DNA of 64,000 nt from an uncultured Gammaproteobacteria bacterium. GTDB taxonomy: Bacteria; Pseudomonadota; Gammaproteobacteria; CAWCPV01. Positions within the stretch are counted from its first letter, which is position 1. Every line of letters starts with the position of its first letter. A program made the position numbers and the translations under genes. Below, piece by piece: positions 1 to 64,000 of this stretch. The notes under the pieces were generated by a model. It saw only the letters and a program-made list of their open reading frames with translations, searched no databases and had not been told where the DNA came from. Location: assembly GCA_963797555.1 (NCBI GenBank), contig CAWCPV010000002.1:128001-192000 (forward strand), written 5' to 3'.

Positions 1-13
1 GACGGCGCTGTTC

Positions 14-646
14 TTGGTCGGCTCTCGCGCCAAAGAGATGTTTCAGAACCTCATCGAGGATCTCTTCTGCGGCTATCTGATGAGCGATGGGTACCAGGTC
101 TATCGGGACTATGCCAAGCGCCTGCGTTGCTGGGCGCATCTCATTCGCAAGGCCCGGGGCCTGAGGGATTGCCTCTCGCCCACCCTCCAGGGCTACGGCC
201 AGGCGGTCTATGACCTGCTCGATGCGCTGATGCAGGCCGTCTATCACGCCCGCGAGGGACCGGGCGGCTCCCTGCGGCAAGCCCACCCGGGCGAGCTCAA
301 CGAGCTCACGGCCCTGTGTGAACGCATGAGCTGCTGCCCTTATGACAAGGCCCAGGCGCTGGGCAAGGAGCTGCTCAACGACTGGGGGGCGATCTTCCGG
401 GTGTTGGATGAGCCTCAGCTGCCGCTGACCAACAACGTGGCGGAGCGGGCGCTGCGTCACTGGGTGATTCTGCGTCGCATCAGCCAGGGGACCCGCAGCG
501 AACAAGGCAGCCGGGCGCTGGCGCTGCTCGCCAGTGTGATCGAGACTTCTCGGCTGCGATTGAGCTCCCCGCTGTGCTATCTCAGAGATGTCCTCGCCCA
601 CCGACGCCGCGGCTTTGAGGCACCGCCGCTTCCTGCGCCCGCTTGA
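14..646 (+). CDS. IS66-family transposase, C-terminal part (5' end outside window)
   Basis: Motifs LMSDGY.VY, RCWAHLIRK, PLTNNVAERALR..VI.R..S.GTRS..G typical of IS66 TnpC. Confidence 0.85.
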   Translation: MVGSRAKEMFQNLIEDLFCGYLMSDGYQVYRDYAKRLRCWAHLIRKARGLRDCLSPTLQGYGQAVYDLLDALMQAVYHAREGPGGSLRQAHPGELNELTALCERMSCCPYDKAQALGKELLNDWGAIFRVLDEPQLPLTNNVAERALRHWVILRRISQGTRSEQGSRALALLASVIETSRLRLSSPLCYLRDVLAHRRRGFEAPPLPAPA

Positions 647-648
647 GT

Positions 649-1558
649 TCAGCGCTCACCGCGCAGGCGCTCTCTGGCCTGCGGGTGCAGAGCGTAGAGG
701 AAGACCCGCTTTATCGCTCTGCCATGGCGTTGGTGCGCACGGTCCATGCGCCCGCGTCCGCTGGTCTCGCCCACCTCGCACCAGTTGGCCGCCCGGTAGC
801 AGGTCCCGGCAAAGCGGGCCGGGTCCACCAGGGTCTCCAGCAGCCAGGGACGCAGCCCATAGTGGCGCTCCCAATCCCCTACGATGCGCCGGCTGCCCAA
901 GGCCAGCACGTGGCTCGCCAGATGAGGCACTTTCACCCAGGGCAGAATCAGGAAGCGCCCCTGATTGACGATGCGTGCGAGGTGCGCTTTGCGCGCTCTC
1001 TCGTCCCAGCCGAATCCACGCATCGCGGGCCTGCATGCGCCAGGCCGGGCTGGTGTAGGTGAGCCCGCCCAACACCTCCCCCTCCCGGCGCTGGGAGCAG
1101 ATGAGATAGACCAACTGGGCCCCAAAGGGTGTGGCATAGCCCAAGTAGTGATAGCGCGCGAGAAGCTCGCGCCACAATGCCCGTCCCTCGGCCTGGCGCA
1201 CTAACTGAAGCTCCACCGGGGCCACCTCCTGCAGCGCACCGGCAATCTCGCCGCGGCGTTCGCCCCGATCGGTCTGCGCAGTGCAGGTGCGCCGCCCCTT
1301 GGGCCTGCCCGTGCGCTTGGCGGGAAGCCCCAGATCCCCCCGAGCTTCCAACCGCTCCAGTAGATCCCGACACTCGCGGGACTTCAGGGCTCCGTTGTCC
1401 CGTCTCCACCCCAGCAGCTCACAGATGGTCTGCGCCAGCTCAAAACGACTCAGGCCCACGCACATCGACACCATTCGGACGATGGCGGAGATCTCCTCTT
1501 CGGTAAAGCTCCGGCCGCTCGCCGTGATCGCCTGCGGAATAGAGGGCTCTTGATCCAT
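649..1558 (-). CDS. DUF4338 (DruA-like) protein, one frameshift near 1012
   Basis: ORFs 656-1558 and 649-1137 join into one protein (HYLGY...ARDAWI/GWD...NQGRFLILPWVKVPHLASHVL...LETLVDPARFAGTCYRAANW..VGETSGRG) if one extra base is removed. Confidence 0.8.
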
Positions 1559-1621
1559 GAGCCGGGAGTGTACGACAAGCCGAGCGGCTCTGCTGCGCTG
1601 GACGCGCTCTTAACGCATCGA

Positions 1622-2107
1622 TCAACTGGTGGGAGGGTCTGAACGGTTACGGCCCGGCACGATGTAGAAAAGGCCCTTGGTCTCTGGTGTGTTACATTCT
1701 TGGAGAAAGCGATGGTAGAGCAACTCCTTGGGATTTTTCCATGTGGCGTCGGGGACTTGGCCGCCTTTGGCCTCGATAATCAGAAAGGCGGCAGCGCCCT
1801 CCGTCTCGAGGACGAAGTCCGGACGAAGGCCCCAAAACTTCTTCTGGAAGAGTACCTCATCCAGACCAAAATACGCTCCCTCGTCCTTGCGGAACGCTCG
1901 CTCGTACCTCAGGGGCAGTCGCTGACTTTTCGCAACGAGTTCGGTAAGCCGATGCGGCCTTTCAGTTGGTTCGGCAGTGGGCGTATAAACCGCCGACTGC
2001 AAGAACGGGCCGGCGTCGTCCTTGGTAGCCAGGTTGAGGGACGAGGACAAGGCCCATTCAGGAAAGAGATGCGTGAATGCGTTAACGTCAGCCGTGACTT
2101 CAGACAT
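1622..2107 (-). pseudogene. Putative PD-(D/E)XK nuclease-like protein truncated by the IS66 insertion
   Basis: RPDFVL...LIIEAKGG motif; the last 8 residues derive from IS end sequence. Confidence 0.5.
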
Positions 2108-2329
2108 CGCTCTCTAGCTCCATCGTCGCTGTTCCGAGCACCAATTTTCCCCCTCGGAGCTCCCGGCGTGCCACGATGGGGAAGCATCGAAACTCCGGGG
2201 CAGGCTAAACTGTTGTCGTTCGTCCCCCTGTCAGTCTTGACCGGCATCCTTATTCTTCTGACCGCCCTCCCGGCCGTCCGACCCTATACGGGCTGAAGGA
2301 TTCCGCCGCGCCCGTCCAGAGTGGCTTGC

Positions 2330-2720
2330 CGACCGATCATCGGTCCCTTGTGCGCCGCCGAGGATGCGCAGCCCCATTGGGGGTCGTCGGCGAGCACCGT
2401 TTGAGCCCGGCGGCCCGCCGGGCGAGTTGCGCAGCCGCCCGATGGGGCGAGCACCGCAGGGAACCCGAAGGGCGGCGCACAGGGCGGCTTTCTCTTTGGT
2501 GACTTTCTCTTGGCCGCACAAGAGAAAGTCACCGGCCGCCGGGCCGCCCCCGGCAAGCCGAAGGTCCCGATGACATACGGGTCCCGCGCTCCGTCCGTAC
2601 GCCCCTCCGAACGATTCGAGTCCTGCGCCGGGCCACCCGAGGCCGGCGCGCATCGGTTGGCGCAGCGCCTGCCCAGCGCGGTAGGCGGCATTGCGGGGCT
2701 CGCTCCGAAGCCCTCGCACA
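2330..2720. repeat. Structured intergenic element with a perfect 15-bp hairpin
   Basis: GGTGACTTTCTCTTG (2498-2512) pairs with CAAGAGAAAGTCACC (2519-2533), 6-nt loop, plus GC-rich stems on both sides; no convincing ORF. Confidence 0.55.
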
Positions 2721-2775
2721 CCCCGACGCACCGGGCACTCGGGATCAGCCCGCGCGGGCAACCCGCCGCATGGCG

Positions 2776-3318
2776 TCATTCGGCGGAACCGCTATCGGGT
2801 TCGGCCCTGCGGGATGACAGCTCTGCCGAAGTCAGCACCTTGACGAAGATGACCTTCCCGTCTCCAGGTGCATAGAAGTCGCTCAGGAGGGCTTCTTGGC
2901 CGTAGCCGCAGCGCTCGTAAAAGGCGCGCGTGGAGCGATACTGCTCCCGCGCCGAGGTCTCGACGTAAACCCGTCGGCCCTGCTGTTGCGCGATTAGGGC
3001 CTCGGTGCGCCGGAGCAACTCCCGACCGATGCCCTGCCCCCGAAGCTCGGCGTCCACCACGATCCAGTACAGGTCGAAGCTCGCAGCCGTGCCGGGGATC
3101 GGCCCGTAGCAGGTGAAACCGGCCACGGCCCCGGCGCACTCCGCCAGCAGGAAATAATAGCCGCTCGCCCGTCCCCGCTGCAGGCGCTCCTCCAAGAGCT
3201 CGATCGCCACCTCTTGCTCCTGCGGGTTGAAGAATCCCGATCCCGACACCAGCCGCCGGATAGCGCCCAAATCCTCGGGCCCCACATGCTCTCGATAGAC
3301 GAGGGGGGAGCACCTCAC
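2776..3318 (-). CDS. GNAT-family N-acetyltransferase
   Basis: FDLYWIVV...RGQGIG acetyl-CoA motif, FYERCGY; GTG start at 3318 overlaps the upstream TGA. Confidence 0.85.
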   Translation of the reverse strand: MRCSPLVYREHVGPEDLGAIRRLVSGSGFFNPQEQEVAIELLEERLQRGRASGYYFLLAECAGAVAGFTCYGPIPGTAASFDLYWIVVDAELRGQGIGRELLRRTEALIAQQQGRRVYVETSAREQYRSTRAFYERCGYGQEALLSDFYAPGDGKVIFVKVLTSAELSSRRAEPDSGSAE

Positions 3319-5138
3319 GGAGCAGATCCCGACAGACCCGCCGCCTGTAGTGCCGCCGCCTCGGGGCGCCGGAGGTGTGGTTCCAATTCTCGACGCCGAG
3401 CACTCTGGGCACCGTGCCAAAGTCCTTGGAAAAACGAACGGGCGTTCACCCCCAGGGATCGGTTCTTGTAGCCTCCCTCCTGAACGACGAGGGTCGGCAG
3501 ACCGAGCCTCCCGATCATCCGCCCGTTGGCAGCAAAGTCTTTCGGTCCCAGTTCCCAGGATCCCGTCGGGTCCCCACGGGCGGTATCCAGGCCCAAGGCG
3601 ACCACCAGGAAGCGTGGGGTGAAGCGCAGGATGCGCTTCAGGACTGGTGCGAGCTCAGCGCGGTAGCGCTCGCCGTCGACGTGCTCCGGCAGGGGAACAT
3701 TCAGGTTGTAGCCCCGCCCCTTCCCCTCGCCGCGCTCGTCCGCAAAGCCGCTGAAGTAAGGGTATGCGAAATGCGGGTGGCCGTGGATGGAGACGGTCAG
3801 GACGTTGTCCCGCTCGTAAAAGATGTCCTGGGTACCGTTCCCGTGATGGTAGTCCACGTCCAGCACGGCCACCTTGCCATAGCGGCTGAGGTAGTTCGCC
3901 GCCACGGCGGTGGAGCCGAAATAGCAGAAGCCTCCGAAGGAGCGGCGTTCCGCATGGTGTCCGGGGGGTCTCACCAGCGCGTAGGCCAGCCCATAGCCTT
4001 CCAGCAGGGCATGGGTGCAGGTGAGCGCACAATCCACTGCCCCGATGGCCGCCAGATAGGCGTTGCGGTTCAGTGGCGTAAAGGTGTCGATGCAGTAATA
4101 GCCGGCGCGCAGCGGTAAGTCCTTGGGTGGGCGGGCTGCATTGCGCAGCGGAAAGACATAAGGATAGATCGAGCGGCCGGGCTGGACCACGGCGCAGGCG
4201 CGCCGCAGGTAGTCCACGAACTGCCCCTCGTGCACCGCGCGAATGTACCGGTCGGAAAAGTGCCGGGCAGGCAGCCGCCGAAACAGCCCGGTGCGCTCGA
4301 TCTCCTTCAGGATGGTCGAGATGCGCACCGGGGACTCGACGTAGCCGCGCTCCTTCACGTGGTGTATCGAATGCCCCTCGTTCACCACGAGCGCGATGGC
4401 CGCGGACCTCGGCACTGGGGCTCGCGCCTCGCCTGGCTTGGCCTTGACGTAGCGCGGAGGACGGAGGACGACCGGGTCGTCCTGGAAAGACTCCACCACC
4501 CGGTCCACATACTCCGGCGGGCAGAGACGAGCGTACTTCCCCTCCAGAATCGCACGCACGACACGCCGGGCTTCGTCCCTGGAAAGGCGCGTAACCTGCC
4601 CCAGATCGTCGTACACCAGGTACGGAGGACAATCGCCCCCCGGCCGAACTGGCGTCTCGTAAGCGGTGTGTGCAATCGGACGCGCTCCGTAGCGCTCGTA
4701 GAAACGAAGCCGCGCCGCGTTCTGCTCCAGCACGGCCCGGTCCCGGCAGAGCGCCGGGTCGTCCGGCAGGCATTCGAACACGAGCGCACGGGCACCCAGG
4801 ACGACCGCCTCCTCCCGCACGCGCTCGTAAAGGGCGCTCCCGACCCCGCCGCCTGTTCGTCCCGGCGCGGCGGAGACGAAATCGAGGAAACAGAAGTCGA
4901 GATCCGGAGCGTGCAGCAGGAGCGCGAAGCCCCGCACGCGGTCGTCCGCGTCCTCGGCCACGAACAGGATGGAGCGGAAGCGGTACTGAAAGGGATTGAA
5001 CAGTTTTTCCGGGAGTGCCGACACCTCGTCGGGGGAGAGCAGCGGGAACTGCCGACGCAGGATCTGCTGCACTTCTTCGACCGCCCGAGCGTTGGCAGGC
5101 GTGGAGGCATCGAACACGTGGCGGAGACGGAACATCAC
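3315..5138 (-). CDS. GNAT plus histone-deacetylase/acetylpolyamine amidohydrolase fusion
   Basis: N-terminal GNAT (RTGGGVGSALY, RLRFYERYGA); C-terminal Zn-deacetylase motifs RPPGHHA, GFCYF, DVDYHHGNGTQ, QEGGY. Confidence 0.9.
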   Translation of the reverse strand: MMFRLRHVFDASTPANARAVEEVQQILRRQFPLLSPDEVSALPEKLFNPFQYRFRSILFVAEDADDRVRGFALLLHAPDLDFCFLDFVSAAPGRTGGGVGSALYERVREEAVVLGARALVFECLPDDPALCRDRAVLEQNAARLRFYERYGARPIAHTAYETPVRPGGDCPPYLVYDDLGQVTRLSRDEARRVVRAILEGKYARLCPPEYVDRVVESFQDDPVVLRPPRYVKAKPGEARAPVPRSAAIALVVNEGHSIHHVKERGYVESPVRISTILKEIERTGLFRRLPARHFSDRYIRAVHEGQFVDYLRRACAVVQPGRSIYPYVFPLRNAARPPKDLPLRAGYYCIDTFTPLNRNAYLAAIGAVDCALTCTHALLEGYGLAYALVRPPGHHAERRSFGGFCYFGSTAVAANYLSRYGKVAVLDVDYHHGNGTQDIFYERDNVLTVSIHGHPHFAYPYFSGFADERGEGKGRGYNLNVPLPEHVDGERYRAELAPVLKRILRFTPRFLVVALGLDTARGDPTGSWELGPKDFAANGRMIGRLGLPTLVVQEGGYKNRSLGVNARSFFQGLWHGAQSARRRELEPHLRRPEAAALQAAGLSGSAP

Positions 5139-5153
5139 TGCTCTGCCGAGCGG

Positions 5154-6199
5154 TCACTGCGCAACCGCGACGCCACTTGAACCCACCGCGGGGCGAGGTA
5201 CGGAGCCGGCTTGACTCGGCCCCGCCAGCGCCCGCGTCGCCAACGTGGCCACCACCCGCTCCAAGGACCAGCCGGCCTCCGCCGCTGCGGCGACGAACCC
5301 GGCATCGGGTGCGAGACAGGGATTGGCGTTCACCTCCAGGACCCACGGCCTTGCGTCGACATCCACTCGAAAGTCGACCCGCGCATGCCCGTTCAGCCCG
5401 AACAGCCTCCAGCAGCGGCGGGCAAGCTCGGCGAGGCGGGCAGCGAGCGCGGGCTCGGCGCGCTCCACACCGAAGCTTCGCACCGTATGGCGGTATTCGA
5501 AGGAATCCACCTGCCACTTGGCCCGGTAGTCCACGATGCGGAGCTTGCCCGGCGGATAGTCCACGAAGCGGATCTCGGCGATGGGAAACAGCAGCGGGCC
5601 ACCATCGTCTTCGATCAGGGCGACGTTGAACTCCCGACCCTCTACGTAAGCCTCGGCGAACCATTCTCCGCCGAAAGCCGCGCCGTGATGTTCGAGGGCT
5701 GCGGCCAGACCCTCCGGGCAGCGCACGAAAGAGGCATCCGACAAACCGATGGACGCGTGCTCCCAGACCGACTTCACGATGGCCGGAACGCCCATGGCGG
5801 ACGTGTGGCCGGCGGCGCGCCCCTCGACCCAGGCCGGGGTCGGGATTCCGGCCCCCTGCATGAGACGTTTGGCGAGCAGCTTGTCCGAGGTCGAAGCCAT
5901 GGCGGTGAATCCCGCGCCGGTAAAACGCACGCCCAGAGCTTCGAGCAGAGCCGGCGCGAGGTGGATGAGCCGGCCCTGCCCGTTCACCGACTCTATCAAG
6001 TTGAAGACCAGCGCCGGGTGCAGGGCCAAGAGCCTGCTCCGGGCGGCGGCCAATCCAGCCCCAGAACGACCGGAACCGGCTCGTAGCCCAGGTTCGCCAG
6101 AGCCCCACAGACACCCTCCGCCTGCACGAGCACGTCCTGCTCGTCCGGGGGCGCCCCGGAGGGAACCTCTCCGTGGAGCACGACCACCTTGAGCCGCAC
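5154..6199 (-). CDS. ATP-grasp ligase (D-Ala-D-Ala ligase-like), 1-nt deletion near 6053
   Basis: ORFs 5996-6199 and 5154-6053 join; VFNLIES, IVKSVWEHASIG, EAYVEGREF, RVDFR, LEVNANP. Confidence 0.85.
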
Positions 6200-6207
6200 A
6201 GCGCGGG

Positions 6208-7236
6208 CTAGACTCCGGCCGCGGAGCGTCGGCGCGGGACCCCGCCGCTGGTCTGAGCCGGCAAACCGAGCCTCTGGTGGGCGCTCGTCATGATCATGGC
6301 GATCAGCTCCTGAAACTGCAGACCAGCCAGCCGGGCCAGAATCACCAGGTCGGAGCGCCGTGGGTCCAGGCCAGCCAGAGGATTGACCTCGAGAAACTGG
6401 GGTCGGCCTTCCCGGTCGGCCCGCAGGTCCACCCGTCCCCCGTCACGGCACCCCAGGCAGCGCCAGGCGGCAAGGGCCACCCCTTCCGCCTGTCGGGCCG
6501 CATCGTCCTGCACCAACCGGTAGTTGACGCGCTCCTCGTAATGCTCCTTGTTGAGGAAGGTGTAGCCCTCGGGATCCGATTCCGGGCCCAGCAGGATCTC
6601 CATCGCTCCGACGGAGCGGGCACCCGCGCCGGTCCCCACCACGCCGACCGTGAATTCCCTGCCGGGGAGAAAGCGCTCGACCAAGACGGCCTGCCTGAAC
6701 TGGGCGAGCAGACGCCGGCACGCCGGCGCGAGCTGCCCCAAGTCCTCGATGCGCGAGCCCGCGCTCACGCCCTTCCCTGTCCCCTCCGCCACCGGTTTCA
6801 CGAACAGCGGGGGCGGCAGAGCGACCGCCCCGATGTCCTCGTCGGTCTCTACGACGTGAAAGTCGGGGGTGGGCACACCGCAGTCTCGCACCACCCGTTT
6901 GGCCATGCCCTTGTGCAGGGCGAGACACAGGACCAAGGGGTCGGAAAACGTGTACGGGATGTCGTACGCTTCCAGCAGCGCCGGAACCTGCGCCTCGCGC
7001 CCCATCCCGGCAAGCCCCTCGGCGACGTTGAAGACTAGCTCCCACCGCTCACCTGCCACCAGCCTCGCGGCGAGTTGACCGATGCCGCCGATGCGCTCGG
7101 GGATGTAACCCAGGGAAGCTAGCGCTTGCTCGATGCCTTCGATGGTCTCGGGGGCGTCGAACTCGGCTGTCTGCTCGGGCGTAAACCCCTGGGCCAGGTA
7201 TGCCTCTCGCAGATCGTAAGTGATCCCCACCCTCAC
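6208..7236 (-). CDS. ATP-grasp ligase (D-Ala-D-Ala ligase-like)
   Basis: VFNVAEG, FVKPVAEGTGKGV, ERFLPGREF, RVDLR, LEVNPLAGL; GTG start overlaps the KamA stop. Confidence 0.9.
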   Translation of the reverse strand: MRVGITYDLREAYLAQGFTPEQTAEFDAPETIEGIEQALASLGYIPERIGGIGQLAARLVAGERWELVFNVAEGLAGMGREAQVPALLEAYDIPYTFSDPLVLCLALHKGMAKRVVRDCGVPTPDFHVVETDEDIGAVALPPPLFVKPVAEGTGKGVSAGSRIEDLGQLAPACRRLLAQFRQAVLVERFLPGREFTVGVVGTGAGARSVGAMEILLGPESDPEGYTFLNKEHYEERVNYRLVQDDAARQAEGVALAAWRCLGCRDGGRVDLRADREGRPQFLEVNPLAGLDPRRSDLVILARLAGLQFQELIAMIMTSAHQRLGLPAQTSGGVPRRRSAAGV

Positions 7237-8561
7237 GGCTGCGGTCCAGCGCACGTCGAGAACGCATCGGGCGATCCCAGCCGTCCGCCGGGGTCGGGAT
7301 AGCGGTACTGCTGGCCCTCGTAGTTCACCAACAGCAGGTCGTCCCCGTCGCGCCCCGCGATGTACTCGGGGATGAGCGGGATCTTCCCCCCACCACCCGG
7401 CGCATCGATGACGTAGGTAGGCACCGCGTAGCCCGTCGTGTGGCCCCGCAGGCCTCGGATGATCTCCAGGCCCTTCTCCACCGGCGTGCGGAAGTGGGCG
7501 GATCCCGAGATGGGGTCACACTGGTACAGATAGTAAGGCTTCACTCGGGCCCTGAGCAGCCCGTGCATGAGGCGGCGCATGAGCGCGACATCATCGTTGA
7601 TACCTGCCAGCAGCACGGTCTGGCTGCCGAGCGGGATACCTGCGTCCGCCAGCCTCCCGCAGGCCTGCTCCGCCTCGGGCGTCAACTCATCCGGGTGCAT
7701 GACATGGACGCTCATCCACAGCGGATGATAGCGTCGCAAGATGCGGCACAGGGCCGGGGTGATGCGTTGGGGTAGCACGAGGGGCACCTTGGTGCCGATA
7801 CGCAAGAACTCCACGTGCTTGATGGCGCGGAGGCGGCTCAGCAGCCACTCGATGCGGTCATCCGGTAGTGTGAGGGGATCGCCGCCCGACAGCAGCACGT
7901 CACGCACCGTGGGCGTGGCCTCGATATAGGCCAGGGCCGCCTCCCACTGGCGGAGGTTGAGGTGATACTCCCCCCCACCGCCGACCAGGCGAGAGCGGGT
8001 ACAGTACCGGCAGTAGGTGGCGCAAGACCCGGTCACGAGGAACAAGACCCGGTCGGGATAACGGTGGACGAGCCCAGGGACCGGGCTGTGGCGATCCTCT
8101 CCAAGGGGATCTTCTGCTTCCCCGGGCGAGCGCAGATATTCACCGTTCACGGTCACCACGGAGCGCCGCAACGCCTGCTGCGGATCCTCGGCATCCAGTA
8201 AGCTCGCGTAGTAGGGAGTGATCCCCAGGGGCAGCGGCCCCTTGTGCCGCTCGATGGCGCTGCGCTCGTCCTCCGAGACCTGAATGAGCAGTGCCAGACC
8301 TCGCAAGTCCTTGATACGGCGTCGCAACTGCCAGCGCCAATCGTTCCACTCGCGTAGCAATGCCTCCGGGTAGTAGCGCCGGCGGAAGCTCTGGGAGCGG
8401 GGACTGATGACTAGGCGGGGGACGGAAGGGCGGGGGCGAGGCTGAGACGCTGCTGGGCGGGTTCCGGCGAGCACGGGGAGATCCCGGGGCCGCCAGCGTA
8501 CCGCGCTGACGGATTCGCCGGGAGGTTCGGATTCCTCGCTGATCAGAGTAGCGTTGTCCAT
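7233..8561 (-). CDS. KamA-family radical SAM/PLP 2,3-aminomutase (lysine-type)
   Basis: HRYPDRVL, CATYCRYC radical SAM motif, SGGDPL, YLYQCD, DAPGGGGK PLP-lysine motif. Confidence 0.92.
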   Translation of the reverse strand: MDNATLISEESEPPGESVSAVRWRPRDLPVLAGTRPAASQPRPRPSVPRLVISPRSQSFRRRYYPEALLREWNDWRWQLRRRIKDLRGLALLIQVSEDERSAIERHKGPLPLGITPYYASLLDAEDPQQALRRSVVTVNGEYLRSPGEAEDPLGEDRHSPVPGLVHRYPDRVLFLVTGSCATYCRYCTRSRLVGGGGEYHLNLRQWEAALAYIEATPTVRDVLLSGGDPLTLPDDRIEWLLSRLRAIKHVEFLRIGTKVPLVLPQRITPALCRILRRYHPLWMSVHVMHPDELTPEAEQACGRLADAGIPLGSQTVLLAGINDDVALMRRLMHGLLRARVKPYYLYQCDPISGSAHFRTPVEKGLEIIRGLRGHTTGYAVPTYVIDAPGGGGKIPLIPEYIAGRDGDDLLLVNYEGQQYRYPDPGGRLGSPDAFSTCAGPQP

Positions 8562-8673
8562 GGCGGGAGTACCTGTGGGTCAAGCGAACATCACGCCGGC
8601 CACGACGCGAAGCGTCTTGCGGCCAGAGTAGCGCCCGGACGCCGAATGGCGTACCCGACTCGTGGCCTCGACA

Positions 8674-8690
8674 AGCACAGGCCATGCCAA
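8674..8690 (-). promoter_or_regulatory. Sigma54 -24/-12 promoter for the KamA operon
   Basis: Minus strand TTGGCATGGCCTGTGCT has exact GG-N10-GC spacing, about 110 bp upstream of the start codon. Confidence 0.75.
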
Positions 8691-8743
8691 CGAGCTAACT
8701 CACTAATTCAACATAATTTTTGTGCTGCAATCCCCGGTATGGT

Positions 8744-8893
8744 CGGAACTAGTAGTTCCGAGTCGGGCAGCGACGACCGTCACGCGAGGGGATGCTGACG
8801 AGGCATGGAACGGTTATTGTCCATTAAAACAACATGTTATGAACTTCGGAACTTCGAGTTCTGGCCTGCCAAGACCCAGAACTCGCGGTTCCT
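8744..8893. promoter_or_regulatory. Three palindromic enhancer-like sites (CRGAAC-N5-GTTCYK) with an IHF-like site
   Basis: CGGAACTAGTAGTTCCG 8744-8760, CGGAACTTCGAGTTCTG 8847-8863, CAGAACTCGCGGTTCCT 8877-8893; AAACAACATGTTA near 8827-8839 resembles WATCAANNNNTTR. Confidence 0.6.
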
Positions 8894-10323
8894 ATGTCGC
8901 GACCGCGGAGGAGCGAGACTTGAACTCCTCCTTGCGTAGACCGTACTTGCTCATCAGCTTGTGAAGCTGTCTGGGAGTGATACCGGCCGCGTGTGCAGTG
9001 CGGTCGATGCGCCCCTGATGCGCCGCCAGCAACTCCTTCAGATAGCGCCGCTCCAGGCTTTCGGTCCCGCTGCGGCGAACTTCGGCTAGCGTTCGGGTGA
9101 TGTCGAGCGGGAGGTGGGCCTGGCGTGCACTGTCGGCGAACAGTTCCCCAGGAAAGCTCTCGGGGGTGAGCACCGATGTCGTCTCGAGGATGTACGCTCG
9201 TTCCACCAGATTCTCCAGCTCGCGGATATTCCCGGGCCAAGGATAGGCCGCGAACGCGTCCATGACCGCGGGACTGACCGCCAGCATGCGTTTCGAGTGG
9301 AACTGGTTGAGTCTCTCCAGAAAGGCGTCGACCAACGGGGGAATGTCCTCCGTGCGCTCCCTCAAAGGCGGTATCTCGATGGGAAACACGTTGAGCCGGT
9401 AGTAGAGGTCACTCCGCAGGCTGCCCTCGGCCACCATGCGCCTCAAATCGGCATTGGTCGCCGCGATGATGCGCACGTCGGTAGCAATCACCTCTTCGCC
9501 GCCCACGCGTTGCAGCGTGCGCTCCTGAAGCACCTGCAGCAGCTTGATCTGCATCGCCGGCGAGATGGTGCCGATCTCGTCCAGGAACAGGGTCCCGCCG
9601 TGTGCGATTTCGAACTTGCCGAGCTTGCGGCGCACCGCACCGGTAAAGGCCCCCTTTTCGTGGCCGAAAAGCTCACTCTCCAGCAGACCCTCGGGGATCG
9701 CGCCGCAGTGCACGCTGATGAACTGGTGCTGAGCCCGATCGCTGTGGCGGTGGATGAGCCGGGCAAGCACCCCCTTCCCCGTCCCGGTCTCCCCCGTGAG
9801 CAGCACCGTGGTCCGGGTCTTGGCCACGGAACGGATCTTGTTGAACACCTGCTGCATGGCTGGATTGTGGGTGCGGACCAGATCGAGTGAGTCGTACTGC
9901 CAAAACGTGTCCCGTAGGTAGTCCAACTCCCATTGCAGGCGCAGCGACTCCTCGATACTCTCTTTGACGTAGCGAACCTCGTCCGGATTGACGGGATAGG
10001 TGAGGTAGTTGCTCGCCCCTGCCTTCACCGCCTTGACCCCTTCGCGCACGCGGTCCTGGGAAGTCAACACCACCACCTCCGCCCCGGGAAAGTTTTGCCA
10101 CAGCCCCTGCAGGGCGGTTCGATAGTCCCGCTGACCGTTGCCAGAGCCGCTGCCCGGCAACAGGTCGAGGTCGATGAAGACGAACTCATAGCGTCGCCCC
10201 GCCGCGGAGCCGACACCAGACTCGGGGGCGGCGACGACGTCCACGCGGTATTCGGAGCGGAAGGAGTCGCAGATGCCCGCGTGTTCAGCGGCATTGTCCG
10301 AAACGACCAGGATGGATTCTCAC
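8892..10323 (-). CDS. NtrC-type sigma54-dependent response regulator (REC-AAA+-HTH)
   Basis: GETGTGKG, ESELFGHEKGAFTGA, LFLDEIG, WPGNIRELEN, Fis-type HTH. The frame stays open upstream of 10244 (SILVVSDN) to a GTG at 10323 that is offset by one base. Confidence 0.9.
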
Positions 10324-11318
10324 GCCCTCCCCCCGAGCACATCCGAGCAGCTTTGGGCGGGCGGGCCCGCGACAGGCGCCGAGCCTGATGCTCGCGGGCT
10401 CATGTCCTCGACTCCTGCGTCCTTGGCGGTCGCAGGTAGCTGACGCTCCAGCAAATGCACCTGCTCGCGCAATTCCTCCACCTCCAACTCCTTCTCCGTC
10501 AGAAGCTCTCGCAGGTTGCGCAGCCGCTTCCGCGGGTCGCGGTAAAGCATACGCTGCACCGCGTCCAAGAGCACCAGGGCCCGGAAAGTCCGGGTAAGGA
10601 CTCCCCGCAGGCGAAAGACGCGGGTAACGCTGGACAGCCTGGCCACCCGCAGCAGGCGCAAGCTGCGCAGGAAGGCAATGAGCGGCAGCAGGATAATGGC
10701 CAGATCCAGCCAGTGCTGCTTGCAGTAACGCAGCTTGTGCTCGGCCACCGAGACCATGACGATGAACTCTCCAGCGAAGGCAACCCAGATGAGGCCGGTG
10801 CCCAAATCCAGTGCCGCCGCCAAGGTGGGCGACTCGGCGACGCGATCCTTTAGCGCGAAGTCCGCTGCGAGCACCGGCAGGATGAGCAGGGCAATGATGA
10901 TCATGGGCACGCTGAAGGCACGCTCCAGACGCCGGTGCAGGTCTCGGTCTACCGTCTGCCAGCCCAGCCGCGGAAGCCAGACCCGGCCGGGGTCGCTCCA
11001 GCGCCGCGCCGCGAGCCGCAGCGGCGGCAGCAGGCAGATCACCAGCGCCCGTGCGTGGTCCCGCGCAGAGCGTCGGCCGAGCAGCCAGCTCTGGACAGCG
11101 CATTCCAGCAGGAAGGGAATCCACAGGACTAGATAGAGCCACAGGAACGCCCGGATCTCCCGATCGTTCAGGTCGGGGCTCTGAAAGCGCTGGATCGCGG
11201 CCGCTGTCACTAACAGAAACGACAGGGAGAGGACGAACATGGGCACCGTCAGGCGCTCCTCGAGTGCCTGCTGCATGCGGCTTCGGCTGTCCCCTACCGA
11301 CTCAGGTCGGGGATTCAT
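10320..11318 (-). CDS. Ion-transport/voltage-sensor-like membrane protein with C-terminal coiled coil
   Basis: Several TM segments; S4-like LRSLRLLRVARL repeat; no clear GYG pore motif. Confidence 0.6.
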   Translation of the reverse strand: MNPRPESVGDSRSRMQQALEERLTVPMFVLSLSFLLVTAAAIQRFQSPDLNDREIRAFLWLYLVLWIPFLLECAVQSWLLGRRSARDHARALVICLLPPLRLAARRWSDPGRVWLPRLGWQTVDRDLHRRLERAFSVPMIIIALLILPVLAADFALKDRVAESPTLAAALDLGTGLIWVAFAGEFIVMVSVAEHKLRYCKQHWLDLAIILLPLIAFLRSLRLLRVARLSSVTRVFRLRGVLTRTFRALVLLDAVQRMLYRDPRKRLRNLRELLTEKELEVEELREQVHLLERQLPATAKDAGVEDMSPRASGSAPVAGPPAQSCSDVLGGRA

Positions 11319-11325
11319 GGAACGC

Positions 11326-11865
11326 TCAGCCGGCGCGTTCGCGCAGGTATGCATCCTTGAGCCGCACATAGTGTCCGGCGGAGTATTCCAGGAAGCGCAG
11401 CTCCTCGTCGCGCAGCGGCCGGACCCTGCGCGCCGGGCTCCCCAACCACAGGTAGCCCCCTTCCAACTCCTTGCCCAACGTCACCAGACTACCCGCCCCC
11501 ACCACGACGTGTGGCTGGAGCACCGCACCGTCCAGGACCACCGAGCCCATGCCCACCAGAGAGAAGTCCCCTACCGTGCAGGCGTGCAGCACCACCCGGT
11601 GACCGACGGTGACGTGATCTCCGACGCGCAGCGGGTGGCCCCCGGGATCGAACGCCGAGTCGTGCGTCACATGCAGCACGCATCCATCCTGGATGTTGGT
11701 GCCGCGGCCGATGTCGATGGCGTTGACGTCGCCGCGTACCACGCTCATGGGCCAGATCGAGCTGTCATCCCCCACGGTAACGCGGCCGACGACCAATGCT
11801 GTGTCGTCCACATAGGCCGATGGCGCGACTTGAGGCCGGTGTCCCTGGTAGTGGCGCAGAGCCAT
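11326..11865 (-). CDS. Gamma carbonic anhydrase family protein (YrdA-like)
   Basis: Hexapeptide repeats, VVRGDVN, NIQDG..LH, VGH...H. Confidence 0.9.
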   Translation of the reverse strand: MALRHYQGHRPQVAPSAYVDDTALVVGRVTVGDDSSIWPMSVVRGDVNAIDIGRGTNIQDGCVLHVTHDSAFDPGGHPLRVGDHVTVGHRVVLHACTVGDFSLVGMGSVVLDGAVLQPHVVVGAGSLVTLGKELEGGYLWLGSPARRVRPLRDEELRFLEYSAGHYVRLKDAYLRERAG

Positions 11866-13217
11866 CAGCGCAGCGTCACCAGCTCTTCGGCCAGGGTGGG
11901 GTGGATGGCTACGGTGTTGTCTAATTGTGGCTTGGTAGCTCCGATCTGGACGGCTACCGCGAAGCCTTGCAGCAGCTCGTCGGCCCCGGGACCGATGACG
12001 TGGCATCCGACAACCTTTTCCTGGACGCCGACCGTCACCAGCTTCACGGCGGCATTGACCCTGCGCCGACCGATAGCGTGATAGAGCGGCACGAAGTTGC
12101 TCTGGTATACCTTGACCGCAGCCCCGTGTTGCTCGCGAGCCTCCCCCTCCGTCAGACCCACGGTCCCGAGCGGGGGATGCCCGAATACCACCGAAGGAAT
12201 GTTACTGTAGTCCAGCTTGCAATCCGGTTCTCCCCCGAACAGGCGCCTTGCCAAGCGCCTGCCCGCGGCGATGGCCACCGGTGTCAGCGGCGCCCTGCCT
12301 GTCACGTCCCCAATGGCGTAAATGCCGGGCACGTTGGTATTCTGGTACTCGTCCGTCACGATCGCCCCGTGTTCCGCCGTCTCTACGCCGGCCGCCTGCT
12401 GATTCAGGTCCCTCGTGTTCGGGACGCGCCCCGTCGCCCAGAGCAGCACGTCGAAGCTGGAGAGGTAGTGCCCCCCGCTGTGGCACAGCGCTACTGTTCC
12501 GTCGCTTTGGCGCTCGACGTACCCGAGCGGCTGGTTGAATAAGATATCGATGCCATTCGCGCGTAGCTCGTCCATCATGCTCTCGCGCAGCATGACGTCA
12601 AAGTTGGTGAGGAAGTCCTCCTCACCACGCAACACCATCAGCACTTCGCTCCCCAGGGCCTTCAGCACTCCGGCCAGCTCCACGGCGATGTATCCACCGC
12701 CGACCACTGCGACCCGCCGCGGCCGTTGATCCAGCTCGAAGAACCCGTCGGAGGTGATGCCCAGCTCGGCCCCCGGAATGTCCGGCACCACGGGGCGACT
12801 GCCCGTCGCGATCACGATATGCTCTGCCGAGTAGCGCTCGCCGCTCACCTCCACCGTGCGCCCATCGGTGAATCGCGCGACACCTGCCGCGTGTTCCACT
12901 CCGCAGTCGGCCAGGTAGTTCCGATAGCGATCGTTCAGGGTGTGCAGGTAGTTGTCGCGCGCGCCCTTGAGCGCCCCCCAGTCGTGGGTTTCCACAGTCA
13001 GGTGGAAGGCATAGTCCCGTGCATCCTGCAGGGCGTCGGCGATGTGGGCCGCGTACCACATGATCTTCTTCGGGACGCAGCCCCGGTTCACACAGGTCCC
13101 GCCCAGGCGTCCAGCCTCGATGAGTAACGTGGCGGCGCCGAAGTGGGCGGCCCGCTCGGCCACCGAGAGACCCCCGCTGCCGCCCCCGATGGCGATGAGA
13201 TCAAAGTGCCTTCCCAT
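11865..13217 (-). CDS. gor: Glutathione-disulfide reductase
   Basis: [33 protein letters not shown]. Confidence 0.93.
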
Positions 13218-13349
13218 GCTTTAGTCCGCCTGCTCGCCAACCGGCTCGAACACCCCACGCCGACTGCGTCCGGAGCCTTGGCGCCGTGGTGCGCGCGAGG
13301 TTTTGGCGCTAGTATAACGCACTGCCTTCGCGCCTTCCCAAGGGTACAG

Positions 13350-15404
13350 ATGTCCAATCCATTGCTCGATCTGAGCGACCTCCCGCGTTTCTCGATCATC
13401 GGGCCGGAGCACGTGGAGCCAGCGGTGGACCGGGTACTGGCCGACAACCGAGACCGCCTGAAGGGGTTGCTGGCCGAAGAGCGCCCCCACACCTGGGGCA
13501 GCCTGGTGGAGCCGCTGGAGGAGATCCAGGATCGCCTCAACCGCGTATGGTCGCCGGTTCGCCATCTGAACTCCGTGGCAAACTCGGCGCCTCTGCGCGC
13601 CGCATACAACGCCTGCCTTCCCAAGCTCACGGACTATGCCGCGGAGCTTGGCCAGAACGAGGCTCTGTTCAGCGCATTTGTAGGGCTGAAAGGCGGGCAG
13701 GAGTACGCACGCCTCGATGCTGGACAGCGTCGCGTCGTGGACAACGCCTTGCGGGACTTCCACTTGGCCGGAGTAGACCTATCGCCGGCAGCCAAGGAGC
13801 GCTATCGGGAGATCCAGCAGGAGTTGGCTCGCCTCACCAGCCGATTTCAGGACAACGTGCTGGACGCCACCCAGGGATGGAGCAAGCACGTCATGGACGA
13901 GCGCGATCTCGGCGGGTTACCTGAATCGGCGCGGGATCTGGCCCGCCAGGCGGCCGAAGACAAAGGCCTGGAGGGCTGGCTGTTCACTCTCGAGTTCCCC
14001 TCCTATATCGCGGTCATGACCTACGCGGATCGCAGAGAGCTGCGACGCGAAATGTACCAGGCGTACGTCACCCGCGCCTCCGACACCGGCCCCAATGCCG
14101 GCCGTTGGGACAACAGCACTGTCATGGAGCGCATCTTGTCCCTGAGGCACGCGCTGGCCCGCCTCACAGGGTTCGCGAACTTCGCCGAGCGGTCGCTCGC
14201 CACCAAAATGGTCTCGCGGCCCGAGCAGGTGCTGGACTTCCTGCATGACCTCACGGAGCGCTCCCGGCCGCGCGCCCAGCGGGAGCTTGAAGAGGTGCGA
14301 GCCTATGCCCGGGCACAGTCAGGTGCCGACGACCTACAGGTCTGGGACGTCCCCTATTACTCCGAAAGACTTCGCCGGGAGCGCTATGCGCTCACGCAGG
14401 AGGATCTCAAACCTTACTTCCCCGAGCCCCGCGTCCTCCGGGGGCTGTTCGACTTGGTGGGCGCCCTGTTCGGGCTGCGCGTCCGGCAACGGAGCGGCGT
14501 CGAAGTATGGCACCCGGGTGTGCGCTTCTTCGAGATACTCGATTCCAGAGGGGAAGTGCGCGGCCAGTTCTACCTCGACCTGTACGCCCGCGCCAACAAA
14601 CGCGGGGGTGCCTGGATGGACGACTGCGTGAGCCGCCGGCGCACTGCACACGGCGTGCAAACCCCAGTGGCCCACCTGGTGTGCAACCTCTCGCTCGGAG
14701 TGGGCGACAGGCCGGCGCTTTTCACGCACGACGAGGTCATCACTCTGTTCCATGAATTCGGCCACGGGCTGCACCACATGCTCACCCGGGTCGATTACGC
14801 CGCCGTCTCGGGCATCAACGGGGTGGCGTGGGACGCCGTGGAGCTGCCCAGCCAGTTCATGGAAAACTGGTGCTGGGAACGCGTGGTCGTGGACCTCGTC
14901 TCGGGGCACTACCGCAGCGGCGAGCCATTGCCTCAGGCACTGTTCGAGCGCATGCGCGCAGCGCGCAACTTCCAGTCGGCGATGTTCACGGCACGGCAGC
15001 TCGAATTCGCGCTGTTCGATTTCCGGCTGCATTTGGAGTACGACCCGGACCAAGGCCCGCGCATCCAGGAGATCCTCGACGACGTTCGCAACCAAGTCGC
15101 CGTGCTGAGGCCACCGCCTTTCAATAGATTCCAGCACAGCTTCTCGCACGTCTTTGCCGGTGGATATGCCGCCGGCTATTACAGTTACAAATGGGCGGAG
15201 GTGCTGTCGGCAGATGCCTTTGCCAAGTTCGAAGAGAACGGTCTGCCCGATGCGGCCACGGGGGAGCAGTTCCTACATACGATCCTCGAGCAGGGCGGCT
15301 CGCGGGACCCCATGGAGCTATTCGTGGAGTTCCGGGGTCGGCAGCCTTCCATCGAAGCCCTGCTGCGGCACAACGAGATGATCGCGGACACCGAGGTGCG
15401 TTAG
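13350..15404 (+). CDS. prlC: Oligopeptidase A (M3 peptidase)
   Basis: MSNPLL start, HEFGHGLHH zinc motif, AVELPSQFMENW, GYYSYKWAE. Confidence 0.95.
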   Translation: MSNPLLDLSDLPRFSIIGPEHVEPAVDRVLADNRDRLKGLLAEERPHTWGSLVEPLEEIQDRLNRVWSPVRHLNSVANSAPLRAAYNACLPKLTDYAAELGQNEALFSAFVGLKGGQEYARLDAGQRRVVDNALRDFHLAGVDLSPAAKERYREIQQELARLTSRFQDNVLDATQGWSKHVMDERDLGGLPESARDLARQAAEDKGLEGWLFTLEFPSYIAVMTYADRRELRREMYQAYVTRASDTGPNAGRWDNSTVMERILSLRHALARLTGFANFAERSLATKMVSRPEQVLDFLHDLTERSRPRAQRELEEVRAYARAQSGADDLQVWDVPYYSERLRRERYALTQEDLKPYFPEPRVLRGLFDLVGALFGLRVRQRSGVEVWHPGVRFFEILDSRGEVRGQFYLDLYARANKRGGAWMDDCVSRRRTAHGVQTPVAHLVCNLSLGVGDRPALFTHDEVITLFHEFGHGLHHMLTRVDYAAVSGINGVAWDAVELPSQFMENWCWERVVVDLVSGHYRSGEPLPQALFERMRAARNFQSAMFTARQLEFALFDFRLHLEYDPDQGPRIQEILDDVRNQVAVLRPPPFNRFQHSFSHVFAGGYAAGYYSYKWAEVLSADAFAKFEENGLPDAATGEQFLHTILEQGGSRDPMELFVEFRGRQPSIEALLRHNEMIADTEVR

Positions 15405-15417
15405 GGAGACGCTCGGC

Positions 15418-16188
15418 GTGCGCACCATCGCCACCTGGAACGTCAATTCCCTGCGCGCCCGGCTGGACCACCTTCGGACTTGGCTCGACCAGGCACGCCC
15501 CGACATCCTCGCAATTCAGGAGACGAAGCTGCCCGACGCGGAGTTCCCCGCCGATCAGATACGCTCCTTCGGCTACGAGGTTCTCTTCTCGGGACAGAAG
15601 GGATACAACGGTGTCGCCATCCTGGGACGGAAGCCCGGCGAGGACCCGGTGACCTCGGTCCCCAATCTCGCGGACGACCAACGCCGCATCCTCGCGGCGA
15701 CCTACGGCGGCGTACGCGTAATCAACGTCTACGTACCGAACGGCGCGTTCGTCGGCTCCAAGAAGTACGAGTACAAGCTCGCGTGGTTGGAGCACCTCGT
15801 GGCGTTCGTGAAGCGGGAGATGCAGCGCCACGTCCAGCTTGCCCTGCTGGGCGACTTCAACATCGCCCCCGAGGATCGCGACGTTTATAACCCGAAGCTA
15901 TGGGAGGGGCGTGTCCTGTGCAGCGAACCGGAGCGCCGGGCGTTTCGAGCGCTGCTGGACCTGGGGCTCACCGACACCTTCCGGGTGTTCGAGCAGGCGC
16001 AGGGCCACTACACTTGGTGGGACTATCGGGGAAGAGCCCTGGAGCGCAATCAGGGACTGCGCATCGACCACCTGCTTGCTACGAACGCTCTGTGCAAGGC
16101 ATGCTCCGCCTGTCGCGTCGACCGCGCGGCACGTGCGTGGGACAAGCCTTCGGACCATGCGCCCGTGGTGGCCGAGTTCGATATCTAA
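15418..16188 (+). CDS. xth: Exodeoxyribonuclease III
   Basis: ATWNVNS, QETK, GDFNIAP, TWWDYR, SDHAP. Confidence 0.93.
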   Translation: MRTIATWNVNSLRARLDHLRTWLDQARPDILAIQETKLPDAEFPADQIRSFGYEVLFSGQKGYNGVAILGRKPGEDPVTSVPNLADDQRRILAATYGGVRVINVYVPNGAFVGSKKYEYKLAWLEHLVAFVKREMQRHVQLALLGDFNIAPEDRDVYNPKLWEGRVLCSEPERRAFRALLDLGLTDTFRVFEQAQGHYTWWDYRGRALERNQGLRIDHLLATNALCKACSACRVDRAARAWDKPSDHAPVVAEFDI

Positions 16189-16353
16189 AACGGGCGGGCA
16201 TCGCGGGGCCGAGCAAGGACCCAGCACCAAGCGCTTGTGAATACATCCGCCGCGCGACCCGATGTCGCGATAGGGGCGTCGCGTGGTACTCGCTCGCCTT
16301 GGCCCTCGGGCCGAGTTCTTAACAAGCTCCCGGCCTGGGCGCTGCGGCCCCTG

Positions 16354-16800
16354 TCAGTTCACGATCCTCCAGGTGCCCTGCGGCTGGCGGCAGGCCGTGC
16401 CGTGGCCTTCCTCGCGGTGACCGCCCACGTGGACGTCCACGCTGTACTGGCGGCAGTAATCGCCGCTCGAAGACTGATACGTGCGAACCGGTACCATGCG
16501 CACATCGGCACCGGTCTCGGGGTTGCGCCACGAGGTGGCCTGATCGGTGCGGTTGTTTTCGAGCACCTGTTGCGCTCGCATTTCATCCGTGCGGTCGATG
16601 GAGCGGCCCACCTGTTGACCGACCAGCACGCCGCCGACGATTGCGGTCCCGCTCGAGCCGCGACCGACCTCAGCGCCACCCGTGCCGCCCACACCGGCAC
16701 CGGGACCCGTCCCGGTCTGCTCCTTGGGGCGGGCTTCCGTGCACGCGCCCAGCGGGACGGCCACGGATATCATAACCACCGCTGCAAACAACCTCCTCAT
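16354..16800 (-). CDS. 17-kDa surface-antigen-like glycine-zipper lipoprotein
   Basis: Lipobox LGAC, Gly-rich segment, W.NP.TG, YCRQY, GTACRQPQGTW. Confidence 0.8.
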   Translation of the reverse strand: MRRLFAAVVMISVAVPLGACTEARPKEQTGTGPGAGVGGTGGAEVGRGSSGTAIVGGVLVGQQVGRSIDRTDEMRAQQVLENNRTDQATSWRNPETGADVRMVPVRTYQSSSGDYCRQYSVDVHVGGHREEGHGTACRQPQGTWRIVN

Positions 16801-16897
16801 CAGCTCCGATCCTCAAAGACCGAACGCGTCGTCGGCCGTTCCGATGGACGGCAGCCGAGTGCATCATCCCGGCACCCTCCTTGCCGTGCCAACCAAC

Positions 16898-17143
16898 TCA
16901 GGGATTGTCCGGGTCGCAGGAGCCCTCCATCACCCACACTCCCCGCTCGCATCGCAGCATCTCCAATCCCGAGCACACGAACTCGCCGTGGCGGTGGGGC
17001 TTGCCGTTGAAGTAGCAGAGCGGGGTCTCGGTGATCTCCCGCGCGGCCTCTTCCAGCTCCTCGCTCACCTCTTCGACGATGGGAGATGTCTTCAGCTTGG
17101 GATCCGGCGCGCCGACCTGGGGAACACGCATTCGTGAGCTCAT
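16898..17143 (-). CDS. Small Cys-containing protein (DUF1496-like)
   Basis: CYFNG...G.FVCSG..MLRC..G.W...GSC pattern; GGAGG RBS upstream. Confidence 0.6.
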   Translation of the reverse strand: MSSRMRVPQVGAPDPKLKTSPIVEEVSEELEEAAREITETPLCYFNGKPHRHGEFVCSGLEMLRCERGVWVMEGSCDPDNP

Positions 17144-17155
17144 GGCAGGACCCTC

Positions 17156-17540
17156 CTAGCGCTTGGACATCTTGTGCGCCACCAGCTTGGCCTCCGGCAC
17201 GCAACAGTGCAGCGCCGCCGGGAGTCTCCAGGCAGATGCCAGGGATGGGTTTTACGCTCACCCACAGGACGTTGAGCCGTAGGTTGAGGTCGGCATAGAC
17301 CACGGCGTCGCGATACAGGTCGAACACCCGCTGGATGCGGGTCACGATCTGCTCGACGAGATGGACGGGCTTGTCGCGCAGTCCCGGAATGATCATCATG
17401 AAATCGCTGAGGGGCGCCCCATTGTCCCCCCGGGTGGGCACGCGCTTCCATAGCGGCTCCGCGGGCACCGCGGCGCACGGCCGGGCCAGATCCTGACGCT
17501 GCATTCGGGCTCGCGCCTCGGCCACTTTCAATGCACCCAT
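17156..17540 (-). CDS. Hypothetical protein, 1-nt insertion near 17225
   Basis: PAEPLWKRVPTR...SDFMMIIPGL...DLNLRLNVLWVS; a coherent tail (LHCCVPEAKLVAHKMSKR*) continues in another frame. Confidence 0.6.
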
Positions 17541-17574
17541 ACGCATACGCACTTTGCGTGTTAGGCTTACATCC

Positions 17575-17775
17575 ATGCAGGTCTTTGTCAATGGCGAGGC
17601 CCGCGATGTTCCCCAGGGCGCAACCCTGTCCGACCTCGTGCACGCGATGGGACTCGGGGATAGGCGCTTGGCGATAGAGGTCAACTTGGAGATCGTCCCG
17701 CGGAGCAGCCACGGGACCCATCGGCTGCGCGAGGGCGATCGCGTAGAGATCGTGCAGGCCATCGGAGGAGGTTAG
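17575..17775 (+). CDS. thiS: Sulfur carrier protein ThiS
   Basis: 66 aa ubiquitin-like protein ending AIGGG, directly upstream of thiG. Confidence 0.92.
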   Translation: MQVFVNGEARDVPQGATLSDLVHAMGLGDRRLAIEVNLEIVPRSSHGTHRLREGDRVEIVQAIGGG

Positions 17776-17829
17776 CCATGCCGATCCCAATGGGTATAAT
17801 GTCGGCTTAGCCGCAAACAGGATGTACCG

Positions 17830-18636
17830 ATGCTGAGCTCAGCGATACCCGCCACCGCAGACGAGGATGTGCTTGTTGTCGCAGGCAGGACCTATCGCTC
17901 TAGGCTGCTGGTGGGTACGGGCAAGTACCGTGATCTCGAGCAGACGCGGCGTGCCGTAGAGGCGAGCGGCGCCGAGATCGTCACCGTCGCGCTGCGTCGC
18001 ACCAACCTGGGGCAGAATCCCGACGAGCCCAACCTGCTGGAAGTGCTTCCGCCGGACCGTTACACCATACTGCCCAACACCGCAGGTTGTTACACCGTTC
18101 AGGACGCGGTGCGTACCGCCCGCCTGGGCCGCGAGATCCTGGGCCACAGCCTGGTCAAGCTGGAGGTGCTGGGGGATGCGAAGACGCTGTTTCCCGATGT
18201 GACCGCGACTCTGGAGGCCGCCGAGATTCTGGTGCAGGCGCATTTCCAGGTCATGGTTTATACCAGCGACGACCCCATCATCGCCGGCCGCCTCGCGGAA
18301 ATCGGCTGCGTGGCCGTGATGCCGCTGGCCGCCCCCATCGGCTCCGGGCTCGGCATACGTAATCCCTACAACATTCGGATCATTGTAGAGCAAGCCAAGG
18401 TCCCGATCCTGGTGGACGCGGGAGTGGGGACGGCCTCGGACGCCGCCATCGCCATGGAGTTAGGCTGCGATGGGGTGCTGATGAATACCGCCATTGCGGA
18501 GGCCAGGAATCCGGAGCTCATGGGTTCCGCGATGAAGAAGGCGGTGGAGGCAGGGCGCGAGGCGTTCCTGGCGGGCCGCATGCCCCGCAGGCTCTACGCG
18601 AGCGCCTCCTCGCCGCTGCAGGGTACCTTTTTCTAA
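17830..18636 (+). CDS. thiG: Thiazole synthase
   Basis: [37 protein letters not shown]. Confidence 0.95.
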
Positions 18637-18651
18637 CTTCTAATTCGCACC

Positions 18652-19392
18652 GTGCGGAGCGCGCACCGGCCTGCCTCGCTCACGTTGCCGGTAACGGATT
18701 CATCGCGGTATCCAATTCGCAGCTACGTGCGCCGCGAGGGGCGCATGACTCCAGCCCAGCACCGGGCACTGACGGCCTTATGGCCGCAATACGGGCTTGA
18801 GCCTCCGGTGGATCTGGACGCCGCCTTCGGCCGCCGCGCCCCCCGCCACCTGGAGATCGGTTTCGGCAACGGTGACGCCCTCCTGGCCATGGCCGGGGCT
18901 CACGCCGAAAACGATTACCTGGGAATCGAAGTGTATCGCCCCGGGATCGGTAGCCTACTCGCCCGCGCCGCTGAGCGCCGCTTAGGCAATCTTCGCGTGC
19001 TCCAGGCTGATGCCGTCGGAGCGCTGTCCCACATTATTCCCGACGCTGCCTTGGCGGCGATCTACATCCTCTTCCCCGATCCGTGGCCGAAGAAACGCCA
19101 CCACAAGCGCCGGCTCATTCAAGCGCCCTTGGCAGCGCTGCTCGCGAGGAAGCTCGCCCTGAGGGGGCGCGTCAGCATCGCCACCGACTGGGCGCCTTAT
19201 GCAGCGCAGGTGCTAGAAGTGATGGGGGCCAGCTCGAGCTTCACCAACCTGGCGGGTCCGGATCGATTCGCCCAACGGCCCGCAGAGCGTCCGTTGACTC
19301 GCTTCGAGCTGCGCGGGCAGCGCCTGGGCCATGTGGTGCATGATCTGATATTCGAACGCTGTGCCCCCGGACCCCGCGAGATCGACGAGTAG
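18652..19392 (+). CDS. trmB: tRNA (guanine-N7)-methyltransferase
   Basis: IRSYVRREGRMT, LEIGFGNG, FPDPWPKKRHHKRR, ATDW, TRFE. Confidence 0.93.
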   Translation: MRSAHRPASLTLPVTDSSRYPIRSYVRREGRMTPAQHRALTALWPQYGLEPPVDLDAAFGRRAPRHLEIGFGNGDALLAMAGAHAENDYLGIEVYRPGIGSLLARAAERRLGNLRVLQADAVGALSHIIPDAALAAIYILFPDPWPKKRHHKRRLIQAPLAALLARKLALRGRVSIATDWAPYAAQVLEVMGASSSFTNLAGPDRFAQRPAERPLTRFELRGQRLGHVVHDLIFERCAPGPREIDE

Positions 19393-19638
19393 TCGCTGAC
19401 GGGCCGGTGTTCTGCGCGGCAAGAGTCGGGGCTGGTGATTCGGGCTGGTTGCGGGTCCCGCTCCGCCTCGACATCGCTGCCGGATCGTGCACCGCCCCCC
19501 GCATCCTCGCGCATCCTCGCCCGCACGGTACCGCGGCCGCGCCGAGTTTCTTTTCATCCTCACCCATCAGGTTAACGCACCCCCGACCGCCGACCGGGTG
19601 AAGGAGTTCACGTCCATCGGCTCCCGATGAACCCGCTC

Positions 19639-20064
19639 TCAGCACTGTTCCCAGGGAAGTCCTCGGAACCGCCAGCCGCCACGGGTGCCGCGATGGTGGT
19701 GCTCGTCCAATTCGCCCTCGAAGCCCTCATTGATGTGATAGACATCCTTGATTCCGTCCTTGACCAGGACCTTGCCGGCCTCCAGAGAACGCTTGCCGCT
19801 CCGGCACACCAGGATGACGGGCGCACAGCCGTCACCGTGGCACGCCACACCGCCCAGCAGAACCTTGCGTACATCCGTGACGAAATGCGGATTGATCTTC
19901 CAGTCCGGTTCGTCGATCCAGGCGATGTGAATCGCCCCGGCCGGATGGCCCACGAATAGGTACTCCATGGTGGAGCGCACGTCTATCAGGAGCGCGCGCG
20001 GATTCTCCTGTAGGATCTGGTGAGCCTGCTCCGGGGTCAGTTCCTTCACCTGCTTGTCACTCAT
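19639..20064 (-). CDS. Rhodanese-like protein
   Basis: LIDVRS..EY..VGHP, CRSGKRS active loop, GFEG. Confidence 0.88.
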   Translation of the reverse strand: MSDKQVKELTPEQAHQILQENPRALLIDVRSTMEYLFVGHPAGAIHIAWIDEPDWKINPHFVTDVRKVLLGGVACHGDGCAPVILVCRSGKRSLEAGKVLVKDGIKDVYHINEGFEGELDEHHHRGTRGGWRFRGLPWEQC

Positions 20065-20134
20065 CGGCACCGCCTCCATCAGTTCTGTTATGCTGACTCC
20101 AGTATAGCGCTCTGCGTTAAGGGTCCCCGGACCG

Positions 20135-20944
20135 ATGCTGCAAGTCCTGCCCCCCAAGAGTCTGCTGCGTGCGGCCGGCCGTGCCATAGGCGACTATGAC
20201 ATGATCCGCGACGGGGACCGCATCCTGCTGGGACTGTCCGGCGGCAAGGACTCCCTCTCTCTGCTGGTCATCCTGCGTCACCTGCAACAGAGGGCGCCAG
20301 TGCGGTTCGCGCTGGGAGCGGTCACCGTGGACCCCCTGGTGGCGGGCTTCGATCCCTCCCCCTTGAAGCCGGTCGTGGCCGGCCTGGGTATCCCCTACCA
20401 TTACCGTCAGCAAGCCATCCTGGAGCAGGCTCAGCGGCACATGGGGAACGATTCGTTCTGTGCTTTCTGCGCCCGCATGAAACGCGGCGTCATGTACCAC
20501 ACGGCTCGCCAGGAAGGCTACAACGTGCTGGCCCTCGCCCAGCACCTCGACGATGTGGCCGAAAGTTTTCTGATGTCGGCCTTCTTTGCCGGCCAGTTGC
20601 ACACCATGCGGGCGCACTACGTCAACGACGCCGGCGATGTGCGCGTCATCCGCCCGCTGATCTATGTGCGGGAGCGCCAACTGACGGACTTCGCTCGGAT
20701 CAAATGCCTTCCTGTCATCGGGGACAACTGCCCAGCCTGCTTCCGCGCGCCGACGCAGCGGGAGCACGTCAAGGCACTGCTCGCTGCAGAGGAGCGAAGT
20801 AGCCCTCCACTCTTCAACAACCTGCTGTCCGCCATGCGCTCCCTGTTGGGAGAGACCGTGTTGAAGCGCCCAACCGCAATCGGGCCTGCTGCCCCTGTCG
20901 CTTCTCAGCCGATGCGCGCCCATGGTCACCGTCGCCACCTTTGA
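20135..20944 (+). CDS. ttcA: TtcA-family tRNA 2-thiocytidine biosynthesis protein
   Basis: PP-loop SGGKDS, CAFC and CPAC motifs, HLDD, VIRPL. Confidence 0.8.
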   Translation: MLQVLPPKSLLRAAGRAIGDYDMIRDGDRILLGLSGGKDSLSLLVILRHLQQRAPVRFALGAVTVDPLVAGFDPSPLKPVVAGLGIPYHYRQQAILEQAQRHMGNDSFCAFCARMKRGVMYHTARQEGYNVLALAQHLDDVAESFLMSAFFAGQLHTMRAHYVNDAGDVRVIRPLIYVRERQLTDFARIKCLPVIGDNCPACFRAPTQREHVKALLAAEERSSPPLFNNLLSAMRSLLGETVLKRPTAIGPAAPVASQPMRAHGHRRHL

Positions 20945-21158
20945 CACCCTACCTCAGGCGCATATCGCGCTGGGCCGCCTGCAGGCGGAGGGTATCGCCT
21001 GTCGGCTGGTGGACGAGCACATGGGCGACTATGGGATGCCGGCCAGCATCGCCGTGGGGGGCATCAAGCTGCAGGTGAGCGCCGAGGACTTGGCGGAAGC
21101 GCTCGCCGTGCTCGCGAGCGACCGGTCCGCAGATATCGCGGACCAAGAGCCGGGCTGA
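20922..21158 (+). CDS. DUF2007-like small protein
   Basis: VATF...AHI..G.L.AEGI...DE...GGIKLQV pattern. Confidence 0.7.
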   Translation: MVTVATFDTLPQAHIALGRLQAEGIACRLVDEHMGDYGMPASIAVGGIKLQVSAEDLAEALAVLASDRSADIADQEPG

Positions 21159-21300
21159 CAGGTCCTCCAAGGAGCACTGTGAATGGAGACCTCGAGTGTC
21201 CCCGCCGCCGCGTATGCCTCGAGTCGCGCACCCCGCGATTCACGCGGCGACGGGCGGCGGTCCGTGGGCGCCTGCTCATGGGCCACCCGCCCCCCGTGCG

Positions 21301-22491
21301 CTACGCCGCGGCGGGCGCGCAGACGCGGTTACGGCCGGCTTCCTTGGCGCGGTAGAGAGCGGCGTCGACCGCTGCCAGCAGCCTGTCCACGTCGGTTCCG
21401 TCGTGGGGAAAACTCACGACCCCGAAGCTGGCCGTCACCGAGACGCGGCCCCCACTGACAGGAACGTCCAGCCCCTGCAGGCTCTGGCGCAACCGTTCCG
21501 CCTCGGTCAGGGCGTCCGCGCGGCCGGTCTCGGGTAGGAGGCAAAGGAACTCCTCGCCGCCCCAGCGGCTGAGCGTGTCCTCCCGGCGGACACCACTCGC
21601 CGCCATCTCCGCCACGGTCTGCAGCACCTTGTCGCCGGCCTGGTGACCAAAGCGGTCATTGACGCCCTTGAAGCCATCGAGGTCGAACAAGACGAGGCTG
21701 CAAACGCGACCATGGCGTTCGCTGCGCCCCACCTCCGCCTCCAACTTGTGCTGCATCCCCCGGCGGTTGAGCAGGTCGGTCAGCGGATCGCGGCTGGCGA
21801 GGTGGTCCAGATATCGGTTGGTGACCGCCAGGCGCCGGGTCAGGTCCTCGGCCAAATAGCGTTGCGCGAATGCACCGACCACGCTGTGGTGGAGCAGTAC
21901 CGCGTTCGCCGTGAAGGCCGCGCCGAAGAGCGACAACAGCACGCCGACACAGGACTGGAGGACCGAGCCCGCCGAGATCAGTGCCCACACCGTCAGCGCG
22001 ACGGCGAGCCCGAAGAAGCCCAGGAATGCCGGCAGCACTGCCACGACGACGGGAAGAGCGCAAAGAGAGACGCTACCCACCACGATGACGCTCAGAAGTC
22101 GCAGCACCACGTCGCCGGCCGGCACGACCAGCCAAATGACCGAGCCCCATCCGAGCCCCATCGCCGTCGAGAGCACGACCGACAGGAGATACCAGGCCCG
22201 CCCCCGGACGGCAGGTGCAGGAAGCCGGCGATACCATCTCACGGCCGTCGCCCAAGCGAGGATCCCCAGGCCGACGGTCGTACCCCAGGAGGCGAGCCGT
22301 ACCAGGGGGGCACTGTCGCGCAGCAGATAGCCCAGCGCCACCAGCCCCAAGGCGAAGGCCAGTGGGACGCTGTGGGGCTGGCTGAAGAACATGCGGACCT
22401 GCTCCGCCCGCACGTGCTGCGCCCTTTCGGGGCTATAGGCTGAGGGGACGTAACCCGAGCGCGAAGGGCTGCGCAGCGCCGGGTCCTTCAT
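21301..22491 (-). CDS. Membrane-bound diguanylate cyclase
   Basis: Multiple TM helices, DPLT.LLNRR, GGEEF with RxxD I-site. Confidence 0.9.
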   Translation of the reverse strand: MKDPALRSPSRSGYVPSAYSPERAQHVRAEQVRMFFSQPHSVPLAFALGLVALGYLLRDSAPLVRLASWGTTVGLGILAWATAVRWYRRLPAPAVRGRAWYLLSVVLSTAMGLGWGSVIWLVVPAGDVVLRLLSVIVVGSVSLCALPVVVAVLPAFLGFFGLAVALTVWALISAGSVLQSCVGVLLSLFGAAFTANAVLLHHSVVGAFAQRYLAEDLTRRLAVTNRYLDHLASRDPLTDLLNRRGMQHKLEAEVGRSERHGRVCSLVLFDLDGFKGVNDRFGHQAGDKVLQTVAEMAASGVRREDTLSRWGGEEFLCLLPETGRADALTEAERLRQSLQGLDVPVSGGRVSVTASFGVVSFPHDGTDVDRLLAAVDAALYRAKEAGRNRVCAPAAA

Positions 22492-22546
22492 CGCCTCCGC
22501 CCCACATGCCTGCCCGCATCCACGCGGCGGCTGGCGACGATGAGGC

Positions 22547-23725
22547 TCATGGCAGGAATAGGGCAAGCAAGTCGTTCAAGTAGCGCAGTCCCCGAGCAGT
22601 CGCCCGCACCTGTGCCGCATCCCATTCCAGGAGACCTCTTGCGCGGGCGCATTCCAAGGCCGGCTCGACCGAGATGAGAGCAACTCCGGTGCGCTCGGTG
22701 AGCAGACGCGTCGGAAAACCGTCGTCCAGACGCAGGGCGTTCATCATGAACTCCAACACGGCCTCGCGATCCGCGGGGCGTCTCTCGCCTGCCACGCGGA
22801 CCGGCAGGGGGGCATCACTCAGGTAGGCATGGGGATGCTTGACCTTCCAGCGCCGCCGGATGCCCTCGGACCCGGTGAGCTTGTCGTGTGCGCCCGCCCC
22901 TATTCCCAAGTAGTCGCCGAACAGCCAGTAGTTCAAGTTGTGCCGGCAACGATGGCCTGCGCGGGCGTATGCCGAGACTTCGTAACGGCGGTATCCTGCC
23001 CTGACCAGCTCGGCGACCGCGCGCTGTTGCATCTGCCAGATGACGTCCTCTTCGGGCAGCTTCGGGGGAAAGCGCGCGAATCGGGTATTGGGCTCGATGG
23101 TCAGCTGGTAGTAGGAGAGATGGGGGGGCTCCAGCGCCGCGGCAGTGCGCATGTCCGCGAGGGCCTGAGCCGGGCTCTGGCCGGGCAGCCCGAACATCAG
23201 GTCGAGATTGTAGCTTTGGAAGCCGACCTGTTGCGCCGCCTCTGCGGCCGCGATCGCCTCGGCCCGACCATGGACCCGTCCGATGCTTCGGAGCAGATCG
23301 TCCTCGAAGCTCTGCACGCCGACGGATAGGCGGTTGACGCCGGCGGCTCGCATCTCGGCCAGCGCGCCGCGTTCGACCGTGCCGGGGTTGGCCTCCACGG
23401 TGATCTCCGCCTCCAGAGAGACGGGTAATACGCGCCGCACACCGCAAAGCAGGCGTTCGATCGCCTCGGGGGAGAGCAGGCTAGGCGTGCCGCCACCGAC
23501 AAAGATCGACTCCACGATACGCCCCTGCGCCAGCGCGACGTCCTGCTCCAAGTCCGCGAGAAGGGCGTCGATATAGGCGTCCTCCGGTAGAGCGCCTTTC
23601 ACCTCGTGGGAGTTGAAGTCGCAGTATGGGCATTTGCGGACACACCAGGGAATGTGGACGTACAGCGTAAGCGGCGGCAGGATCTGCAAGCGTGGCGCCG
23701 CGAAGAGGCTGTGCTGCGTCACCAC
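22547..23725 (-). CDS. hemW: Radical SAM heme chaperone HemW
   Basis: LYVHIPWCVRKCPYCDFNS, GGGTPS, HNLNYW..GDYLGIG; start approximate. Confidence 0.9.
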   Translation of the reverse strand: MVTQHSLFAAPRLQILPPLTLYVHIPWCVRKCPYCDFNSHEVKGALPEDAYIDALLADLEQDVALAQGRIVESIFVGGGTPSLLSPEAIERLLCGVRRVLPVSLEAEITVEANPGTVERGALAEMRAAGVNRLSVGVQSFEDDLLRSIGRVHGRAEAIAAAEAAQQVGFQSYNLDLMFGLPGQSPAQALADMRTAAALEPPHLSYYQLTIEPNTRFARFPPKLPEEDVIWQMQQRAVAELVRAGYRRYEVSAYARAGHRCRHNLNYWLFGDYLGIGAGAHDKLTGSEGIRRRWKVKHPHAYLSDAPLPVRVAGERRPADREAVLEFMMNALRLDDGFPTRLLTERTGVALISVEPALECARARGLLEWDAAQVRATARGLRYLNDLLALFLP

Positions 23726-23873
23726 GGGCCGGCGCGCCTCACTGACGATGGCCCCCCGACTGCGCCCGCCGGCGCACGGGTCCGCGCCCGTCGGGCGTCT
23801 CCGTTGTCTTCGAGTTCTGCCGCCCCGGACGCCTGTCCGCATCGCCCCGCCGCCACGGACCGGGAATCGGCTG

Positions 23874-25247
23874 TCAGAGCTGCTTCACCCCGTGGATCAG
23901 CTCGCCGACCATCTTCTGCCCGTCGCCGTACAGCATGCGGGTCTGGTCTGCATAGAACAGCAGGTTCTCGATGCCGGCAAAGCCCTTGCCCGCCCCGCGC
24001 TTGATAACGATCACGTTCTTCGCCTTGTCGACGTCCAGGATGGGCATCCCGTAGATGGGGCTGCTGGCATCGCTGCGCGCCGCCGGGTTGACCACGTCGT
24101 TTGCCCCGATGACCAGCGCCACGTCGGCCTGGGGGAACTCCGGGTTGATCTCTTCCAGGTCGGAGATCTTGTCGTAAGGCACGTTGGCCTCCGCCAGCAG
24201 CACGTTCATGTGCCCGGGCATACGCCCCGCCACCGGATGGATTGCGAACTTGACCGTGACCCCGTGCGCCTCCAGTACCTGAGTCAGCTCCCAAAGCTTG
24301 TGCTGAGCCTGCGCCACGGCCATGCCGTATCCGGGCACGATGATGACCTTGTTGGAATAAGCGAGCATGATGGCCGCATCGGTCGCCTCGATGGGCTTCA
24401 AGCTCCCCTCGATACCCTCGGGGGTCGCAGTCTCCTTGGCGCCGAAGCCGCTGAAGAGCACGTTCGCGAGGGAGCGGTTCATGGCCTTGGCCATCAACTG
24501 CGTGAGCAGCGTACCGGCGGCGCCCACCACGGTGCCCGCAATGATCATGGCGGCGTTGTTGAGGACAAAGCCCTCAAAGCCAACCGCAAGACCGGTGAGC
24601 GCGTTGTAAAGCGAGATGATGACGGGCATGTCGGCGCCCCCGATGGGGAGTGTCATGAGCACGCCGAACACCAAAGCCGCGGCGAAGAATACGGCCACGA
24701 CGGGGAAGCTCGTCCCCCCCGCCACGAAAGCAATGCCGAGCACGAGACACAGGGCGAAGACCACCAGGTTGAACAGATTCTGCCCACTGAACACCAGCGA
24801 CCTCTTGAGGATGCCCTGGAGCTTGGCGAAGGCGATGAGAGAGCCCGAAAAAGACACTGCTCCAATCAGTCCACCCAGCACGGCAAGCGCCATGGTCATC
24901 GTGGGAAGGGCGTGTCCCCCGACCACCTTGATCAGCTCCACCGCCCCGATGGTGCCGGCAGCACCGCCACCCATACCGTTATAGAGAGCCACCATCTGGG
25001 GCATGGCGGTCATCGGCACGCGCTTGGCGGCGACCCACGCGATGACTGAGCCGACGAACACCGCGGTGACCATGAGCACGTAGTTCTGCATGCCTGGCCA
25101 GGCAAACGTCACCAGGGTCGCGATGAGCATGCCGATTCCGGCCCAGATGATGCCTCCCACGGCCGTCACCGGAGAGCTCATACGCTTGAGCCCCATGATG
25201 AACAGGAAAGCGGCCAGGAAGTACGACGCTTGGATCAGGGTGTTCAT
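23874..25247 (-). CDS. pntB: NAD(P) transhydrogenase beta subunit
   Basis: VPGYGMAVAQAQH, HPVAGRMPGHMNVLLAE, GANDVVNP. Confidence 0.95.
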   Translation of the reverse strand: MNTLIQASYFLAAFLFIMGLKRMSSPVTAVGGIIWAGIGMLIATLVTFAWPGMQNYVLMVTAVFVGSVIAWVAAKRVPMTAMPQMVALYNGMGGGAAGTIGAVELIKVVGGHALPTMTMALAVLGGLIGAVSFSGSLIAFAKLQGILKRSLVFSGQNLFNLVVFALCLVLGIAFVAGGTSFPVVAVFFAAALVFGVLMTLPIGGADMPVIISLYNALTGLAVGFEGFVLNNAAMIIAGTVVGAAGTLLTQLMAKAMNRSLANVLFSGFGAKETATPEGIEGSLKPIEATDAAIMLAYSNKVIIVPGYGMAVAQAQHKLWELTQVLEAHGVTVKFAIHPVAGRMPGHMNVLLAEANVPYDKISDLEEINPEFPQADVALVIGANDVVNPAARSDASSPIYGMPILDVDKAKNVIVIKRGAGKGFAGIENLLFYADQTRMLYGDGQKMVGELIHGVKQL

Positions 25248-25538
25248 CTAGCGGCGCTCCTTGCTGCTCTTGAACATCTCGAGCATGCGCTCGGTCACCG
25301 CATAGCCGCCCACCGCGTTGCCGGCGCCGAGAAGGACGCCCACGAAGCCGATCACCTGCTCCGAGGTGGTTTCCGCGTGGCCCAGGGCCACCATGGCGCC
25401 GACCAGCACGATCCCGTGCACGAAGTTGGAGCCCGACATCAGTGGCGTGTGCAGGATGACCGGCACCCGCGCGATCACCTCGTAGCCGGTGAAGGCGGCA
25501 AGCATAAAGATATATAAGGCGATAAACCCTTCGATCAT
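25248..25538 (-). CDS. pntA: NAD(P) transhydrogenase alpha subunit part 2
   Basis: LHTPLMSGSN, VGGYAVTERMLEMF. Confidence 0.92.
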   Translation of the reverse strand: MIEGFIALYIFMLAAFTGYEVIARVPVILHTPLMSGSNFVHGIVLVGAMVALGHAETTSEQVIGFVGVLLGAGNAVGGYAVTERMLEMFKSSKERR

Positions 25539-26668
25539 TTGGACGCTCCTTCCACCATCTGTCGCGTCGGCTCGTGCCGTATTTGGCCGTCACGCGTGAG
25601 CGTACTGCCCCGGAGGACCTCGTCCTCCCAATCGGGGGCGAACGAGCCGTCCTTGATCATCAGCAACAGCAGGTTGTAGAGGTTCTTCGCATACAGCTCG
25701 CTCGCATGCACGCAGAGCATGCTGGGGACGTTGAGCGGCCCATAGACCGTGACTCCGTTGTGAACCAGTTGCTCGCCCGGGCGGGTCAGCTCGCAGTTGC
25801 CGCCAAATTCGGCCGCGAGGTCCACGATGACCGCACCCGGCTTCATGCGCTCCACCATGGCGGCAGTGATGATGCGCGGCGCCGGGCGCCCGGGGACGGC
25901 CGCCGTGCTGAGGACCACGTCCGCCGCTCCGATGTGCTGCGCCAGCAGTTCCTGCTGTTTCTGCTTCTCCTCATCGGTCAGCTCGCGGGCGTAGCCGCCG
26001 GTCCCTTCGGCCTTGACATCGAGCTCCACGAACTTTGCGCCGAGCGACTGGACCTCCTGCTTGGTGGCGGGACGCACGTCGTAGGCTTCGACCATCGCGC
26101 CCAGCCGCTTGGCCGTAGCGATGGCCTGCAGGCCCGCAACGCCCGCGCCGATCACCAACACCCGCGCCGGGCGGATGGTTCCCGCAGCCGTGGTGAGCAT
26201 CGGCAGGAAGCGCCCGGTCAGGCGCGCCGCCATCAGCACAGCCTCGTAGCCAGCCGCCGAGGCCTGGGAGGACAGCGCGTCCATGCCCTGCGCGCGGGAG
26301 ATGCGGGGCACCAGCTCCATCGCCAGGCTGGTAATCTTCCGGTCTCGCATGCGCGCCACGCGTTCGGGGTAGCGGTACGGAGCCATGAAGCCCACCACCA
26401 CGGCCCCTTCGCGCATCAAATCGATAGCCCGCTCGTCCGGCGGCTGGACGGTGAGCACCACATCCGCTTCCGGATAGAGGGCCTCTGGGCTCTCCACCAC
26501 CCGGGCGCCGACAAAGTCCCCGTCTTGGATGAAAGCGCCGGAGCCCGCGCCCTTTTCCACTAGCACCTCGGCACCCAATTTGGTCAGGCGCGCCACCACA
26601 TCCGGCACGCACGCGACCCGCCGCTCGCCCGGCGCAGTCTCCTTGGGCACAGCTATGCGTATCGGCAT
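25535..26668 (-). CDS. pntA: NAD(P) transhydrogenase alpha subunit part 1
   Basis: PKET..GERRVA, PRISRAQ.MD.LSSQ, GAGVAGLQA. Confidence 0.93.
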   Translation of the reverse strand: MPIRIAVPKETAPGERRVACVPDVVARLTKLGAEVLVEKGAGSGAFIQDGDFVGARVVESPEALYPEADVVLTVQPPDERAIDLMREGAVVVGFMAPYRYPERVARMRDRKITSLAMELVPRISRAQGMDALSSQASAAGYEAVLMAARLTGRFLPMLTTAAGTIRPARVLVIGAGVAGLQAIATAKRLGAMVEAYDVRPATKQEVQSLGAKFVELDVKAEGTGGYARELTDEEKQKQQELLAQHIGAADVVLSTAAVPGRPAPRIITAAMVERMKPGAVIVDLAAEFGGNCELTRPGEQLVHNGVTVYGPLNVPSMLCVHASELYAKNLYNLLLLMIKDGSFAPDWEDEVLRGSTLTRDGQIRHEPTRQMVEGASK

Positions 26669-27505
26669 CTTTCTATCTCCCAACATGCGGGGCGGTTGTG
26701 CGCGAACCTTCCGGACACGAGACAGCGCCGCGTGGAACCGGCAGCGGGCTGCGAGGCGACCCGCGCCCGAAACACCGGACACCTCAGACCGCCGCGTGAA
26801 AGAAGATAGCTCGGCGGCAAGAGCAGAAAGGCGGCGGCACGCCGCCGTCGGAAAAGTGGAATGGCCCGCCCACGCCCGAGCGGCCCCGTCCGTTCGGAGG
26901 GGTGGAAGTTCTTCGACCGCCCCTAGAGCGACAAAGGCCGACGCCCTCATCGCCCCGCCCATCCCGTCCCGCAGCAGAGCCGCGCGCCGACAGGGCTTCG
27001 ACGCGCCACTTTATATCACCCTGGGGGCGCAGCCAGCAACCTCGGGCCGAGGCAGCTTCGGTGCGTGGCGTCCAGAGGCACCCGCCCGACACCCGTCATG
27101 GCCCCCTCCGCGTCCGCAGCGCAGTCCTACACCCTGCTGCCCGGTCGTGAAGCTTCGGAAAAGGACCCGGCGACTGCGACCCACGGCCCCGTGGGCCGCA
27201 GCCCCCAATGGCGGAGCACGCCTCGGGTGACGGGGTCTCGCGTTACCGGAACCAGCTCTCGATGGCGATCACACGGCGCGGTGCCGCACGCCGCGGGCCG
27301 TATGTGCCCTCACTCTACGTCGAAGCTGAGGGCACACGGCTCAAGCCACACCCTTGACAGTCCTCGTCATCGCATACAGCGAGTGCACGCAATCCTGGGC
27401 CAGGGATGCCGAGCCATGCCGCCCGCCCCGGCGGGATTCCCGTTTCCCAGCCGTGATGACGGTCGGGACCAAGAGTTGTGTGTGATGGCATGCGTTTGGG
27501 CGTGT

Positions 27506-27934
27506 CTACGCAGCGCCGGAGCTGCCTGAAGAGCCGTCCCGCCGCCACAGACGATCTGCGCTCCAGGAGCCTCCTCCCGCGACGGCTAGGTAAAGAAACA
27601 CAAAGCTATATAGCACCGCCGAGTCCCCTCTGTTCAATACCGGCCAGAACCCCTGCGGCGCATGCGCCATGAAGTAGGCTACTGCCATTTCCCCGGACAG
27701 CAGGAAAGCTATCGGCCGGGTGAACAGCCCCAGCAGCACGAGCAGCCCACCGAAGAATTCCAGAATCCCGGCCACCCCCATCAGCGACAGTAGAGGATGC
27801 GCGCCGTGTGCAGGGGCCGGGAAGCCGAACAGCTTCTGGCCCCCATGCTGCATGAACAGGAACGCCGTGACGATTCGTAACACGCTCAGAAAGCGCGGCG
27901 ACCACTGCGAATACAACGAGGTCAGATCGCCCAT
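27506..27934 (-). CDS. DoxX-family membrane protein
   Basis: LRI...F.FM.HG.QKL, LLGLFTR..AF.L.GEMAVAY. Confidence 0.88.
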   Translation of the reverse strand: MGDLTSLYSQWSPRFLSVLRIVTAFLFMQHGGQKLFGFPAPAHGAHPLLSLMGVAGILEFFGGLLVLLGLFTRPIAFLLSGEMAVAYFMAHAPQGFWPVLNRGDSAVLYSFVFLYLAVAGGGSWSADRLWRRDGSSGSSGAA

Positions 27935-27949
27935 GCCTTACCTCTCAAT

Positions 27950-28405
27950 GTCAGGAAGAATCCTCGGTTCTCAGGCTCGATAACACAGCCCAACGACTGG
28001 CACGCGTTAGGTGCAGCCGCGTGGCTAGCTTAGCACGGCCCGGTCCCGCAGAGCGCAGTCGCGAGGCGACGCCCGCCGTGGTGCTGCTGACCGAGCAGGC
28101 GAGTTGGGTGCAGCGCATGTAAAAGGCGCACAGCCCCTCGGCGCGTTCTGCCGGCGGCTGTGCGCCCGCATGGACAAGCCGCGGGCCAACTACCGCCACC
28201 GCCCACAAGCTCGCCAGCATGGTGTACTTCATGATGACCCGTGGCGATGCCTTCGTCGACCAAGGCCAGCAGCGCTACGAAGAACAGCAGCGCCAGCGCA
28301 GCATCGCAGCCCTGAAGCGGCGTGCCGCCGCATTGGGCTTCGAGATCGACCCACTGGGCACGGACTGCATGAGATTCAGCCGCCCTTAGTTCTGTTTCTT
28401 GAGAG
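27950..28405 (+). mobile_element. Internally deleted IS110-family remnant
   Basis: Fragments LLTEQASWVQRM* and LGAFCRRLCARMDKPRAN/TATAHKLASMVYFMMTRGDAFVDQGQQRYEEQQRQRSIAALKRRAAALGF resemble IS110 transposase; left boundary inferred. Confidence 0.65.
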
Positions 28406-29118
28406 CGCGGCCCTTCCGCTGTGCAACGGCGTGCCGAGCGCTACGCGGCGTCTCCTTCGGAGCTAGAGGGTGCGAAGGCTGGGGCAGCCTCTGGCATCCC
28501 TATCATCTGCATGCTCTCGGGGCGCGACGTTAACACCGCGCGCTGCAACACTTCGCCTTCGCTCTTTGGAATGTTCGCGCATGCGGCGAGGAAGGGAGTT
28601 GGCCCCGGTTGGGCCTGTGCGAGGATGCGATACGTCAATGGTCGGCTAGTGAAGCTGGTGAAATCCGGGACGATGACGGAACGTACGCGGCGGCCCAATA
28701 CCTGCTGAAGCTTCCACAGGAGCGGCGCAAGGATCTGAGCCGGCTCGATGGGCGTGAGGTAAAGGGCCACGCTGTAAATGTCGGCCGACTCGGGGCGGGG
28801 TGCGTCCTCTGAACAGCGCTCTGGCGTGGAACCGATGTCGGACGAGACGAGTAGAGTCGCCCCTGACAACAACCACCCTGCGGTAACGCTGCCGGGAAGG
28901 CACCCCCCGAGCACAAGCCAGGACCGGGTATACTGCAGAGCTGGTTCAGCCCTGTCCGCGGCCACACCCCCTTCCGTGGGCGCGTGTTGGAGCGTAACTT
29001 TGGCCACACCGCAGCTCCGAACGGCGTGCGTCAACCCGCTGGCGGGCCAACTAAGGGGGCCGCGCGTTGGGGTGCAGGCCGGTCACGGCGTCCCGGCTGC
29101 ACAGCGGGTTCTTGTTCG

Positions 29119-29147
29119 TTGACGCGGGTGGCCAATTTCTCAATAAT
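29119..29147 (+). promoter_or_regulatory. Putative sigma70 promoter
   Basis: TTGACG-17 bp-AATAAT upstream of the repeat-protein gene. Confidence 0.4.
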
Positions 29148-29272
29148 GCACCGGTCCGACGACCAGGCATCGTCGGCTTGGCCATTTTGTCGGATAGACA
29201 GAGTCGTTTCGAAGCGTGAGACAAAGTGGAACCCTGACTAATTGCTAAGAAAACCGCGAAAGGAGTCCAGAC

Positions 29273-29947
29273 ATGAAATTGCGTATGTTATTTGCTGCAA
29301 CCACGCTGCTCGCAGCGAGCCCACTAATCCTGGCTGCTGAAACCGGCGCTGCTCCATCGGAGAAGAAGGGAGTGGAGCAGGTGCAGCCGGCACCCTCCGC
29401 TAACGAGCTATCCCAGAGCGGCCAAGCTGGCGCCGCGGGCCAGGGCGCGATGGGCGGCCCTGGCGGCATGGGCGGCGGCCCCGGCGGTATGGGCGGGTAT
29501 CCCGGCATGGGCGGCCCCGGCGGCATGGGTGGCTATCCCGGCATGGGTGGCCCTGGCGGCATGGGTGGTCCCGGCGGTATGGGCGGGTATCCCGGCATGG
29601 GCGGCCCTGGCGGCATGGGTGGTGGCCCCGGCGGTATGGGCGGGTATCCCGGCATGGGCGGCCCCGGCGGCATGGGTGGCTATCCCGGCATGGGTGGCCC
29701 TGGCGGCATGGGCGGTGGCCCCGGCGGTATGGGCGGGTATCCCGGCATGGGTGGTCCGGAGGGAATGGGCGGTGGTCCCGGCATGGGCGGCCCCGGCGGC
29801 ATGGGCGGTGGAATGTCCGAGCTAGAAGGCCGACTGGAGATGCTCCAGTCGCTCGTCGAGCAGATGGACAAGCGGCTGGACCTGCTGCAGCACCTCATAG
29901 CTCCCTCCGAGCACGAGGTTGAAAAGAAGGAGGAGGAGAAGAAATAG
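29273..29947 (+). CDS. Exported Gly/Pro/Met-rich repeat protein with C-terminal amphipathic helix
   Basis: AAGGAG RBS, signal peptide, 19 GG(G/Y)P(G/E)GM-type units, heptad-like tail LEGRLEMLQSLVEQMDKRLDLL. Confidence 0.8.
   Translation: MKLRMLFAATTLLAASPLILAAETGAAPSEKKGVEQVQPAPSANELSQSGQAGAAGQGAMGGPGGMGGGPGGMGGYPGMGGPGGMGGYPGMGGPGGMGGPGGMGGYPGMGGPGGMGGGPGGMGGYPGMGGPGGMGGYPGMGGPGGMGGGPGGMGGYPGMGGPEGMGGGPGMGGPGGMGGGMSELEGRLEMLQSLVEQMDKRLDLLQHLIAPSEHEVEKKEEEKK
29450..29813 (+). repeat. Coding tandem repeat of 18/21-bp units
   Basis: Repeated GGCGGCCCYGGCGGYATG and GGYGGSTATCCCGGCATG units varying mainly at third codon positions. Confidence 0.9.
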
Positions 29948-30031
29948 CGTTTTCCGCCGGAGCGTTCGAAGCCCGGCGTTGAGGCACGGCACGGTGCGCG
30001 CGGGCTGTCCCGCGCGCACCGCTTTGAGGTC

Positions 30032-30583
30032 ATGCAGATCGTTGAAGGCTGGGTCCGGGAGGCCGCGCGCCGGCCGTCGCCCAATCGCGATGCCCGCCCG
30101 TTAGGCGCGGTTATCGACCTCCTCGTGGTGCACGGCATCAGTCTCCCGCCCGGGGAGTATGGCGGGCCGTGGATCGACGCCTTGTTCACGAATTCCCTGG
30201 ATGCGGAAGCTCATCCGTATTTTCGCGGGATCGCGGGTCTTAGGGTTTCGGCTCACACCCTAATTCGGCGCGGCGGCGACATCGTCCAATACGTCCCGTT
30301 CCACTTGCGCGCCTGGCACGCGGGGGAATCCTGCTTTGCCGGCAGGCCCGGCTGCAACGACTACAGCATCGGCTTGGAGCTAGAGGGTACCGACCTGGAG
30401 CCATACACCGACGGGCAGTACACGCAGCTCGCAGAGCTGGCACGTGCCCTGCGGAGGATCTATCCCGCCATCACACGCGATCGCATCGTAGGCCATAGCG
30501 ATATCGCACCGGGGCGCAAGACCGACCCTGGCCCGGCCTTCGTGTGGGGCAGGCTGTGGGCGCTGCTGGGCGAGCCGCCGTGA
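30032..30583 (+). CDS. ampD: 1,6-anhydro-N-acetylmuramyl-L-alanine amidase
   Basis: SPN.D.RP, HGISLPPG, VSAH, RAWHAG, GHSDIAPGRKTDPG. Confidence 0.95.
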   Translation: MQIVEGWVREAARRPSPNRDARPLGAVIDLLVVHGISLPPGEYGGPWIDALFTNSLDAEAHPYFRGIAGLRVSAHTLIRRGGDIVQYVPFHLRAWHAGESCFAGRPGCNDYSIGLELEGTDLEPYTDGQYTQLAELARALRRIYPAITRDRIVGHSDIAPGRKTDPGPAFVWGRLWALLGEPP

Positions 30584-31473
30584 CGCTGTTGGCGATCATC
30601 CTGGCGCTGGCGGGTCAAGAGTTGCTGGGCGACCTCCATGAGCATCGCAGCTTCGCCGCCTACCAGCGGTGGGTTCAGAATCTGCACAGGCGTTTTCGCT
30701 CCTGGCCCTGGGACGGCCCGCTCGGCGTCGGCCTGGCCCTGTTCCTGCCCGCGTTCCTGGTCGCTGTCCTCCACGGACTGTTGGCGAGGCTGTTCCCGCC
30801 GCTAGCCATCGTGTTCGACGCCTTTGTCTTGCTATACTGCTTCGGCCCTAGGAGTCTCGTCGATGATCTGCAGCATTTCTCCGAGCTGCGGACGCGCCAG
30901 GACGACGACGGTGCCCGACGCCTGGCAACGGAGCTTGGTGGCCTGCCGGGGGAGTCGCACGGTGACACGGCTCAGTCAGTCCTGCGGCAGATCCCGGTAC
31001 AGGGCAATCGCCGGGTGCTGGCCGTGCTGTTTTGGTTCGGTCTGTTAGGCCCGCTGGTCGGCCCTTTCGCCGTCGTGCTCTATCGGCTGACGGAGCGCGC
31101 CTGCGACGCGCTGCAGGTACCAAGCGCCGAGGACGTGGATTTCGCCGGCTCCGCATTGCGCCTCTACGCACTTCTCGATTGGCTGCCGGCGCGCGCCGCG
31201 GCGCTGACCTACGCCCTGGCCGGAAACTACCGGGGGGTGCGTACGCGACTTGCCAAGCGACCCGATCTGTGGTCGCGTATCAGCTTGGTCGGAAACGCTG
31301 AGCTGTTGGCGGCGGCTGGCGAGGGGGCCCTGGGACAAGGATATCCGGCGGCGCCCGTGAACGCCGGGATGTTCCAGCAGCAAGTCGATGAGGCTTTGGG
31401 TTTGGTGCGCCGGACGATGTGGGTATGGGTCGCGCTGGTCGTCACCGCAACCCTGGGCCACTTGCTCGTGTAG
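30580..31473 (+). CDS. ampE: AmpE/CobD-like membrane protein
   Basis: Coupled to ampD; TM helices, AVLFWF...GP, LDWLPAR. Confidence 0.7.
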   Translation: MTLLAIILALAGQELLGDLHEHRSFAAYQRWVQNLHRRFRSWPWDGPLGVGLALFLPAFLVAVLHGLLARLFPPLAIVFDAFVLLYCFGPRSLVDDLQHFSELRTRQDDDGARRLATELGGLPGESHGDTAQSVLRQIPVQGNRRVLAVLFWFGLLGPLVGPFAVVLYRLTERACDALQVPSAEDVDFAGSALRLYALLDWLPARAAALTYALAGNYRGVRTRLAKRPDLWSRISLVGNAELLAAAGEGALGQGYPAAPVNAGMFQQQVDEALGLVRRTMWVWVALVVTATLGHLLV

Positions 31474-31516
31474 GCCGGGGCGCGGCAGTGAGCGAGGTCC
31501 ACGTCCGGGGCGTGGC

Positions 31517-32386
31517 GTGACTACCGCCGTTCTCGGGGTGATGACCGCGCTCTGGTCCCTGGGCGCATGGGCCATCGACGTGGTCGACGACCGGGGGCGA
31601 AATGTCCACCTGGATCGACCCGCCAGCCGCATCGTCACGCTCGCCCCCCACCTCGCGGAGCTGGTGCACGCCGCTGGAGGCGGGGCTCGCCTGGTCGGAG
31701 TCGTCGAGTATTCCGATTTTCCGCCCAGCGCGAGGAAGTTGCCCCGTGTGGGAAATGCGTCGGGCATCGACTTGGAGGGGGTCCTCGCCCTGCGACCCGA
31801 CCTGGTGGCTGCGTGGAGAAGCGGTAATGATCCCCGTACCGTTCAGCGTCTCGAGCAGTTGGGCCTTACCGTGTATGTCACCGAGCCAGCGGGACCCGAG
31901 GATGTTGCACGCCACCTGAGGCAGCTCGGCCGCCTCATGGGGACGGACGTGGTCGCCGAGAAAGCGGCAAGGGACCTTCTGGGGAGCCTGCAGGGGTTGC
32001 GCCGACGTTACCAGCACCGCCGCGCAGTCAGCGTGTTCCTGGAGATCGATCACCATCCGTTGATCACCGTTGGCGGAGCACACATCATCAGCGAGCTGAT
32101 CGCGATTTGCGGCGGCCGCAATGCTTTAGGAACATTGACCGGCGTCGCGCCCGTGGTGGACCCGGAAGCGGTCCTGCGCGCCGATCCGGACATCATCGTT
32201 GCTATGGGGCCCGGCGCCAGCGGGTGGCTGAACGAGTGGCGGCGTTGGCCGCAGCTCAGAGCCGTGCACAGCGGGCGGCTGGCAGTCGTCGCGGAGGACT
32301 GGGTCGCTCGTCCCGGACCCCGTCTGGTACTGGGTGCCCAGCAGCTGTGTGGGGTGCTTGAGGAAGCGCGCCATGCCCTGAAATGA
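31517..32386 (+). CDS. BtuF-like cobalamin-binding periplasmic protein
   Basis: VDDRG..V....PA.RIVTLAPH..E, RPGPR; start approximate. Confidence 0.8.
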   Translation: MTTAVLGVMTALWSLGAWAIDVVDDRGRNVHLDRPASRIVTLAPHLAELVHAAGGGARLVGVVEYSDFPPSARKLPRVGNASGIDLEGVLALRPDLVAAWRSGNDPRTVQRLEQLGLTVYVTEPAGPEDVARHLRQLGRLMGTDVVAEKAARDLLGSLQGLRRRYQHRRAVSVFLEIDHHPLITVGGAHIISELIAICGGRNALGTLTGVAPVVDPEAVLRADPDIIVAMGPGASGWLNEWRRWPQLRAVHSGRLAVVAEDWVARPGPRLVLGAQQLCGVLEEARHALK

Positions 32387-32652
32387 GTGAGGGCGTTAGG
32401 GAGCGCCCCAAGGATGCCTTCGGGCCGCCGGCCAGCTTCGTTCTACCCTGACCGCGCGCACGCTGTCGGAGCGCGCCGACGTGAGTGGCGCTGGGGGGGG
32501 CGTGCTCTCCACGGCGGCCCCGCCTTCGTGGCCCTGTCGGCAGTCCCCGAGGCGACTCCGCGTTTGAAACACAGGCGGGCCTCACCCTTCGCGCTCTCTC
32601 AGCGGTCGGTGCATGGGTGAGTCGCGTCCAAAGGTGCACCGGCCAAGGCGCA

Positions 32653-32709
32653 TTGACAACGAGAAGAGCGCTGCGGTACAGTTTTGATATGTTTTAGAAA
32701 CAGTCTAAA
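32653..32709 (+). promoter_or_regulatory. Sigma70 promoter plus Fur-family (Irr/PerR-like) palindrome
   Basis: TTGACA-18 bp-TACAGT followed by TTTAGA-AACAG-TCTAAA (32693-32709). Confidence 0.6.
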
Positions 32710-32751
32710 CGTTTTTTCGGCGTCACCCACCCTATGCAAGAGGAGTGTCCT

Positions 32752-33171
32752 ATGGAACTGAAGGGTAGCAAGACCGAGGGTAGTCTGAGGGCGGCTTTCG
32801 GCGGTGAGTCGCAGGCGAATCGGCGTTATCTCTATTTTGCCTCGAAGGCCGACGTTGAAGGGTACAACGACGTGTCTGCGGTGTTCCGTTCTACGGCCGA
32901 GGGTGAGACGGGCCATGCGTTCGGGCATCTGGAATACCTGGAGGCCGTCGGCGACCCGGCCACGGATTTGCCCATCGGAGGCACTGCCGAGAACCTCAAG
33001 TCGGCCATTGCGGGCGAGACGCACGAGTACACCGATATGTATCCCGGCATGGCGAAGATTGCCCGAGACGAGGGGTTTCACGAGATTGCCGACTGGTTCG
33101 AGACGCTCGCCAAAGCCGAGCGCTCCCACGCCAACCGCTTCCAGAAGGCCCTGGACAACCTCGGGTCCTAA
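32752..33171 (+). CDS. Short rubrerythrin without rubredoxin domain
   Basis: GESQANRRY, EGETGH, ETHEYTDMY, AERSH di-iron motifs. Confidence 0.92.
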   Translation: MELKGSKTEGSLRAAFGGESQANRRYLYFASKADVEGYNDVSAVFRSTAEGETGHAFGHLEYLEAVGDPATDLPIGGTAENLKSAIAGETHEYTDMYPGMAKIARDEGFHEIADWFETLAKAERSHANRFQKALDNLGS

Positions 33172-33188
33172 CCGCGCGACTGCAAGCA

Positions 33189-33220
33189 GGGGCGGGGGGA
33201 GCCTCCCCCTCGCCCTTTTT
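33189..33220 (+). terminator. Rho-independent terminator-like hairpin
   Basis: GGGGCGGGGGGA-GCC-TCCCCCTCGCCC followed by TTTTT. Confidence 0.55.
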
Positions 33221-33246
33221 CGTCGCCCAACGCCACAGGATCGCCC

Positions 33247-34593
33247 ATGAGCACGCCCGCTGACAGCCGCCGTGAGGGGAGCTTGGAGGCGCCCCGGCGC
33301 TCACCGCTCGACTGGAAGAGCCCCGAGTTCTATGACGAGGCACGCCTGTTCGACGAGATGAGCCGTGTATTCGAGATCTGCCACGGCTGCCGTCGCTGCT
33401 TCAGCCTCTGCAACGCATTTCCGACGTTGTTCGACGCAATCGACGATTCGCCTGCCATGGAGCTGGAAGGCGTCGAGCGGCAGGTTTACTGGCGCGTGGT
33501 GGACAACTGCTACCTCTGCGACATGTGCTTCATGACCAAGTGTCCCTACGTACCGCCACATCCGTGGAACGTGGACTTCCCCAAGCTGATGCTGCGCGGG
33601 AAAGCGATCAGGTTCAAGAGTGGGGCCGTGCCCGGGCGTGACCGAGTCATCAGCAGCACCAATGTCGTGGGCAAGCTGGCCACCATTCCGGTAGTCGCTC
33701 AGGCGGTCAACGCCGTACAGAAGAGTCGGAGCGCCCGCAAGCTGATCGAGCGAACCGTGGGTATTCACGCCGATGCCTGGCTGCCCCCCTACCGCAGCGA
33801 TATCTTGAGGCGGCGGGTTCGCGGGCGGCAGTCTCCGGCTCTTGAGCCGCGTCCAGGCACCGCCACCCGGGGTCGGGTAGTCCTGTTCCCCACCTGTTAC
33901 GGAAACTACAACGAGCCGCAACTGGGTGAGGACCTGATGGCCGTTATGGAGCACAACGGCGTTCCGGTGGACCTGACGCAGAGGCAGGCATGCTGCGGCA
34001 TGCCCAAGCTGGAGATCGGCGATCTCGACACCGTTGCGCGCTTAAAGCGGGACAGCGTCCCCGAGCTGGCGCGCTGGGTGGACCAAGGCTTCGACATCCT
34101 CGCCCCTGTTCCGTCATGCGTGCTGATGTTCAAGCAGGAGTTCCCGCTGCTGTTCCCCGACGACCCGGAGGTCGGCAGGGTATCCCGCGCCACCTTCGAC
34201 CCCTTCGAGTACCTGATGCTACGCCATCGGGACGGCCTGCTTAAGACCGATTTCAAATACCCGCTGGGCAAGGTTCTCTATCACGCGGCCTGTCACCTAC
34301 GGGTCCAGAATGTTGGCCTCAAGACCCGCGAGATCCTCGCTCTCATCCCGGACACCCAGGTGGAGGTCGTGGAGCGTTGCTCAGGGCACGACGGGACCTA
34401 TGCTGTAAAACGCGAGTTCCACGACTTCGCCATGAAGATCGGGCGGCCGGTGTTCGACCGAGTGGCGAAGAGCCAGCCGGACCACTACACCAGCGACTGC
34501 CCCATCGCTGGCCACCAGATCGAGAATGGCCTAGACGACGGCAGCCGTCCCACTCATCCGCTCACCCTGTTGCGCATGGCTTACGGACTTTGA
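33247..34593 (+). CDS. Rubrerythrin-associated Fe-S oxidoreductase (GlpC-like)
   Basis: CHGCRRCFSLC, CYLCDMC...CP, CCG motif. Confidence 0.88.
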   Translation: MSTPADSRREGSLEAPRRSPLDWKSPEFYDEARLFDEMSRVFEICHGCRRCFSLCNAFPTLFDAIDDSPAMELEGVERQVYWRVVDNCYLCDMCFMTKCPYVPPHPWNVDFPKLMLRGKAIRFKSGAVPGRDRVISSTNVVGKLATIPVVAQAVNAVQKSRSARKLIERTVGIHADAWLPPYRSDILRRRVRGRQSPALEPRPGTATRGRVVLFPTCYGNYNEPQLGEDLMAVMEHNGVPVDLTQRQACCGMPKLEIGDLDTVARLKRDSVPELARWVDQGFDILAPVPSCVLMFKQEFPLLFPDDPEVGRVSRATFDPFEYLMLRHRDGLLKTDFKYPLGKVLYHAACHLRVQNVGLKTREILALIPDTQVEVVERCSGHDGTYAVKREFHDFAMKIGRPVFDRVAKSQPDHYTSDCPIAGHQIENGLDDGSRPTHPLTLLRMAYGL

Positions 34594-34653
34594 CGGGGCC
34601 GCCCCGGCCCGGCCGTGGCACAACGCTCAGCCAGAGACGCTATGGAGATTGCC

Positions 34654-35238
34654 ATGCACAGACTGACCCGCGCAGACTTATACAGTCTGGAGGCTTACGA
34701 GGAGGCGCGCACCGATTTCCGTGCCCGCGTGATGGCTCACAAGAGGGATCGCAAGCTTGCGTTGGGACCACACATGACGTTGTACTTCGAGGACCGCCTG
34801 ACCATGCAGTACCAAGTACAGGAGATGCTTCGCGCTGAGCGCATCTTCAAGGCAAGCGAGGTCGAGGAGGAGCTGGCGGCGTACAATCCGCTCGTCCCGG
34901 ACGGGAGCAACTGGAAGGCCACGATGATGATCGAGTATGAAGACGTCGCGGAGCGCAAGCGCGCACTCGGCGAGCTGATTGGCGTCGAAGACCGGGTGTG
35001 GGTGCGGGTGGACGGGCTTGCACCGGTGTTCGCGGTAGCGGACGAAGATTTGGACCGGGAGACCGAGGAGAAGACCTCGGCGGTCCATTTCCTGCGTTTC
35101 GAGCTGACGCCGGAGATGGTCGCTATGGTCAAGGAAGGGGCTCCCGTCAGTGCTGGGGTCGACCACCCGCGCTACACACTCGTGCTCGACCCTGTGCCGT
35201 ACGAGGTGCGGTTGTCCTTGACGAACGACCTGGACTGA
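34654..35238 (+). CDS. DUF3501 family protein
   Basis: LYFED..T..YQVQEMLRAE, AYNPLVP, KTSAVHFLRFE; usual third gene of this cluster. Confidence 0.88.
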   Translation: MHRLTRADLYSLEAYEEARTDFRARVMAHKRDRKLALGPHMTLYFEDRLTMQYQVQEMLRAERIFKASEVEEELAAYNPLVPDGSNWKATMMIEYEDVAERKRALGELIGVEDRVWVRVDGLAPVFAVADEDLDRETEEKTSAVHFLRFELTPEMVAMVKEGAPVSAGVDHPRYTLVLDPVPYEVRLSLTNDLD

Positions 35239-35258
35239 TCGTGACCCTGTGATCGTTC

Positions 35259-35744
35259 TTGGACTCCCACCTCGCACGCTTGGCCGAGCACGTCGGCACA
35301 GTCCTCAAGCAGCGCGGTCTCACGCTCGCCGTCGCCGAGTCTTGCACCGGCGGGGGGCTTGCACAGACGATCACGGCAGTTTCCGGCAGCTCCGAGTGGT
35401 TCGATCGTGGCTTCGTAACCTACAGCAACGACGCCAAGCGGGAGATGCTCGGGGTTCGCCGCGACACCCTGGAGGCCCATGGGGCGGTCAGTGAGCAGAC
35501 GGTCCACGAGATGGCCGAGGGGGCGCTGGGTAACAGTCATGCCCAGTTGAGCATCGCCGTGAGTGGTGTCGCTGGACCGAGCGGCGGCACCCCCGAAAAG
35601 CCCGTGGGCACGGTCTGGCTCGCATGGGCCACGGAGCAAGGAGTGAGCACGCGGCTGGCGCATTTCCCCGGCGATCGCGAAGAAGTGAGGCGCCAAGCCG
35701 TGGCAGCGGCCCTGCAGGGGGTGCTGGACATCCTTGGCCAGTGA
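35259..35744 (+). CDS. pncC: CinA C-terminal/NMN deamidase family protein
   Basis: AESCTGG, TYSN.AK, GAVSE, SGVAGP.GG...KPVGTV. Confidence 0.88.
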   Translation: MDSHLARLAEHVGTVLKQRGLTLAVAESCTGGGLAQTITAVSGSSEWFDRGFVTYSNDAKREMLGVRRDTLEAHGAVSEQTVHEMAEGALGNSHAQLSIAVSGVAGPSGGTPEKPVGTVWLAWATEQGVSTRLAHFPGDREEVRRQAVAAALQGVLDILGQ

Positions 35745-36258
35745 CTGGCGGCGGCTCTTCCTGGCGCTGTGGCCGGATGGCGCGGTACGCAGCCGGCTGG
35801 AGTCAATTCCCGCGGGCATCGCTGCCTCGGGCCGCCGGATTTCCGGCCGCAACTTGCATCTCACCCTGGCCTTTCTCGGCAGTCTGGATCCGGCGGCCCA
35901 GCGGTTTGTCGAGGAGGCGGCGCAGACGGTCCGGGCGCGCCCCTTCACACTGGTCTTGGACGAGGTGGGGTGGTTTCGCCGCCCCCGGGTCCTGTGGGTA
36001 GGGGCGTCGCAGATCCCGGCGCAGTTGGAAGACTTGGTGGAGCAGCTCAGCGAGCGGCTCACACCCTGCGGTTACGCCCCCGATTCCCGGCCGTTCCAGG
36101 CCCACGTTACGCTGGCACGCAAGGTGGATCGGGGTCCGCTCAGACGCGAGGCGATCGCGCCCATCGAATGGCATGTCGATGGCTTCGCGCTCGTGGAGTC
36201 CGTCATGCTACCGGCCGGTGCCGACTATCGGCGGCTCAGGGTCTGGTCGGCGGCCTGA
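35734..36258 (+). CDS. thpR: RNA 2',3'-cyclic phosphodiesterase
   Basis: RLFLAL and two HxT motifs (LHLTL, AHVTL). Confidence 0.88.
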   Translation: MASDWRRLFLALWPDGAVRSRLESIPAGIAASGRRISGRNLHLTLAFLGSLDPAAQRFVEEAAQTVRARPFTLVLDEVGWFRRPRVLWVGASQIPAQLEDLVEQLSERLTPCGYAPDSRPFQAHVTLARKVDRGPLRREAIAPIEWHVDGFALVESVMLPAGADYRRLRVWSAA

Positions 36259-36352
36259 GGCAAGCCGGCTAGGCTCGCTTGCAACGATTGTGGGATAATG
36301 ACCCCCGTTGTCGTGGGCGGAGCAAGCGGGTCTCTATTAAGGGGGGGAACGG

Positions 36353-37384
36353 ATGATGGAAGATAACAAGAGCAAGGCATTGACCGCCGCCCTGAGCCAG
36401 ATCGAAAGGAGCTTCGGAAAAGGGGCGGTCATGCGTATGGGTGACGCCGGGGTGGCTCGGGACGTGGATGTCATTTCGACGGGCTCCCTGGGGCTGGATA
36501 TCGCGCTGGGAGTTGGCGGTCTGCCGCGCGGACGTGTGGTGGAGATTTACGGGCCAGAATCCTCGGGCAAGACGACACTCACTCTGCACGTGATCGCGGA
36601 GGCCCAGCGACAGGGCGGAACGGCGGCATTCATCGATGCCGAGCACGCGCTCGACCCGACGTACGCCCAGAAACTGGGGGTCAACGTGGACGATCTGCTC
36701 GTGTCGCAGCCGGACACCGGCGAGCAGGCGCTGGAGATCGCGGACATGTTGGTGCGCTCGGGTGCCGTGGACGTCGTGGTCATCGACTCGGTGGCCGCCC
36801 TGACGCCGAAGGCCGAGATCGAGGGCGAGATGGGCGACTCCCACATGGGTCTCCAGGCGCGTCTCATGTCCCAGGCGCTACGCAAGCTTACGGCGAACAT
36901 CAAGCGGTCCAATACGCTGGTGATCTTCATCAACCAGATTCGCATGAAGATCGGCGTCATGTTCGGGAACCCCGAAACGACCACCGGCGGTAATGCACTG
37001 AAGTTCTATGCCTCCGTGCGCCTGGACATCCGCCGTACCGGGGCCATCAAGAAGGGCGATGAAGTCATCGGGAGCGAGACGCGGGTCAAGGTGGTGAAGA
37101 ACAAGCTTGCCCCGCCCTTCAAGCAGGCGGAGTTCGAGATCCTCTACCGGGAGGGAATCTCGCGCCAGGGAGAGATCGTCGATCTGGGCGTGCAGCACGG
37201 TGTCCTGGAAAAGGCTGGGGCGTGGTACAGCTATCGCGGTAACCGCATCGGTCAGGGCAAGGAGAACGCGCGCGATTTCTTGCGCGAAAACCCCGACGTG
37301 GCCCGCGAGATCGAGGAGCAACTGCGCGCTAGCCTATTGCCTGCCAAGCACGCCGAGTCTCAGGCCGCGGAGGTCGAGTCCTGA
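36353..37384 (+). CDS. recA: Recombinase A
   Basis: [31 protein letters not shown]. Confidence 0.98.
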
Positions 37385-37434
37385 GGACCACGGCCGAGTC
37401 CCCCGGCAACGTCGAGCGCGTCGCCCTGGGCCTG

Positions 37435-37839
37435 TTGGCGCGTCGCGAGCATTCACGGGAAGAGTTGGTGCGTAAGCTTTGCCGCAAGGGCTTCGACCCA
37501 GAGGCGGCGAGGCATGTAGTGGACGGTCTGGCCCAGCAGGGTTGGGTAAGCGACAGCCGTTTCGCCGAGGAGTTTGTCCGCGACCGTCTGTCGCGAGGTT
37601 TCGGGCCCCTGCGTATCCGGGCGGAACTCAAGGAGCGCGGTGTGAGCGAGGACTTGGCCGCGTCCTGGCTCGAAGAGGATGCGGTGGACTGGTATGCGCA
37701 GGCGGAGCGCACTCGATGCAAGCGTTTCGGCACCGAGTTGCCGGCGGGGTTGCGCGAGCGCGCCCGACAGGCCAGGTTCCTGCAGTATCGAGGCTTCTCC
37801 TCGGAGCAGATTCGGGCGGTGCTGGCGGGCGGTGATTGA
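37435..37839 (+). CDS. recX: Regulatory protein RecX (start may lie slightly upstream)
   Basis: ARREHS..EL..KL, SD.RFAE, G.GP.RI..EL, RFL.YRGF. Confidence 0.9.
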
Positions 37840-37847
37840 CTCGAGGT

Positions 37848-40451
<2,604 letters not shown>

Positions 40452-40491
40452 GCTCCGTCCCTGCCGCGTCCCGGGCGGGAGCGAGGGCCCG

Positions 40492-41745
40492 ATGGCGCTG
40501 ATCGTGCAGAAGTACGGGGGGACCTCCGTCGGCAGTATCGAACGCGTCGAGCGCGTCGCGGATCGGGTCATTCGCTGGCGCAGCAAGGGCAACGATTTGG
40601 TGGTCGTCGTGTCGGCCATGAGCGGCGAGACCAACCGCCTGCTGGCCCTGGCCAAGCAAATCGATGCGCGGCCCAATCCGCGAGAGCTGGACGTGTTGCT
40701 CGCCACCGGCGAGCAGGTGACAATCGCACTGCTCGCCATCGCCGTGGGAAAACGTGGGTGCCCAGCGCGTTCATACACCGGCGGTCAAGTACATATTCGG
40801 ACCGATAACGCTCACACCAAGGCGCGTATCACCGACATCGACTCGGCGCGAGTGATGAGAGACCTGAGGGATGGGCGCGTCGTGATCGTGGCGGGATTCC
40901 AGGGAGTGGACGACGAGGGGAATATCACCACGCTCGGCCGAGGCGGTTCCGACACCACCGCCGTCGCCTTGGCGGCAGCCCTCGGGGCCGACGAGTGCCA
41001 GATCTATACCGATGTGGACGGGGTCTATACCACCGACCCGCGTGTGGTGCCGGCGTCGCGGCGTTTGGCTTGCCTCACCTATGAGGAGATGCTGGAGATG
41101 GCGAGCCTCGGCGCAAAAGTCCTGCAGATCCGCTCGGTGGAGTTCGCCAGCAAGTACAACGTGCCGTTGCGCGTCCTCTCCTCTTTCGACGAGGGCGATG
41201 GCACATTGATCACCGCAGAGGAGCCAAGCATGGAGCAGGCGCTGATCTCCGGCATCGCCTTCAACCGTGATGAGGCCAAGCTAACCATCATGGGTGTACC
41301 GGACCAGCCCGGAGTGGCCTACCGGATTCTGGGGCCGATTGCCTCCGCGAACATCGAGGTAGACATGATCGTGCAGAACGTCGGTGCGGACGGGACGACT
41401 GACTTCACATTCACGGTGCATCGCAACGACTACGAGAAGGCAGTGGACCTGCTGCGTGCCACTGCCGCAGAGATGGGGGCACGGGATGTGTCTGGCGACA
41501 ACAGGATTGCGAAGATATCCCTGGTGGGCGTGGGTATGCGATCCCACGCGGGGATCGCCAGTGCGATGTTTCACGCGCTGGCGCAAGAGGGCATCAACAT
41601 CCGTATGATCTCCACCTCGGAGATCAAGATCTCGGTGGTTGTCGACGAGAAGTATCTGGAGCTAGGTGTGCGCACCCTGCACGACGCCTTTCATCTGGAG
41701 AAGGAGCCCGAGCGAGAGGTGGGGTTGGTCCCGGCGCACGGGTGA
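40492..41745 (+). CDS. lysC: Aspartate kinase
   Basis: IVQKYGGTSV, TTLGRGGSDTTA, two ACT domains. Confidence 0.95.
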   Translation: MALIVQKYGGTSVGSIERVERVADRVIRWRSKGNDLVVVVSAMSGETNRLLALAKQIDARPNPRELDVLLATGEQVTIALLAIAVGKRGCPARSYTGGQVHIRTDNAHTKARITDIDSARVMRDLRDGRVVIVAGFQGVDDEGNITTLGRGGSDTTAVALAAALGADECQIYTDVDGVYTTDPRVVPASRRLACLTYEEMLEMASLGAKVLQIRSVEFASKYNVPLRVLSSFDEGDGTLITAEEPSMEQALISGIAFNRDEAKLTIMGVPDQPGVAYRILGPIASANIEVDMIVQNVGADGTTDFTFTVHRNDYEKAVDLLRATAAEMGARDVSGDNRIAKISLVGVGMRSHAGIASAMFHALAQEGINIRMISTSEIKISVVVDEKYLELGVRTLHDAFHLEKEPEREVGLVPAHG

Positions 41746-41832
41746 GGCGCGAACAGGCCACGGACGTGGGCCAGGGAGGCGTCTTCGGTCGCGTCCCGGG
41801 TTGAACCGGCGCAGCGAACAAGGAGAGCATTG

Positions 41833-42036
41833 ATGCTGATTCTGACCAGGCGCGTGGGTGAGACGTTGATGATCGGCGATGAGGTCAGCGTTACGGTTCT
41901 GGGAGTCAAAGGGAACCAGGTCCGCATCGGCGTAAACGCACCCAGGGACGTGACCGTCCACCGTGAGGAGATCTACGAGAGGATCCGCAAGGAGCGGGCC
42001 TTGGGGGGGGACGGCGAGCTGGAGATCCCAGAATAG
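41833..42036 (+). CDS. csrA: Carbon storage regulator
   Basis: [10 protein letters not shown]...VHREEIY. Confidence 0.96.
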
Positions 42037-42183
42037 CTCTCCCTTACCGAGCGTACTATAATGCCCAGTCTGCGGTAGAGCAGTGGTCAACCACGGCTCC
42101 CGACCAAGCTGGGAGTCCAGCCGGGCGATGCCTGTCACGGTTCGCCAGTGGTTTGCGCGGGCCGCCGCGAGATGTTGATCCCG

Positions 42184-42276
42184 GGAGAGATGGCCGAGAG
42201 GTCGAAGGCGCTCCCCTGCTAAGGGAGTATGGGGTTAAAAGCTCCATCGAGGGTTCGAATCCCTCTCTCTCCGCCA
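42184..42276 (+). tRNA. tRNA-Ser(GCT)
   Basis: GGAGAGA/TCTCTCC acceptor stem, CTGCTAA anticodon loop, long variable arm, GGTTCGAATC, CCA end. Confidence 0.95.
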
Positions 42277-42332
42277 GACGGCGGAGCCTAGGTCGGCAGG
42301 CGCCAGTGCCCTGGCGAACCGTCCATCCAAAC

Positions 42333-42409
42333 GCGCCCGTAGCTCAGTTGGATAGAGTACCTGGCTACGAACCAGGGGGTCGGGAGTTCGAATCTCTCCG
42401 GGCGCGCCA
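42333..42409 (+). tRNA. tRNA-Arg(ACG)
   Basis: GCGCCCG/CGGGCGC acceptor stem, CTACGAA anticodon loop, GTTCGAATC, CCA end. Confidence 0.96.
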
Positions 42410-42422
42410 GTTTTCCAAAGGG

Positions 42423-43066
42423 TTAGCGATTGTCGGCCGCCAGCCTTGCGCCGTGTTCGTCCTGGAAGGATAGCGCGAAGGCGTCGGAAAACCGGCTCAT
42501 CAGCTTGAAGATGTTGCCGACCTCGATTGCCTTTTCCCCGCGCAGTGCCGTGTTGCCGACGGGCAGGCTCCGTTCAGATCGCCGATGATCTCCTTGTTGA
42601 GGGTGATCCGGCACTCTTCACAGACATGGATCGTGTCCTCGCCGGAGGGCGTGATCGTCTGGTATTCGTGCGAATACTTGCTGAACACGCCCCCGAGGCA
42701 TAGGTGAGGAGAGTGATCGCGCCGAGGCCGCAGCGCCGTGACGATCTCTTCATGGGTCGGGCCGAGCGTCAGATCGCGCTCGCCCGCGCCCGCGCCTTTG
42801 AGCTTGAACAGGATGTCGTCCATCTTGTCCCAGCGGCCCGTCTGCCGCCACGCATCGCCGGGCTGGAGCGCCGGCATCAGAATTTCCTGACTGGCGATCG
42901 CGTTCATCTCCTCGCGGATGATCTGCTCGATCTTCATCAGCACCCGCATCAGCGGCAGGAACGAATAAATCCCGGCCATCTGCTGCGGATAAACCCGGCC
43001 CGCAGCAGCAGGCGCGCGTTGATGCTGTCTTCCTCGGACGACGTATCGCGGACCGCTTTCGTGCAC
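42423..43066 (-). pseudogene. Fragmented prolyl-tRNA synthetase
   Basis: AGIYSFLP, IIREEMN, TGRW, LGPTHEEIVT, GEDTI, IEVGNIFKL fragments with deletions and frameshifts. Confidence 0.8.
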
Positions 43067-43220
43067 AGCCCGGACTGGCGCAGGCCCAGCGCGCCGTATT
43101 GGTTGCAGGAGGTCATCGTTCTTCAGCCGTTTCTGTTCTCAGGCAATACAACAGGAATCGCAGAAATTCTGCTGCGACGCAAGGCCAAACGATGATGGCT
43201 GAGCGACGGCCTTGCGTCCT

Positions 43221-43519
43221 TTAGCCGGAAAAGTAGTTCACGACATCCATGCCCTGATGGGAATGCCGATGATGTCGATGCCCCCCTCGCGCACGATATA
43301 GAAGATGACATGCGAGCCTTGCGCGTAGCTGTGATAGCCCTCCTTGATGTCGGGACGGGGCTTGCCGAGGGCCGGGTGCTCCGCGCGCCAGGAGAACCGC
43401 CGGTCCATGGCGCGCAAATACACATCGCGCTGGTCCTTGCCCCAGGTCTCCAGCGTGTAGCGGGCGATGTTGCGCAGATCCTGCATGGCCCGCGGCGTGA
43501 GCCGGAACGTCCCGCTCAT
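43221..43519 (-). CDS. ParE/RelE toxin (1-nt deletion near 43260)
   Basis: LTPRA..DL..I..YT...WG..Q...Y, HVIFY; adding one C restores the tail IPHQGMDVVNYFSG*. Confidence 0.85.
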
Positions 43520-43764
43520 CCGTCCCGGTCCGGATCCGCGAGAAGGCCCTCGATGGAGTAGTCTTTCACGAACCCCCCGCTGCGCGCCTGCGCTTCACCT
43601 TCGGCGAGGTGCGCGCGCAGGGCGGCGAGCTTGCTGTTACGCTCTTCCATGTGGCGCAGCGCGTCGCGCACGACCTCGCTCGCGGAGCCGTAACGGCCGC
43701 TCGCGACCTCGTTGCGGATGAAGACTTCCCAGTGCTCGCCCAGGCTCAGGCTGGTGGTGGCCAT
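43516..43764 (-). CDS. ParD antitoxin
   Basis: TSLSLGEHW..FI...V.SGRY.SASEVVR.ALR. Confidence 0.9.
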   Translation of the reverse strand: MATTSLSLGEHWEVFIRNEVASGRYGSASEVVRDALRHMEERNSKLAALRAHLAEGEAQARSGGFVKDYSIEGLLADPDRDG

Positions 43765-43915
43765 GGTCAAACCTTGTTTGTTCACAAATAACAAATATGA
43801 ATATACCCCGATTCTCCCTAAAATCAAGTAAACCCGCTCTCAATGGTGGCAGACAGCCTTTCCCGGCGCATTACTTGAGGTGACAAATTGTGACCTCTCC
43901 ATTATCCGGACCCGT

Positions 43916-44503
43916 TCAGGACCGCACGAATGCAAGCAGCGCTTCGAGGTTGTGCCGGTCGGCTTCGCGCAGGGCGGCGACGTAGCTCCGGCGGGCTTCG
44001 CCGGGATCGGCCAAGTTCGCGCTGCCCCAGGTGAAACGCGGGCGGCCCAGGGACACAAGGAGCAGGTCGGTGGCGAGCCGGGCATGACGGCCATTGCCGT
44101 TCGGGTAGGCGTGAATGGAAACGAGCCGGTGATGGAAGCGGACGGCGATCTCATCGGGCTCATAGGTGCCGTGGCCGATCCAGAACCGGCAGTCATCCAC
44201 GAGCTGGCGCAGGTCCTGCGGGATGCGCCAGGCATCGACGCCGACATTCTTGCCGGTACGGCGGTACTGACCGGCCCAGCGCCAGACCCTGCCGAACATC
44301 CGCTTGTGCAGACCGTTCAGAAAACGCTCGCCCGGCACATCGCGCCTGCGCTTGAAGGCCCACTCCTCGGCCTCCAGGATGTTCGCCTGTTCGGCCGCAT
44401 TGAGTTCGCCGCGCAGGGTGATGTAGGAGGGAATCAGACCCTCCCGCTCTTCTGCGCTGAGCGGTGTCGCCGCATCGTCCTGCTCTCCGAGCGGGTCCGT
44501 CAT
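43916..44503 (-). CDS. Mobile mystery protein B (Fic domain)
   Basis: Fic motif HAYPNGNGRHAR; ATPL...GLIP, ELN.AEQ.NI. Confidence 0.88.
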   Translation of the reverse strand: MTDPLGEQDDAATPLSAEEREGLIPSYITLRGELNAAEQANILEAEEWAFKRRRDVPGERFLNGLHKRMFGRVWRWAGQYRRTGKNVGVDAWRIPQDLRQLVDDCRFWIGHGTYEPDEIAVRFHHRLVSIHAYPNGNGRHARLATDLLLVSLGRPRFTWGSANLADPGEARRSYVAALREADRHNLEALLAFVRS

Positions 44504-44967
44504 TCATCCTCCCACAGCGCAGAGCCCGACTGATCCAGCAGCCGCTTCGCCAGTTCCTTGATCTGCTCTTCTTCTTCGGCCTTGTCCACGCCTTGGGCTT
44601 CAAGCGCCATGCTGTGGCGGGTCGCGCGGAGGCGGCGCGCAGCGAGCAGGGCGGCGCGTTCTTCGGCGAGCGCTTCCAGGGGCTTTGGGGGGACCAGCGC
44701 ATAGACGAGGCGGCAGCCGAGCGCCTGGGCGGCCCGTTCCAGGGTTTCAAGGGTGATGCTGTCCGTGGCTTCCGCCTTCTCGATGGCGACGGCGCGCGGC
44801 TGGCTGACCCCGAGGCGCTTTCCAAGCTGCGCCGTCGTCATGCCCAGGGCTTCGCGGACGGCCTTGATCCAGCCGCGCGGCGGCCGTGCGAGCCCTTCCG
44901 CGTTCCGCAGCAGAGTCAGACGCTTGTCCAGTTGCCGGCGGGCTGAAGCCCGTTCCTGTGCGCGCAT
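44500..44967 (-). CDS. Mobile mystery protein A (XRE HTH)
   Basis: P..GWIKA.REALGMT..QL..RLGV, M.LEAQ, ALW; coupled to the Fic gene. Confidence 0.88.
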   Translation of the reverse strand: MRAQERASARRQLDKRLTLLRNAEGLARPPRGWIKAVREALGMTTAQLGKRLGVSQPRAVAIEKAEATDSITLETLERAAQALGCRLVYALVPPKPLEALAEERAALLAARRLRATRHSMALEAQGVDKAEEEEQIKELAKRLLDQSGSALWEDE

Positions 44968-45720
44968 GGTGATAACCTTCACATTATTTCGTACTCAGTA
45001 CACAATAACATATGCATTATATTTTTGGCTTTCCCGGCCCCTGCATTGGCCGCTTTCTTGTCTTCGCTCATACACGCGTAATGAACCTATACTTAGGCCG
45101 TACACAAGCTCTGTGCTGGCTGGCTGTTTGGCCGGTTCGATGGCCGCTTTCGAGCGGCGCGCGCTGCATCTCCAGCACCGCGCAGGCGAGCGCAAGGCGC
45201 GGGATCGCCGCCGGCCCCGCTGAGCCGTGAGCAATATTACGAGGCCATCGAGCAGCGCCTCGGGCTCGCCGGCCAGCCGCGCGCCGTGGTGTTTCATGTC
45301 AAGCCCGACAAGGACGGCACCGGGCGCGAGCATTGCCATGTCGTGTGGTCTCGGATCGACGTGGAGCGCATGAAGGCGATCCCCATGTCCCATGACCGCC
45401 GCAGGCTCTGCGATCTCGCCTGTGAGCTTGCCCACCAATACGGGCTTTCCCTGTCGCCCGGCCTTCAGGCGTGGGAGGAAAAAGCAGCGCTTCCGCAAGG
45501 ACGCGCTGGAGCCCACCCTCGGCGAAAAGGCCCAGGCCGAGCGGACCGGCATGACGCCCGAGGAGCGCCGCGCCGAGATCACGCAGCTTTATGAGCGCTG
45601 CGATAGCGGCGAAGCTTTCCGCAACGCCCTCGAAGAGCAGGGCTACATCCTCGCGCAAGGGGACCGGCGCGGCTTCGTCGTCGTCGATCAATTCGCGGGC
45701 GTCCACAGCCTGTCCCGTTA

Positions 45721-46822
45721 CTAATCCTTTCTTAAGTAAGGCCATATCAGACAGCGTAGCAGCAATGCGGATGCATGAAAAAGCCTTTGACGATTTCTGG
45801 CAGCTTCTGGAGCCGGCGCAAAGCACCGAGGAGTTTGCTCTTGAGATCCTCTTTGCTTTCCACCCGGCGCTTGGCGACGCGGGCTTTCACATGCCCCCAA
45901 ACCTGTTCGTCGGGATTGAGTTGGGGCGAGTACGGGGGGAGGAAGAACAGCTTAAGGCGCCCGTTCTGTTCGCCGATGAAGTCCTGGATCAATCGTGCCT
46001 TGTGGATGGGATGGCCATCGACGATGAGGAAGACCGGCCGGGTGGCGCCCACCAGCAGGCGCTTGAGGAATTCCTTGAACACCGCGGCGGTCACCGTCCC
46101 CTCGTGCACCATGAAGCGCAAGCCCCCGCGGGCGCTCACCGCCGAGAGCATGGCGAGCGAGAACCGCGCCCCGGTCACCGCGACCACCGGGGTCTTGCCC
46201 ATCGGCGCCCAAGTGGTGCCGGCGTGGTAGTCGGAGCGCATCCCCGACTCATCCCCAAAGTAGATGGTCGCCCCCACGCGCTTGGCCTCGGCCTGGATGG
46301 CGGGAAATTGCTCTTTCTGCCAGCGCTCGACCAGCACCGGATCGCGCTGCCAGGCACGGTAGAGCGGCTTCTGGGCAGTGAATCCCAGCACCCGCATCAC
46401 CCGCCTGACGGCGGAGTCCGAAAGGCGCTTGTTGAACCGCCGCTCGATCAACCTGCCGATGAGCGGCAGGGTCCACAGCGCAAACTCGAATCGGAACTGC
46501 TGCGGCGTGTGCTCGCGCACCGCCCCCGCCAGCCAGCGCATCTCCTCGGCGCCAAGCAGCGGCGGGCGGCCCGGGATCGGCTTGGCCAACAGCGCGTTCT
46601 GTCCCCCCGAGGCAAATGCCGAGAGCCAGCGAAACACGGTGCGAATGTTCAACCCGAAGGCCTGCGCTACGCTCTGTACCGTCTGTCCGTGACGCACCGC
46701 TTTCACGGCTTGCTGGCGCAGCACCTGCAGGCTCCTATGATCGAGCTTGCGCCCGTCCGATTCGCGCTTGCATTTCATGCCCCCATTGTACCAACATATG
46801 GCTTTACTTAAAATTGACTTAG
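45721..46822 (-). mobile_element. IS630-family insertion sequence (1102 bp)
   Basis: 27-bp imperfect IRs CTAA-N7-TTAAGTAA(G/A)GCCATAT; TA duplication at 45719-45720 and 46823-46824. Confidence 0.92.
45747..46778 (-). CDS. IS630 transposase, apparently intact
   Basis: HTH, FGDES, IVDGHPIH, LPPYSPQLNPDEQVW. Confidence 0.93.
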   Translation of the reverse strand: MKCKRESDGRKLDHRSLQVLRQQAVKAVRHGQTVQSVAQAFGLNIRTVFRWLSAFASGGQNALLAKPIPGRPPLLGAEEMRWLAGAVREHTPQQFRFEFALWTLPLIGRLIERRFNKRLSDSAVRRVMRVLGFTAQKPLYRAWQRDPVLVERWQKEQFPAIQAEAKRVGATIYFGDESGMRSDYHAGTTWAPMGKTPVVAVTGARFSLAMLSAVSARGGLRFMVHEGTVTAAVFKEFLKRLLVGATRPVFLIVDGHPIHKARLIQDFIGEQNGRLKLFFLPPYSPQLNPDEQVWGHVKARVAKRRVESKEDLKSKLLGALRRLQKLPEIVKGFFMHPHCCYAV

Positions 46823-48072
46823 TATATCAAAGGCCATAGCGCGAAGGAGATTGCCAAGTAGCTCGCGCCGCTCACGCCCGACCAGTTGCCGGGGGTCGAG
46901 CAGGCCAAGGAGATGGCGCGGGCGCGGGCAAAGGCCGAGGAACAGCGCGCGGCCGCGCAGGCCGAGCTGGAGAAAAAGCAGGCTGCCCGGCGCGCCGAGC
47001 TTGCCGGGGCGGAGCAGGACCTGCTGACTCGGCAGGCGGCGGAAAAACTCGCGCTGCATGCCGCCCAGGAGAGCGAGAGCAGGGGGCTGATATTCCGCGT
47101 GCGCAGCGCCGTCGCCGATCTGGTCCGGCGCACGCCGGGCCTGCGCTCGGTGCTCGGGCCGATCCAGAAAAAGCTACATCTCGACCCGAAGGAGCGCCAC
47201 GCCCTGGAGGGCGAGGCGCTGGAGCGCCGTCACGCCCGCGAGAAGCTCGACATAGAGCGGCGGAAAAGACTGCTGACTCAGGTGGAAAAGCGCGAGCGGC
47301 AGTCCCTCGAAAAGTGGCTGCTGCGCAAGGCACACCAGGCGCGGCGCCTGGAGAACGAGGCGCAGCGCGAGCACGCCGACGCCGCCCGCGAGACGCCCGG
47401 CCGCAGCAGGCGCTATTATCGCAGCGGCGACCTCTCCCGCACCTTCGACGAGGCCGCCGCCACGCCGCAGGGCGAGGGCGGCACGGGCGGAGAGGACACG
47501 CGCGCCCCGAGCTGGAAGGCGCGGGCCGACAAGCACGCCAAAGGCCGCGACCACAAGCGCGGCAAAGGTTACGGCTACCGGCGGGATCAGGACAAGGATT
47601 TCGGCAAGGACCCGTAAGGCCCGGCGGCGGTCAATGCCCCCTGACCGGGCGGCCGGGACGGGCGTTAGCGCCTGTCCGGAAAGATAGCCTTTTAGCGAAA
47701 GTTAACGGCTTCTCAACCGCCCGGTCCGTACACTGAAAGTAGTGCCCGCAGCCTTCACCATCCGCCAAGGAGTTCGAACCATGGACACTGACCTTCCCCG
47801 CCAGCTTGAGGTCCTCTCGGAACTATTCGACGCCCAGATTCGCCGTCTTCCAGACGGCACTCTCGAAGTCGTCGACGGCCCCCATGTAAGCCGCATCTCG
47901 CCCAAGGGGGGACCTGACGCAACACAACACCGACCCCGACGACCAGCCGGACCCCGGCCAGAGCTGGGTCCCGCCATCGCCGCGAGGCCCCCGGTTTTAG
48001 CAGGGCGATTCAGTGGGTGAACGCCGTCAGTCAACGAGCACAGCAGGCTTGGCCGGTGGCCTTTGGACGTGT

Positions 48073-48582
48073 CTAAAGCAGCCGTGCGAGGCGTCTAACA
48101 CGGCGCAGGACTTCTTCTGCCGGTAGGAACACGAACGCGTCATCGTGAAAAAGCCGGAGCGCGTTATAAAGGGTCTGGATCGGCACCACGCCGTGGACTT
48201 CCATCTCGTCTGTAACCCAGAGCACACCCCGGACTTCGCTCCCATTGCCTTCGGCGATGCGCCGCAACGGGCCGTCTCCCGTCAGCAGGATGCACCGCCC
48301 AACCTCCTCGGCCAGCGTCAGCGCAAAGCAGTCATTGAGCTTGAGCCTTGAGTGTTCATTGAAGTACCGGCCGGCGCGCTCCACTGCCGGCCCAGGCAGA
48401 CTGCGCACCTCCAGGCCGAGATCGCGCAGGGCTTGCTTTTCCGTGTCGCTCAAACATAGCCATTCATCCTCAAACAGGGTGTCAGGCATGACGAACGTGT
48501 AAGGGAGCCGCAACATGGCTTCCAGTAGACCGGCCTTCCTCAGGTCGATCATGCAGCTTGTGTCGCTAACCACTATCCGCAT
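48073..48582 (-). CDS. PIN-domain protein
   Basis: IVVSDTS..IDL, D.F.L.LA, LLTGD..LR, VRGVLW. Confidence 0.8.
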   Translation of the reverse strand: MRIVVSDTSCMIDLRKAGLLEAMLRLPYTFVMPDTLFEDEWLCLSDTEKQALRDLGLEVRSLPGPAVERAGRYFNEHSRLKLNDCFALTLAEEVGRCILLTGDGPLRRIAEGNGSEVRGVLWVTDEMEVHGVVPIQTLYNALRLFHDDAFVFLPAEEVLRRVRRLARLL

Positions 48583-49657
48583 TACCTTCGGCAGGTCCTT
48601 TCAGTCCTTTTTCGATTTCTGCCAAAGGCTGCTGTAACAGTTCCCCCGCCTTGCCCGGCGTGATGAGCCCTTCCGCCAGCGCCCAGTAGCAAAGCCTTTC
48701 AAAACGGCGTGGGACCTCGTGCCTCCCTTCCTCGCCCGAAGCTTCCAGAGGCCTCGGCTCGCTCGAACGCCAGCCGCGTGCAAAAGTCTGGAAGGCATAG
48801 GCGAGAGTCGAATCATCGATGACGCCCACCTGCTTGAGCCGGACTAGAAGCGTTGCCGCGCTGACACGGTACATGCGCTTGAGCTGGACGAGTTCCTGGT
48901 AACCCAGCGCCTTTCTGCGATTGCCGACCTCGCGCACGAGATGCTCTTTGGGCACAAGAAAAGCCCCCGCAAAGACATTCGATGCCTTCTCGTGATCGAC
49001 AGGGGAGGATTTGTCAATCAGGCGGTGCGCCAGTTCGTGGGCGAGCGTGAACCGCCGCCGTTCGAGCCTGACGCGCTCGTTTACCACAATCACATGCACC
49101 CGCGTTTTGTGCCGCGGGCGGCGCACAAGACAGGTAAGGCCGGACACACGACCGGGCAGGGGAATGATCAGTACCTTGATTCCCTGGTCTTCCAGCAAAG
49201 AGGTCATATTGGGGATGGGGTCGATCCCCAGCTTCCAGTCCCTGCGCAGCTCTTGCGCCAGGATCTCGCTATCATCTTCCTGGCCGAGGAACCGGTTTCC
49301 AAGCCGGGGGACCTTCCAGGCGGCGCTGTCGAGATCCAGGATTTCCTCGACGGCGATGTAACGCTGAAGACGGTCGATGACCTCCGCCTCAACACGCGCC
49401 CTGTCGCCAGCGATCGTGCCTGCGAGTTTGCGGAACTCGACGGCTTCAAGCTCTTCGACCCGTTCGCTAAGCAAATATTCCAGCGATACGCCGAGCACCC
49501 TCGCCATATGGATCATCACCGCCGAACTCGGCATCATCTCGCCGCGCTCATATTTGCCGATGGCCTGCGCCGTCACTTCCCCGTCCAGCGCATCCGAAAG
49601 GCTACGCAGCGAGTGGCCGGCCTTTTTCCGGGCGAGCTTCAGACGATCTCCAAACAT
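48566..49657 (-). CDS. XRE-HTH plus ImmA/IrrE zinc metallopeptidase fusion
   Basis: GDRLKLARK...SL..L, IGKYERG HTH; RRFTLAHELAH HExxH; E..A..FAGAFL.P. Confidence 0.92.
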   Translation of the reverse strand: MFGDRLKLARKKAGHSLRSLSDALDGEVTAQAIGKYERGEMMPSSAVMIHMARVLGVSLEYLLSERVEELEAVEFRKLAGTIAGDRARVEAEVIDRLQRYIAVEEILDLDSAAWKVPRLGNRFLGQEDDSEILAQELRRDWKLGIDPIPNMTSLLEDQGIKVLIIPLPGRVSGLTCLVRRPRHKTRVHVIVVNERVRLERRRFTLAHELAHRLIDKSSPVDHEKASNVFAGAFLVPKEHLVREVGNRRKALGYQELVQLKRMYRVSAATLLVRLKQVGVIDDSTLAYAFQTFARGWRSSEPRPLEASGEEGRHEVPRRFERLCYWALAEGLITPGKAGELLQQPLAEIEKGLKGPAEGNADSG

Positions 49658-49677
49658 GCGGTTCCTTTTTGGCTTGC

Positions 49678-49715
49678 GGTTTACACTTTTAAGCCTTACA
49701 ATCAAATTGTAAACC
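49678..49715. promoter_or_regulatory. Nested palindromic operator between the divergent XRE-ImmA and CBASS units
   Basis: GGTTTACA (49678-85) and TGTAAACC (49708-15); inner TTACAAT-CAA-ATTGTAA (49696-49712). Confidence 0.6.
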
Positions 49716-49790
49716 AAAGCCTAGGTTCCGTCAAATTTGCGCCGCGCATGCCGGAGCCAGGATGATATCTTGTATAAACAGGAGGTTATC

Positions 49791-50015
49791 ATGAGCAAAC
49801 GCAACCAGCATATCGTTCCCCATGAAGGGGGGTGGGCCGTACGCGGCGCGGGTAGCCAGCGCGCCACATCCGTTTACCGCACGCAGCAAGAGGCCATCGA
49901 TGCGGGGCGCGAGATCGCCCGCAACCAGGGCACCGAACTCTTAATCCACGGTCGCGACGGTCGTATCCGGGACCGAGATTCCCACGGGAACGATCCGTTC
50001 CCGCCCAAGGGCTGA
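49791..50015 (+). CDS. DUF2188 small protein
   Basis: AGGAGG RBS; HIVP...GWAV, TQ.EAI..GR.IA, ELLIHG.DG.I...SHGNDP.PP.G. Confidence 0.85.
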   Translation: MSKRNQHIVPHEGGWAVRGAGSQRATSVYRTQQEAIDAGREIARNQGTELLIHGRDGRIRDRDSHGNDPFPPKG

Positions 50016-50048
50016 CCGGGGGCGCGAGCACAGAGAGAGGCTGAGCTG

Positions 50049-50921
50049 ATGGATATGATCGTTGACCAATCCGACCTTCCTCATCGGGACTTCGCCGACG
50101 CATGGGCTGCTATCAAGCTTCCCGAGTCGGTTCGTGAACGCTTGCTCGCCCAGTCCGTGCTCGCGCTTCAATTGCGCCAACAGTTTTCCTTTGAGTCGAT
50201 GCCTGTACACGGTCTCATCGTTTTGTCCGGGGTTCCGGGTACTGGCAAGACCACCCTGGCGCGTGGACTTGCGAATCAAGTCGCGGGCGCACTCAAAGGC
50301 GCAACGGCCCGCTTTATCCAGGTCGATCCCCATGCTCTGACAAGTTCCTCCCTCGGCAAGAGCCAGAAAGAGGTGACCAAGCTCTTCCATCAGATCATTC
50401 CGGAATATGCGGCGGGCGGCCCGTGCATCGTTCTCCTTGATGAAGTGGAAACTCTTGCCCCCGATCGGCAGCGGATGAGCCTGGAGGCGAACCCGATCGA
50501 CGTCCACCGCGCCACGGATGCAGCGCTTGCCGGGCTAGACTTGCTGACCCGCAAGAACCGAAACGTGTTGTTGATCGCAACGACGAATTTCCCGCAAGCC
50601 GTAGATCGCGCCCTGATGTCGCGGGCGGACTGGATCGAGGAGATCGGCCTGCCGGACGCGGCGGCCCGCACCACTATCATCACTGATGTCCTGGACCGGC
50701 TCGCTACCGTCTGGCCGCGCGTTGCCGATCTGAAACGGCAGATCGGGTCCTTCGTTGCAGCGTCGGAGGGACTCGATGGACGCCGGCTGCGCAAGGCGAT
50801 CATCTCCGCTGCGGCCGCTTCCGTTGAAACCGCCCGTGATCTGAACAGGCTCAAGGCCGAGCATATCCTCGCGACCTTGAAGGCTGTCGCCGCCGTCGGG
50901 CCGGCCGAGGAAGCGGCATGA
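50049..50921 (+). CDS. CBASS TRIP13/Pch2-like AAA+ ATPase (Cap6)
   Basis: Walker A GVPGTGKT, Walker B VLLDE, ATTNF, SRAD; coupled to HORMA genes. Confidence 0.85.
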   Translation: MDMIVDQSDLPHRDFADAWAAIKLPESVRERLLAQSVLALQLRQQFSFESMPVHGLIVLSGVPGTGKTTLARGLANQVAGALKGATARFIQVDPHALTSSSLGKSQKEVTKLFHQIIPEYAAGGPCIVLLDEVETLAPDRQRMSLEANPIDVHRATDAALAGLDLLTRKNRNVLLIATTNFPQAVDRALMSRADWIEEIGLPDAAARTTIITDVLDRLATVWPRVADLKRQIGSFVAASEGLDGRRLRKAIISAAAASVETARDLNRLKAEHILATLKAVAAVGPAEEAA

Positions 50922-51385
50922 GGATACGCCGCGATATCGCCTCCATCCCGATTCGCTCGGCAAAGGAAACGTGGAGCGCCGTAGTCGCGCTCGTGACGGG
51001 CGATGGCTCGGTGGATCGGAAGCAGCTTGATGCGGCCGCCAGCATTATGGAGTCGCTGATTGCTGACGAACAACCCGCTATCGCTCCCATCGTTTTCAAG
51101 GGATGCGGCCCGCGCGTGGTCATTTACTGTCTTTATGACGAGGACGCGATGGAAGCTGGGCTTGCGCTTGACAGCCTGAACACCAATCCGACGGCGGGTA
51201 ACTGGCAGATGACGGCACCCTGCGAAGAGGGCGATGTGGATTGGATGAACAACACGCTTAAGGAAAGAGCGCCGCGGATGACCGTTCATCCTGCGCACCA
51301 GCCGCCCTCCGATGAGGGCGCGGACGAGCTGGACGCGGCGGCCAAAGTCCTTGACATCGACTGGGGGGCGCTGGGCAAATCATGA
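50918..51385 (+). CDS. CBASS Cap8 (HORMA3-like)
   Basis: RR..ASIP.RSA.ETW, IYCLYDEDA, PC...D..W; position between Cap6 and Cap7. Confidence 0.75.
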   Translation: MRIRRDIASIPIRSAKETWSAVVALVTGDGSVDRKQLDAAASIMESLIADEQPAIAPIVFKGCGPRVVIYCLYDEDAMEAGLALDSLNTNPTAGNWQMTAPCEEGDVDWMNNTLKERAPRMTVHPAHQPPSDEGADELDAAAKVLDIDWGALGKS

Positions 51386-51885
51386 GCGCCGTTTCCGTTA
51401 ACGCCCACGCCCGCAGCCATACGTCCGTTTATGTGTCGGACAAGCTGCGGAACTTGCTTAAGATTCTGGTCCGCCATCATGGCCTCGACCCGCAGAAGGT
51501 CGTCGATGCCTGGTCTGACTGGGTTGATCGCGCGGCCCGCACATGGCTGGAGTCGGGCCACCTCCGCGCCATCGTGATCGAATTCTACTGGCCGGGCTCG
51601 GATTTCGCCGTCGCTCGCTGGGATTTTCCGATCCGCTATGACGGCAGCGGCGCTGACGAGATGTGGGTCGACCGGCTTTTCTTCGAAGACTCCCTTGCCA
51701 AGGCAAAACCCCCACTGTCCGGCTGCTCCTACCGCATCGTGCTCCAAACTTGGCCTGGTAAGCCGCTCGTCGCAGGTGTCGGAGACACGACCCTGCGGTC
51801 GGTCGACGGCCTCGTTGCCCGCGAGGTTGGCACGGTCATAGCCACCCCCGACATCATGGCGTCCGCGAGGTATTACCGCTCATGA
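51382..51885 (+). CDS. CBASS Cap7 (HORMA2-like)
   Basis: HTSVYVSD, W.ESGHL..I.IE, RWDF.I.Y, YRIV; directly upstream of the cyclase. Confidence 0.78.
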   Translation: MSAVSVNAHARSHTSVYVSDKLRNLLKILVRHHGLDPQKVVDAWSDWVDRAARTWLESGHLRAIVIEFYWPGSDFAVARWDFPIRYDGSGADEMWVDRLFFEDSLAKAKPPLSGCSYRIVLQTWPGKPLVAGVGDTTLRSVDGLVAREVGTVIATPDIMASARYYRS

Positions 51886-52766
51886 TCACGGTTGCCGAAG
51901 CCTTCGAGAAATTCCGTCAGCGGCTTGAACTCAGCGACACAGAGCAGAAGGACGCTATTCGTCGTCACAACGACGTGCGTGACTGCATACGGGCGACATT
52001 CGATGTCGAGCGGGACTTCCTCACGGGTTCATACGCCCGGCACACCAAGACGAAGCCCCTCAAGGATGTCGATATCTTTTTTTGCCTCGGGGCAAAGGAC
52101 AGCCACTGGCGCAACAAGCCACCCCATGAGGTACTCGGCGAGTTCGAAAAGCGCCTTGCCGCTAAGTACGGTGCCGATAGTGTCGATCCAGGCCGCCGCT
52201 GTGTGACGGTGGAGTTCGAGAAGCGCAATCCGACCGCCGACGAGGAAGGCAAGGTGCTCAGCAACGATGCTGTTCCCGCGTATGAGTTGAGCAACTGTTA
52301 TGAGATTCCCGACCGCGACCTCGGGAAGTGGATCAAGACCGACCCTGACATCCACAAGGAGAAGGCCACAGCCAAGAACAAAGCGCTGGATGGCAAGTGG
52401 GTACCGCTGGTCAAGATGCTCAAACGCTGGAACCGCTCGGCGGGAAAGCCGATCTCACCGTCATTTCTGATCGAAGTCATGGCGCTTGAACTCGTCGATC
52501 CGCCGTTCACGAATTACCCGAGTGAAATTCGCCGGTTCTTCGCTGCCGCCCTTGACGGCGTCATGCAGGACTGGCCCGATCCGGCGGGCCTTGGACCGCC
52601 GGTCTCCGACCAGATGACGTCCGAAAAACGGCAGGCGGCCATCGCCGCACTACGCGCGGCGGAGGTGAAGGCAGCCCGAGCCGTCCGTCTTGAGCAGCAG
52701 GGCAAAAACGGGGAAGCGCTTGCGTTATGGCGCGAGGTCATGGGCAAGTACTTTCCGACGAGTTGA
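51882..52766 (+). CDS. CBASS CD-NTase (CdnC/CdnD-like oligonucleotide cyclase)
   Basis: FLTGSY.R.T.TKPLKDVDIF, D.VPA, W..TDP, LVKM.K.WN, SFL.EV. Confidence 0.9.
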   Translation: MITVAEAFEKFRQRLELSDTEQKDAIRRHNDVRDCIRATFDVERDFLTGSYARHTKTKPLKDVDIFFCLGAKDSHWRNKPPHEVLGEFEKRLAAKYGADSVDPGRRCVTVEFEKRNPTADEEGKVLSNDAVPAYELSNCYEIPDRDLGKWIKTDPDIHKEKATAKNKALDGKWVPLVKMLKRWNRSAGKPISPSFLIEVMALELVDPPFTNYPSEIRRFFAAALDGVMQDWPDPAGLGPPVSDQMTSEKRQAAIAALRAAEVKAARAVRLEQQGKNGEALALWREVMGKYFPTS

Positions 52767-54298
52767 TGCCGATGACGCGGGCAAATGTTGCGAGGAGACA
52801 GGGCGATGATTTCCAGGCAAGACTCTTTTGGCTGAAGGCGGTTGAGCTGCTGAAGCCCAAGAGTCCGGTGATCAGGGTCGCTTATGATGCCGGTCCCAAG
52901 AGCTTCGATGACATTATGGTTGAGTATGATCCGAACGCTGCGCCACCGGACCACGAGGGGAGCCCGATCTATCTCAGGCACATTCAGTGTAAGTGGCACA
53001 CGACGGCGGGCACCCTCGGGTACAAAGATCTGACCGACCCGGACTTCATCAACGCCCAGCGCTTCTCACTGCTTCAAAAGGCACATCAGGCCCAGGCCCG
53101 GCATGCGCCGGATGGGCTTGGCTGCCGATTCGAGCTTCTGACGAACTGGCGGATAAAGGCGGACGACCCTCTCTTGGAACTGGTCAGGAAGGAAAGCGAT
53201 GCGCTCGACCTTAGCAGGCTGTTTGACGGCACCACCGATCGAAGCCGGATGGGACAGGTCCGCAAGCTATGGTGCCAGCATCTTGGACTAGATTACGCCG
53301 GTTTGAATCTGGTTGCGCGCACTCTGGCGGTGGCAGAAGCGCCGGAATCGCTTGCCAGCCTACGTGAGCGGTTGGACGACAAATTTGCCGTGGTTGGTAT
53401 GAAGCGCGTCCCGGCTTGTGAGTCCGCCTTCTTGTATGATGACCTGATCGCCAAGCTTCTCGCTCAGGGGCGGGTGGAATTTGACCGAGACGGCTTCGCC
53501 GACATGGCTCGCAGGGAAGGAATTCTTGACAAGCAGGCCCGGCCTGAGCACGTCCTAGTGATCGGCGTCCGTTCCTTCATGCATCCAATCGATCCCTTGG
53601 AGGACCGCTGTGAGCGCATGCTCAACCTCGTGCCCTATTTTGATGGCCGCTATATCCGCAACGACACAGACTGGCAGGAGCGCATACTTCCCGAGCTACG
53701 AAACTTCGTACTCGATTCGGCCCGGTCAACGGACAGCCTGCGACTCATCCTGGACGCCCACGTTTCCCTTGCGTTTGCCGTCGGTGCCATCCTAAACGTC
53801 AAATCCGGCAAGCACATAGAGATTGAGCAGCGGATCGGCGGCCGCCGCTATTGGTCGATGGATGACCAGGCAGCTGATCCGGGCTGGCCCATGTTTGAAT
53901 TCGATGAGGAGGTTCTTGATGCCCATGCCGACGGGGTCGCGCTCGCTATCGGTCTGACACATGATGTATCTGGCGGAGGCCGCAGCTTTCTCAAAGCAGA
54001 GGCTCCCGGAATAGGGAGGCTCCTACATTGGCGGCCTCAAGGCGGCGCTTCCCAACAATCGGTAGCTTGCGGCCGTCACGCCTGGATGCTCGCCGAAGCG
54101 GCCGTGCAGCGGATTCGGCGTCTGCGCGAGTCCCGACCGGGAGCAGACCGGCTGCAAGTGTTCATCGCCGGCCCGAACGCCTTTACGTTCTTCCTCGGCC
54201 AGCACCAGCAGGCTCTCGGTTCGGTGGCAGTGTACGAATGGGACTTCGACGGCCAGCGAGGAGGGGGGTACAGCCTCGGGCTGTTACTCGGCCCCTAA
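52766..54298 (+). CDS. CBASS effector: Cap4-like endonuclease plus SAVED domain
   Basis: N-terminal G..FQ...FDD...IQCK nuclease motif; C-terminal SAVED features (AHVSLAFAVG, LTHDV, FIAGP.AF.F.LG). Confidence 0.82.
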   Translation: MPMTRANVARRQGDDFQARLFWLKAVELLKPKSPVIRVAYDAGPKSFDDIMVEYDPNAAPPDHEGSPIYLRHIQCKWHTTAGTLGYKDLTDPDFINAQRFSLLQKAHQAQARHAPDGLGCRFELLTNWRIKADDPLLELVRKESDALDLSRLFDGTTDRSRMGQVRKLWCQHLGLDYAGLNLVARTLAVAEAPESLASLRERLDDKFAVVGMKRVPACESAFLYDDLIAKLLAQGRVEFDRDGFADMARREGILDKQARPEHVLVIGVRSFMHPIDPLEDRCERMLNLVPYFDGRYIRNDTDWQERILPELRNFVLDSARSTDSLRLILDAHVSLAFAVGAILNVKSGKHIEIEQRIGGRRYWSMDDQAADPGWPMFEFDEEVLDAHADGVALAIGLTHDVSGGGRSFLKAEAPGIGRLLHWRPQGGASQQSVACGRHAWMLAEAAVQRIRRLRESRPGADRLQVFIAGPNAFTFFLGQHQQALGSVAVYEWDFDGQRGGGYSLGLLLGP

Positions 54299-54301
54299 TA
54301 T

Positions 54302-54497
54302 TTACTCAGAACCCCGGGTTCTTGCGGTGATCATCATATACACCTTTTCTGCACGTATAGTTGCACCCATGTGCTCAAAGTAGTGTGCGGCTCGCTTCAT
54401 CCACCGCAACGCGTTCGCCACATGCCCTTCGCAGGCACGCATCTCGCCAATACGCCAGAATACCTCAGCACAATCGTAAGGACTCTCGATAGTCTGG
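54302..54497 (-). pseudogene. Detached 3' end (65 codons) of the STAND-TPR gene
   Basis: YQTIESPYDCAEVFWRIG... rejoins the 56009-58636 ORF in frame once the ISL3 and one TSD copy are removed. Confidence 0.85.
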
Positions 54498-54505
54498 TAA
54501 ATTGC

Positions 54506-56009
54506 GGCTCTTTCCGGAATCGTGTGGGTAGCAATGGCTATGGCGTGGGGGCATCTGCCTGATCTCCGACACCAGCGGGTGTGTTGAACGGCGAGGCGGG
54601 CAGGTGGGCCAGGTTGCCGGCGATGAGGTAGGCGATGGTGATGAGCGAGTGCGTGGTGCGGTAGCCCCGGGCGCGAGCCTTGGCGGCCTGGATGAGGGAG
54701 TTGATGCCCTCGGCGCGGCCGTTGGTGAGGCCCGAGTGGAACGCAGCGAGCACGCCGTCCCAATGCTCCTTGAGGGTGGTGGCGAGGCGCTTCATGGGCT
54801 GCAGGCGGCTACGCCGTGCCCAGCTATACCAGCGCCCGAGGGCGCTCTCGGCCTGCTCGAGGGTGCTGGCCGTGGCGTAGATATCGCGCAGCGCCTCCTT
54901 GAGGCGCCAGGCGCGGGCGGTCTTGAGGCGGGCGCGGGAGAGCCAGTGGAAGTCGGTGAGTTGGTCCCAGCCAGGTCCAGCGGGTGCCCCTGAGGGCGGG
55001 CTCGGTCTTGATCTCCTGGCGGCGCACCGCGTCGACCGCCTCGTTGGCGAGCTTGATCACATGGAAGGCATCGAAGCTCACCGTGGCCTGGGGCAGATGC
55101 TTGGCCACCCCGGCGCGGTAGGCGGCGGACATGTCGATGCACACCTGCTCGATGGCCTGCGGGTCGCCGCCGTGCGCCTTGAGGTCGGCGGCGAAGGCCG
55201 CCACGGTGCTCTGGTCGCGGCCCTCGCAGGCGAACAGCAGGCGTTTTCCCGTGAGGTCATGGAACAGGCTGATGTAGTGCTGTTCACGCCGGGCAGCGGT
55301 CTCGTCCAGGCCCACAGCGCTCACCTGCGAGTGGTCCTCCTGAGCACGGGCCCTGCCTACGTAGCGATCGAGCACCCCCCACAGGCGCTCATCGCCCACA
55401 CCCAGGTGCCGAGCCACGGTCGCCACCGGCATGGCCTGGCACAGCGTGACCACCAGCGCCTCCATCAGCGCCGTGAAGCCACTGTGGGCGCGCGCCCACG
55501 GCGCTTCGACCTGGGTCGTCTTGCCGCAGGCCTCGCAGCGCACCCGCGGCAGATGCGCGTGCAGGTACGCCCGTGACTTAAAGAAGCTCAGGTGCTGCCA
55601 ACTGCGCTCCCAGGTGTCGTGCACCGGCTGGCCTTGCACTCCGCAGGCCGGGCAGGCAAAGCGGCTGCCCTTGGCAAACGCCACCTCGAGGTCGATGCGC
55701 CCAGCCTCGGGGTCGAACCGCACGTCGGTGACCTCCCAAGGCGCTGTCAGGCCCAGTGCCGTGGTAAACAGATGCGTGGGCCGCACGGTGCTCCCCCCTT
55801 GGATGACGGCCTGTGGATTTGTGGACGAGTCCTGCGGAGCGGCCCGCGTCCCAAGGACCGTGTGGACAACCTCCCGGTTGCCCACACTCGCGGGCCTCTC
55901 GCCCACAACCCCACAAGCCCACAAGCCCAACCACAAGATGTTGTGATAAGCGACCAGTCAGGGCAAATGCTACTTCACCACCGCGACCCACACAATTTCC
56001 GAAAGAGCC
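54506..56009 (-). mobile_element. ISL3-family IS (1504 bp), transposase frameshifted
   Basis: IRs GGCTCTTTC(CGGAATC/GGAAATT)GTGTGGGT; 8-bp TSD TAAATTGC at 54498-54505 and 56010-56017; CPAC, GLDE, CIDMS, DAFHVIK, TNG.AEGINS motifs split across frames. Confidence 0.92.
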
Positions 56010-58636
56010 TAAATTGCCCGCGCATCACGATATAGTTTGCGTGCCTCAGGGCAATTGCCTAACATCCGTCGGAGATCGCCCAATCCTCGAGTACAGTGAC
56101 CCTCTCCCATCCTGTCCCCAATATCGCGGCAATCCCTCAAAGCTCTACGGTATAGGGCTTCCGCGTCCGGAAATTGCTTGTGATGAAGATGCACCTCTGC
56201 GAGCCCCCAGATAGAGTGGGCTTCTCCCAACCTATCCCCGATTTCGGAGCAGATTCTCTGAGCTGATTCATAGTGCGCCTGTGCTTTATTAAGTTCCCCA
56301 TTATCAAGATGTACGTGGCCAAGACCCCTTATACAGGTTGCTTCTCCTAAACTATCTTGGTTCTCTACACACAATCTAAGGGCTTCCTGATATCGGTCTT
56401 TCGCGCCCTGGAGATCGCCTAGGTCGAGATAGACGTGGCCTAATCCCCAAATGCCGTGCGCCTCTCCTTCATCGTCATGAATTTTCCGACAAATGGTCAA
56501 AGCATCGTTATATTTCTCCTGTGCTTTATCGTATTGAGCCAGCATGCGGTAAACGTGCCCCAACCCCCTCAGACAGGTAGCCTGGCCAAGCTTGTCAGAA
56601 ATATCCGTGTAGATGATCAAAGCTTGACCATAAAACGCCCTGGATTCCCGGTACTTATCCAGCATCCGACGGGTGTTGGCCAGACCCCGGATGCAATTCG
56701 CTTGGCCCCGCTTATCATCAGCGTCGATGTAAATGTTGAGCGCTTTCTCATAGTTCGATTGCGCTTCTGGGTATTCGTCGAGTCTCCGATGCACATCAGC
56801 AAGACCGCACACGCAGGTTGCCTCATCCCGGACATCCGTCACGCCGTGGGCCGCGCCCGCGCCCTCCTGAAACCGTTGCTTAGCTTCGGAGCCCGACAGC
56901 GCGAAGGAGTAGAAAGGTACCAGAGAGGCGGTAAGGCGTGCGAAGCGGGATGCCTCGCCGCGTTCTTTTATCCGATCCATCGCTGCGTGGATATTCAGCA
57001 GTTCGACAGAGAAAAGCCGAATCGCCTCCCGTCGCGGCTGAGCCTCCTGAGCCGCAACCACCAGATCTTCGTAATGCGAGGCGTGGCGATCCTTGGCCTC
57101 GGCACGGTCGTTGGGGGTGCACCGACCGTCCCCATAGTCCCGTAACAAGTCGTGGAGGTGGTATCGGTTACTCGCCGAGTTCCACTCGACCAGACTGCGC
57201 GTCTGTAGGTCACTGAGCCGGTCCGCAGCGGAAAAGCGATCCATAGCCCAGACTGCAGCGGCGCTCGCCCGGTCAAAAGTATCCGGAAACACGGACAGGC
57301 TCCGCCAGATAAGCTGCAAGTCTGGGGTGAGCAGATCGTAGCTCAGGCTGAAGGATGCATTGACGAGTTCAACACGCTGGCTGCGTTCCGTGAGCCTTTG
57401 GTAATACTCTCCTGCGCTCAAATCGATGCGCACAGAGACGGCGCTTGCTGCAACGCGCAACGCCAGCGGCAGATAGCCGCAGAGCCGCGCTATAACTTCG
57501 AATGCCTTCTCTTCACGGCCACCGAGCACAGGAATCACAGTGTCCAGTCTAGGCGCAATACCAAGCAGCAGCCTATGGGCTTCCTTTGAGGGCAGCGGGT
57601 CGATATGCTTAGGATACAGCCCAGGAAGAGTGAAAGACTCGCGCGAAGTTGCGAGCAGGAGGCAACCCTTGGGTGGAATGAGGGCCTCAAGCTGTTCCGG
57701 TCCCGCAGCGTTATCGATGAGAATCAAGACCCGCTTGTCACGCAGCACGGACAGATACAGTCCTCTAAGCACCCCCTCGCTTTCGAGCACGCTAACTGTG
57801 GGGTGAAACGATCGGACCACGTGGGCTAGTGCGTCATGTGACGTTAGTGGCCTCCGGTCTGCGCCCTTGAGGTCTAAATAAATTTGGGCATCTGGATAGC
57901 CCGAACCGAGATCCTCCGCAAACTTCAGCACCAGCGCCGTCTTACCCACCCCAGCCATGCCCCATACCAGTAAGATGGTGAGATGGGGTTGTTCGACGAC
58001 CGACAGGAGTTCTTCGAGTTGCACAGTGCGTCCGGTGAAGTCGACCGGTGGCCGTGGGAGCTGGTGCAAGCTGCTCAGGCTGGGGGTGGCAATGTCCTGC
58101 AGCTTGGAGCGCAGCACGTCGACCGCCAGCCGGTCGGCGTTGGCGAAGCGGATCTCCGGGTAGCGCTCGACCTCTGCCAGGCGCGTCAGGTGAGCCTGCT
58201 GGACGGCGCGCTGTGCCTCGTCCAGCCGGTAGAGTTCGTCCCGCGGGGCGCCGTCTTGCGGCACGGCGATGATCAGCACCTTGGCGTGATACAGCGCCAG
58301 CCACGCCTCCCACTGGGTGTAGGAGAGGGGGGGTGCGTCGGGCGCCAGGAAGGGAGCCAGCACCGGCAGTTGCTTGGCGAGATTCGGATAGCGTTTCCGG
58401 AGCACCGCCACCGAGGGCGGCTGGGCCAACGCCCCGGTCATGTCGCCCACCAGGTGGATCACCGCATCACAGCGGCGGATGTATTCGTCGAGCTTGTCCA
58501 GCGTCTCGGTGCCGGTGGCGATGAAGTCCTCCTGCACCTTGACCGTGACGTTGGGGCGGTCTAGGTCACGGCGCAGGGCGTCGCGGTAGCTCGCGAACTC
58601 CGCACTCACGGTGGACAGGAAGATCTGAACTGGCAC
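56009..58636 (-). CDS. DUF4062-like N-terminus, NB-ARC STAND ATPase, TPR repeats; C-terminally clipped
   Basis: IFLSTVS.EF.SYR N-terminus; FTGR, GMAGVGKT, LILIDN, CGYLPLAL, HDLLR; repeated D..G.A....GLG.V TPRs. Confidence 0.85.
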   Translation of the reverse strand: MPVQIFLSTVSAEFASYRDALRRDLDRPNVTVKVQEDFIATGTETLDKLDEYIRRCDAVIHLVGDMTGALAQPPSVAVLRKRYPNLAKQLPVLAPFLAPDAPPLSYTQWEAWLALYHAKVLIIAVPQDGAPRDELYRLDEAQRAVQQAHLTRLAEVERYPEIRFANADRLAVDVLRSKLQDIATPSLSSLHQLPRPPVDFTGRTVQLEELLSVVEQPHLTILLVWGMAGVGKTALVLKFAEDLGSGYPDAQIYLDLKGADRRPLTSHDALAHVVRSFHPTVSVLESEGVLRGLYLSVLRDKRVLILIDNAAGPEQLEALIPPKGCLLLATSRESFTLPGLYPKHIDPLPSKEAHRLLLGIAPRLDTVIPVLGGREEKAFEVIARLCGYLPLALRVAASAVSVRIDLSAGEYYQRLTERSQRVELVNASFSLSYDLLTPDLQLIWRSLSVFPDTFDRASAAAVWAMDRFSAADRLSDLQTRSLVEWNSASNRYHLHDLLRDYGDGRCTPNDRAEAKDRHASHYEDLVVAAQEAQPRREAIRLFSVELLNIHAAMDRIKERGEASRFARLTASLVPFYSFALSGSEAKQRFQEGAGAAHGVTDVRDEATCVCGLADVHRRLDEYPEAQSNYEKALNIYIDADDKRGQANCIRGLANTRRMLDKYRESRAFYGQALIIYTDISDKLGQATCLRGLGHVYRMLAQYDKAQEKYNDALTICRKIHDDEGEAHGIWGLGHVYLDLGDLQGAKDRYQEALRLCVENQDSLGEATCIRGLGHVHLDNGELNKAQAHYESAQRICSEIGDRLGEAHSIWGLAEVHLHHKQFPDAEALYRRALRDCRDIGDRMGEGHCTRGLGDLRRMLGNCPEARKLYRDARAI

Positions 58637-58819
58637 AGCCTGCTCCCTTACCTCTTTTGTCGTTCTGCAGCCCCTCACGTCGCCCCAAGACGCACTCGCA
58701 GCACCGCGGGCCGGCCCCACCATCCCGTACTCATCGCCCGTCGAGGACAACAGCATGTCGCAGTTGGCGCGTGGGCTCAATAGGCGCTGTGGCCTCTCTG
58801 TCGCGGGCTGTCGCCGATG

Positions 58820-58905
58820 AGCCGCTGATCTATCGGCTGCCCAAACCCGAGCGCGATGGCTGCACGGGGCTGTCTCTCACCCCGCTGGAACTGGCCGCAC
58901 CGTGA
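58820..58905 (+). pseudogene. Short IS91/Y2-type transposase fragment
   Basis: LIYRLPKPERDG...L.LTPLEL resembles IS91-like transposase C-termini. Confidence 0.5.
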
Positions 58906-59423
58906 AGATATCGCGGATGTGTCTGATATCAGTTCCGTTGCCGCCGCGCAAATCCGTGGCTCGAATGGCTGTTGTGGGTCGAACGCGGCCCCGAGACACG
59001 CGCTCGCCGACACGGGTTCGGAGGTGGTCATTGCGAACCTGAAGGTCATCAGGATTTCCCGCTTTTCAGGGGGTGGCGTGCCAGCGCAAAGGCCCAACAG
59101 GCGTGGGGTATCGCGATGATGCCCCCTACACCCCGGACGGGGATCAGGCGGCCACCCGTCCGGCCTGTCGCCGGTGGTGTAACGGGTCCGGCTCGGGTGA
59201 CATGCGGGCCGTCCACCACTTCGATGCTGCCGTCCGGCTGCGCGCCACGCGGCTTGACGCCCGAAACTTCCGACCACATGGATTCCCAGGTGGTCGGGGA
59301 CGACCAAAAGGCATCCGACATTTTTCCGACATCGGTGCTGCACGGTTGTGCGCAGTCGTGCATTTTGGGCAACGGACGCCGTCTTATGGCGTTGTTAAAA
59401 CAATGACTTGCGTTTCCCGGCGA

Positions 59424-59470
59424 GGCTACGAACCAGGGGGTCGGGAGTTCGAATCTCTCCGGGCGCGCCA
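59424..59470 (+). repeat. att site: 47-bp duplication of the tRNA-Arg 3' part
   Basis: Exact match to 42363-42409; lacks the tRNA 5' part. Confidence 0.93.
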
Positions 59471-59484
59471 TACAAATCAGCCGC

Positions 59485-59850
59485 TTAGGCCGCTTCCGCC
59501 GGTCTTGAGCAAGACGAGTGCGGGACTTTTGCGGTACGCCCCCCGCAAACCAGCTCAGCGGCCTCCCTCAGGTTGGACAGTTCGGCGCTGGAGTAGTGGG
59601 TGGTGATGCCCCCCAATCTGTGCCCGCTCAAATCCTGCCGGTCTTCGATGCCACCCCCGCTGCGCGAACTCGACGCACTAAAGGTGTGCTTGAGGTCGTG
59701 AACGCGGACGTGGGGCAATTCTGCCCTAGCCCGCGCCCGCTTCCAGGCGGTGTTGTTCATCTTCCCACCGGCCGGCCTTGTTGATACGTGAAGACATGCT
59801 CGGCATGCTTTCCCCTCACATCTTCCACGACCGACCGCGCCCCGAAATGC
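59485..59850 (-). pseudogene. Tyrosine integrase C-terminal remnant
   Basis: VFTY, MNNTAWKRAR, VRVHDLKHTF, GH...ITTHYS motifs across frameshifts. Confidence 0.8.
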
Positions 59851-59938
59851 ACTCGCCTGACGCAACAAGTGACCATGCCGCGCGTAGTCTTGGAAAAACC
59901 GCAGTCCCTTATGTGTCGGAAATAAGGATCGGGCAGCG

Positions 59939-61279
59939 TGATGTGGCTCCGATTCTCTGAACAGAGGAATCGATTTTGTAGATGGTGAACCGCGGGTGCA
60001 GAGTTATCCACGGGGCCGCCGCCCGCCCTTCTCAGGCGGGAGGCGAGCGGCCCGGTGGGTAACTCGCGTTCAGGCTGCGAGCTTTTCGTCTTGCTGCCCA
60101 TAATACACGGCGTCCGGTGTCTGGTCTCCTAGCCCTTGATGCCGGCGTCGTTGATTGTAGAAAGTGAAGTACCGGCCGAGTTGGCGCTTGGCGTCCAGGA
60201 TCGACTCGTACGCCTTCAGATACACTTCTTCGTACTTCACGCTGCGCCACAGCCTCTCGACAAAAACGTTATCTATCCAGCGCCCGCGTCCGTCCATACT
60301 GATGCGGATGTCATGAGCCAGGAGCGCGCTCGTGAAATCCTTGTCGGTGAACTGGCTGCCCTGGTCGGTATTGAAGATCTCGGGGCGTCCGTGGAGCATG
60401 AGCGCCTCTTCCAGCGCCTCCATACAGAAGGAGGTGTCCATGCAGTTGGAAAGCCGCCAGGCCAGCACCCGGCGCGAGCACCAATCGATGATCGCCACCA
60501 GATAGGCAAAGCCCTTGGCCAGGGGAATGTACGTGATGTCCGTAGCCCAGACCTGGTTGGGTCGGGTGACCACTACATCACGCTAGCCAAGTAGGGCCAT
60601 ACCTTGTGGCCGGGGTGCGCATCCGAGAGCCGCGGCTTGCGGTACAACGCCTCGATTCCCATCTTGTCCCTCAATGTCTGGACGTGGCGCCGGCCGACCT
60701 CGAAGCCCTCGTCGCGCAACGCCCCGCGCATGCGCCGGCTGCCATAGAACGGGTGCTTTAGGTGCAGCTCGTCGATTGCCCGCATCAGCGCCAGATCCCG
60801 CGCCGACACCGCCACCGCCCGGTAGTACTGGGATGAGCGCGAGAGCCCCAGGAGCTGGCACTGCCGCGTCAGCGGCAATTCGGCCACCTTGTCGATCATC
60901 GCTTTGTCGCATCGCCGATGCGACCGAGCGCGACGGACAAAAAATCGTTCTCCAGCGTCAGCTGCCCGATCTTCGCCTGCATGTCCTTCACCGACGGCCC
61001 CGATTCGGACTTGCGTTCCCGCTCGAACACCTCGTCAGCGCGGCTCTGCAACTGCTGCTTCCACGCCAGGATCTGACTCTGATGAACCTGAAACTGCGCC
61101 GATAACTCCGCCAAGGTCTTGTCGCCCTTGATCGCCGCCAGTGCCACCCTTGCCTTGAATCCCGCTCCATGATTGCGCCTCTTGCCACTCATTTGCCGCT
61201 CCTCTCAATAGCATCGCCATGATAAAGCGGTTCATCCCCTACCACTTATCCCGCCGTACAGATTTCCGGAGCCAGCTCT
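59939..61279 (-). mobile_element. IS3-family element, orfB frameshifted
   Basis: orfA 60896-61192 (RRNH...FKARVAL); orfB split at about 60580 (YGSRRM / NQVWATDITY, NTDQGSQFT, DNVFVERLWRSVKYE); imperfect IRs TGGCTCCG-N4-TCTG.AC; ends approximate. Confidence 0.82.
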
Positions 61280-61329
61280 GCGGGAACCTGACTTCGCTGG
61301 GCTCGTGACGCATTTCGGCCATCCTGACC

Positions 61330-61600
61330 TCGACCCGCTGCTTTCCGGCAAGGGCGGGTTTAGCGGGTGCATCAAGCGGTTCACGAGGAGCCCATGGGCA
61401 CATGTGGGCATGGTGCTTCGGCTCGGGGTGGAACATGGTCCTGCGCTGGGAGGCCCCGATGCTCAACAAGGTCGCTGATGTGCAGCGTAGAATTGAGGTC
61501 CGCGGGGTCCAGACTGGCGGGGCTCCGTGGGCGATGAAATATAGCGGCGACGAGATCGCGATTCGCCGCCTCTGCGTTGAGATGCGCGCAGCGCAGCAGA
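61330..61600 (+). pseudogene. Permuted papain-like (YiiX/YaeF-type) fragment
   Basis: LSGKGGFSGCIKRFTRSPWAHVGMVLR...GVQ...IAIRRL across frameshifts. Confidence 0.5.
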
Positions 61601-61676
61601 GATCCTCTCGGGCCGTTTCGCAGCCCATCCGGCCATCGCCAACTTGCCCCGTTCACACAACGGAGGGAGGACATCC

Positions 61677-63517
61677 ATGGCTGCGGAAGAGGACGCAATT
61701 GCGGACTTAGAGCACAAGCTACGCAGCCTCGAGTCGCTCCGCAGCGAGCTCGGGGACGCGCTCTTTAACCGCAAGCGAGCGGGGCTCGAAGCCCGGTTGC
61801 GGGACCTGCGGGAAGCGCGATCCGTTCAGACGCCTCGGAGATCCAGGCGGCGGGCGGCTCCGGGGCCCCACGTGGCAGGCGATGTCGACACCGGCGGCGG
61901 CCACTTCGTCGGCGGCAACCAGTACAAGTTCGAATACAGGGACCAGCCCCCGCGCGAGCTTCTTCTTGCCTATTACCGCTGCCTCGCCCAGGACTGCGCG
62001 CGCCTGCCGCTCGGCGTTGTAGACCCCCGTTTCGTGTCCGCAGGCAGCAAAAAAGAGGAGCTGTCGCTGGCGAGCATCTACACCGACCTCGACGTGGTGG
62101 CGTTGCCGCGGGAGCAGAACGAGGCGGCGGAGCGCTGGGGACTGCGCCTTGCCCGGGGCGAAGGTGGCGAGCGCACCCCGCTGCTCTCGGCGATCGCCGA
62201 CGACCGCTTCGCCCGGCTCGCCCTCATCGGCGACCCCGGCTCCGGCAAGACCACCTTCGTCAACTACCTGACCTTTCTGCTCGCCCGTGCGGCGGCGCCA
62301 GCGCTGCCGGGCGCGCTGAAGGGCTTGATCCCGGTGCGGCTCGTGCTGCGCAACGCCGTGCGTCACATCCCCGGGGAGGCCGAGAAGGGCAGCGGCGCGA
62401 TGCTCTGGGAGGCGCTCCGCGCCGACATCGAGGGGTATCTGGGGAGGGCGGCCACCGAACGGCTGTTCCCGCACCTGCAAGACCGCCTGCTGAAGCAGCC
62501 CGGTCTTTTCCTGCTGGACGGGCTGGACGAGGTGCCCGAGGCGGAGCACCGGCGGCGCTCGCTGCTGGAGGCCATCGCCGCGCTGGCCGGGAGCCTGCCG
62601 GTAGGCTCGCGCCTGCTGCTCACGGCGCGGCCCTACGCCTATGCCGATCCCAAGTGGCATCTCCCGGGATTCGAGCTGCTCGCGCTGTCCCCCTTCAGCG
62701 CCGAACAGGTGCGGCGGTTCGTGGGCCGCTGGTACGCGGCGGTACAGCCGGTGATGGGCTGGGATGCCGCCGCGGCGCAGGATCGGGCCCGGAAGCTCGA
62801 GCAGGTGCTGCTGGTCGAGCGGCCGGAGCTGGCGGACCTCGCGTCGCGCCCGCTGCTGCTCACGCTGATCGCCACCCTGCACACGAGCTGGGGACAGCTC
62901 CCGGACGACCGCGCCGACCTCTACGAGGAATCGGTCAAGCTCTTGCTGTCGCGCTGGCAGCGCGGCCGGGAGGTGCGGGGCGAGGACGGCAAGCCGGTGC
63001 AGGAGCCCGGCATCGCCCGGGCCCTGAGCTGGACGAGTCGGTCATCCGCGGCGCCCTGGAGCTGGGCTTGGCGCCATGGCGCCTGTCGCTGCCGAGTGAG
63101 GCCCAGTGGGAGAAAGCGGCCCGGGGGCCCGAGGGCCGGCGCTGGCCCTGGGGCGACGAGTGGGCCGAGGACCGTGCCAACACCCAGGAGGCCGGTCTTC
63201 AGGAGACGAGCGCGGTGGGCCTGTTTCCCAAGGGCAAGAGCGCATATGGCCTGCTGGATCTGGCGGGTAACGTCTGGGAGTGGACCACGAGCCGGTGGGG
63301 GCGCAGGTACTCTATGCCGGACTATCGCTACCCCTACGATGCGGCGGACGGGCGTGAAGACCTGAGCGGTTCTGATCCGTGCGTGGTGCGTGGCGGTTCC
63401 TGGGGCACCGCTCGGAGGGGCGCGCGCTGCGCCTGCCGCAACAGGGGTCCCGCGGACGACTTCGACAGCGACCTGAATTTTCGTGTCGTGGTGTCCCTGG
63501 CGGATTCTGGTTTCTGA
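61677..63517 (+). CDS. NACHT NTPase plus partial FGE-sulfatase (CLec-fold) domain; frameshift near 63026 and probable internal deletion
   Basis: GDPGSGKTT, LLDGLDE, TARPY, PLLLTL; then LPSEAQWEKAARG, DLAGNVWEW, VVRGGSW. The first half of the FGE domain is not visible. Confidence 0.85.
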
Positions 63518-63531
63518 TTTCTGGATTCTGA
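63383..63531 (+). repeat. Candidate DGR variable region followed by four 7-bp WTTCTGR repeats
   Basis: VVRGGSW...ARCA.R...FRVVVS with mostly NNC/NNT codons at variable positions; ATTCTGG TTTCTGA TTTCTGG ATTCTGA at 63504-63531. Confidence 0.6.
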
Positions 63532-63557
63532 TGCGCTCGTCTTGAGGTAGTCCCGCC

Positions 63558-63707
63558 ATGGCTGTGCGCTTCGACCGGCTCTACCACGCCGTTACCACCT
63601 TCGACAACCTGTTCCGCGCTTACCGGAACGCAGCCCGAGGCAAGCGTGGTCAGCCGCAGGGCAGGTCCAGGGTGGCGAGCCATGACCTCTCGCGGCGAGC
63701 CTGGTAA
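63558..63707 (+). pseudogene. N-terminal stub of a DGR-type reverse transcriptase
   Basis: GAGG RBS; MAVRFDRLYHAVTTFDNLFRAYRNAARGKR fits the RT N-terminal pattern (LY....F.NL..AY..A.RGKR); stops after 49 codons, below the ORF-track cutoff. Confidence 0.7.
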
Positions 63708-63744
63708 GGTAAGGCATCGAGGCGTTGACGGAGGTTTCCGGACG

Positions 63745-63957
63745 ATGAAATATCGGGTTCTCATCGAGCAGGACGAGGACGGGATGTTCACAGCGCAGTG
63801 CCCTGCCCTGCCGGGATGTGTGACGCAGGGGCAGACACGGACCGAGGCCATCGAGAACATCCGGGAGGCGATCGCGGGCTACCTGGAGAGCCTGAAGAAA
63901 CACGGCGAGCCAGTGCCACCCTCGGTGGACGAGGAGATCGTCGAGGTCGCCGTTTGA
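63745..63957 (+). CDS. HicB-family antitoxin
   Basis: Y.V.IE.DEDG.F.A.CP.LPGC.TQG.T..EA..NI.EAI. Confidence 0.88.
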   Translation: MKYRVLIEQDEDGMFTAQCPALPGCVTQGQTRTEAIENIREAIAGYLESLKKHGEPVPPSVDEEIVEVAV

Positions 63958-64000
63958 CGCGGCTCCCGTCACTTTCCGGGCGTGAGCTGTGCAGGGTACT
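63954..64000 (+). CDS. HicA-family toxin, 5' part (runs off window)
   Basis: TTG start overlapping the hicB stop; MTRLPSLSGRELCRV is a typical HicA start. Confidence 0.65.
   Translation, partial: MTRLPSLSGRELCRV

Follow-up and report, generated by a model that had tools for sequence, protein, structure and literature searches.

The cassette described here most likely encodes a pathway in which lysine is converted to beta-lysine, joined to other small molecules and then acetylated, a reading drawn from the sequences of its predicted enzymes. It lies on the minus strand of the window, by which we mean the whole 64,000-nucleotide stretch of gammaproteobacterial DNA that was analyzed, and its features are collected in Table 1. 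No description of the cluster was found in the full-text literature searched.

Table 1. Features of the cassette and its upstream region in the window.
Feature	Position	Strand	Support
Sigma-54-dependent activator (EBP)	8892..10244	-	Pfam Sigma54_activat 236.7 bits, AAA_lid_14, HTH_8
Candidate sigma-54 (-24/-12) promoter TGGCATGGCCTGTGCT	8674..8689	-	Read by eye; ~115-130 nt 5' of the KamA ATG
KamA-family radical SAM/PLP aminomutase, predicted L-lysine 2,3-aminomutase	7233..8561	-	2A5H, E 3.1e-126
AG1, Ddl-like ATP-grasp ligase 1	6208..7236	-	Pfam Dala_Dala_lig_C 73.8 bits
AG2, Ddl-like ATP-grasp ligase 2, frameshifted	5154..6199	-	Pfam Dala_Dala_lig_C
GNAT-deacetylase fusion	3315..5138	-	Pfam Hist_deacetyl 247.9 bits (cut-off 27.9), Acetyltransf_1 29.5 bits
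GNAT2, small N-acetyltransferase, likely last step	2776..3318	-	Pfam GNAT models, PDB 2R7H match

The initial annotation had described five tightly coupled genes, and all five reading frames were recovered with the coordinates and overlaps it gave, except that AG2 is not one open frame. The GTG start of AG1 overlaps the TGA stop of KamA (GTGA), AG2 starts at the GTG at 6199, 8 nt past the AG1 stop, and runs to its stop at 5154, the fusion begins 15 nt past that stop, and the start of GNAT2 again overlaps the stop of the fusion as GTGA. Pfam assigns to the window cassette Radical_SAM with LAM_C, two Dala_Dala_lig_C domains, Acetyltransf_1 with Hist_deacetyl, and one GNAT.

Conservation was assessed in 80 related loci, the best 80 of at least 599 that matched. 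Co-conservation had been set beforehand as a test, and in this sample the four core genes, KamA, AG1, AG2 and GNAT2, occur in that order in 46 of the 56 fully assessable loci, representing at least eight phyla. Within the same best 80 of at least 599, AG1 shows the tightest link to KamA, which precedes it in 69 of 74 assessable loci; AG2 comes next after AG1 in 64 of 69, and GNAT2 is present in 52 of 59. The GNAT-deacetylase fusion is accessory rather than core, being present in 14 of the 59 assessable loci and missing from 45. According to record titles, carriers include Thermodesulfobacteriota, Bacteroidota, Spirochaetota, Planctomycetota, Alpha- and Gammaproteobacteria, Fusobacteriota and WOR-3, among others; because the arrangement recurs in unrelated phyla, it is far beyond chance. 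No further neighbor recurs in the best 80 of at least 599 loci: other families, such as Pit/PhoU-like proteins, Fpg and acetyl-CoA synthetase, appear in at most nine loci and reflect lineage synteny. The best reading is that of a self-contained, horizontally spread operon, common to many anaerobic bacteria, whose product would be a small amide derived from beta-lysine. Many carriers are freshwater syntrophs, e.g., Smithella and Syntrophus, which is atypical for an osmolyte pathway. In two alphaproteobacterial loci (L037 and L050), a pair of genes resembling PMT_2 membrane glycosyltransferases immediately precedes KamA.

By its aligned residues, KamA is a predicted lysine-type aminomutase. In an alignment with the Clostridium lysine 2,3-aminomutase 2A5H, its YQCD and DAPGGGGK motifs fall on D293, D330 and K337 (residue numbers counted from the alignment), which we take to be the two aspartates that bind the epsilon-ammonium group and the PLP lysine. 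All 71 cluster KamAs (best 80 of at least 599 loci) retain the equivalents of these residues together with the CxxxCxxC motif, in agreement with the earlier proposals that both substrate-amine aspartates are retained and that the substrate is basic. The protein scores 357.4 bits against the KamA family model TIGR00238, above its cut-off of 199.2. The best of the more specific models is the AblA equivalog TIGR03820, at 471.5 bits against a cut-off of 525.4, and the scores for glutamate 2,3-aminomutase (403.8 vs 650), arginine 2,3-aminomutase (384.9 vs 600) and EpmB (248.4, well under 369.3) likewise stay below threshold. The N-terminal ~55 residues form a poorly conserved extension.

Both ligases score far under every curated Ddl cut-off. 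Against the best curated model, with a cut-off of 243 bits, AG1 reaches 135.6 bits and the C-terminal piece of AG2 110.1 bits, and the corresponding values are 113.8 for P0122, an intact AG2 relative, and 153.8 and 87.9 for AG1 and AG2 of Desulfosarcina variabilis. The predicted model of AG1 (pLDDT 87.4) has only Ddl enzymes as its nearest folds (TM 0.62-0.80). When four AG1 and five AG2 sequences were aligned with Escherichia coli DdlB, residues K97, K144, E180, E187, K215, R255, D257, E270 and N272, presumably the ATP-grasp catalytic and nucleotide-binding positions, were invariant, and both ligases therefore look active on the alignment. With a one-residue shift of the alignment, the equivalent of DdlB E15 appears to be retained as well. 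Because the fold and the ATP-binding and catalytic residues are shared with Ddl, acyl-phosphate chemistry is expected of the cassette ligases. The likeness to the DdlA, DdlB and VanA family ends at gene context and substrate pocket: the cassette ligases adjoin KamA rather than mur/fts genes, and the residues we assume to form the D-Ala subsite (DdlB S150, Y216 and S281-L282) are changed to T, a gap or another residue, and S-D in AG1, and to A, W and A-G in AG2. In AG1 an invariant Asp thus stands beside the Ser aligned to S281, and the HG..GEDG motif of Ddl becomes FN(I/L)xE(G/S) in the cluster ligases. Scores far below 243 bits and an altered subsite uphold the earlier view that these are not plain D-Ala-D-Ala ligases.

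A one-base frameshift at about 6051-6056, between GLD and LAAAR, interrupts AG2 of the window. Residues 1 to ~49 (to ...GLD) lie in one frame, from 6199 to ~6054, and the rest (LAAARSRLL...) in another, from 6053 to 5154. The closest intact relative, P0122 (333 aa, 85% identical), reads uninterrupted through this point (...GLDLAAARGRL...), and the two pieces are 81% and 84% identical to it. Third-position GC contents of 0.85 and 0.82 make both pieces look coding, and the protein database holds the window's AG2 as a truncated protein of 291 aa (P0121). Either the pathway stops after AG1 here, as in natural variants with KamA and AG1 only, or the frameshift is an assembly error.

The small acetyltransferase GNAT2 scores 49.6-50.4 bits against Pfam GNAT models and matches PDB 2R7H (E 3.1e-38), which its PDB title identifies as Dde_3044 of Desulfovibrio desulfuricans. 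The acetyl-CoA-binding loop of GNATs has the form R/Q-x-x-G-x-G/A, and for GNAT2 and the N-terminal domain of the fusion the loops LRGQGIG and GRTGGGVG can be read in the sequence. The best curated family of GNAT2 is RimI, at 40 bits, far under the cut-off of 86.4. AblB was considered as an identity and ruled out, at 10.9 bits for TIGR03827 against a cut-off of 205.1; this score also sets the cassette apart from the two-gene AblA/AblB route. The N-terminal domain of the fusion has no match to TIGR03827 either.

The AblA/AblB pathway is found in methanogens and in some bacteria. As in that pathway, a KamA-type lysine 2,3-aminomutase is followed by GNAT acetylation, and the only organism with data, Desulfovibrio alaskensis G20, shows a link to salt stress. 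Unlike it, the cassette places two ATP-grasp ligases between aminomutase and acetylase, its GNAT is unrelated to AblB, its KamA falls below the AblA equivalog cut-off, and it has an optional amidohydrolase fusion and predicted sigma-54 control. A passage of PMC3543383 cites the AblA/AblB route to N-epsilon-acetyl-beta-lysine for Pelobacter carbinolicus, with Pfluger et al. 2003. That the cassette simply makes N-epsilon-acetyl-beta-lysine, with the Ddl-like genes being nearby cell-wall D-Ala-D-Ala ligases, is close to refuted and now has only a minimal probability in our estimate. The shortest known route needs just KamA and a GNAT, and source annotations name both ligases D-alanine-D-alanine ligase, but the ligases score only 110-154 bits against the Ddl cut-off, their linkage to KamA holds across phyla (69 of 74 loci in the best 80 of at least 599), AG2 is fused to GNAT2 in four loci, and GNAT2 is not AblB.

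The fusion consists of an N-terminal GNAT-fold domain (~residues 1-230) and an acetylpolyamine-amidohydrolase-type deacetylase (~residues 267-573), and its relatives are ~66% identical along the whole length. The predicted model of the N-terminal domain (pLDDT 83.9) adopts a GNAT fold, nearest to GCN5, PCAF and AAC(6'). The deacetylase domain is closest to the small-molecule acetylpolyamine amidohydrolases (APAH), its best PDB matches being 9GKZ, 6PHR and 3Q9B (E 2e-69 to 5e-59). H393, H394, D426, D428, H430, D517 and Y556 are invariant in 26 aligned sequences and make up the HH, DxDxH, later D and GGY elements that we take to be the zinc/catalytic motif of class II HDAC and APAH enzymes. The domain thus resembles APAH (9GKZ, 6PHR, 3Q9B, 3MEN) in match and motif, and differs in being fused to a strongly conserved GNAT-fold domain and, in seven loci, also to GNAT2. 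Among the best 80 of at least 599 loci, AG2 and GNAT2 form a single ORF in 4 of 42, and GNAT, deacetylase and GNAT2 in 7 of 16; for instance, a 751-aa protein of D. variabilis spans all three domains.

These relatives invite the alternative that the product is not an osmolyte but a polyamine-like cation with nucleic acids or membranes as its binding partners, built by the ligases as oligo-beta-lysine or a beta-lysyl-polyamine, with GNAT2 and the fusion running the acetylate/deacetylate charge homeostasis known for polyamines. Besides the APAH matches, further points speak for it: with no additional biosynthetic gene in linkage, lysine would be the sole dedicated input; G20 is harmed when it loses just the acetylase; and the Asp beside the S281-aligned Ser of AG1 is compatible with a basic nucleophile. 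We nevertheless consider this unlikely, as in the best 80 of at least 599 loci no gene for making or transporting polyamines is linked and 45 of 59 assessable loci lack the amidohydrolase, and one aligned residue is a weak ground for assigning a substrate.

Two further systems combine similar enzymes. N-acetylglutaminylglutamine amide (NAGGN) is synthesized by Ngg, which comprises a GNAT and an ATP-grasp enzyme, and by AsnO. Compared by description only, NAGGN is likewise an N-acetylated peptide osmolyte made by an ATP-grasp ligase and a GNAT, and the cassette has GNAT-ligase fusions in four loci; unlike the NAGGN system, it has Ddl-like ligases and beta-lysine as its building block. Microviridin/graspetide clusters contain two ATP-grasp ligases and a GNAT, the same inventory of enzyme types; the cassette differs from them in its Ddl-like ligases, in the presence of KamA and in lacking a conserved precursor peptide within 700 nt. 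The search behind this last point covered 81 loci (the 80 plus the window) and returned no conserved small ORF within 700 nt on either side, the best family occurring in six loci of one lineage.

Similarly, the EpmA/EpmB system of EF-P relies on a KamA-family aminomutase that feeds beta-lysine to an ATP-dependent ligation. The cassette departs from it in that its ligases are ATP-grasp rather than LysRS-like, no efp gene is linked and KamA falls below the EpmB cut-off. The parallel raises an alternative in which beta-lysine or a beta-lysyl peptide is ligated to a protein, to peptidoglycan or to another envelope component, as in EF-P beta-lysylation or RimK tailing. Cross-phylum conservation is very high (AG1 53-63% identical, fusion ~66%), no exporter is linked, RimI is the best curated family of GNAT2 in spite of its low score, and PMT_2 pairs precede KamA in two loci. 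However, no target gene is co-conserved in the best 80 of at least 599 loci, no small ORF recurs nearby, every near fold of AG1 is a small-molecule Ddl enzyme, KamA is far from EpmB and the five G20 genes are all dispensable, which leaves this explanation improbable.

Upstream of KamA, the EBP combines an atypical receiver-like N-terminus, an AAA+ sigma-54 interaction domain and a Fis-type HTH. Its frame is open upstream to 10319, where the possible starts are only ATC (10313) or CTG (10310). Relatives with at least 50% identity occur in 14 of the best 80 of at least 599 loci, and 12 of the 14 precede KamA in the same orientation; the other two lie downstream of the cluster (L009) and upstream on the opposite strand (L063). 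The candidate promoter scores 10 against a -24/-12 consensus, and by this consensus 14 of 70 KamA upstream regions score at least 10, compared with 2.2% of 645 random 600-nt segments from the same loci. No sigma-70-like site was found in positions 2000-9200 of the window. We propose that a dedicated sigma-54 activator may control expression in part of the family, including the window.

D. alaskensis G20 carries, as Dde_3040-3044, a sigma54 regulator, KamA, two Ddl-like genes and a GNAT in the same order as the window, and lacks the GNAT-deacetylase fusion. A sequence link to the window exists for Dde_3044 only, by way of 2R7H; the correspondence of Dde_3040-3043 is one of annotation, order and spacing. 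Dde_3040, annotated as a sigma54-specific two-component regulator, is the counterpart of the window's EBP. No high-confidence transcription start is listed between Dde_3040 and Dde_3041 under standard growth. Among the operon genes only GNAT mutants lose fitness, most at 800 mM NaCl (Price 2014). Strain fitness of Dde_3044 at 800 mM NaCl was -0.58, -0.77 and -0.97 in one experiment and -1.00, -1.63 and -1.29 in another, including its lowest values among 82 experiments, and about -0.7 to -1.0 at pH 6.0; in these NaCl experiments the values for KamA, AG1, AG2 and the single mapped regulator row all fell within -0.50 to +0.12 (Price 2014, Data Sheet 2). Gene fitness beyond +/-1 is described as highly reproducible, a level that Dde_3044 passes in one of the two NaCl experiments (Price 2014). 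The phenotype is moderate.

Mutants in KamA, AG1 and AG2 show no salt sensitivity, which means that G20 can grow in that medium at 800 mM NaCl without the product. The initial annotation had suggested an osmolyte or a self-protected cationic compound; this line gains support from the terminal GNAT mutant, which alone is sick, and most so in high salt. The GNAT-specific loss fits a toxic AG2 product that is neutralized by GNAT2, and it could also reflect a separate role of that GNAT. It resembles self-protection as well, the main attraction of the idea that the cassette makes a secreted or stored cationic compound of antibiotic type, kept harmless in the cell by acetylation and activated by deacetylation. 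Streptothricin-class antibiotics carry beta-lysine chains, and resistance to them is by N-acetylation. Yet no transporter, resistance or regulatory gene of the kind seen in antibiotic clusters recurs (best 80 of at least 599 loci), hundreds of species share the genes at 55-65% identity, unlike a specialized metabolite, and no tested export signal was credited to the deacetylase, and we hold this idea to be highly improbable.

In the pathway we favor, KamA would convert L-lysine to beta-lysine, as its residues suggest, and AG1 and then AG2 would each form one amide bond through an acyl-phosphate, in keeping with family chemistry and gene linkage, yielding a cationic intermediate that is di- or tripeptide-like or an oligo-beta-lysine. 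GNAT2 would N-acetylate the AG2 product, with the loss of one positive charge. Where present, the GNAT-amidohydrolase fusion would take an N-acetyl group off an alkyl-amine, and may put one back, so that the compound would be remobilized or re-charged. The beta-lysine peptide or conjugate proposed at the outset is partly supported by the linked ligases and the lysine-type KamA; its built-in on/off cycle of acetylation becomes an optional add-on, since the fusion occurs in 14 of 59 loci (best 80 of at least 599) and is absent from G20. The role would most likely be protection against stress, for which salt and acid are at present the strongest leads, and the unacetylated intermediate appears harmful if accumulated. 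We give an even chance to the reading that the cassette is a stress-linked route whose end product is an N-acetylated beta-lysine peptide or conjugate and whose acetylation step neutralizes a harmful cationic intermediate. Somewhat more tentatively, it may define a new class of compounds, N-acetylated beta-lysine peptides or short oligo-beta-lysines made by a Ddl-derived ligase pair, that would serve anaerobes of many phyla as a stress protectant or polyamine surrogate. Their acetyl group would switch the charge, a dedicated GNAT adding it and, in a quarter of carriers, the fusion removing it, and without it they would be toxic to the producer.

The core of the cluster comprises KamA (a predicted lysine 2,3-aminomutase), two Ddl-like ATP-grasp ligases (AG1 and AG2) and a small terminal N-acetyltransferase (GNAT2), and in the window these are joined by a GNAT-deacetylase fusion protein. 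AG1 has at least 8000 close relatives, all 8000 scored candidates having passed; those listed as the top 120 share 59-82% identity with it. A genome scan with one genome per species returned at least 599 matching stretches; the best 80, with the window's own genome lying outside them, were fetched with flanks of up to 10 kb and searched with the window's proteins by tblastn, and counts were restricted to loci with enough flank. KamA lies upstream of AG1 on the same strand in 69 of 74 assessable loci, AG2 follows AG1 in 64 of 69, and GNAT2 is present in 52 of 59. The conservation on which the initial annotation had staked its reading was recovered, since all four core genes occur together in 46 of the 56 assessable loci among these best 80 of at least 599 stretches.

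The fusion was detected in 14 of 59 assessable loci, and anywhere in the locus in 18 of these best 80 of at least 599 stretches. Its usual place is after AG2 and before GNAT2. The exceptions are two Bacteroidales loci (L038, 8203-11960; L078, 257-4587), where it precedes AG1 and no KamA was found in upstream flanks of 10 kb and about 2 kb from AG1, respectively; in L078 the flank ends about 250 nt from the fusion, and KamA could be just past it. The ligases of these two loci may receive their substrate from elsewhere. Reduced versions include KamA-AG1 only (L035, L037, L056), KamA-AG1-AG2 without GNAT2 (L020, L044, L050), and five loci with no KamA within the fetched flank (L016, L038, L076, L077, L078). 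Two alphaproteobacterial loci (L037, 5053-9993; L050, 5115-9995) carry two PMT_2 (ArnT/PMT-like) membrane glycosyltransferase genes directly upstream of KamA, itself a predicted ORF of 555-558 aa; downstream of it, L037 has AG1 alone and L050 has AG1 and AG2, without GNAT2.

According to the record titles of the 80 loci, carriers include Thermodesulfobacteriota (Syntrophales, Desulfobacterales, Desulfatiglans, Desulfobulbales), Bacteroidota/Ignavibacteriales, Spirochaetota, Planctomycetota, Alpha- and Gammaproteobacteria, Ilyobacter, WOR-3, Neomarinimicrobiota and one Patescibacteria bin. Clustering of all ORFs in the 80 loci revealed no additional recurrent partner, the next families (at most 9 loci) reflecting lineage synteny, and no conserved small ORF or precursor peptide was found within 700 nt of the clusters beyond 6 loci of one lineage.

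Features of the window and of the corresponding operon in Desulfovibrio alaskensis G20
Feature	Position	Strand	Remarks
IS66-family transposase fragment	14-646		directly downstream of cluster; matches profile positions 113-283 only
ORF with partial DruA (Druantia) match	656-1558		directly downstream of cluster
GNAT2	2776-3318	-	GNAT (Pfam); GTGA overlap with stop of fusion
GNAT-deacetylase fusion	3315-5138	-	Acetyltransf_1 + Hist_deacetyl (Pfam); start 15 nt past AG2 stop
AG2	GTG at 6199	-	Dala_Dala_lig_C (Pfam); start 8 nt past AG1 stop; two frames
AG1	6208-7236	-	Dala_Dala_lig_C (Pfam); its GTG overlaps TGA of KamA
KamA	7233-8561	-	Radical_SAM + LAM_C (Pfam)
Candidate -24/-12-like element TGGCATGGCCTGTGCT	8689-8674		between activator and KamA
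Sigma-54-dependent activator	8892-10244	-	directly upstream of KamA
Conserved N-terminal strand of activator (ESILVVSDNAAEHAGICDSFRSEYR)	10245-10319	-	in frame, upstream of listed GTG, right after neighbour's stop
Membrane protein, 349 aa	10320-11369	-	upstream of activator
pntAB	23874-26962
ampD-ampE	30032-31473
recA, recX, alaS	36353-40451	+	in that order
tRNA-Ser(GCT), tRNA-Arg(ACG)	42184-42409		upstream of island genes
ParE/ParD	43238-43827		island
Fic + HTH	43916-44982		island
DDE_3 transposase	45747-46778		island
HTH-Peptidase_M78	48566-49717		island
AAA ATPase	50049-50921	+	CBASS-type operon
Unassigned ORF	50918-51385	+	CBASS-type operon
Bacterial HORMA_2	51382-51885	+	CBASS-type operon
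SMODS nucleotidyltransferase	51882-52766	+	CBASS-type operon
SAVED-domain effector	52727-54298	+	CBASS-type operon
ISL3 transposase	54824-55936		island
DUF4062-AAA-TPR protein	56009-58780		island
IS3-type integrase pieces	60070-61192		island
NACHT NTPase	61644-63365		island
HicB-like antitoxin	63646-63957		island
Dde_3040 (G20)	start 3030732	+	sigma54-specific two-component regulator (PMC4045070)
Dde_3042, Dde_3043 (G20)	starts 3033768, 3034819	+	D-Ala-D-Ala ligase-like (PMC4045070)
Dde_3044 (G20)	start 3035859	+	GCN5-like acetyltransferase (PMC4045070)

The minus-strand reading frames and overlaps described in the initial annotation for 2776-8561 were borne out, and all five genes of its row are there, but AG2 is split over two frames. 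Codons 1 to about 49 (VRLKVVVLHGE...GLD) lie in one frame and the rest (LAAARSRLLALHPALVFNL...) in another, with the switch at about 6051-6056. P0122, a 333-aa protein and the nearest intact relative (85% identical), crosses this point in a single frame as ...GLDLAAARGRL..., and the database entry for the window's protein (P0121) is a 291-aa truncated form. The closest relatives are proteins 82-87% identical. Because both pieces are coding-like (GC3 of 0.85 and 0.82) and highly identical to P0122, either the lesion arose very recently or the assembly is in error; no second split gene of this kind was seen among the other 55 window ORFs scanned, apart from an IS3 transposase with its usual two frames. 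Given a real frameshift, the window's organism would make at most the AG1 product, as loci with only KamA and AG1 would.

Elsewhere in the window, the stretch at 14-1558 resembles mobile or defence DNA in decay, an island of mobile and defence genes lies within 42184-63957, downstream of the two tRNA genes, and a CBASS-type anti-phage operon occupies 50049-54298 (+). The recA-recX-alaS order is typical of Gammaproteobacteria; with ampD-ampE, pntAB and an oligopeptidase A gene also present, the host is probably a gammaproteobacterium rich in GC.

Relatives of the sigma-54-dependent activator have a receiver-like domain without the usual acidic pair and with Tyr at the position of the conserved Lys. 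The frame of the window's activator stays open as far upstream as the stop codon of the neighbouring gene, and the only start options there are ATC and CTG. In 14 of 80 loci an activator of at least 50% identity is present. Scored against a -24/-12 consensus, 14 of 70 loci have a site as good as the candidate element upstream of KamA, compared with 2.2% of 645 control segments. The promoter scan of 2000-9200 found no sigma-70-like site, terminator-like sites there numbered 2 against 3.7 expected, and the Rfam search of the window yielded two tRNAs only, with no riboswitch or other element upstream of KamA. The 349-aa membrane protein, which has no Pfam or NCBIfam match, resembles, in sequence, an ion-channel-type protein whose tail is a coiled coil, and was not found adjoining the cluster in other loci. 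The study of the sigma-54 regulome in D. vulgaris (PMC4641369) mentions neither Dde_3040 nor lysine, beta-lysine, D-alanine, aminomutase, alanine ligase, ATP-grasp or GNAT.

KamA matches the solved lysine 2,3-aminomutase 2A5H (E 3e-126) and retains the three cluster cysteines, the PLP lysine and aspartates D293 and D330, which hold the substrate epsilon-ammonium. All are kept in 71 of 71 cluster-linked KamAs, which upholds the earlier proposal that both lysine-binding aspartates are retained. AblA is the nearest curated model, below its cut-off (471.5 vs 525.4); the glutamate, arginine and EpmB models are more distant, and modification of a macromolecule is a reading that we consider quite improbable.

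AG1 and AG2 each share 25-31% identity with E. coli DdlB, and about 22-31% with each other (tblastn). Both contain DdlB K97, K144, E180, E187, K215, R255, D257, E270 and N272, and the nearest folds to the AG1 model (pLDDT 87.4) are all Ddl enzymes. Changes fall at positions shaping the D-Ala sites: S150 is replaced by T or A, AG2 has W in place of Y216, and S281-L282 corresponds to S-D in AG1 and to A-G in AG2. A shared FN(I/L)xE(G/S) motif replaces the Ddl HG..GEDG, and the best Ddl model scores 88-154 bits against a cut-off of 243. The two are therefore not plain D-Ala-D-Ala ligases and stand outside that family proper; the kept residues and fold indicate that they should act like Ddl, joining two small amino-acid-like substrates by an amide bond with the help of ATP and through an acyl-phosphate. 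Fold searches recovered only known families. With the ligases recurring next to KamA, we give hardly any credence to plain acetyl-beta-lysine synthesis beside unrelated Ddl genes. GNAT2 was considered as a candidate AblB and rejected as unrelated.

GNAT2 matches the structural-genomics entry 2R7H (E 3e-38, 153 aligned residues), whose PDB title names Dde_3044 of Desulfovibrio desulfuricans. In G20, Data Set S2 of Kuehl et al. 2014 (PMC4045070) places Dde_3040-3044 (regulator, KamA, AG1, AG2, GNAT) as five consecutive plus-strand genes, with Dde_3045 on the opposite strand, and classes all five as dispensable; its Data Set S3 lists no transcription start at 3032000-3032499. This operon is the window's architecture minus the deacetylase fusion. 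Dde_3047 and Dde_3039 were rejected as cluster members, being unrelated genes.

Strain-level fitness of G20 operon mutants in 800 mM NaCl (Data Sheet 2 of Price et al. 2014, PMC4215793; columns ordered as in the gene-level sheet)
Gene	Experiment 1	Experiment 2
Dde_3040 (regulator; one of two rows)	0.11	-0.10
Dde_3041 (KamA)	-0.19, 0.09, -0.10	-0.35, -0.05, -0.13
Dde_3042 (AG1)	-0.27, 0.12	-0.14, -0.02
Dde_3043 (AG2)	-0.07, 0.01, -0.12, -0.39	-0.03, -0.13, 0.10, -0.50
Dde_3044 (GNAT; 2 strains, 3 tag rows)	-0.58, -0.77, -0.97	-1.00, -1.63, -1.29

Within the G20 operon, the stress phenotype is confined to the acetylase gene. Its values in 800 mM NaCl include its lowest among 82 experiments, and fitness was about -0.7 to -1.0 at pH 6.0 and -0.37 to -1.09 with 200 uM H2O2 (PMC4215793); the same study calls gene fitness beyond +/-1 highly reproducible (sections 2.1 and 4.2).

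We propose an overall scheme, to which we give an even chance of being correct, in which KamA would convert L-lysine to beta-lysine, AG1 and then AG2 would each form one amide bond, and GNAT2 would acetylate the AG2 product. The fitness pattern fits this order because only loss of the acetylase is harmful, and loss of an early step costs nothing under the tested conditions. The unacetylated AG2 product would be harmful, most so in high salt; since the acetylase-only defect peaks there, the data suggest damage by the free-amine intermediate and a flux through the operon that increases with salt.

Gene fusions tie the ligase, acetylase and deacetylase to a single process, since AG2 and GNAT2 form one ORF in 4 of 42 loci, and the GNAT-deacetylase fusion and GNAT2 in 7 of 16. 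For instance, the Desulfosarcina variabilis chromosome (L063, 12022-14277) encodes a 751-aa protein combining GNAT, amidohydrolase and GNAT2, and six further Desulfobacterales-like loci have the same triple fusion. The predicted complex of the fusion with GNAT2 (score 0.16, mark 0.32) is uninformative on binding either way. The N-terminal 230 residues of the fusion adopt a GNAT fold conserved as strongly as the rest (about 66% identity across phyla), and one possibility is that this domain acetylates a second amine. Where present, the amidohydrolase would take the acetyl group off again, recycling or re-charging the compound. This C-terminal domain retains the catalytic and zinc-binding motif and is closest to acetylpolyamine amidohydrolases (E 2e-69); the main rival reading, unlikely in our estimate, keeps the same chemistry and makes the product a polyamine-like cation under acetyl control. 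That the end product serves as an osmoprotectant we rate somewhat below even, and below the scheme itself, because G20 KamA and ligase mutants tolerate 800 mM NaCl and freshwater syntrophs are frequent among the carriers.

Known roles of beta-lysine in bacteria and archaea are those of an acetylated osmolyte, a modification of EF-P and a building block for antibiotics. Every cluster enzyme falls in a known superfamily, and the logic of the cluster is similar to that of AblA/AblB and of NAGGN synthesis. The canonical ablA/ablB pair is covered in PMC3543383, and where a review mentions lysine 2,3-aminomutase (PMC9811515) it does so for NRPS products only; an antibiotic-like compound is, in our judgement, a very improbable product here. 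A literature search by enzyme and pathway names and Dde locus tags found the gene set and its product not described, with the amidoligase survey of Iyer et al. 2009, a likely place for such neighbourhoods, outside that search. The product is probably new.

These predictions are directly testable, as G20 is a sulfate reducer amenable to genetics, transposon mutants of each operon gene are archived, and the acetyltransferase structure 2R7H and a phenotype-giving condition, 800 mM NaCl, offer further handles. A fourth use of beta-lysine, shared by hundreds of species, would bring a new small-molecule family into the physiology of anaerobes, as well as a new activity for the Ddl branch of ATP-grasp ligases and a natural acetylase/deacetylase fusion of defined purpose.
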